A stretch of DNA of 34,321 nt from an uncultured bacterium (lineage in GTDB: Bacteria > Actinomycetota > Actinomycetes > Mycobacteriales > SCTD01): the NCBI GenBank assembly GCA_964243385.1, contig CAXTFU010000005.1, positions 8,713-43,033 of the forward strand, written 5' to 3'. Shown here one piece after another: positions 1 through 34,321 of the stretch (position 1 is its first letter; each line of letters begins with the position of its first letter). The position numbers and the translations under genes are program-made. Below the pieces are notes generated by a model. The model saw only the letters and a list, made by a program, of their open reading frames with translations. It did no database searches and was not told the DNA's origin.

Positions 1-123
1 GGGTGCGGCCCCGGCCGCGGCGTCGCGCTGGTCGTCCTGCAGGGCGTCGAGCCACGCCGCGGCCGCCTCGGCCATGCGGCTGGCCACCTCCCGGCGGGGT
101 CCGCGGTCGGCGGGGGCGGCCAT
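1..123 (-). CDS. 5' fragment of a probable DUF3500-domain protein (runs off the window)
   Basis: ATG at 123 reads MAAPADRGPRREVASRMAEAAAAWLDALQDDQRDAA, resembling the DUF3500 N-terminal helix. TACGTT -10 hexamer lies 7 nt upstream (131-136). Only 41 codons are visible. Confidence 0.5.
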   Translation of the reverse strand, partial: MAAPADRGPRREVASRMAEAAAAWLDALQDDQRDAAAGAAP

Positions 124-189
124 GCCGCGCAACGTAGCGCGGCCCCCGCACGACCCCCGCCCGCCGCCCCGTCCTCGGGCGGGCCGCCG

Positions 190-840
190 TCAGCGGCGGC
201 GCGCGCGCAGCACCTCGTCGCCCGTGTGCGAGTGCCCGTCACCGCCGTGCGGACGAGGACGGTGGTCGGCGACGACCACGTCCCATCCCGCCGTGTCCAG
301 CTCGGCGGCGACCTGGCCCGCCGTCGCGAACCGGTCGGCCCCCCACAGCGCGGCGCGCTCCTCGTCCCATGGGTGCCCGACCCACAGCAGCGTGCCGCCG
401 GGTGCCACCGCGGCTGCCAGCCGGGCCAGCAGCGGTGCGCGGTCGGCCGCCCTCGGGTGCAGGAAGTGGGCGGCGACCAGGTCGTAGGCGCCGGGCGGCG
501 GCGAGTGCGCGTCGACGTCGGCCCGCACCCACTGCACGCGGTCGGCGAGCCCGGCCGCGGCGGCGTGCTCCGCTGCCCGGTCCAGCGCCACCTGCGACCA
601 GTCCAGGCCGGTCACCTGCCAGCCCCGTCCGGCGAGCCACAGCACGTCCGCGCCCTCGCCGCAGCCGACGTCCAGCGCCCGACCGGGCGCCAGCCCGCCG
701 GCCTCGGCGACCAGCGTCGGGTTGACGCGGCCGGTCCACAGGGCCGCGGACGCGCCGTAGCGCTCCTCCCAGGACGCGTGGTCGTGGCCGGTCCCGCCCG
801 GCGCCGGCACCCGGTCGTGCCCGTGCTCGTCGTCGCCCAC
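190..840 (-). CDS. Class I SAM-dependent methyltransferase
   Basis: WEERY...W(T/S)GRVN and motif I ALDVGCGEGAD. GTG at 840 has a GAGGAG SD 5 nt upstream; the longer 190..1266 ORF extension does not look coding. Confidence 0.9.
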   Translation of the reverse strand: MGDDEHGHDRVPAPGGTGHDHASWEERYGASAALWTGRVNPTLVAEAGGLAPGRALDVGCGEGADVLWLAGRGWQVTGLDWSQVALDRAAEHAAAAGLADRVQWVRADVDAHSPPPGAYDLVAAHFLHPRAADRAPLLARLAAAVAPGGTLLWVGHPWDEERAALWGADRFATAGQVAAELDTAGWDVVVADHRPRPHGGDGHSHTGDEVLRARRR

Positions 841-989
841 CTGTCTCCTCGAGGTCCGTGGCGCCGGTCGTCCTGCGCCTGCAGGCACGGTCGGCTCGGC
901 CTTCTGCGGAGGCCGAGCCGCCCGTCCGGGCCCCGACGGCCGGGCGTGCACCGACCGTGCCGCCCGGCGCGCTGCCCGGGCGAGTCCTC

Positions 990-1004
990 TTGCTGCTCCT
1001 GCAA
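990..1004. promoter_or_regulatory. Candidate palindromic operator TTGC-N7-GCAA in the divergent intergenic region
   Basis: TTGCtgctcctGCAA in an AT-richer patch between the divergent methyltransferase and esterase genes. Confidence 0.3.
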
Positions 1005-1094
1005 CACCTGGGCCGCGACCGCCGGCCGACGGGAGATGCGGCCGAACCCGCCGAGCTCGTGGCGCCGCCCGGCGGCACGCCCCAGGATGGCGGC

Positions 1095-2153
1095 ATGACG
1101 CTCCCAGGCTTCCCCGTCGGCACCACCTGGTCGCACGCGTGGGCGGGGCGGCTGGAGCAGCGCACCGTCGTGAGCGCCGCGCTGCGCGGCAACCCGCTCG
1201 GCGACCCGCACGAGCGGCCGGTCTGGGTGCAGCTCCCGGCGTCGTACGACGACGACCCGGGCGCACGGCACCCGGTCGTCTACGTGGCGCAGGGCTACAC
1301 CGGCCACGTGTCCATGTGGGCGAACCGGCGCGCCTACGCGCACACCCTGCCCGAGCAGGTCGACGCCCTGCTCGCCCGCGACGACGTCCCGCCGGTGCTC
1401 GTCGTCTACCTCGACGCCTGGACGTCCTACGGCGGGTCGCAGTTCGTCGACTCCCCCGGCACCGGCGACTACTGCACCTACGTCAGCGAGGACGTCGTCG
1501 GCTTCGTCGACGCCGAGTACCGCACGGTCGCCGACCCGCGCTCGCGCGCCGTGGCGGGCAAGAGCTCCGGCGGGTTCGCCGCGATGCTGCTGCCCGTCCT
1601 GCGTCCCGACGTGTTCGCGGGCGGGCTGGCCACCCACGCCGGGGACGCGCTGTACGAGGGCTGCTACCTGTCCGAGCACGGCAAGGTGGTGCGCGCCCTG
1701 CGCCGGTTCGACGGCGACCCGCACGCCTGGTGGGCCGACTTCGTCGCGCGCGGCGAGGCGCAGCCGCACCCCGACGACATGCTGCTGCTCCTGCAGTACG
1801 GCTGCAGCGCCGCGTTCACCCCCGGTGCGGACCGCCGTCCGGTGCTGCCGTTCGACACCCGCACCGGCAAGCTCGACGACGACCTCTGGTCGCGCTGGCT
1901 CGCCCTCGACCCGGTGCGGATGGCGCCCGCGGCCGGGGACGTCCTGCGCTCGCTGTCGGCCATCTGGGTCGACGCCGGCACGCGCGACGAGTGGTACCTC
2001 GACCTGGGCGCCGAGGCCTACGTGCAGGAGCTGCGGGCGCTCGGGGTGCGCGAGGACGTCCTGCACGCCGAGACCTACGACCAGACGCACGCCGTCCCGA
2101 CGTCGCAGTACGTCAAGGCGCTGCGCCACCTCGCCGAGCGCCTGCCGCGCTGA
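1095..2153 (+). CDS. Alpha/beta-hydrolase esterase (enterochelin esterase-like, putative esterase family)
   Basis: Nucleophile elbow GKSSGG, N-terminal LRGNPLGDPHER, candidate triad Asp (DAGTRDE) and His (TH). CAGGAT lies 6 nt before ATG 1095. Confidence 0.85.
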   Translation: MTLPGFPVGTTWSHAWAGRLEQRTVVSAALRGNPLGDPHERPVWVQLPASYDDDPGARHPVVYVAQGYTGHVSMWANRRAYAHTLPEQVDALLARDDVPPVLVVYLDAWTSYGGSQFVDSPGTGDYCTYVSEDVVGFVDAEYRTVADPRSRAVAGKSSGGFAAMLLPVLRPDVFAGGLATHAGDALYEGCYLSEHGKVVRALRRFDGDPHAWWADFVARGEAQPHPDDMLLLLQYGCSAAFTPGADRRPVLPFDTRTGKLDDDLWSRWLALDPVRMAPAAGDVLRSLSAIWVDAGTRDEWYLDLGAEAYVQELRALGVREDVLHAETYDQTHAVPTSQYVKALRHLAERLPR

Positions 2154-2158
2154 GCACG

Positions 2159-2190
2159 CCCTTGACAACACATCTTGTCAAGGGGACGGT
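2159..2190 (+). promoter_or_regulatory. Promoter (-35 TTGACA, 17 bp, -10-like GACGGT) overlapped by perfect operator CCCTTGACAA-N6-TTGTCAAGGG
   Basis: 10-bp perfect inverted repeat at 2159-2168/2175-2184, directly upstream of the HTH regulator start at 2197. Confidence 0.75.
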
Positions 2191-2196
2191 GGAGCC

Positions 2197-2775
2197 GTGC
2201 ACGAGCTCGAGGTCATCGAGGACGCAGCGACCGCCGCCACTGCGCTGGACCCCGTGCGGGCCCGGCTGCTCGGCGAGCTGGCCGTCGCCTCCTCCGCAGC
2301 CGGGCTGGCCAGCCGGGTCGGCCTGGCGCGGCAGAAGGTCAACTACCACCTCAAGGCGCTCGAGGCGCACGGCCTGGTCGAGCTGACCGAGGAGCGCCGG
2401 CACGGCGGCATCACCGAGCGGGTGCTGCAGGCCACGGCAGCGTCGTACGTCGTGTCCCCGGCCGCCGTCACCCCGTCGGCGGCCGACCCGGACGCGAACG
2501 ACGACCACCTGTCCGCGGGCTACCTCGTCGCGCTGGCCGGGCGGCTGGTGCGGGAGGTCGGCGAGCTCGCGCGACGGGCCGGCGCCACCGGGAGGCGCCT
2601 GCCCACCTTGACCATCGACACCCGGATCGGCTTCCGGTCGGCCGCTGACCGGGCCGCCTTCGCCGACGACCTGACCGCGGCGGTGCTCGACCTGGCTGCC
2701 CGGTACCACCACGACGACGGCCGGCCGCACCGGCTCGTCGTCGCAGCCCACCCACTGCCCGAGGAGCACCCGTGA
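2197..2775 (+). CDS. ArsR-like winged helix-turn-helix transcriptional regulator
   Basis: LDPVRARLLGEL...SAAGLASRVGLARQKVNYHLKALEAHGLVE wHTH pattern; GTG start at 2197. Confidence 0.88.
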   Translation: MHELEVIEDAATAATALDPVRARLLGELAVASSAAGLASRVGLARQKVNYHLKALEAHGLVELTEERRHGGITERVLQATAASYVVSPAAVTPSAADPDANDDHLSAGYLVALAGRLVREVGELARRAGATGRRLPTLTIDTRIGFRSAADRAAFADDLTAAVLDLAARYHHDDGRPHRLVVAAHPLPEEHP

Positions 2776-3605
2776 GCACGAGCCCGAACGTCCCGCACCG
2801 CCTCGAGTTCAGCGTCGAGGTCCCCGGCACGCCTGAGCAGGTCTGGCAGGCGATCGCCACCGCGCAGGGCATGAGCGCCTGGTTCCTGCCGACCGAGATC
2901 GAGGAGCGCGAGGGCGGCACGCTGCACTTCGCCATGGGCCCGGAGATGGGGTCGGACGGTCACGTCACGCGCTGGGACCCGCCGCACCGCCTGGTCTACG
3001 AGGAGGACTGGGCCGCCCTCATGGGCAAGGACCCGGCGACCCTCAGCCCGCTCACGTCCGAGTTCGTCGTCGAGGCGCAGTCCGGCGGCACCTGCGTCGT
3101 GCGCGTCACCAGCAGCGGCTTCGGCACCGGCGCCGCCTGGGAAGAGGAGTTCTGGGCGGACATGGGCAGCAGCTGGCTGCCGTTCTTCGACAACCTGCGC
3201 CTCTACCTCGCCCACTTCCCGGGGCAGGAGGCGACCCCCCTCGAGGCGAGCGCCTCGCACTCCGGTGAGCCGGCGCAGCTGTGGCAGGCGGTGCGCGACG
3301 CGCTCGGCCTCGGGGACGAGGGCACGGCGGTCGAGGTGCGCGGTGCCACCGGCACGGTCGAGCGCGTGGGCGAGCGTCAGGCGCTCGTCCGGCTCAGCGC
3401 GCCGGTCCCCGGGATGCTCACCGCCTTCGTCCACGGTGACGGCGACGGCACGGTGACGGTGGGCGTGCGCGCCTACCTGTTCTCCGCCGACGCCGCGCAG
3501 TGGGTCCGTCGTGAGGAGCCCGCCTGGGCGGCCTGGCTGCAGTCGCTCGTGGTCCCGGCCCAGCAGCGGCTCGGGGCAGGAGCGGGGCTCAGAGCTCGTC
3601 GGTGA
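2772..3605 (+). CDS. SRPBCC (START/AHA1-like) ligand-binding domain protein
   Basis: VEVPGTPEQVWQAIAT...WF and WDPPHRLVY motifs; GTGA overlap with the regulator stop. Confidence 0.85.
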   Translation: MSTSPNVPHRLEFSVEVPGTPEQVWQAIATAQGMSAWFLPTEIEEREGGTLHFAMGPEMGSDGHVTRWDPPHRLVYEEDWAALMGKDPATLSPLTSEFVVEAQSGGTCVVRVTSSGFGTGAAWEEEFWADMGSSWLPFFDNLRLYLAHFPGQEATPLEASASHSGEPAQLWQAVRDALGLGDEGTAVEVRGATGTVERVGERQALVRLSAPVPGMLTAFVHGDGDGTVTVGVRAYLFSADAAQWVRREEPAWAAWLQSLVVPAQQRLGAGAGLRARR

Positions 3606-3750
3606 CGAGGACGTCGATCAGCTCGAGCAGCTCCTCGAGCAGGTGCTCGGCATCGGCGAGGACGTCCTGCTCGGAGAGCCGGTGCGAGGAAGAGCGGACT
3701 CGCTCCCTGGCACTCGCGTCGAACCCCGCATCCGCTGCGAGGGCCGGCAC
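3589..3750 (-). CDS. Possible 53-aa small acidic helical protein
   Basis: GTG-initiated ORF ending ...LSEQDVLADAEHLLEELLELIDVLVTDEL*. The C-terminal half has strongly G/C third positions. Too short for the supplied ORF track. Confidence 0.3.
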   Translation of the reverse strand: MPALAADAGFDASARERVRSSSHRLSEQDVLADAEHLLEELLELIDVLVTDEL

Positions 3751-3778
3751 GCCCGGGGGACGGCATCATGGGCTGGTG

Positions 3779-4342
3779 ATGGGCGCGGATCAGGTGGCCG
3801 ACCTGCAGGTCCGGCTGGCGGAGCGCGGCGTCGACTGGTGCGTCGTCGGCGGGTGGGGTGTCGACGCCCTGCTGGGCCGGGTGACCCGGCTGCACGAGGA
3901 CGTCGACGTGCTGCTGTCACGAGCAGACGCCCAGGCAGCCCTGACGCTGCTGGAGCAGGACGGCTTCCAGCTCGTCGACCGGTGGTCGGAGAGCCGCGAC
4001 GTCCCCGGGCACCACCCTCTCGTGGGCGAGCCGGTGCCGTCGGCGTTCGTCCTGAGACACACGGACGGTCGGGAGGTCGACGTCCACCTCGACGACACCG
4101 TCACCGGACGGGTCGTCCCCCTGTGGGACACCGAACGGCGGCTCGAGGCGGGTGACCTCGCGGCGACCGGGTCGGTCGACGGTGTCGCCGTCCGCTGCAT
4201 GACCGCTGCGATGCAGCTGACCTGCCACCAGGGCTACGACCTGCCCCCCGCGCAGGTTGCCGACGTCCGCCTCCTGCGGCGGCTCGTCCAGCCGGACGCG
4301 ACGTCGTCCGACCGCCGCGGCGACGACCGCGGAGCAGGCTGA
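3779..4342 (+). CDS. Nucleotidyltransferase of the lincosamide Lnu(A/C/D/E) / aminoglycoside-2''-adenylyltransferase family
   Basis: GGWGVDALLGRVTRLHEDVD, EVDVH and QLTCHQGYD motifs. Confidence 0.8.
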   Translation: MGADQVADLQVRLAERGVDWCVVGGWGVDALLGRVTRLHEDVDVLLSRADAQAALTLLEQDGFQLVDRWSESRDVPGHHPLVGEPVPSAFVLRHTDGREVDVHLDDTVTGRVVPLWDTERRLEAGDLAATGSVDGVAVRCMTAAMQLTCHQGYDLPPAQVADVRLLRRLVQPDATSSDRRGDDRGAG

Positions 4343-4515
4343 CCACCGGCTCCGTCGCTCGGGGTCCGCGACGCCACCGACGCACGCAGCGCCGGGCCGC
4401 CACCCGCCAGCGCGAGCTGTGCGACCGCGCCGGGCGTCGGGTGGTACCAGGTCCTCGACGGACCGGGCGGTGACGACCCCCACCTCCGGACCATGGGGAC
4501 TGGTCATTCGTCGTC

Positions 4516-7500
4516 ATGTGCGAGGAGCGTCACCAGGCCGACGACCCCCGGGTGAGCAGACACGTCGTGCGCGGTGGACCGGCCCTCCGGCAGGGCGGTC
4601 GGCGCGGCGCGGTGCTGCAGCTGCTGGCGCTGCTCCTGCTGACCTGGGCGACGGGGCTGACCGGCTCCGTCGTCGTGGCCAACGTCGTCCGCGCCCTGGT
4701 CGGGGTCGAGATCGACCTCCTGACCGCCGCCGACGGCGCGGCCCCCGTGTCGGTCGGCGTGCTCGCGTACGCCCAGGGGACAGCGGCGCTCGGACTGGTG
4801 GCGCTGCTGTCTGCGGCTGCGCTGCTCGCCGGGGCCGTCGAGCTCACCCGGACCGCCCGGTCCGGTGAGCAGGTGCGGGCCTGGACGCCCTTCCTGCGCG
4901 GGCTGTCCCGCACCCCGGCTGTCGCGCGCGGTCTGGCGGTGGTGCTCCTGCTCGCCGCGCTGGCAGTCCTGGTCAGCGCCGTCCTGCTCGTGCTGTCCGT
5001 CGTCCTCCTGCCTGCCGCTGCCGTCCTCGCCACGATCTGGTGGCGCCGGCCCGCCTGGCGGCGGTCGTGGATGCGCGGGCTGCTCGTGGCCGCGGTGCCG
5101 CTGGGCGTCGGAGCTGCTGTCGTCGTGCGGTGGGCCCTGTGGCTGCCGTTCGTCGTCGTCGACGGCGCCGGGATCCGCGCCGCGCTCCGGCACAGCGCGG
5201 ACACAGCGTCGGGCCGCGTGCTCCGCACCGCGCGGTCCCTGACGGCAGTGGCTGTCCTCGCCGTCGTGCCGGCGACGCTGCTGGCCGGCTCGTCGGCCCT
5301 CGGAGCGCCCGCCGCCGTGGTGGGCGTCGGCACGCTGCTGCTCGTCGTCGGCCTGCTGGTCGCCCTCGCCGTCGTGGCCACGGTCCTGCACGAGGACGTC
5401 GCCCTCGCGGCAGTCGTCCCGCGCCAGCGCCCGCCCGCCCGGCGGCTCCGGCGCCTCGCACCGAGCCCGGCCGTGACCCTCGTCCTGCTCATCGGCCTGC
5501 TGGCGCAGAGCGGCTGGTCGGCGCCCGTCGCCGCGGCCGACGCGCCGACCGCGTCCGCCGTCACCGTCGTCGTCACCAGCCTGGGAGACGCGCTGGACAC
5601 GGCCGGGCAGTGCGCGAGCGACTCGGCCACCTGCACCCTGCGCGCGGCGGTCGAGACAGCGCCAGCCGGCGGCACCGTCGTGTTCGGCGTCACCGGCGCG
5701 ATCCAGCTGGTGCAGACCCTCCACGTGCGGCAGTCGTTGACGATCGACGGCACCGGACAGCGGATCACCCTGAGGAGCCCGTCGAGCGGCACGGCGGTCC
5801 TGCTCGGGGCGGGGTCGGGCGGCGGTGACGAGACCCCGCCGGGCGGGGGTGACGAGACCCCGCCGGGCGGGGGTGACGAGACGCCTCCTGAGCAGACCGC
5901 TCCGGCGGGCAGCGGGAGCTGGGCGCTGCGCAACCTGACCTTCCTGGGGGCCTACGCCGACGGTCACGGCGTGCTGGTCGGCAGCGGCTCGGCGATCGTC
6001 GAGAACGCCACCTTCACGCGGCACAAGACGCTGGACACCCTCGGGAGCGCCCTCTACGCGGCGAACGGCGGCCTGTCGGTCGTGAACAGCACGTTCGTCG
6101 ACAACAGCGCGATGACGGCGGGCGGGACCGTGGCCGCCAGCCCCTCCGTGCCGCTGTCCGTCAACGCCAGCACCTTCGTCGGCAACCACGGCGGCGGTGT
6201 GCGGGGGGCCGGGGCGACGATCGCCAACAGCGTCTTCCGCGGTGCCTCCGGCGGCTTCAACTGCGACGTGTCCGCGAGCGTCAGCGGCAACGTGTCGAAC
6301 GACGGCTCCTGCGCCACCGACGTCGGGGGCGTTCCCGACCCGTCCCGCACGAGCCTCACGGACGCCCAGCTCGCGCTGCAGGCACTCGGCGACAGCACGG
6401 GCCCCGTCGAGACCGTCGCGCTGCGCGCGGGCAGTGCTGCGATCGCCGCCGGCGCACCGGCGACCTGTCCCAGCCACGACGCGCGCGGTGAGGTGCGCGG
6501 CGGGACCTGCGACGCGGGCGCCTACCAGACCGCGAACGGCACGACCACGACGATCGGTGCGACGAACCCGGCACCCTTCGGCTCCCCGATCACCGTCACC
6601 GTGACGGTGACCAACCCGCAGGGGGCGCCGACCGGCTCCGTGGAGCTCACGGGCACGCCCGCGGGCACCTCGACGGCGTCGCTGACCGCCGGCACCGGCC
6701 TCGGCGTCAGCACCGCCGCCTTCACCCTCACGCCGCCCGCGGGCACGCACGCGCTGCAGGCGACGTACGTGCCGGACGCGGGGCTGTCCGCGAGCACGGG
6801 GTCGCTGGACCTGGTGGTGCAGGAGCAGACCAGCGCCACCACGCTCGAGGTCACGCCCGCCGGCAGCTCGAGGCCGGGGACCCCGGTCACCCTCACCGCG
6901 AGGGTCGCCAACGGCGGCGACGTCGCGCACGAGCAGCCCACCGGGTCGGTCGACTTCGCGAGCGGCAGCACCGCGCTCGGCCGCGCCGCGCTCGTCGCCG
7001 GCGTCGCGACCTGGACCGGCGTGCTGCCGCTCGGGTCCCACGACCTCACCGCGGTGTACCTCCCGGGCAACGGCTTCCTCACCTCGACCGGGACCGCGAG
7101 GCACAGCGTGCGGAGCGTCAGCCGCGTGACCGTGGACGCTCCCGGGACGGTCGTCCACGGCGCGCCCTTCACCCTTCACGCGAGCCTCCCGGCCGGCGCG
7201 ACGGGCCGCGTCGTCTTCTCCGGTCGCACGACGGACCGCGTCTGGTCGTCCGCCCCCGTGCCGATCACCGCGGGGACGGCGACGACGCAGTGGACCCAGG
7301 TCCTGGCCCCCGGACAGTGGTCCTTCACCGCGGAGTACGGCGGCGACGAGTCCCAGGAGCGGGCGACCTCCGAGCCCGCCGACACCACCGTCACGCCCGC
7401 CGGCACCGGCGTCGTCCTGACCGGTCCGTCGCGGAGCACCACGAGCGGTCAGCCGGCGCCGTTCACCGCCACCGTCGACGCGAGGCTGACGCCGGCGCTG

Positions 7501-10500
7501 CCGACGGGGAGCGTCGAGCTGCGCGCCGACGGCACCCTGGTGGCCTCGGCCGTCCTCGTGGACGGCGTCGCGTCGCTCGCGCCGACCGGCATCCCGGTCG
7601 GGACGGACCGCTCGCTCGTCGCGACGTACCTGCCGGACACGGCCGGCTTCACGACGAGTGCGTCGACTGCCGTCCCGCACACGGTCTCGCGGGGCAGCAC
7701 CACCACCCGCCTGGCCGCGCCGGCCACGTCCCGCTCCGGCGAGACCGTCGCGCTCGTCGCCACGGTCGCCCCTGTCGCACCGTCGACGGCTGCCCCGGCC
7801 GGCCACGTCACCTTCTCCGCCGGCAGCACCGACCTCGGCAGTGCGGCGCTGGTCGACGGCGTCGCCACCCTGTCGACGACCGCCCTGCCGGTCGGCACCA
7901 GCGCCCTCACCGCCTCCGCCACCCCCACCTCGGAGCTCGCGGGCAGCACGTCCTCCGCCCTGCAGCACGCCGTCAGCCGGTCGGCCACCACCGTCTCCCT
8001 GACGAGCGACGAGCCGGCGCCCGGCCCCGGCCAGCCGCTCACCCTCACCGCCACGGTGGCGGTGACGGCGCCGGGCTCGGGCACGCCGACCGGGACGGTC
8101 GCCTTCCGCGACGGGACCGCCGTGCTCGCCACCGTGCCGGTCAGCGGGGGCAGCGCGGTCCTCCACCTCGCCGGCCTCACCGGAGGCACGCACGCGCTGA
8201 CCGCGACGTACGCCGGTGACGCCAGCCGGACCGGCAGCGACGTCGCGCTGACGGTGACCGTCGCGAAGGTCGCGGCCCTCGTCCAGATCGTGGACGTCTC
8301 GCCCGAGCCGTCGCGCTTCGGCTCGCCGGTGACCGTGGTCGTCTCGGTGCGGGGAGCCACCGGGCTGCCCGTCAGCGGGGACGTCGAGCTGACCTGGGGC
8401 GGATCCACGGTCGTCGGCCGCGCCGCGGTCCTGGACGGTGTGGCCACCGTCGTCGTCAGCGACCTGGGCGTCGGTCGCACCACCCTCGCCGCGCGCTTCC
8501 TGGGAGACGCCCACCACGTCGCGGCTGCGGACGAGGCGCTGACCTGGCACACCGTCCTGCCCGCGACGCCGCCGGTCCTGCTGTCGTCGGAGGCCAGCCC
8601 GACCCGGTACGGGGAGCGCATCCGCCTGTTCGCCGACGTCAGCCCGGTCGCCGGTCGCGTGCCGACCGGCGCGGTCACCTTCACGGTCGCCGGCGGCGTG
8701 CCGGTCCGCTCGACCCACTTCGACGCCGCCGGCCGCGCGTCCGCCGACGTCTACCCGGGGCGGGCCGGGCTCCTCGGCGTCTCGGTCAGCGTCGCCGGCG
8801 ACCCCTGGTTCGAGCCGCTGCGCGCCGACGGTCTCGTCCACGAGGTCACCGCAGGGTCCGCCACGGTCACCCTCGAGTCGGTCGCGCCCGCCGTGGTCGG
8901 CGAGCCGACGTCGCTGATCGCACGGGTCGGACCGGCGGCGGCGCACGGCATCGGGGGGGTCCGCTTCTTCGACGGGGCGGACGAGCTCGGCATCGCAGCC
9001 GTGGACGACCTCGGCCGCGCCGTCCTGCGCCCGACGTTCGGCGCGAAGGGGGTGCACCGCCTGACCGCCCTCTACGACAACACGTCAGGCACCTTCGACC
9101 AGGTGCGCTCCGCGCCACTGCTGCTGCCCGTCGCCGGTCGGGCCGTGTCGTTCGGCATGCTCGCCGGCGGGTCGACCTACGGCGACGACGCCGCGTACAC
9201 GGTCCGGCTCTTCACGACCCGGGCGCACACCGACGAGCCGACCGGTTCGGTCTCGGTGCGCCTCGGCGACCGCGACCTCGGCACCGCCGCGCTCGGCACG
9301 TCGGCGCCGCTCGGCCAGGGCGTGATGCTCACCACGAAGGTGCCGCTGGGCCGCTCGCTGGAGCCGGGGTCGTACGCCGTCACCGTCACCTACAGCGGCG
9401 ACGCCGCCTTCGAGACCGTCAGCCAACCGGCGACGCTCACCGTCGACAGGCGGCTCCTGGTCACCTCGCTCGATCCGCCCGCCCCGAGCCCGGCCCTGGC
9501 GGGGCAGCCCGTCCGCCTGTCCGGCCGGATCGCGCTGCCGCCGACTGCCGCCGGCGTCCTGCCGCCCACGGGGACGCTGCAGCTGGGCCGCGGCGGAGCC
9601 TCCTGCACCGTCCCGATCGGGGACGGTGGCGGCTCGTGCACCGTCGCGTTCCGCGGCGACCCGGCCGAGGAGCAGCTGCACGCCGTCTACAGCGGCGACA
9701 GCCGGTACTGGGCGCTCCCCTCGCCGACGGTGCGCCTGCCCGTCGTGCGCAGCACGGCCCGGATCGAGCTGAGCACAGCGCTGCCGGACGGAGGCACCTG
9801 GAACGACGCAGAGGCGGGCAGCGTCACCTGGAGGACGACCGCCACGACCCCGACACCCGTGCAGGGCCGGGTGGAGGTCTGGACCTCCGAGGGGCAGCAG
9901 GCGAGCTGCCCGACCACGTCGACGGGCAGCTGCGACGTCCGGTTCTCCGCAGCGACGACCAGCGGATGGGTCGAGGTGCGCTTCGCCGGCGACGCGACCT
10001 ACGTCCCGTCGACGCGGCGGCAGGTGCTGTCCGTGCTGGGCTGCCACGACGTCCGCGCCACGTCCGGCGGACGGGTGCTCACCGCGCCGAACTGCGGCCG
10101 CACGAAGTACCTCGCCGGGACGGCCGTGTCGCTCGAGGCGCCGGAGCGTCCTGGATCCACCTTCCTCGGCTGGGCCACCGACCGGACCCCCGGCACCGTC
10201 CTGGAGCCCAGCCCGCTGGGCGTCGGCCGCGACCTGGTGGCGGAGCCGCGCTACCAGCCGGTCTGCTTCACCCTGTCGGTGACGTCCTACCCGGCCTCGC
10301 TGCGGACGGTCACCCCGTCCCCGGCGCCCGACTGCGACGACGCCGTCGACCCGTCCTTCACCCCGAGGGACGTGGGGGCGATCGCCCGCAGCGAGGTCGC
10401 CGCCGGCCGCATGCGCTACCGCGTCGGCACGCGCGTCGAGCTGCCGACCTACTCCGAGCGGCTCAGCCCGACGATGACAGCTCCGGTGCGGTGGTACGGG

Positions 10501-13107
10501 GAGGGCGTGAGCCCCGAGGGCGTGCTGACCGTGCGGGGCGACGTCGAGCTCGAGAAGCGGCTGGAGCCGGCGTGCCGGGCCTTCGTGGTCGACGGCCCAC
10601 CGGGGGCGACCACGAGCATCGTCGGGAGCAGCTTCGACACGTCGGTCAGCCCGTTGCTCGCGCGCAGCCTCGGCGGGACGTGCGCACGCGGTGACGGCTC
10701 CCGCGGGTACCTCCCCGGCACGGTCCTGCGCGTGGCACTGACGCCGGCCGCCGGCACCTGGTTCGAGCGCTGGGGGAGCCTCGAGCCGCTGAGCAGGCAC
10801 CGGGCGCCGACGGCTGCGCAGGTCGCGGTCGAGCGTCCCGCCGACATCGCCCGGGTCGGCCGCAGCGAGGCGACGACGGTCGTGGTCCCCGACCGGGACA
10901 CCGGGATGTCCGGCTTCACCAGCGCGGTGACCTGTCACCGGCTCGACGTCACGGTCGAGGACGCCGTCCTCCCGGGGCAGCTGCGCCGCGGCGACAGGCC
11001 GGCGTCGGTCGCGACGACCGCGGCGAACTGCCCGTCCTGGTGGCTCGTGCACGAGGGGCGGCCGGCCGCAGAGCACGCACGCTGGTACCTGGCCGGCACG
11101 GACGTCACGCTGACCGCGTCGGGGACCGTGCGCTGGGGCACCGTCGACGAGTTCGTCACCGCGCGCCAGATCGACTTCCGCGGGTGGAGCGGCGGCGTCA
11201 GCGGCCGGGGCCTCGTGCAGCAGGTGCGGATGGACGGCCCCGTCACCGCCACCGCCCAGTGGTACGTGAGCGCGCGCTGCGCCGGCGTCGTCGTGCGCAC
11301 CCAGCCGGCAGGCGCGGGAGAAGTGGTCATGAGCGGCCTCGGGACCGAGTGCCCGAAGCGCGAGAGCGCCTTCGCCGGGGTCGCCCCCACGCCGCAGGCG
11401 CCGCTGGGCTCCACCGTCTCGCTCGCCGCGCGTCCGATGGGCGCGCTGCAGGTCATCTGGAAGGTCGAGGGACGGAGCGTCACGAACACCCAGGCCTGCC
11501 TGGCCCGGGAGGACGAGATCCAGCGGAGGTACGACGAGGGGTACGAGGCGGGCCGCAGCAAGGACGCGATCGACCAGACGCTCATGGTGCAGGGGTACCT
11601 GCCGGGCCTGACCGTGAGCCGGGTCCAGCAGGAGGCCGCGCGCATGCAGGCGCTCGGCTGGACGCAGCAGAACATCGTCGGCGATCTCGAACGGATGGGG
11701 CTGCTGCAGCCGTCCGGTGCACTCACCCCGGACCGGCTGCGCGCCAACCCGTGCGAGCGCACCGAGGTCAGCACCGTCCACCCGGCCGGTCAGCGCGGCC
11801 TGACGACGACCGTCGAGGGCTCGATGGTCTACACGGCCCACTTCTGCCAGGCCGTCGACCCGTCCGTCACCATCGTCGGGCTCGACGGGGTGTCGGCGCC
11901 AGCGACGCCCGGGCAGCTGGCCGCCTTCGGCGGGCTGTTCCGCAGCAGCAGCAGCGCCGGCAACTGCCCGACGCCGGGGTGGTTCTCCCCGGGGACGACG
12001 GCGGAGCTGGGCGCCGGTGGGACCGGCGTGGCCGGCTACGTCCTCACGGGCTGGAAGCTCGACGGGACGGCGAAGCCGGCCGGTCCGCTGTCGGTGCCGA
12101 TCTCGGCGACGGCGGCTCCGCGCTCGGTCGCGGCGACGGTGCAGGTCGTCTGCCACCGGCTGACGGTGGCCGCGCAGTTCGGCCACACCGCCTACCCGCT
12201 GCCGAACTGCCCTGGCGCGGCCCCCTCGCGCAACCTGTACGCCGAGGGCACGAAGGTCACGGTGACCGCGGGCCCGAGCGGCGGTCACGCGCTGGTCGGC
12301 TGGCACGAGACGGGCAGCTCGTTCAACCCGACGATCGCCGTCATGGACCAGCCGCGCACGCTCACCGCGAACTTCCGCGCCAAGAGCGTCGGCGAGGTGA
12401 TGAAGGAGTCGGTGATCGACCCCGCGCTCGACGCCGCCGGCATCGCGGCCAAGAAGGCCGTCGGAGGGATCGCCTACACGATCAAGGTCGTGGGCGACCA
12501 GCTCATCGACGGCGCCATCCTCGGCACGCTGTCCTCGCTCGGCACCGCGCTGCAGCAGGGCTTCGCGGCGATCGGCGTCCAGGGCGTCGTGCTCGACCAG
12601 CTCGCCCTCGCCCTGCAGGTCCCCCAGCACGCGTTCGCGGCCGGCTTCGCGGGCTTCGACTGCGTCCAGGAGTGGGCGTGGGGGACGTCCCTGCCGACGC
12701 TGGGCGACCTGAAGACCACGGTCACGTCTGCGGTGAAGGGCGAGGCCAAGGCGCAGGTGGCCGGCGTCGAGGTCGACACCGTGCTGGCCGAGGCGCAGCT
12801 GCTGGCCGCCAAGATGGCGGCCGGCGACCCGGCCGCGCTGGCCCAGGCCTACATCACCGCGGCGGGCGGCGGCCCAGCCGTCATGGTCGTGCACCTGGCG
12901 CTGGACATCTCCGCGCACCCGGAGGTCTGGCAGGAGCGAGCCACCGACGCCGCCGCGGGGGCCGGGGCGTACGCGCTGGACCTGCTGGCCGAGGAGTTCG
13001 GCACCGGCTTCACCTGGGAGGCGTCGGCCACCGAGGCCTGGACGACCGGTGGCGATGCGTTCCTGTCCTGCATGGCTGACAACGGCAAGGCGATCGCCGG
13101 GGGGTAG
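4516..13107 (+). CDS. Giant (2863 aa) membrane-linked surface protein: multi-pass membrane domain, CSLREA/choice-of-anchor-Q-like region, Ig-like (Big_3-type) repeats, InlB B-repeat-like domains and unknown C-terminal domain
   Basis: Uninterrupted 8.6-kb ORF with GC3-biased codons. CTLRAA at 5632; GPVETVALRAGSAAI...DARG...CDAGAYQ; repeated PTGxVxF...H.LTA.Y.GD units. Exact start uncertain (ATG 4516 or GTG 4552). Confidence 0.9.
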   Translation: MCEERHQADDPRVSRHVVRGGPALRQGGRRGAVLQLLALLLLTWATGLTGSVVVANVVRALVGVEIDLLTAADGAAPVSVGVLAYAQGTAALGLVALLSAAALLAGAVELTRTARSGEQVRAWTPFLRGLSRTPAVARGLAVVLLLAALAVLVSAVLLVLSVVLLPAAAVLATIWWRRPAWRRSWMRGLLVAAVPLGVGAAVVVRWALWLPFVVVDGAGIRAALRHSADTASGRVLRTARSLTAVAVLAVVPATLLAGSSALGAPAAVVGVGTLLLVVGLLVALAVVATVLHEDVALAAVVPRQRPPARRLRRLAPSPAVTLVLLIGLLAQSGWSAPVAAADAPTASAVTVVVTSLGDALDTAGQCASDSATCTLRAAVETAPAGGTVVFGVTGAIQLVQTLHVRQSLTIDGTGQRITLRSPSSGTAVLLGAGSGGGDETPPGGGDETPPGGGDETPPEQTAPAGSGSWALRNLTFLGAYADGHGVLVGSGSAIVENATFTRHKTLDTLGSALYAANGGLSVVNSTFVDNSAMTAGGTVAASPSVPLSVNASTFVGNHGGGVRGAGATIANSVFRGASGGFNCDVSASVSGNVSNDGSCATDVGGVPDPSRTSLTDAQLALQALGDSTGPVETVALRAGSAAIAAGAPATCPSHDARGEVRGGTCDAGAYQTANGTTTTIGATNPAPFGSPITVTVTVTNPQGAPTGSVELTGTPAGTSTASLTAGTGLGVSTAAFTLTPPAGTHALQATYVPDAGLSASTGSLDLVVQEQTSATTLEVTPAGSSRPGTPVTLTARVANGGDVAHEQPTGSVDFASGSTALGRAALVAGVATWTGVLPLGSHDLTAVYLPGNGFLTSTGTARHSVRSVSRVTVDAPGTVVHGAPFTLHASLPAGATGRVVFSGRTTDRVWSSAPVPITAGTATTQWTQVLAPGQWSFTAEYGGDESQERATSEPADTTVTPAGTGVVLTGPSRSTTSGQPAPFTATVDARLTPALPTGSVELRADGTLVASAVLVDGVASLAPTGIPVGTDRSLVATYLPDTAGFTTSASTAVPHTVSRGSTTTRLAAPATSRSGETVALVATVAPVAPSTAAPAGHVTFSAGSTDLGSAALVDGVATLSTTALPVGTSALTASATPTSELAGSTSSALQHAVSRSATTVSLTSDEPAPGPGQPLTLTATVAVTAPGSGTPTGTVAFRDGTAVLATVPVSGGSAVLHLAGLTGGTHALTATYAGDASRTGSDVALTVTVAKVAALVQIVDVSPEPSRFGSPVTVVVSVRGATGLPVSGDVELTWGGSTVVGRAAVLDGVATVVVSDLGVGRTTLAARFLGDAHHVAAADEALTWHTVLPATPPVLLSSEASPTRYGERIRLFADVSPVAGRVPTGAVTFTVAGGVPVRSTHFDAAGRASADVYPGRAGLLGVSVSVAGDPWFEPLRADGLVHEVTAGSATVTLESVAPAVVGEPTSLIARVGPAAAHGIGGVRFFDGADELGIAAVDDLGRAVLRPTFGAKGVHRLTALYDNTSGTFDQVRSAPLLLPVAGRAVSFGMLAGGSTYGDDAAYTVRLFTTRAHTDEPTGSVSVRLGDRDLGTAALGTSAPLGQGVMLTTKVPLGRSLEPGSYAVTVTYSGDAAFETVSQPATLTVDRRLLVTSLDPPAPSPALAGQPVRLSGRIALPPTAAGVLPPTGTLQLGRGGASCTVPIGDGGGSCTVAFRGDPAEEQLHAVYSGDSRYWALPSPTVRLPVVRSTARIELSTALPDGGTWNDAEAGSVTWRTTATTPTPVQGRVEVWTSEGQQASCPTTSTGSCDVRFSAATTSGWVEVRFAGDATYVPSTRRQVLSVLGCHDVRATSGGRVLTAPNCGRTKYLAGTAVSLEAPERPGSTFLGWATDRTPGTVLEPSPLGVGRDLVAEPRYQPVCFTLSVTSYPASLRTVTPSPAPDCDDAVDPSFTPRDVGAIARSEVAAGRMRYRVGTRVELPTYSERLSPTMTAPVRWYGEGVSPEGVLTVRGDVELEKRLEPACRAFVVDGPPGATTSIVGSSFDTSVSPLLARSLGGTCARGDGSRGYLPGTVLRVALTPAAGTWFERWGSLEPLSRHRAPTAAQVAVERPADIARVGRSEATTVVVPDRDTGMSGFTSAVTCHRLDVTVEDAVLPGQLRRGDRPASVATTAANCPSWWLVHEGRPAAEHARWYLAGTDVTLTASGTVRWGTVDEFVTARQIDFRGWSGGVSGRGLVQQVRMDGPVTATAQWYVSARCAGVVVRTQPAGAGEVVMSGLGTECPKRESAFAGVAPTPQAPLGSTVSLAARPMGALQVIWKVEGRSVTNTQACLAREDEIQRRYDEGYEAGRSKDAIDQTLMVQGYLPGLTVSRVQQEAARMQALGWTQQNIVGDLERMGLLQPSGALTPDRLRANPCERTEVSTVHPAGQRGLTTTVEGSMVYTAHFCQAVDPSVTIVGLDGVSAPATPGQLAAFGGLFRSSSSAGNCPTPGWFSPGTTAELGAGGTGVAGYVLTGWKLDGTAKPAGPLSVPISATAAPRSVAATVQVVCHRLTVAAQFGHTAYPLPNCPGAAPSRNLYAEGTKVTVTAGPSGGHALVGWHETGSSFNPTIAVMDQPRTLTANFRAKSVGEVMKESVIDPALDAAGIAAKKAVGGIAYTIKVVGDQLIDGAILGTLSSLGTALQQGFAAIGVQGVVLDQLALALQVPQHAFAAGFAGFDCVQEWAWGTSLPTLGDLKTTVTSAVKGEAKAQVAGVEVDTVLAEAQLLAAKMAAGDPAALAQAYITAAGGGPAVMVVHLALDISAHPEVWQERATDAAAGAGAYALDLLAEEFGTGFTWEASATEAWTTGGDAFLSCMADNGKAIAGG
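5818..5889 (+). repeat. In-frame 24-bp tandem repeat x3 (GGGDETPP)
   Basis: ggcggcggtgacgagaccccgccg / ggcgggggtgacgagaccccgccg / ggcgggggtgacgagacgcctcct. Confidence 0.95.
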
Positions 13108-13161
13108 CCCCGCGCTCGCGGCTTCGAGCACGCACGGACGGCGTCGGCGGGCAGCGGTGGC

Positions 13162-14235
13162 CTACACGTTGAAGCGGAACTCCACCACGTCGCCGTCCTG
13201 CATGACGTAGTCCTTGCCCTCCATCCGCGCCTTCCCTGCGGCGCGGGCGGCCTGGGTGGAGCCGGCGGCCATGAGGTCGTCGAAGCCGATGACCTCGGCC
13301 TTGATGAAGCCCCGCTGGAAGTCGGTGTGGATGACGCCGGCGGCCTCGGGCGCGGTCGCGCCCTGCTTGATGGTCCAGGCGCGAGCCTCCTTGGGCCCGG
13401 CGGTGAGGTAGGTCTGCAGCCCGAGCGTGGCGAAGCCGATGCGCGCGAGCTGGTGCAGGCCGCTCTCGGACTGGCCCATCGACTGCAGCAGCTCGAGCGC
13501 CTCGGCGTCGTCCATCTCGATGAGCTCGGACTCGACCTTGGCGTCGAGGAACACGGCCTCGGCGGGGGCGACCAGGCCGGCCAGCTCGGCCCGCAGGGCC
13601 TCGTCGTTCAGCTCGTCCTCGTCGAGGTTGAACACGTACAGGAAGGGCTTGGCGGTCAGGAGGTGCAGCTCGCGCAGCGGCCCGCGGTCGACGCCCGAGG
13701 CGAAGATCGTCTGCCCGGAGTCGAGGACGGCCTGCGCCTGGCGGACGGCCTCGAGCTGGGGCACGACGTCCTTCTTGATGCGCGCCTCCTTCTCCAGGCG
13801 CGGGACGGCCTTCTCGACCGTCTGCAGGTCGGCGAGGATCAGCTCGGTGTTGATGGTGTCCATGTCGTCCTTGGGCGAGACGCGCCCGTCGACGTGCACC
13901 ACGTTGTCGTCCTGGAACGCCCGGATGACCTGGCAGATCGCGTCGCTGTCGCGGATGTTCGCGAGGAACTTGTTCCCCAGGCCCTCGCCCTCGGAGGCGC
14001 CCTTGACGATGCCGGCGATGTCGACGAAGTCGACCGTCGCGGGGATGGTCTTCTGCGAGGAGAACAGCTCGGCGAGCTTGGGCAGGCGCTCGTCCGGGAC
14101 GCCGACGACACCGACGTTCGGCTCGATCGTCGCGAACGGGTAGTTCGCCGCCAGCACGTCGTTCTTGGTGAGCGCGTTGAACAGGGTGCTCTTGCCGACG
14201 TTGGGCAGACCGACGATGCCGAGGGAGAGACTCAC
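13162..14235 (-). CDS. ychF: Redox-regulated ATPase YchF (Obg family)
   Basis: GIVGLPNVGKSTLFNALT, ANYPFATIEPN, DIAGIVKGASEGEGLGNKFL; C-terminal GKDYVMQDGDVVEFRFNV. Confidence 0.98.
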   Translation of the reverse strand: MSLSLGIVGLPNVGKSTLFNALTKNDVLAANYPFATIEPNVGVVGVPDERLPKLAELFSSQKTIPATVDFVDIAGIVKGASEGEGLGNKFLANIRDSDAICQVIRAFQDDNVVHVDGRVSPKDDMDTINTELILADLQTVEKAVPRLEKEARIKKDVVPQLEAVRQAQAVLDSGQTIFASGVDRGPLRELHLLTAKPFLYVFNLDEDELNDEALRAELAGLVAPAEAVFLDAKVESELIEMDDAEALELLQSMGQSESGLHQLARIGFATLGLQTYLTAGPKEARAWTIKQGATAPEAAGVIHTDFQRGFIKAEVIGFDDLMAAGSTQAARAAGKARMEGKDYVMQDGDVVEFRFNV

Positions 14236-14315
14236 GTCGTACGACGCTACCGGCGCGCGCGGTCCCCACGCGCGGCCTGACCGGTCTTGTCGGACCCGGC
14301 TGGCACGGTGTGCCC

Positions 14316-15476
14316 ATGACCCCGTCCACCGTCGTCGCGCTCGTGCTGGGGCTGCTCGTCGGCGCGCTGCTGGGCCTGCTCGCCGGCCGCCTGCTCGCGC
14401 GGCGCGACGAGCAGGTGCTGCTGAGCTCGTTCGAGGGCCTGGCGACCCGGGCGCTGGCCGGCACGCGCGACGAGGCCGACCGCGAGCTGCACGGGCAGCG
14501 GCAGGCCGTGGAGCACCTGGTCGGTCCGCTGCGGGAGCAGCTGCACCTCGTCGAGGCGCAGCTGCGGGGGCTCGAGGTCGAGCGGGCCCGGGCGCAGGCC
14601 GAGCTGCGCGAGCAGGTCAGCGGGGTGCGGCGCACGTCCGAGCAGCTCGGGCGCGAGACCGCCTCGCTGGCCTCGGCCCTGCGCCGTCCGCAGGCACGCG
14701 GGCGCTGGGGCGAGGTGCAGCTGCGGCGCTGCGTCGAGTTCGCCGGGATGGTCGACCGCTGCGACTACTCCGAGCAGGAGACGCTGCGCGCCGCCGACGG
14801 CACGACGCTGCGCCCCGACCTCGTCGTGCGCCTCGCCGGCGGCCGCAGCATCGTGGTCGACGCCAAGGTGACCCTCGCCGCCTACCTCGAGGCCGTCGAC
14901 TGCGCCGACGACGAGGCAGCCGCCACGCGCATGGCCGCCCACGCCCGGCACCTGCGGGCGCACGTCGACCGGCTCGCCGACAAGGCGTACTGGTCCGCGC
15001 TGCCCGACACCCCCGAGTTCGTCGTGCTGTTCCTGCCCGGCGAGGCCTTCCTCGCGCCGGCCCTCGAGCACGACCCGTCGCTGCTCGAGCACGCCTACGC
15101 CCGGCGGGTCCACCTCGCGACCCCGACGACGCTGGTCTCGCTGCTGCGGACCGTCGCGCACGGCTGGCAGCAGCACGCGCTCACCGAGAACGCCCGCGCG
15201 GTCGTGGCGACCGGTCAGGAGCTGTACGCCAGGCTCGGCACGCTGGGGGCACATGTCGACAAGCTCGGCCGCTCGCTGGGCACCGCCGTCACGGACTTCA
15301 ACCGGACGGTCGGCTCGCTCGAGCGCACCGTGCTGCCCTCGGCCCGCCGGATGACCGAGCTCGGGCTCGCCGGCGACGTGCCGGCGGCGCCGCGGCCGGT
15401 CGACGACCTGCCGCGTCCGCTCGCCGCGTCCGAGCTCGTCCCGCCGCTCAGCCCGGTGCGGGACCAGGCCGTGTAG
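14316..15476 (+). CDS. rmuC: DNA recombination protein RmuC
   Basis: N-terminal TM and coiled coil, RGRWGEVQL, RPDLVVRL...VDAK, FVVLFLPGE, ATPTTL; divergent from ychF. Confidence 0.95.
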   Translation: MTPSTVVALVLGLLVGALLGLLAGRLLARRDEQVLLSSFEGLATRALAGTRDEADRELHGQRQAVEHLVGPLREQLHLVEAQLRGLEVERARAQAELREQVSGVRRTSEQLGRETASLASALRRPQARGRWGEVQLRRCVEFAGMVDRCDYSEQETLRAADGTTLRPDLVVRLAGGRSIVVDAKVTLAAYLEAVDCADDEAAATRMAAHARHLRAHVDRLADKAYWSALPDTPEFVVLFLPGEAFLAPALEHDPSLLEHAYARRVHLATPTTLVSLLRTVAHGWQQHALTENARAVVATGQELYARLGTLGAHVDKLGRSLGTAVTDFNRTVGSLERTVLPSARRMTELGLAGDVPAAPRPVDDLPRPLAASELVPPLSPVRDQAV

Positions 15477-15490
15477 GCCCAGCCGCCACC

Positions 15491-15581
15491 GCCCGGCTGT
15501 CGCACCCCGGCTGTCGCACCCCGGCTGTCGTACCCCGGCTGTCGTACCCCGGCTGTCGTACCCCGGCTGTCGTACCCCGGC
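15491..15581. repeat. 14-bp tandem repeat (CCCCGGCTGTCGYA) x~6.5, VNTR
   Basis: Two ...CGCA units then four ...CGTA units plus a half unit, between convergent genes. Confidence 0.95.
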
Positions 15582-15653
15582 CGGCCGCGACACCGACCGG
15601 AGCGCGCCACCCGAGCCCCCGCGAGGGGCAGCACGGCGCGGCGCACCCCGGCG

Positions 15654-15968
15654 TCAGCGGACGGCGACGCCGTACGCCTCGCAGAAGTCGACGGCAGCCT
15701 TGGCGACGACCGCAGCCGGGCTCGCGCCGGCGCTCGGGTGGTCGGCCATGAGCCGGCGGGCCACCTCCGGCGCGTCGAGGTCGCCGACCGCCCGCAGGTG
15801 GTCCCAGGCGTGCACCGCCAGCTCGCGCGCCAGGCCCTCCGGCAGGCCGGGGTCCTTGCTGCGGGCCTGCGCCGCGACCCAGTCGGCGTCGTAGCTGCCC
15901 TGCGGCGGTCCGAAGACGCGCTCGCCCTCGCCGTACGCCGTCGGGCCGCTGCCGCTCGAGGAGGTCAC
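15654..15968 (-). CDS. Hypothetical protein (104 aa)
   Basis: Protein-like composition and GC3 bias. TAGCGT -10 lies 6 nt before the GTG. Fills the gap between rmuC and DUF6542. Confidence 0.65.
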   Translation of the reverse strand: MTSSSGSGPTAYGEGERVFGPPQGSYDADWVAAQARSKDPGLPEGLARELAVHAWDHLRAVGDLDAPEVARRLMADHPSAGASPAAVVAKAAVDFCEAYGVAVR

Positions 15969-16127
15969 CGGTCCACGCTAGAGCAGCACCGCGTCCTGTA
16001 GCCGGCCCGGCACACGCTGTTCGGACGCGCCGCGGGCCGGGTGAACTGCGCCGGTCCCTGCCCGTCCGGCAGTAGTTTCGAGGCGTGATCCGCCGCTCCG
16101 CCGTCCCTCGTCCATGATCGCAGGCGC

Positions 16128-16553
16128 ATGACCGCGGGCACCGAGGAGCGCCGGCCGTCCGCACGGCTCGCCGACCGCCGGGGGCTCACGACGCCCGGCG
16201 CTGCCGTCGTCATGCTCGTCGTCGGGCTGGTCGGCGCGGTGTTCGACGTGGCGACCGGCCAGGGGCTCCGGCTCGTGTTCGCGGTGCTGTTCGTCCTCGG
16301 CTGCGCCCTCGGCGCGCTGACCGTGCACCGCGAGCACCTTCGAGCGGTCGTCGTCATGCCGCCGCTCGTCTACGCGGTGCTGGCGCTCGGTGCCAGTGCG
16401 GTCGAGAGCTGGGGCACCGGCGGGTCGTTCCTGCGTGACCAGGCGCTCGAGCTCGTAAACTCGCTCGTGCTGCGGGCGCCGGTGCTCGTCACCGGCTTCC
16501 TGCTCGTCCTCGTGCTCGCGCTCCTGCGCGGCATGCGGCGCTCGCGCACCTGA
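16128..16553 (+). CDS. DUF6542-type membrane protein (Rv1111c-like)
   Basis: About four hydrophobic helices, AVVVMPPLVY motif; conserved position convergent with ispH. Confidence 0.75.
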   Translation: MTAGTEERRPSARLADRRGLTTPGAAVVMLVVGLVGAVFDVATGQGLRLVFAVLFVLGCALGALTVHREHLRAVVVMPPLVYAVLALGASAVESWGTGGSFLRDQALELVNSLVLRAPVLVTGFLLVLVLALLRGMRRSRT

Positions 16554-16583
16554 CGGGACAGGGTCGGCGGCCGACGAGCGGGC

Positions 16584-17567
16584 TCAGGTCTCGCTGATGC
16601 CCGCGGCACGAAGGTCGCGGCGCAGCTCGGGCGGCAGGGCGAACTGCAGGTGCTCCTGCGCCGACTCGACCTCGGTGACCTCGCCGTAGCCGCGCGCCGC
16701 CAGCCACTCCATGACCGCGTGCACGAGCGTCTCGGGCACCGACGCGCCGCTCGACAGACCGACCGTGGTGACGCCCTCGAGCCACGCCTCGTCGATCTCG
16801 GAGGCGTCGTCGACCAGGTAGGACGCGCGGGCACCGGCGTCGAGCGCCACCTCGACGAGCCGGACGGAGTTCGAGCTGTTGCGCGACCCGACGACGAGCA
16901 CGAGGTCGGAGTCGGCGGCGATCTCCTTGACCGCGATCTGGCGGTTCGACGTCGCGTAGCAGATGTCGGCCGACGGCGGACCCTGCAGCAGCGGGAAGCG
17001 CTGGCGGAGCGCCTCAACCGTCACGTTCGTCTCGTCGACCGACAGCGTGGTCTGCGACAGGTAGGCGACCTTCGACGGGTCGCGGACGGCGACCGAGGCC
17101 GCCTCCTCGACGCCGTCGACGAGGTGGATGCGCTCCGGCGCCTGGCCGGTCGTGCCGACCACCTCCTCGTGCCCCTCGTGGCCGATGAGCACGATGTCGA
17201 GGTCGTCGGCGGCGAAGCGCTTCGCCTCCAGGTGCACCTTCGTGACGAGCGGGCAGGTCGCATCGATCGTGCGCAGCTGCCGGACCGCGGCCTCCGCGTG
17301 CACCGTCGGGGCCACGCCGTGGGCGGAGAACACCACGGTCGCACCCTCGGGCACCTCGTCGGTCTCGTCGACGAAGATCGCGCCCTGCTGCTCGAGCGTG
17401 CGCACGACGTGCGCGTTGTGGACGATCTGCTTGCGGACGTAGACCGGCGCGCCGTACGCGGCGAGCGCCTTCTCGACGGTGAGCACGGCCCGGTCGACGC
17501 CCGCGCAGTAGCCGCGCGGCTTGGCCACCAGGACTCGCTTGGACGGTCGCACCGAGGTCTCCGTCAT
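16584..17567 (-). CDS. ispH: 4-hydroxy-3-methylbut-2-enyl diphosphate reductase
   Basis: [52 protein letters not shown] lies 7 nt before ATG 17567. Confidence 0.98.
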
Positions 17568-17707
17568 GCGCACCATCCTACGTGCGCGTGCCTACCACGC
17601 CCGGTGACGTCGCTCTCGCTCGCGTGTGGGCGGCACGCGCGAGGGCACGCAGAACGGGACCGCAGACCGCCTGCCTGCCTGACCACTGCCCGTTGGAGGC
17701 CTCCGCC

Positions 17708-19000
17708 ATGCCCAGCCCCGTCCCGACCCCCGTCGCCGCCGTCCTCGGGATCGTGCCGACCGTCCTGGGCGGGGTCCGCCGCCTGCCGGGCAAGGCCATC
17801 GCCTTCCCGGTGCACGCGCTGAGCCTGTCGCTCATGACCCTCGACCGCAGCCGGCGCGAGTACGACGCGCTGGCCGAGCGCGGCGAGCGGCTCATCGCCC
17901 GCCTGCGCGGCGTCAGCCTCGACGAGGTCGAGGACCGCGTCGAGGACGGCCTGCAGGGCACGCCGCTGGCGGCGCCGTACGACGCCCTCGAGGACGCCCT
18001 GGAGGACGCCGCCGAGAACGTCACCGCACTCGTCCGCAAGGCCCCGGGCGCCGCGCGCCGGGCCGCCGGCACCGCGTCCGCGTCGACCGGCAAGGTGCTC
18101 GACCTCGCGGCCGACACCGTCGAGGACCTGTCGTCGGCCGCCGCCGGCGGGACGCAGGAGCTGGCCGCCGAGTTGGCCGACGACGTCTCGAGCGCCGCCT
18201 CCACCGCCGCCTCCACCGCGGCCACGGCCGTCTCGACGGCCGCCGCTGGCGCCGACGACGCGGTGTCCGGCGCCGTCGACACCGCCCGCGACGCCGCCAC
18301 GAGCGCGACCGGGACGGTCGCTGACGCAGCCGGGACGGTCGCCGACACCGCCGACGCGGCCGTCGACACCGCCGCCGAGGCCGTGCAGCGCGCTGCCGGC
18401 ACCGCGGCGGACACCGCCAGCACCACGGCCGACGCCGCAGCCGACGCCGTGGGCGCCGCGGCGGACACCAGCGCCGCGTCCGCCACCGCCCCCGGCGCTG
18501 CCCCGTCCGGCACCGAGGACGACCGCCCCGCCGACGAGGCCCCGAAGGGCGCGCCGACCCCTCGGGCCACCGAGCCGGAGATCACGCGCCACGACACCGC
18601 CGCCTCGTCCGACGTCGTCGAGGCCGTCGAGCGGGTGAGCGCCGCGGTCGGCGGGGCCGTGCTCGCGCACGACGACCTGCCGCTGCCCGACTACGACCAC
18701 ATGACGCTCGGCTCGCTGCGCGGGCGCATGCGCAGCCTGGACGTGCCGCAGCTGGTCCAGATCCGCGACTACGAGAAAGCGCACGCCAACCGGCTGCCGA
18801 TCGTGACGATGCTCGACAACCGCATCGCCAAGCTCGCCACCGATCCCACCGCGCCGCTGAGCGGCAGCTCGCCCACCGACCCGGTGCCCGCAACGTCGCG
18901 CGGCACCCGCCGCGGCTCGAAGGCCGACTCCTCGTCGTCCGGCCCGAAGATCAACCCGCCGTCGCAGGGCGACCCGACGAACCCGGCCCAGCCCCGCTAG
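17708..19000 (+). CDS. Lipid droplet-associated protein homolog (Rv1109c-like) with long Ala/Thr/Asp-rich repeat region
   Basis: GGAGG SD before ATG 17708. N-terminal REYDALAERGE and C-terminal LPDYDHMTLGSLRGRMRSL...YEKAHANR...TMLDNRI. Syntenic between ispH and xseA. Confidence 0.75.
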   Translation: MPSPVPTPVAAVLGIVPTVLGGVRRLPGKAIAFPVHALSLSLMTLDRSRREYDALAERGERLIARLRGVSLDEVEDRVEDGLQGTPLAAPYDALEDALEDAAENVTALVRKAPGAARRAAGTASASTGKVLDLAADTVEDLSSAAAGGTQELAAELADDVSSAASTAASTAATAVSTAAAGADDAVSGAVDTARDAATSATGTVADAAGTVADTADAAVDTAAEAVQRAAGTAADTASTTADAAADAVGAAADTSAASATAPGAAPSGTEDDRPADEAPKGAPTPRATEPEITRHDTAASSDVVEAVERVSAAVGGAVLAHDDLPLPDYDHMTLGSLRGRMRSLDVPQLVQIRDYEKAHANRLPIVTMLDNRIAKLATDPTAPLSGSSPTDPVPATSRGTRRGSKADSSSSGPKINPPSQGDPTNPAQPR

Positions 19001-19012
19001 GCACCGCCCGTC

Positions 19013-19053
19013 CGACGAGGCCGCTCCCCGTACGCCGGGGAGCGGCCTCGTCG
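19013..19053 (+). terminator. 18-bp perfect hairpin (terminator or REP-like)
   Basis: CGACGAGGCCGCTCCCCG-tacgc-CGGGGAGCGGCCTCGTCG, 12 nt after the stop of the Rv1109c-like gene; no U-tract. Confidence 0.6.
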
Positions 19054-19093
19054 CGTCCGGAGACGGTCGGACGTCCGCACTAGGCTCCGCGCC

Positions 19094-20293
19094 GTGGGAC
19101 TGGCCAACAGCGCGGAGCAGCCCCTGCCCGTCCGCACCGTCGCCCGGTCCATCGCCGAGTGGGTCGACCGGCTCGGCCGGGTCTGGGTCGAGGGCCAGGT
19201 CACCCAGGTGCACCGGCGCTCCGGCACGGCCTACCTCGTGCTGCGCGACCCGGTCGCCGACATGAGCCTCAACGTCACCTGCTCGCGGATGGTGTGCGAC
19301 GCCGTCGTCCCGGTGCTGTCCGAGGGCGACCGCGTCGTCGTGCACGGCAAGCCCGACTTCTACGCCGGCCGCGGCACGCTCAGCCTCAAGGCGATCGAGA
19401 TCCGGCCCGTCGGCGTGGGCGAGCTGCTCGCCCGGCTCGAGCGGCTCAAGGCGCTCATGGCGGCCGAGGGCCTGTTCGCGGCCGACCGCAAGCGGCCGCT
19501 GCCGTTCCTGCCGCGCCGCGTCGGGCTCGTCACCGGACGCGACAGCGCCGCCGAGCGCGACGTCCTCGAGAACGCCCGGCGACGCTGGCCGGCGGTCCGC
19601 ATCGAGGTGCGCGAGGTGGCCGTGCAGGGCCTGTCGGCGGTCGAGCAGGTCGTCGGCGCCCTGCAGGAGCTCGACCGGCACCCGGAGGTCGACGTCATCG
19701 TCGTCGCCCGGGGCGGCGGCAGCGTCGAGGACCTGCTGCCGTTCAGCGACGAGACGATGTGCCGCGCCGTCGTGGCCTGCCGCACGCCGGTCGTCAGCGC
19801 GATCGGGCACGAGCCCGACAGCCCGCTGCTCGACCTCGTCGCCGACGTGCGCTGCTCGACCCCGACGGACGCCGGCAAGCGCGTCGTCCCGGACGTCGCC
19901 GAGGAGGGCCGGCGCCTGCGCCAGGCGCGCGACCGGTGCCGCCGGGTCGTGCACGGCACGGTCGCCCGCGAACGCGCCCACCTGGCGGCGCTGCGCAGCC
20001 GTCCGGTGCTCGCGGCGCCGGTGACGCTCGTCGACGTGCGGCGCGCCGGCGTCGTCGAGCTGCGGGACCGGGCCCGCCGCAGCACCGGCGCGCGCCTGCA
20101 GGCCGCGAGCAGCGACCTCGCGCACGTGCTGGCCCGCGTCGTCGCCCTGAGCCCGCAGGCCACCCTCGACCGCGGCTACGCCGTCGTGCAGGACGAGGAC
20201 GGCGCCGTCGTCCGCGACGCCGACGCCGTGGAGCCCGGCACCGACCTGCAGGTGCGGCTGGCGCGCGGCACGCTGCTCGTCACGGCCGACTGA
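19094..20293 (+). CDS. xseA: Exodeoxyribonuclease VII large subunit
   Basis: OB-fold [49 protein letters not shown] lies 7 nt upstream of the GTG. Confidence 0.97.
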
Positions 20294-20339
20294 GCACGGC
20301 CACCGGGCAGCGCGCGCCGCTGCGTCGTAGGTTCGGCGG

Positions 20340-20546
20340 ATGAGCGAGCCGTCCCCCGACCTGTCCTACGAGGCCGCCCGCGACGAGCTGGCGGAGGTCG
20401 TCCGGCAGCTCGAGCAGGGCGGCGCGACGCTCGAGCAGTCCCTGGCGCTGTGGGAGCGCGGCGAGGAGCTCGCGCAGGTCTGCCAGCGCTGGCTGGACGG
20501 TGCCCAGGCCCGGCTCGACGCTGCGCTCGAGCCCGGTGGCGGCTGA
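20340..20546 (+). CDS. xseB: Exodeoxyribonuclease VII small subunit
   Basis: [35 protein letters not shown]; follows xseA. Confidence 0.95.
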
Positions 20547-20564
20547 GCGGCTGCCGCTGCGCCG

Positions 20565-21140
20565 TCAGGGCTCGAGCGAGCCGGCCAGCTCGTCGAGCTC
20601 GTCGCGGCCGGCCGTCGAGCGCAGGGTCCCGACCACGACGGTCGACGCCCCCGAGGTGCGGACGAGCGACAGCGCCCCGCCGTCGCGCCGCTGCGCCCAG
20701 CGAACGCCCTCGACCTGCACGTCCGGCAGCTCCTGCGCGCCGGCGCCGACGATCTCGTCGAGGTCGTCGGCCGGCGCGGTGGTCGCCGCGTACTCGGCGT
20801 ACTTCCCGTCCGGGGTCACGTAGCCGATGCGCAGCGTGCCGGCCGTGAGCGTCGACGACGTCGGGCGCCAGCCGTCCGGCAGGTCCTGCGGCACGGGCAC
20901 GCCGGGCACGTCGGCCGAGAAGGCCGCGATGTCGGACGTCGGGTCGACGACGCGGACCTGCTGCTCGTCGCTGTCCGGCGGCTGGGCGAGGAACCACATG
21001 CCGACCACCAGGACGAGCACGACGCTCAGCGACCGGATCATGTCGCCGGCGGTCTCGCGGCCGCGCTTCTTCTTCGTCGCGGCGCTCGCGCCGGCAGGCG
21101 CCGGCGCGCTGCCCGCCTCGTCCTCGACCACGTCCGCCAC
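20565..21140 (-). CDS. DUF4245-domain membrane-anchored protein (Rv1100-like)
   Basis: ETAGDMIRSL plus a TM helix, LPDGWRPTS, IGYVTPDGKY; syntenic. GTG start at 21140 is inferred. Confidence 0.85.
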   Translation of the reverse strand: MADVVEDEAGSAPAPAGASAATKKKRGRETAGDMIRSLSVVLVLVVGMWFLAQPPDSDEQQVRVVDPTSDIAAFSADVPGVPVPQDLPDGWRPTSSTLTAGTLRIGYVTPDGKYAEYAATTAPADDLDEIVGAGAQELPDVQVEGVRWAQRRDGGALSLVRTSGASTVVVGTLRSTAGRDELDELAGSLEP

Positions 21141-21225
21141 GCCTCCAGTGTCGCGCAGTCCGGCGGGCCCCGCCCTGCCAGCCCTGCCCCGCCCTGCCAG
21201 CGCTGCCCTGCGAGCGGCAGGCGGG

Positions 21226-21861
21226 CTAGGGAGCGCCGCCGATGCGGCCGATGAGGGCGAGCACGTCGGTCGCGAGGCGACGGGCCGACTCCTCGTCCTC
21301 GCAGACGGCGACCTCGTGGCCGGCCTCGCTGACGACGGTGGTGAGGACGAGCACGAGCGCGTCGCCCCACGGCTCGACGCCGTCCTCGGGGCCGTGGCGC
21401 AGCAGGGTGGCGTTGCGGGCGGTCCACTCGCGGTAGCGCCGGCGGGCGACGAGCTCGAAGCCGGGGGGCCCGCCACCGGCGAGGAACAGCCGGGCGAGGT
21501 CGCGCTCGGTCCAGCAGCCCTCGAGGTAGGCGCGGCTGCCCGTCACGAACAGGCTGACGGGGTCGGTCGCGCCGTCCGCCCGCGCGGAGCGGACCGCCGC
21601 GGCGGCCCGGCCCTCCTGGCGCTGCTGGTAGTCCTCGAACAGCGCGAGGTACAGCTCGGCCTTGCCGCCGAAGTGGTGGTAGAGGCTGCCCACGCTGGCG
21701 CCCGCCCCGGCGACGACGTCGGCGATGGACGCCTCCGCGAAGCCGGACGCCGTGAAGACCTCGCGGGCGGCGGCGAGCAGCGCGCCGCGCGTCGACGCGG
21801 CCCTCCGGCCGGCGCGCGCCGGGGGCGGTGACGTCGAGCCTGGCAGCGACACCGCGCTCAC
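21226..21861 (-). CDS. TetR/AcrR family transcriptional regulator
   Basis: TRGALLAAAREVF...GFAEASIADVVAGAGASVGSLYHHFGGKAELY; GTGA overlap with the flavin reductase stop. Confidence 0.92.
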   Translation of the reverse strand: MSAVSLPGSTSPPPARAGRRAASTRGALLAAAREVFTASGFAEASIADVVAGAGASVGSLYHHFGGKAELYLALFEDYQQRQEGRAAAAVRSARADGATDPVSLFVTGSRAYLEGCWTERDLARLFLAGGGPPGFELVARRRYREWTARNATLLRHGPEDGVEPWGDALVLVLTTVVSEAGHEVAVCEDEESARRLATDVLALIGRIGGAP

Positions 21862-22469
21862 GGCTGCGGCGCCAGCTCGGAGAACGGGACGCGGCGGTGC
21901 GCGCTGACCGGCCCGAGCGCGCTCCAGTCGTCGCCGCCGAGCCGGGCGAGGGGACGCAGCAGGTCGACGGCCGGCCGGCCGTCGCGCAGGACGCGCTCGT
22001 CGACGGCCACCCAGACGACCTCGCCGAACACCACCGTCGAGCCTCCGCCGAACTCGTGCGTGCCGACGACGCGGCACTCGAGCGCGACGGGTGACTCGGC
22101 CACCCGGGGCGGGGCGACGAGGTGGCTCGGCTCGCGGGTGAGCCCGACGGCGTCGAACTCGCTGACGTCGGCCGGGAAGTCGGTGGCCGTCCGGTTGACC
22201 TGCTCGAGCAGCGGCTGCGGGGACAGGGCGACGACGAACTCGCCGGTCTCGAGCGCGTTGCGCAGCGAGTCCTTGGTGCCCACGGAGGTGAACTGCACGA
22301 CCGGCGGCTGCACCGAGGAGATGGTGAAGAACGAGTGCGGGGCCAGGTTGTCGACGCCGGCGGCGCTGCGGGTGCTCACCCAGGCGATCGGGCGCGGCAC
22401 CACCACGCTGGTGAGCAGGGGGTAGACGGAGGGGCCGAGGTCGGCAGGGTCGAAGTCGCGGCGCGGCAC
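21858..22469 (-). CDS. Flavin reductase family protein (DIM6/NTAB-like)
   Basis: VVPRPIAWVST, NLAPHSFF, KDSLRN, PPRVAESPVALEC, PLARLG motifs. Confidence 0.9.
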   Translation of the reverse strand: MPRRDFDPADLGPSVYPLLTSVVVPRPIAWVSTRSAAGVDNLAPHSFFTISSVQPPVVQFTSVGTKDSLRNALETGEFVVALSPQPLLEQVNRTATDFPADVSEFDAVGLTREPSHLVAPPRVAESPVALECRVVGTHEFGGGSTVVFGEVVWVAVDERVLRDGRPAVDLLRPLARLGGDDWSALGPVSAHRRVPFSELAPQP

Positions 22470-22566
22470 GCGCCCACTGTGCCACCGCGCCGGGCTCTCG
22501 CCCCCGGCCCGACGGTCGCGGGGCGGACGACCCCGGCCTGTCACACGCCCGCCGTAAGGTGCGGCC

Positions 22567-23589
22567 ATGAGCAGCCCCACGCAGGCGCCGGCCGCCGAGG
22601 CGCCCGACCGCAACCTCGCCCTCGAGCTCGTCCGGGTCACCGAGGCCGCGGCCATGGCGGCCGGCCGGTGGGTCGGCCGCGGCGACAAGAACGGCGGTGA
22701 CGGCGCCGCCGTCGACGCGATGCGCCAGCTCATCGGCACCGTCTCGATGCGCGGCGTCGTCGTCATCGGCGAGGGCGAGAAGGACGCGGCGCCGATGCTG
22801 TTCAACGGCGAGGAGGTCGGCTGCGGCGAGGGCCCCGAGTGCGACGTCGCCGTCGACCCGATCGACGGCACCACGCTCATGGCCAAGGGCATGCCGAACG
22901 CGATCGCCGTCATGGCGGTCGCCGAGCGCGGGACCATGTACGACCCGAGCTCGGTGTTCTACATGGAGAAGCTCGTCACCGGCGCCGAGGCGGCCGACGT
23001 CGTCGACATCACCGCGCCGGTCGCGCACAACGTGCAGGCGGTCGCGAAGGCCAAGGGCGGCGCCGTCGAGGACGTCACCGTGTGCATCCTCGACCGCCCC
23101 CGCCACGAGGACCTCGTCCGCGAGGTGCGCGAGGCCGGCGCCCGCATCACCTTCATCTCCGACGGCGACGTCGCCGGCGCCGTCATGGCCTGCTCGGAGG
23201 GCACCGGCGTCGACCTGCTGCTCGGCATCGGCGGCACACCCGAGGGGATCATCACCGCCTGCGCGGTGAAGTGCCTCGGCGGCACCATCCAGGCCAAGCT
23301 GTGGCCGCAGAAGAAGAGCGAGTTCGCGAACGCCGCCGCCGCCGGGCTCGACCTCGACGCCGTGCTGTCGACCGACGACCTCGTCCGCAGCGACAACGTG
23401 TTCTTCGTCGCGACCGGCATCACCGACGGCGAGCTGGTCCGGGGCATCCGCTACCGGGCCGGCGGCGCGACGACCGAGTCGCTCGTCATGCGCAGCAAGA
23501 GCGGCACGATCCGCCGGGTGAGCAGCCAGCACCGGCTGACCAAGCTGCGGGCGTACTCGCTCATCGACTTCGAGCACCACGGCAGCTGA
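22567..23589 (+). CDS. glpX: Class II fructose-1,6-bisphosphatase
   Basis: [52 protein letters not shown]. Confidence 0.98.
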
Positions 23590-23661
23590 CCCGCTGCGCC
23601 TGCTCCCGACGTTCCGGCACGCCTCCGTCTCAGAAGCCGCTGAGGGGGTACCGCGACCGCC

Positions 23662-24735
23662 ATGGCCACCGAGACCCGCGGCACCGTCCTCGTCGCGCTC
23701 GCCGCGAACACCGCCGTGGCGATCGCGAAGGGCATCGGCGGGCTGCTGAGCGGCTCGGCGGCGCTCATGTCGGAGGCCGCGCACTCGGTCGCCGACACGC
23801 TCAACGAGGTCTTCCTGCTGCTGTCGCTGTCCAAGGCCGAGCGGCCCGCCGACCGCACCCACCCCTTCGGCTACGGCAAGGAGCGGTTCTTCTGGTCGCT
23901 GCTCGCCGCCGTCGGCATCTTCGTCTCGGGCGCCGGCTACTCCGCCTACGAGGGCATCAAGGCGCTGCGCGGCGAGGGCGAGGAGCCGAGCGCCCGGCAG
24001 TTCCTCATCGTCTACGTCGTGCTGGGCGTCGCCCTCGTGCTGGAGGGCCTGTCGCTCGCCAAGGCGGTCAAGCAGGTGCGCGGCGAGGCCGCCGAGGCCC
24101 ACCGCAGCGCGTTCGCCTTCGTCCGCCGCAGCCCCGACCCGACCGTGAAGACGGTCGCGAGCGAGGACACCGTCGCGGTCATCGGTGTCGTCGTCGCGCT
24201 CGCCGGGACCGTGCTGCACCAGCTCACCGGCAACGAGGTCTTCGACGGCATCGCCTCGCTCATGATCGCCGCGCTGCTCGCCTACATCGCGTTCGTGCTC
24301 GGCCGCGACACCAAGGAGCTGCTCATCGGCGAGGCGGCCGACCCGGCGGTCCGGCTCGCGGCCTTCGACGTGCTCGACAGCCGGCCGGAGGTCGCCGAGG
24401 TCAAGGAGATGCTCACGATGCAGCTCGGCCCCACGTCGGCGCTGCTCGCCGCACGCGTGCAGTTCACGCCGTCGCTGACCGCCGACCAGCTCGAGCAGGT
24501 CTGCACCGAGATCGAGGTCGAGATGCACCGGCGCGCACCGTCGCTCGTGCAGGTGTTCCTCGACCCGAGCCGGGTCGAGGAGGTCGACCGCGAGCGCGGC
24601 CGGGCACAGCTCGCGCTCACCACCGACGAGGTCCGCGAGCTCGACGGCGAGCAGGGGCTGCAGCGGCTGCGCACGTCCACCAGACGACGGGCGCAGGACG
24701 GGGGGCGCCCGCCGGTCAGCCGACGGGCTGCGTGA
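23662..24735 (+). CDS. Cation diffusion facilitator family transporter
   Basis: SEAAHSVAD, PADRTHPFGYGKERFFW, TM helices and a cytoplasmic dimerisation domain. Confidence 0.92.
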   Translation: MATETRGTVLVALAANTAVAIAKGIGGLLSGSAALMSEAAHSVADTLNEVFLLLSLSKAERPADRTHPFGYGKERFFWSLLAAVGIFVSGAGYSAYEGIKALRGEGEEPSARQFLIVYVVLGVALVLEGLSLAKAVKQVRGEAAEAHRSAFAFVRRSPDPTVKTVASEDTVAVIGVVVALAGTVLHQLTGNEVFDGIASLMIAALLAYIAFVLGRDTKELLIGEAADPAVRLAAFDVLDSRPEVAEVKEMLTMQLGPTSALLAARVQFTPSLTADQLEQVCTEIEVEMHRRAPSLVQVFLDPSRVEEVDRERGRAQLALTTDEVRELDGEQGLQRLRTSTRRRAQDGGRPPVSRRAA

Positions 24736-25747
24736 TCCGGCCGGGAGTGCCGGCCGCCTCGAGCTCGGCGAGCGCGCCGTTCACGAGCGCCAGGTGCGGC
24801 GGCACGTGGCCGCAGTCGACGTCCAGCACCACCGGGACGTCGAGCCCGTCCAGCGCGCTCCGCACCGCGTCCTGCTGGGTGAAGCCGGGGCTGTCGGGGG
24901 CGCTCGTGCGCCCGACCAGCACGGCCGTCGCGACGTCGAACCACCCTGCGAGGCGCATCCGCCACAGGTCGCGCGCGATGTCGAGGGCGACGTCGCCGCC
25001 CGCCTCCAGGTAGAGCAGCAGCCCCTCCGGCGCGTGCTCCTGCGCGAACCCCGGCACGTCGCCGTACGCGGTGCCGGCGAGGATCGACACCGTCTCGATG
25101 CAGCCGCCGAGCAGGCGACCCGTCGCGCGCACCGGACCGGCGCCGGGGTCGAGCAGCCGCCAGCCGCCGGGGCTGTCGTACGACCGCTCGTCGAAGGTCG
25201 GGTCGTCCTGCCAGGAGTCGAAGCCGTGCGCCCGCACGCGCTCGGCCGGGCCCTGCACGAGGCGGGCGCCCGCGGGAGCGGCCGCGACGTCGAGCCAGTG
25301 CAGCAGCGGCGGGTCGACGCGGTAGGGCGTGTCGAGCAGGTTCTGCCCGTGCAGCGTCGCCAGGCCGCCGACCGTCGTCAGGGGCAGCAGCAGCGTCGAG
25401 AGGTCGGAGAAGCCGACGACCCACGTCGGGTCGACGCCCCGCAGCGCCGGCAGGTCGAGGTGCGGGAGGACCTCGACCCCCAGTTCGCCGCCCCAGGGCG
25501 GCACCACGGCCCGCACCGCCGGGTCGAGCAGCATCGCCATGAGCTCGTCGGCCCGCTCCCGCGCCGGAGCGCTCACGACACCAGCCCCGTCCAGGCACCT
25601 CCCGACGACGACCTCGAAGCCCCGCCGCCGCAGGTCCTCGACGCAGAACGCCAGCCGCGGCCGCAGGTCGGCGGGCACGCCCGCCGACGGCGCGGTCACG
25701 CCGATGCGGTCGCCGGGGCGCAGCGGGGCCGGGAAGCGGACGCTCAC
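24716..25747 (-). CDS. S66 family peptidase (LD-carboxypeptidase / MccF-like)
   Basis: PLRPGDRIGVTAPS, WGG, GFSD (Ser), YLE (Glu), DCGH (His). Confidence 0.9.
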   Translation of the reverse strand: MSVRFPAPLRPGDRIGVTAPSAGVPADLRPRLAFCVEDLRRRGFEVVVGRCLDGAGVVSAPARERADELMAMLLDPAVRAVVPPWGGELGVEVLPHLDLPALRGVDPTWVVGFSDLSTLLLPLTTVGGLATLHGQNLLDTPYRVDPPLLHWLDVAAAPAGARLVQGPAERVRAHGFDSWQDDPTFDERSYDSPGGWRLLDPGAGPVRATGRLLGGCIETVSILAGTAYGDVPGFAQEHAPEGLLLYLEAGGDVALDIARDLWRMRLAGWFDVATAVLVGRTSAPDSPGFTQQDAVRSALDGLDVPVVLDVDCGHVPPHLALVNGALAELEAAGTPGRITQPVG

Positions 25748-25788
25748 GCACCGATCCTCTCCCGCCCCCGGCTCGTACGCTCGGGCCG

Positions 25789-26547
25789 GTGCGCATCGTC
25801 ACCTGGAACGTGAACTCGATCGGCGCCCGCCTGCCCCGCCTGCTGCCGTGGCTCGAGGAGCACGCCCCGGACGTCGTCGCGCTGCAGGAGACCAAGTGCG
25901 CGGACAGCGCCTTCCCCTACGCCGACCTCGCCGCGCTCGGGTACGAGGCCGCGCACTCCGGGGACGGCCGCTGGAACGGCGTCGCCGTGCTGTCGCGCGT
26001 CGGGCTCGCCGACGTCTCGCTCGAGCTGGACGGCCACCCCGAGCCGCGGCTCGCGTCCGCGCAGTGCGGGCCGCTGCACGTGACGTCGGTGTACGTGCCG
26101 AACGGCCGGTCGCTCGACGACCCGCACTACGCCTACAAGCTCGCCTGGTTCGCCTCGCTGCGCGAGCGGCTCGACCGCTTCGACCCGGCCCAGCCGCTCG
26201 TCGTCATGGGCGACTTCAACGTGGCGCTGCGCGACCGCGACGTGTGGGACATCGGCGCCTTCGCCGGCTCGACGCACGTCACGCCGGCCGAGCGCGCCGC
26301 GGTACAGGCGCTGCTCGACTGGGGCCTGGTCGACGTCGAGGTGCGGCCCGGCAAGGGCGACGTCCCGTACACCTACTGGGACTACCGGGCCGGGATGATG
26401 CACAAGAACCTCGGCATGCGCATCGACTACGTGCTCGCCACCGGCGCCCTGCCGGTGACCGGCGGCCACGTCGACCGCGAGGCCCGCAAGGGCAAGGGCG
26501 CGTCCGACCACGCGCCCGTCGTGGTCGACGTCGACCTGCCGACGTGA
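25789..26547 (+). CDS. xth: Exodeoxyribonuclease III (AP endonuclease)
   Basis: TWNVNS, LQETK, YVPNG, GDFN, RIDY, SDHAP. Confidence 0.95.
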   Translation: MRIVTWNVNSIGARLPRLLPWLEEHAPDVVALQETKCADSAFPYADLAALGYEAAHSGDGRWNGVAVLSRVGLADVSLELDGHPEPRLASAQCGPLHVTSVYVPNGRSLDDPHYAYKLAWFASLRERLDRFDPAQPLVVMGDFNVALRDRDVWDIGAFAGSTHVTPAERAAVQALLDWGLVDVEVRPGKGDVPYTYWDYRAGMMHKNLGMRIDYVLATGALPVTGGHVDREARKGKGASDHAPVVVDVDLPT

Positions 26548-26756
26548 CCGACGGGCGCCTGCCGGACGACGTGCTGCTCGCCGACGAGCGGGCGGTCACC
26601 GTGGGCCTGGGCCTCGACGACCTCGTGGCGCACAACCGGAGGAGCCCGCGGTCGCTGCGGTGGGTGCTCGCGCACCTGGTCCGCGAGACGGCCCGGCACG
26701 CCGGGCACGGCGACGTCCTGCGCGAGCAGCTGCTCGACGGCGCACCCCCGGCCTGA
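26544..26756 (+). pseudogene. Internally deleted DinB/DUF664-family gene remnant (70 aa)
   Basis: N-terminal LLADER joined almost directly to the C-terminal SLRWVLAHLVRETARHAGHGDVLREQL; GTGA overlap with xth. Confidence 0.65.
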
Positions 26757-26789
26757 GCCCCCGGCGGACGCACCGGCAGGATGGGCGCC

Positions 26790-28205
26790 ATGACCGAGCA
26801 GCCCGGCGGCACGCCGCAGTTCCGCACCGAGCACGACAGCATGGGCGACGTCCAGGTGCCCTACGACGCCAAGTACCGCGCGCAGACGCAGCGGGCCGTG
26901 GAGAACTTCCCGGTGAGCGGGCAGCGCCTCGAGCGCGCCCACATCGAGGCGCTGGCCCGCATCAAGGCCGCCGCCGCCAAGGTGAACGCGCAGCTGGGCG
27001 TGCTCGAGGAGCCGCTGGCGCAGGCGGTGCAGGACGCCGCGGCCGAGGTCGCCGACGGCCGCTGGGACGGGCACTTCCCGATCGACGTCTTCCAGACCGG
27101 GTCCGGCACGTCGTCGAACATGAACGCCAACGAGGTCATCGCCACGCTCGCCACCGAGCGGCTCGGCAGCCCGGTGCACCCGAACGACCACGTCAACGCC
27201 TCGCAGTCGAGCAACGACGTGTTCCCGAGCTCGATCCACATCGCCGCCACGAGCGCCGTCGTGCACGACCTGCTCCCTGCGCTCGACCACCTCGCCGCCT
27301 CGCTCGAGCGCAAGCGCGAGCAGTGGGCGACGGTCGTCAAGAGCGGCCGCACGCACCTCATGGACGCCACGCCGGTGACCCTCGGCCAGGAGTTCGGCGG
27401 CTACGCGGCGCAGGTGCGCTACGGCATCGAGCGGCTGCAGTCGTCCCTCCCCCGCCTCGCCGAGCTGCCGCTGGGCGGCACCGCGGTCGGGACCGGCATC
27501 AACACCCCGGCCGGCTTCAGCGCCGCCGTCATCGCCGAGGTCGCCGCCGCCACCGGCCTGCCGCTCACCGAGGCCCGCGACCACTTCGAGGCGCAGGGCG
27601 CCCGCGACGCGCTCGTCGAGGCGTCCGGTCAGCTGCGGACGATCGCCGTCGGCCTCTACAAGATCGCCAACGACCTGCGCTGGATGGGCTCCGGGCCGCG
27701 CGCCGGGCTCGGCGAGCTGCTCCTGCCCGACCTGCAGCCGGGCAGCTCGATCATGCCCGGCAAGGTGAACCCGGTGATCCCGGAGGCGACCTGCATGGTC
27801 GTCGCGCAGGTCGTCGGCAACGACGCCGCGATCGCGTTCGCCGGCGCGTCCGGCAACTTCGAGCTCAACGTCATGCTGCCGGTGATGGCCCGCAACCTGC
27901 TCGAGTCGATCCGGCTGCTCGCGAACATCTCGCGCCTGCTCGCCGACCGCACCGTCGACGGCACCGTCGCCGACGAGGAGCGCTGCCGCGAGCTCGCCGA
28001 GTCGTCGCCGAGCATCGTCACGCCGCTCAACAAGTACCTCGGCTACGAGGTCGCGGCGAAGGTCGCGAAGTCGTCGCTGAAGGAGCGCAAGACGATCCGC
28101 CAGGTCGTGCTCGAGGGCGGGTACGTCGACCGCGGCGACCTGACCGAGGAGCAGCTCGACAGCGCGCTCGACGTCCTGTCGATGACCCGGCCGCCCCCCC
28201 CCTGA
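26790..28205 (+). CDS. fumC: Class II fumarate hydratase
   Basis: [39 protein letters not shown] signature. Confidence 0.97.
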
Positions 28206-28242
28206 CCCGCTTGAGCCTGCCGGACCCGGGCAGGGCTCGGGC

Positions 28243-29421
28243 ATGGTCATGCCCCGCACCCTCGTCGTCGTCCTCGCCGGTGGAGCCGGCAGCCGCCTGG
28301 AGCTGCTGACGCAGACCCGGGCCAAGCCCGCCGTCCCCTACGGCGGGCACTACCGGCTCGTCGACGTCGTCCTGTCGAACTGCCAGCACTCCGGGCTGTC
28401 GGAGGTCTGGCTGACGCAGCAGACGAACCCCGTCTCGCTCACCGACCACCTCAACGGCGGCCGCCCGTGGGACCTCGACCGCACCCGCGGCGGCTTCATG
28501 GTGCTCGCGCCCCGGCAGGACAAGGACACCGGCAAGGGCGGCTTCGCCCAGGGCACCGCCGACGTGCTGTGGCGGCACACCGAGCTCATCCGCGAGTTCG
28601 CCCCGGACGCGCTCGTCGTCGTGAGCTCGGACGCCGTCTACCGGCTCGACTACGAGCAGGTCGTGCGCGGGCACCTCGCCGACGACGCCGACGTCACGAT
28701 GGTGACGACGCGGGTCGAGCCGGGCGACGCCTCGCGCTACGGCGTGGTGCAGACGGCGGACGGGCGGGTCACCGACTACGCCTACAAGCCGGACGAGCCG
28801 GCGAGCGACCTCGTCACCAACGAGGTGTTCGTCTTCACGCCCGGCCCGGTGCTCGACCTGCTCGACGAGCTCGGCGAGGCCGCCGGTGAGGAGGGGCTGT
28901 CCGACCTCGGCGACGCGCTGCTGCCCCGCCTCGTCGAGGCCGGACGCGCCCGGGAGCACCGCTTCGAGGGCTACTGGCGCGACCTCGGCACGATCGAGGC
29001 GTACTGGTCGGCGCACATGGACCTGCTCGACGACGAGCCGCCGTTCGACCCGGGCGACGACGACTGGCGTCTCATCACCCGCGGCGGCAACCGCCCGCCG
29101 GCGCGCATCCGCACCGGCGCCACCGTCGAGGACTCGCTGCTGTCGCCGGGCAGCGCCGTCGGCGGCACCGTCCGCCGCAGCGTCCTGTCGCCGCACGCCG
29201 TCGTCGAGGCGGGCGCGGAGGTGCGCGACAGCATCCTGCTGCACGGCGCGACCGTCCGCAGCGGCGCGCGAGTCTTCCGGGCCGTGCTCGACCAGGGCGC
29301 CGAGGTCGCCGCCGGCGTGACCGTCGGTGGCGACGGCGACATCGCCCTGGTCGGCCGCGGCGAGACCGTCAGCGCCGACCTGCCGGCCGGCGGCCGCCAG
29401 CCCGTCCTCGACGACGACTGA
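28243..29421 (+). CDS. glgC: Glucose-1-phosphate adenylyltransferase family protein (GlgC-like)
   Basis: LAGGAGSRL, RAKPAVPYGG.YRL, GTAD, YWRDLGT and a C-terminal hexapeptide beta-helix. Start is 28243 or 28249. Confidence 0.85.
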   Translation: MVMPRTLVVVLAGGAGSRLELLTQTRAKPAVPYGGHYRLVDVVLSNCQHSGLSEVWLTQQTNPVSLTDHLNGGRPWDLDRTRGGFMVLAPRQDKDTGKGGFAQGTADVLWRHTELIREFAPDALVVVSSDAVYRLDYEQVVRGHLADDADVTMVTTRVEPGDASRYGVVQTADGRVTDYAYKPDEPASDLVTNEVFVFTPGPVLDLLDELGEAAGEEGLSDLGDALLPRLVEAGRAREHRFEGYWRDLGTIEAYWSAHMDLLDDEPPFDPGDDDWRLITRGGNRPPARIRTGATVEDSLLSPGSAVGGTVRRSVLSPHAVVEAGAEVRDSILLHGATVRSGARVFRAVLDQGAEVAAGVTVGGDGDIALVGRGETVSADLPAGGRQPVLDDD

Positions 29422-29535
29422 GCCGCGCGGCGGCCGCGGTCGCGGTGCCGCGTCGGCGCTGCCCGTGCCCGCTCTGCGGCCGACCTCCGCGCGCCGGCCC
29501 ATGGGCCTCCTGGCACTGCCGAGACCGACCAGCGC

Positions 29536-29615
29536 GCACACGTCGCGGTCCTGCGCCGTCGCCGGCACGCTGGCCTCCGCGCCTGCCCCGGGCCCGTGAC
29601 GATCACGACGTGTGC
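29536..29615. repeat. REPIN-like element copy 1 (15-bp inverted termini, 50-bp spacer)
   Basis: GCACACGTCGcGgTC (29536-29550) ... GATCACGACGTGTGC (29601-29615). Confidence 0.8.
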
Positions 29616-29750
29616 GGGCGCGTCGGGTCGAGGTCGAGCCCGTTGCGCGGCGCCGCCGTCCGGCCTGACGGGGGTCCTGCTCCTGGGTCCCGCACCGTCC
29701 GTCGCTGGTGTCCGCCGCCACCGGGGGACTCGCCGACGGCCGACCGCGCC

Positions 29751-29830
29751 GCACACGTCGTGATCCGCCCGTCGGGCGTCGTCCGCGTGCGTGGCGCCTG
29801 GCGGACGTCGCGAACGATCACGACGTGTGC
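29751..29830. repeat. REPIN-like element copy 2 (perfect 15-bp inverted termini, 50-bp spacer)
   Basis: GCACACGTCGTGATC (29751-29765) ... GATCACGACGTGTGC (29816-29830). Confidence 0.85.
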
Positions 29831-29871
29831 CGGCGGGCCGGCGGTCGGGGCTGGAGCCCGGCGCGCGAGCG

Positions 29872-31152
29872 CTACAGCGGCAGGTCCTCGAGCATCTCGG
29901 TCACCAACGCGGCGATCGGGGAGCGCTCGGACCGGGTGAGCGTCACGTGCGCGAACAGCGGGTGGCCCTTGAGCGCCTCGATGACCGCGGCCACGCCGTC
30001 GTGCCGCCCCACGCGCAGGTTGTCGCGCTGGGCGACGTCGTGGGTGAGCACCACGCGCGAGCCCTGGCCGAGGCGGGACAGCACCGTGAGCAGCACGCCG
30101 CGCTCGAGCGACTGCGCCTCGTCGACGATGACGAACGCGTCGTGCAGCGAGCGCCCACGGATGTGGGTGAGCGGCAGGACCTCGAGCAGGCCGCGGGCGA
30201 GCACCTCCTCGACGACCTCGGGCGCCACGAGCGCGCCGAGCGTGTCGAAGACCGCCTGCGCCCACGGCCCCATCTTCTCGGCCGAGTCGCCGGGCAGGTA
30301 GCCGAGGTCCTGGCCACCGACGGCGTACAGCGGGCGGAAGACGACGATCTTCTTGTGCGCGCCGCGCTCGAGCACCGACTCCAGGCCGGCGCACAGCGCG
30401 AGCGCCGACTTGCCGGTGCCGGCGCGGCCGCCGAGCGAGACGATGCCGATCTCGGGGTCGAGCAGCAGGTCGATGGCGACGCGCTGCTCGGCGCTGCGCC
30501 CGTGCACGCCGAACGCGTCGCGGTCGCCGCGCACGAGCCGGACCGACTTGTCGGGTGCCACGCGGCCGAGGCCGCTGCCCCGCTCGGACAGCAGGACCAG
30601 GCCGGTGTGCGTCGGCAGCTCGGCGGCCTCGGGCAGCTCGAGCCGTGCGCCTGCGTAGAGCAGGTCGAGGTCGCTGCCGGCCACCTCGAGCTCGGCCATG
30701 CCCGTCCAGCCGGTCGACACGGCGAGCTCGGCGCGGTACTCCTGCGCTCGCAGGCCGATCGCGGCCGCCTTCACCCGCAGCGGCAGGTCCTTGGAGACGA
30801 GCACGACGTCGGCGCCCTCGCAGGCCAGGTTGTGCGCGACGGCCAGGATGCGGCTGTCGCCGTCCTGCCCGCGCACCGCGGCCGGCAGGGTCGAAGTGTC
30901 GACGTGGTTGAGCTCGACCCGCAGGGTGCCCAGGCCCATCGGCAGCGGCTGGTCGAGCCGGCCGTGCGCGACGCGCAGGTCGTCGAGCAGGCGCAGCGCC
31001 TGCCGGGCGAACCAGCCGAGCTCGGGGTGGTCGCGCTTGCCCTCGAGCTCGCTGACGACGACGAGCGGGAGGACGACCTCGTGCTCGGCGAACCGGGCGA
31101 CGGCGCCCGGGTCGGACAGCAGGACGGAGGTGTCGAGCACGAAGACGGTCAT
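29872..31152 (-). CDS. phoH2: PhoH2: PIN-domain RNase fused to PhoH ATPase/RNA helicase
   Basis: PIN motifs VLDTSVL, ELE, DSRIL, SKD. P-loop [30 protein letters not shown]. Confidence 0.93.
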
Positions 31153-31235
31153 GGGGTCCCCTGGCGCGCCGAGCTGCAGTCGACCGGGACCGACCCACGG
31201 GGCCGGGCGCCGGCCCCTTCGCACGCACTGCGCAT
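31149..31235 (-). CDS. Candidate 28-aa uORF translationally coupled to phoH2
   Basis: GGGAGG SD 4 nt before the ATG; [28 protein letters not shown]. The TGA overlaps the phoH2 ATG (ATGA). Confidence 0.35.
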
Positions 31236-31282
31236 CGGGCCTCCCGCAGCGGTCGACGGACTGCCGGCCGCTGCTCCGGACG

Positions 31283-32533
31283 CTAGGACGCCTCGTGGGT
31301 CCCGGGACGCCCGACACGCGGCACGATCTGGTGAACAGCGCGTTGCGCCAGCTCGTCGCGCAGGGCTGCGGGCGTCAGCTGCTCGTCGAGCAGGCGGACG
31401 AAGCGGGCGCCCACCGGCACGTCCGCCGGGCGGTCCGCCAGCCAGCGCGTGAGCAGCCGCTCGCCCTCGACGTAGGTGCTCATGTAGGCCCGCCACAGCG
31501 GGTCGGTGAGGAAGCTGACGGTCTTGCGGGCGCGCGCCGGCGACTGCAGCGCCCAGCGGGCCAGGTGCGCCTCGGCCTGCTCGGCGGAGGCGCCGCGGTC
31601 GTGCAGCAGCAGCGCGGCGTCCTGGCGGACCGCACCGAGCGGGGCTGCCGCCCGGGCGATGCGCTGGCCGAGCTCGCCGTCGTAGGCGATGCCGAGGTCG
31701 GCGTACAGCTCGCTCACGACCGGCCCCCACGCCAGCAGGTCGAGCCCGGCGAGCCCGAGGTTGGCGAGCCCCTCGGCCATGAGGTTCTCCGGCGTGTTCA
31801 CCAGCCACAGGTCGTACTCGGGCAGGTCGCGGTGGGCGACCTGCTTGCGGCACCGCTCGGTGTGGTGGCCGGGGTAGGACTCGTGCGCGACGAGCGACGG
31901 CAGCGAGCCGAGCCCGACCGGGAGGTCGGCGTTGATCGCGACGGTGCTGCGGAAGCCGCCGAGGTAGTAGTTGAAGCCCGACCACGGCTGGTCGCGGACG
32001 ATCTCGTACTCGACGACCTCCTCGTCCGGCAGCGCGAAGGCCGTCCGGGCCCGCTCGCGCAGCAGCGTCGAGGTCTCCCGCACGGCGTCGGCGAGCCGCT
32101 CGGGCGGCACGGACTGCGCGTCGCGGTAGGCGGTGTACCGCTCGAGCAGCGGCCCGGTGCCGGGCAGCAGCCGGTCGAGCTCGGCGTGCGCGTCGGCGTA
32201 CGCGCCCTCGTCGCCGAGCTCGGGCCGCACCGAGAAGAACGCCTCGACCTGGTCGAGGTAGGGCAGCTGCTCGCCGTCGAGCACCCGTGCGCTGCAGGCC
32301 AGGCCGGTCAGCTGCGCGGACAGCCAGCGCGTCCGCTGCGGGCCCAGGCCCGCGGACGGCAGCTCGTCCAGCAGTCCCCTCGCCTGCCGGCCCAGCTCGG
32401 CCGGTGCGGGCACCGGGCCGCTCTCGACCTCGGCGCGCACCTGCGCCGGGCCCGTCCAGGCGTCGACGAACCCCCGCGAGAGGCGGTCGAAGGCCAGGCC
32501 CAGGCGGACGTAGCCGTCGACGACGTCGAGCAC
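31283..32533 (-). CDS. DUF885-like putative metalloprotein/peptidase
   Basis: AHESYPGHH and AEGLA motifs, [11 protein letters not shown]; starts 4 nt after the prenyltransferase stop. Confidence 0.75.
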
Positions 32534-32537
32534 CCGG

Positions 32538-33311
32538 TCAGCTGCCGAACCGGCGCTGGCGCGCGGCGTAGGCGCGCAGCGCGCGCAGGAAGTCGACGCG
32601 GCGGAAGTCCGGCCAGTAGGCCTCGCAGAAGTAGAACTCGCTGTGCGCGCTCTGCCACAGCAGGAACCCCGACAGCCGCTGCTCGCCGCTGGTGCGGATG
32701 ACGAGGTCGGGGTCGGGCTGGCCGCGCGTGTAGAGGTGCTCGGAGATGTGCTCGACGTCGAGCAGCTCGGCGACCTGCTCGAGGCTGCGTCCCTCGGCGG
32801 CGTGTGCCTGCAGCATCGAGCGGACGGCGTCGGCGATCTCGCGCCGGCCGCCGTAGCCGACGGCGACGTTCACCTCGACGCCCGGACGGCCCTCGGTGCC
32901 GCTCGCCGCCTCCTTGAGCCGGCGCGCGGTCTCCGCCGGCAGCAGGTCGAGCGCCCCGACGATGCGGATCGTCCAGCGGCCCTCGGGCCCGGCCAGGTCG
33001 CTCACGAGCGTCTCGATGATGCGCAGCAGCGGGGCGAGCTCGGGCGCGGGACGGCTGAGGTTGTCGGTCGACAGGAGCCACAGCGTGACGAGCTCGACGC
33101 CCGCGTCGTCGCACCAGCCGAGCAGGTCGCGGATCTTGCGCGCGCCGGCCCGGTGGCCGTGGTTGGGGTCCTCGAGGCCGAGCTCCTTGGCCCACCGGCG
33201 GTTGCCGTCGACGATGACGCCGACGTGCCGCGGGACCGCTGCGCCGGACCGCTCGAGCGCCTTTGCGAGGCGACGCTCGTACGCCCCGTAGGCGAGGTCG
33301 CGCAGCCCCAC
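32538..33311 (-). CDS. cis-prenyltransferase (isoprenyl transferase, Rv1086-like short-chain Z-isoprenyl diphosphate synthase)
   Basis: PRHVGVIVDGNRRWA, LLSTDNL, YGGR, PDLVIRTSGEQRLSGFLLWQS. GGAGG SD before GTG 33311. Confidence 0.93.
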   Translation of the reverse strand: MGLRDLAYGAYERRLAKALERSGAAVPRHVGVIVDGNRRWAKELGLEDPNHGHRAGARKIRDLLGWCDDAGVELVTLWLLSTDNLSRPAPELAPLLRIIETLVSDLAGPEGRWTIRIVGALDLLPAETARRLKEAASGTEGRPGVEVNVAVGYGGRREIADAVRSMLQAHAAEGRSLEQVAELLDVEHISEHLYTRGQPDPDLVIRTSGEQRLSGFLLWQSAHSEFYFCEAYWPDFRRVDFLRALRAYAARQRRFGS

Positions 33312-33416
33312 GCCCGCCTCCGTCCCGGCCCTGCTCAGGGCCCTCCCGCAGGGTATCCGCCTGCTCACGCGCGCGACGGCTCCCGGCGGGGCGGGCCACC
33401 CGTCAGGGCGACCCGG

Positions 33417-34321
33417 TCAGCCCTCGGCCAGCCGGCGCACGAGGGCGGCGTGCTCGTCGGTGATGGCCTGCGGGAGGCGGTCGCCGAACTGCGCGAAGTA
33501 CTCCGGCATGAGCGCGGCCTCCTGCGTCCAGACCTCGCGGTCGACGCTGAGCAGCACCTCGAGGTGCTCGGCCGGGAGGTCGAGCCCGTCGACGTCGAGC
33601 TCGCCCTCGGCCGGCAGCACGCCGATCGGCGTGCGGCGGCCCTCGACGGCGCCGTCCAGCCGGTCGACGATCCACTTCAGGACGCGGCTGTTCTCGCCGA
33701 AGCCCGGCCACAGCCAGGTGCCCTCGTCGTCCTTCAGGAACCAGTTGACGGAGTAGATGCGCGGCAGCTTGGCCGGGTCGGCGGACGCGCCGAGCCGCAG
33801 CCAGTGGCCCATGTGGTCGCCCATGTTGTAGCCGCAGAACGGCAGCATGGCGAAGGGGTCGCGGCGCAGCTGGCCGATGGCGCCGGCCGCAGCGGCGGTC
33901 GTCTCGGACGACACCGAGGCGGCCAGGAACGTGCCGTGCTGCCAGTCGAAGGACTCGGTCACGAGCGGGACGGCGGTGGCGCGCCGTCCGCCGAACAGGA
34001 TCGCCGAGATCGGGACGCCCTTCGGGTCCTCCCACTCCGGCGCCATGGTCGGGCACTGGCCGGCGGGGGTCGTGAAGCGGCTGTTCGGGTGCGCGGCCGG
34101 CGTCTCGGACTCCGGCGTCCAGGCGTTGCCCAGCCAGTCGGTCAGGCCCGCGGGCGGCGTCGAGGTGAGCCCCTCCCACCAGACGTCGCCGTCGTCGGTG
34201 AGCGCGACGTTGGTGAAGATGGAGTTGCCGAAGAAGGTGCGCACGGCGTTGGCGTTGGTGTCCTCGCCGGTGCCGGGGGCGACGCCGAAGAAGCCCGCCT
34301 CGGGGTTGATGGCGTAGAGCC
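33417..34321 (-). CDS. pckG: Phosphoenolpyruvate carboxykinase (GTP), C-terminal part (5' end outside the window)
   Basis: [53 protein letters not shown]. Confidence 0.97.

Follow-up and report, generated by a model that had tools for sequence, protein, structure and literature searches.

A giant Ig-repeat protein fused in frame to a GPDPase_memb-type polytopic membrane module in an uncultured actinobacterium, with a signal-peptide-like helix at the junction

The window analysed here, a stretch of 34,321 nucleotides from the draft genome of an uncultured high-GC actinobacterium (genome GC about 75%; 480 contigs, 93% complete, 5.7% contamination), contains an open reading frame for a protein of 2,863 aa, designated P0001. 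An ANT(2'')-like gene lies upstream, and ychF, rmuC, a DUF6542 gene, ispH and xseA lie downstream. The first-pass annotation of this DNA had described one giant gene joining a membrane part to an ectodomain, and the composition of the frame agrees with that description. GC3 was 0.91–1.00 in 28 of 29 successive 300-nt windows counted from position 4516, with 0.92, 0.91 and 0.94 across the N-terminal hydrophobic portion, and 0.86 in the 29th, which extends beyond the stop codon. A minus-strand open reading frame adjoining the start codon (3917–4507) was rejected as a shadow of the plus-strand gene at 3779–4342. Scans for sigma-70 and terminator consensus sequences near both gene ends gave no sites, a result that is uninformative at 75% GC. 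A search of sequencing runs found no RNA run containing the stretch and one DNA run, X1, which may be the window's own source and covers it at a depth of about 5–7. The X1 contigs over positions 4400–6400 showed no differing letters and no indels, the pieces being listed without a visible bridge of 5244–5476. The protein has four parts: a polytopic membrane domain, an eighth helix (TM8), an ectodomain of about 2,520 residues and an orphan helical C-terminal domain (Table 1).

Table 1 Features of the gene for P0001, with positions in the window
Feature	Residues	Position	Strand	Remarks
Whole gene, protein P0001	1–2863	4516..13107	+	Single coding frame, ATG start, 2,863 codons plus stop
N-terminal tail, short, net-positive, putatively cytoplasmic	1–32	4516..4611	+	Net charge +3 in P0001
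Polytopic membrane module, GPDPase_memb/DUF7847 family, CysZ/CTL-like predicted fold	33–300	4612..5415	+	
Arg-rich linker and TM8, signal-peptide-like	301–341	5416..5538	+	n-region RQRPPARRLRRL; h-region ~319–330; AXA-type sites before D342
Head: CSLREA-like motif, NSTF-type beta-helix rungs, choice-of-anchor Q (620–671)	342–672	5539..6531	+	Three invariant Cys pairs
24-bp tandem repeat, 2.8 copies		5816..5882	+	GGGDETPP about three times; inside variable Gly/Glu-rich insert of beta-helix region
Ig-like Big_3_5 array	673–1842	6532..10041	+	Pfam, 12 stretches, E 6.4e-106
Seven Cys-started InlB-B-repeat-like units	1843–2620	10042..12375	+	Flg_new_2 and unit alignment
Helical insert within B-repeat-like region	2328–2413	11497..11754	+	Flanked by invariant Cys pair
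Orphan C-terminal domain, Ala/Gly-rich, predicted all-helical	2621–2863	12376..13104	+	Invariant pair C2716/C2852

Hydropathy analysis (Kyte–Doolittle, 19-residue windows, threshold at least 1.6) showed hydrophobic clusters at about residues 31–71, 80–112, 132–177, 185–220, 238–265, 259–302 and 314–340 and just three more hydrophobic stretches in the remaining 2,500 residues, in line with the multi-pass N-terminus noted at first pass. The motif RWALWLPFVVVDGAGIRAALRHSADTASGR, which had been cited as resembling GPDPase_memb (PF10110) or DUF975-like families, corresponds to residues 205–234. The PF10110 half of that proposal stood. The direct match of P0001 to PF10110 was weak (residues 201–257, E = 0.0055, 15.9 bits against a cut-off of 29.6), and the fused homologues P0005 and P0006 scored 24.6 and 15.2 bits. 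A phmmer search with residues 1–345 in a library of 1.84 billion proteins, the size to which the E-values relate, matched free-standing proteins of 261–384 aa at E = 1e-12 to 9e-4. Three of them, P0014, P0019 and P0024 (E = 3.7e-6, 2.1e-4 and 3.3e-4), exceeded the PF10110 cut-off with 32.4, 31.9 and 37.7 bits, and PF10110 or DUF7847 (PF25231) was matched in 11 of the 15 non-giant hits scanned. In alignment A5, W175, R182, W185, P195, G197 and S227 were invariant in all 16 sequences, and P179, L208 and L224 were kept at 90% or more; the polar/aromatic core common to the module and the free-standing family comprises W175, P179, R182, W185, P195, G197, W206, G219 and S227. The related families matched in the Pfam scans were PF10110, DUF7847, DUF7544 and DUF4013, and DUF975 was never matched. 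These comparisons support membership of the membrane part in a GPDPase_memb-type family. The free-standing actinobacterial proteins end 20–45 residues past the seventh helix, without TM8 or an ectodomain. They occur in 159 of the 301 genomes sampled from the class (154 of 296 once five unpublished ones are set aside), a distribution reported here for the first time, and the host genome has a free-standing paralogue of its own (G000:C320).

The best structural matches of the predicted module included CysZ (PDB 3tx3, 6d79, 6d9z), CTL1 (7wwb, 9qu3) and yeast PNS1 (9f63), at 9–14% identity and with a score lower than the tool treats as comfortable for helical bundles. Pfam matched no EI24/CysZ or CTL family in P0001 (E up to 1) and none in the 21 of 27 phmmer hits scanned (E up to 0.01). 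A search of PDB sequences with alignment A4 returned only look-alikes of the ectodomain (VexL 6fi2_A, E = 7.9e-5; 3lso; 3pdd) and is uninformative on the membrane module because the profile absorbed long rows. Both termini of CysZ lie on the same side; with CysZ-like termini on one side, an extra helix would be needed to export a passenger. CysZ has a dual, antiparallel topology, which is impossible for a module with an exported passenger.

Loops 111–134, 176–189 and 216–241 were net positive in nine of nine aligned rows, and the N-terminal tail and residues 293–316 in eight of nine (P0006 being 0 for both); loops 59–79 and 262–266 and the stretch after TM8 carried charges of −2 to +1. The tail is weakly conserved (one of 32 columns invariant), its charge ranging from 0 to +7 in the other eight rows of alignment A3, i.e. 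seven homologue clusters and a DNA-derived duplicate of P0002. The structure model gives a single 45-residue helix at 133–177 and thereby places the strongly positive turn 176–189 outside the cell; this clashes with the positive-inside pattern, so that the internal topology of the module is ambiguous. The even helix parity of the module is independent of how 133–177 is read. About 32 residues and short loops would lie inside the cell, and no cytoplasmic output domain was found, which speaks against the sensing system suggested at first pass. The only Cys in residues 1–345 is the non-conserved C2.

At first pass it had been missed that the last hydrophobic segment falls outside the membrane family. 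TM8 is missing from all 14 free-standing relatives in A5. It has six Arg in residues 303–314, an h-region of about 12 residues and VAAA ahead of D342; its hydropathy peak of 1.6–1.7 is the lowest of the eight helices (2.0–3.3 in the others), and so is its model confidence, AF2 giving a helix at 318–334 with pLDDT of 50–75 by 10-residue block across 301–345. TM8 and a trailing small-residue stretch with AXA-type sites were present in seven of seven informative fused homologues. The absence of TM8 from the free-standing relatives suggests that it is probably the former signal peptide of the passenger. A separate secreted protein made from an internal start was rejected, as no in-frame ATG, GTG or TTG occurs between codons 288 and 319; a GTG at codon 320 falls within the h-region of TM8. 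Tat export was also rejected: RR precedes TM8 in P0001, P0002 and P0029 and is missing in P0006, P0007, P0004 and P0005. The lack of a lipobox claimed at first pass was borne out, as TM8 has no Cys and the expression [LVI][ASTVI][GAS]C was unmatched throughout the protein.

Beyond TM8, the head had been described as a CSLREA-like and choice-of-anchor-Q-like region. The second element was recognised above its cut-off of 25 bits (choice_anch_Q, NF041518, NCBIfam; E = 5e-12, 45.9 bits), as it was in four of four homologues scanned (43.3–69.6 bits), whereas CSLREA_Nterm (TIGR04214) on P0001 stayed below its own cut-off of 25 (residues 352–382, E = 0.012, 15.5 bits). The latter model scored 25.3 bits in P0006 and 20.9 in P0007 and gave no report for P0002 and P0029. 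The CSLREA-like motif itself, CTLRAA at about 373–378, is conserved together with the Cys pair 366/373. Beta_helix (PF13229) was matched in homologues P0003–P0006, and the Gly/Glu-rich insert of the beta-helix region varies in length between homologues. The estimate of about 12 Ig-like units proved accurate (Big_3_5, PF16640; 347.6 bits against a gathering score of 35.5). The final two units (1691–1842) have one invariant Cys pair each and, scanned alone, gave two Big_3_5 stretches (E = 1e-7) at 32.9 bits, under the cut-off of 35.5. The seven Cys-paired repeats seen at first pass correspond to Cys-started units that tile residues 1843–2621, the tiling profile being made from the same units and thus describing a pattern rather than providing an independent test. 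Two units were recognised independently by Pfam (Flg_new_2, PF18998; E = 2.8e-8, 34.1 bits against 23.6; Flg_new weak), and the other five were assigned via the self-derived alignment. The ectodomain contains 28 Cys, which form 14 sequential pairs, all invariant, implying that it is very probably extracellular.

The B-repeat region (65% identity to P0002, 54% to P0006 and 40% to P0007) and the C-terminal domain (70, 58 and 38%, respectively) are the most conserved parts of the protein, as would be expected if the C-terminus were the working tip; this fits the earlier proposal that the C-terminus is projected outward. The C-terminal domain was confined to the P0001 fusion family in the searches made. 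It matched no Pfam family at E up to 10 and no PHROG, only PnuC among PDB sequences (E = 0.28), and reached a best score of 0.80 in the ESM Atlas, a level also reached by shuffled sequences; its AF2 model, helices only at a pLDDT of 45, is unusable. The domain has one weakly hydrophobic window (1.61 at 2682–2700). In agreement with the first-pass annotation, the C-terminus lacks a sorting signal of the LPXTG type with its trailing hydrophobic segment and basic tail: the protein ends ...FLSCMADNGKAIAGG, neither Pfam nor NCBIfam reported a sorting domain in the last 244 aa, and the five L[PA]x[TSA]G strings are internal (329, 1021, 1284, 1537 and 1682), none being near the C-terminus. The host genome has four sortase-family matches above cut-off.

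The membrane domain precedes beta-helix or Ig domains in eight of eight homologue clusters that keep the N-terminus (P0001, P0002, P0029, P0006, P0007, P0003, P0004 and P0005), and alignments over the whole length of four full-length members give 58, 47 and 39% identity. An uninterrupted frame of this kind is also present in independently made assemblies of several origins (P0002, P0029, P0006, P0007 and G015), and no homologue was split by design into separate genes for membrane part and ectodomain. These results demonstrate that the fusion is real and conserved. A match was found in one of 19 congeneric genomes (G015; open frame of 2,850 aa, no stops), and among named relatives a Frankiales MAG comes closest. 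To the first-pass question whether homologues are fused to varied large ectodomains, the answer was no: the family, about a dozen clusters, is one narrow orthologous family of constant architecture. A scan of genome contigs with residues 1–345 as a single protein gave no match, and a scan with alignment A1 gave one full-length relative (L004) and four partial matches to beta-helix or Ig parts. Among the matches listed in the genome survey, an open frame of more than 1,400 aa occurred only at the window's gene. Two candidates for other passenger fusions, L040 and L041, were rejected, since in both of them the module lies C-terminally in an open frame whose length is a product of high GC; for the long open frames of L039, L042 and L043, the GC3 filter listed no ORF over the module matches. 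A conserved operon partner was likewise rejected, the neighbourhood of G015 (PfkB, thiamine-binding protein, MFS and P450 genes) being wholly different from that of the window. The gene is a genuine, rare accessory gene.

We lean towards an origin by in-frame fusion that placed a fibre on a membrane module. One ancestor would be a free-standing GPDPase_memb/DUF7847 protein with a CysZ/CTL-like predicted fold and both ends cytoplasmic, and the other a secreted giant in which a Sec signal peptide of its own preceded the CSLREA/beta-helix/choice-of-anchor-Q head. The membrane module would insert first; TM8, as a retained signal-peptide-like helix, would then start Sec export of about 2,520 residues, and 14 disulfides would form outside. 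The beta-helix head would lie near the membrane, followed by a stalk built from roughly twelve Ig-like domains plus the seven B-repeat units, and the extended fibre, about 80–100 nm, would be long enough to cross the wall. With TM8 left uncut, the fibre would be covalently tied to the module, and the B-repeats and C-terminal domain at the far end may form a binding or contact tip. The N-terminal tether proposed at first pass is partly supported, by the conserved fusion and the very probably external ectodomain, but the last helix, within residues 301–341, looks cleavable.

TM8 resembles a Sec signal peptide in all its parts, AXA-type sites included, so signal peptidase could sever the tether. 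A polyprotein, in which signal peptidase I cuts TM8 after an AXA-type site near residue 341 to yield the module and a 2,520-residue fibre in a 1:1 ratio and at a single site, is an alternative that we regard as possible though rather unlikely. The fibre would be released or, in a variant, anchored by other means, e.g. by the C-terminal helical domain, the beta-helix head then being distal, an orientation known from classic adhesins of Gram-positive bacteria. The n-, h- and c-regions of TM8 match those usual in actinobacterial Sec signal peptides, all the informative homologues have small-residue sites after the helix, and its hydropathy and model confidence, the lowest of the eight helices, point the same way. 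In addition, the equivalent head module of a 1,430-aa ORF in a Solirubrobacteraceae MAG (L007) sits behind a conventional N-terminal signal peptide. Choice-of-anchor domains take their name from proteins with a varying C-terminal anchor, for which the recognised sorting signals are LPXTG, PEP-CTERM and T9SS, and P0001 has a unique conserved domain at its end. However, all eight clusters, with identities as low as 39%, keep the fusion, where separate products could as well come from a pair of neighbouring genes, and AXA strings arise by chance in Ala-rich sequence of a 75% GC genome. The C-terminal domain offers one weak hydrophobic window and no recognised anchor motif, and the greater conservation of the distal half suits a working tip better than an anchor.

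A further alternative, which we consider improbable, is a coupled device, which corresponds to the sensing idea of the first pass: the CysZ/CTL-fold module would act as a channel, a transporter or a lipid-handling unit, and pulling on the long fibre, or contact at it, would set its state. The module retains the polar/aromatic core of the free-standing family and, with 19% invariant columns against 20–28% in the ectodomain, is about as conserved as the passenger, beyond the needs of a passive anchor; a sulfate permease is among its best structural matches. Against this, neither a cytoplasmic output domain nor conserved partner genes (window versus G015) were found, literature searches found no paper on the free-standing family, and one paper (PMC13160678) calls the transport role of CTL proteins into question. 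That a sequencing, assembly or read-through error joined a small membrane gene to the gene of a secreted giant is very hard to credit: the draft is fragmented and partly contaminated, depth is low in the sole run containing the stretch, and several public members are visibly frameshifted (P0034; P0003–P0005 end in out-of-frame Arg/Pro-rich tails), but the same frame recurs in P0002, P0029, P0006, P0007 and G015, GC3 is coding-like through the junction, no start codon serves a separate downstream gene, and the contigs of X1, possibly the window's source and without a visible bridge of 5244–5476, agree.

The protein can be set beside several known systems. According to the description of PF10110, with which the comparison was made by description only, the module precedes an enzyme domain in membrane-bound glycerophosphodiester phosphodiesterases. 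P0001 is like the LPXTG Ig-repeat adhesins of Gram-positive bacteria in its signal peptide, head, long Ig-like stalk and probable binding role; unlike them, it has no sorting signal, has an N-terminal polytopic module and ends in an orphan helical domain. The L007 protein has the same head module (31% identity over 347–687), with a CTLREA-type motif at similar spacing after the export signal, but it has about four copies of the module, set behind a simple N-terminal signal peptide, and showed neither a membrane module nor a Big_3_5 stalk nor an orphan C-terminal domain. Gram-negative adhesins of the LapA, SiiE and MpIBP type combine N-terminal retention, a long Ig-like extender and a ligand-binding far C-terminus; they are exported by type I secretion and stay lodged in a pore of the outer membrane. 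A tethered P0001 would follow a similar working principle; it differs in that no type I secretion signal or apparatus was found nearby, export presumably is by Sec, and the anchor would be an integral inner-membrane module.

Giant Ig-repeat surface proteins are common, but anchorage through a conserved seven-helix membrane module, in place of sortase attachment, a lipid or a lone helix, appears undescribed; the literature searches found no paper on an Ig-repeat giant held by a polytopic membrane module or on this architecture, and the recognition of TM8 as an extra helix is new here. The signal-peptide-like helix kept in the fusion also offers a clean test, set up by nature, of whether actinobacteria cut internal signal peptides. 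The fusion acts as a "Rosetta stone" tying a widespread actinobacterial membrane family of the GPDPase_memb/DUF7847 type to the cell surface, and the predicted CysZ/CTL-like fold may serve as a first structural hypothesis for that family. More speculatively, and as something of a long shot, the module may be mechanically or allosterically coupled to a fibre of about 100 nm, the orphan helical tip of which would bind to another surface or membrane. If true, a single polypeptide would form a contact-to-membrane device of a sort so far undescribed, and the DUF7847/GPDPase_memb family, found in about half of the sampled genomes of the class, would gain its first functional foothold.

The window has a G+C content of 75%, at which long ORFs occur in every frame, so that ORF length by itself is weak evidence for a gene. 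The gene at 4516..13107 (+) was judged by codon-position GC in consecutive 300-nt windows of its frame. The result showed a third-position GC of 0.91-1.00 in 28 of the 29 windows, including the three that span the hydrophobic N-terminus (0.92, 0.91 and 0.94), and of 0.86 in the final one, which extends beyond the stop codon; second-position GC was 0.44-0.72. The giant gene is real and occupies a single frame.

Domain searches of its 2,863-residue product, P0001, with Pfam and NCBIfam, together with hydropathy, bore out every part of the architecture proposed in the first-pass annotation (N-terminal helices, a CSLREA/choice-of-anchor-Q-like region, about 12 Ig-like units and about seven Cys-paired repeats). 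The choice-of-anchor Q model NF041518 reached 45.9 bits (cut-off 25), and the CSLREA_Nterm model 15.5 bits, under its cut-off of 25. Each Cys-started unit has an initial Cys, a second Cys 17-36 residues later and then "GT.V.L" and "GW" signatures; two of the seven are recognised by Pfam as divergent InlB B-repeats (E 2.8e-8). An invariant Cys pair closes the helical insert, whose sole Pfam hint is SurA_N_3 (E 0.0072, under the cut-off), and the C-terminal domain had no family match in Pfam, NCBIfam, a PDB sequence search or PHROGs. A motif search of the protein found neither a C-terminal sorting signal nor a lipobox, as the same annotation had stated for an LPXTG-type tail and a lipobox; four sortase-family proteins are encoded in the genome. 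In the beta-helix region, a 24-bp tandem repeat (window 5816-5882; 2.8 copies with 97% matches) translates to roughly three GGGDETPP units within a Gly/Glu-rich insert whose length differs between homologues, and is a possible slippage site.

Features of the giant protein P0001 and the gene preceding its own
Feature	Residues	Window position	Strand	Basis
Basic tail	1-32			
Hydrophobic helices of the membrane module	33-300			Kyte-Doolittle hydropathy
Arg-rich linker and further, weaker hydrophobic segment (TM8)	301-341			
CSLREA-like motif, NSTF-type beta-helix rungs and choice-of-anchor Q domain	342-672			
Big_3_5 array, 12 matches	673-1842			Pfam, E 6.4e-106
Seven Cys-started units	1843-2620			Unit alignment
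Charged, predicted helical insert between B-repeat units five and six	2328-2413	11497-11754		
Ala/Gly-rich C-terminal domain	2621-2863			
ANT(2'')-like nucleotidyltransferase, 187 aa		3779-4342	+	GC3 0.89

The ectodomain contains 28 Cys in 14 sequential pairs, among them C2716/C2852 in the C-terminal domain, and all are invariant in a four-way alignment; the sole Cys of residues 1-345, C2, is not conserved. This pattern fits disulfide formation outside the cell, and the ectodomain is very probably extracellular. With usual domain sizes, which we take to apply here, the extended chain would be on the order of 80-100 nm.

An AlphaFold2 model of residues 1-345, built from a 23-row alignment, had a pLDDT of 84.2 and a pTM of 0.76. 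Its membrane part matched the sulfate permease CysZ (3tx3_B; score 12.1, 208 of 226 residues, rmsd 4.3) and the choline-transporter-like proteins yeast PNS1 (9f63_A; 11.9, 220 residues) and human CTL1 (7wwb_B; 9.8, 226 residues), a fold match below the comfort level of the tool for helical bundles. The termini of CysZ are both located in one extramembranous head (PMC5967866). Across the nine aligned rows, loops 111-134, 176-189 and 216-241 were always net positive, as were the N-tail and residues 293-316 in eight rows (both zero in the homologue P0006); loops 59-79 and 262-266 and the stretch after TM8 had charges between -2 and +1. These predicted loop charges agree with CysZ-like same-side termini. 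In the model, 133-177 is one continuous helix of 45 residues. The turn 176-189, which is very basic, would then be extracellular, in conflict with the charge pattern. The 133-177 pair may cross the membrane fully and return, or it may be a hairpin entering from the cytoplasmic side; in both cases the modelled module would start and end on the cytoplasmic side. A free-standing paralogue in the same genome (G000:C320, 374-2641, minus strand; DUF7847 E 7e-4, PF10110 E 0.007) bears a low-complexity Gly/Ser/Tyr/Gln-rich N-terminal extension with repeated GSYGQ and no signal peptide, which argues that the family N-terminus is cytoplasmic.

With a module that ends at the cytoplasmic face, TM8 would be exactly what export of the passenger needs. 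Free-standing relatives end 20-45 residues past helix seven, and TM8 is absent from all 14; the fused proteins continue with a stretch rich in Arg, six of which fall in 303-314. The hydrophobic core of TM8 has 12 residues, with a hydropathy peak of 1.6-1.7 versus 2.0-3.3 for the other helices. It is followed by a small-residue run with AXA-type sites in 7/7 informative homologues (P0003 is out of frame here), and the CSLREA-like motif lies about 30 residues further on. In a Solirubrobacteraceae MAG locus, the same CSLREA/beta-helix/choice-of-anchor-Q module comes directly after a conventional signal peptide at the N-terminus, with comparable spacing. The protein concerned (9539-13831, plus strand; 1,430 aa) is secreted and carries about four such modules in tandem. 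By these comparisons TM8 is probably a former signal peptide. In the simplest history, a membrane-protein gene would have fused with a gene for a secreted giant protein, the signal peptide becoming an internal eighth helix.

Taken together, we somewhat favour a Sec-exported fibre for which TM8, as an uncleaved signal-anchor, remains the link to a functional membrane module. The N-terminally tethered fibre of the first-pass annotation is thereby kept as the best reading, if by a modest preference, and refined in the role given to TM8. Identity to the homologue P0002 is 49-55% across the membrane module, head and Ig stalk, 65% across the B-repeats and 70% across the C-terminal domain, a gradient that would be expected of a fibre held at its N-terminus and working through its C-terminal tip. 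The main rival, a tentative one, has signal peptidase cleaving behind TM8; P0001 would then be a polyprotein, its fibre either free or retained through the C-terminal domain. That the membrane module is a coupled channel or sensor is improbable: the 19% invariant columns of the module are its only support, and they resemble the rest of the protein.

A phmmer search of 1.84 billion representative proteins with residues 1-345 gave 27 matches at E <= 1e-3. Three were full-length giants, P0002 (2,829 aa), P0006 (2,852 aa) and P0007 (2,861 aa), with end-to-end identities to P0001 of 58%, 47% and 39%; a separate search added P0029 (2,828 aa). P0003 (963 aa), P0004 (679 aa) and P0005 (1,184 aa) likewise have the membrane domain first, then beta-helix and Big_3_5 domains, and end in Arg/Pro-rich out-of-frame tails, which we read as assembly frameshifts. 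Such apparent frameshifts, as tails or internal stretches, break P0003, P0004, P0005 and P0034, so that member counts based on gene calls understate full-length genes. The membrane domain was present in 8/8 clusters with a retained N-terminus. Queries with the C-terminal part matched further pieces of the same giant family only, P0030-P0034 and P0036-P0038 all beginning mid-way through conserved domains, apart from five weak matches to unrelated B-repeat proteins (11-37% query coverage). A DNA scan for in-frame start codons (ATG, GTG or TTG) gave none between codons 288 and 319, so the ectodomain could not be translated alone with a signal peptide. In the single public run that contains the stretch, possibly the source of the window, the contigs had no differing letters or indels, lending weak support to the fused frame; the pieces listed did not visibly bridge 5244-5476. 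An assembly artefact is very nearly excluded, and membrane part and ectodomain form one gene, as first proposed, given the conserved fusion and the missing internal start.

The giant gene is single-copy in its genome. A survey with the N-terminal part as query, many of its genomes being incomplete drafts, located the gene in one of 19 further genomes of the genus (G015; a stop-free open frame of 2,850 aa). It gave no match in 17 genomes belonging to other genera of the same family or in 24 belonging to other families of the same order. Among full-length relatives only one is named; it comes from "MAG: Frankiales bacterium" and is annotated "hypothetical protein". Upstream in the window lie esterase, SRPBCC and ANT(2'')-like genes, the last (PF10706, Aminoglyc_resit/Aminoglycoside-2''-adenylyltransferase; E 5.3e-20, 72.5 bits) ending 173 bases before the ATG at 4516; the minus-strand ORF 3917-4507, which abuts the giant gene, is a shadow frame of this real upstream gene. 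Downstream (13162-20293) are the housekeeping genes ychF (-), rmuC (+), one for a DUF6542 protein, ispH/LytB (-) and xseA (+); next to this core region, the giant gene forms an accessory insert. The neighbourhood in G015 (PfkB, thiamine-binding protein, MFS and P450 genes) is entirely different. The giant gene is accessory and rare, and no partner genes are conserved alongside it.

The weaker phmmer matches are proteins of 92-468 aa. Pfam was run on 21 of the 27 matches, leaving out six short fragments (92-258 aa); among the 15 non-giant proteins scanned, 10 matched PF10110 at E <= 0.01 (three above its cut-off), one other matched DUF7847 only and four had no match. In an alignment of 14 free-standing proteins and two fused N-termini, W175, R182, W185, P195, G197 and S227 are invariant. 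A profile made from it detects the membrane family in 159 of the class's 301 sampled genomes, or 154 of 296 without five flagged unpublished (G074, G083, G089, G095, G320). Of the profile matches listed, the window's gene alone lies in an open frame > 1,400 aa. One match, from a different genome of the class (G355:C1:372251-372655, minus strand), lies inside a 1,388-aa open frame and may represent a further type of fusion; the GC3-filtered ORF list has no ORF over it.

A literature search found no paper on the function of the GPDPase_memb/DUF7847-type membrane family. Every building block of P0001 is of a known kind. To the extent covered by the literature searches, novelty lies in how the blocks are combined, in the narrow family and in the tie to a membrane family that is itself unstudied.
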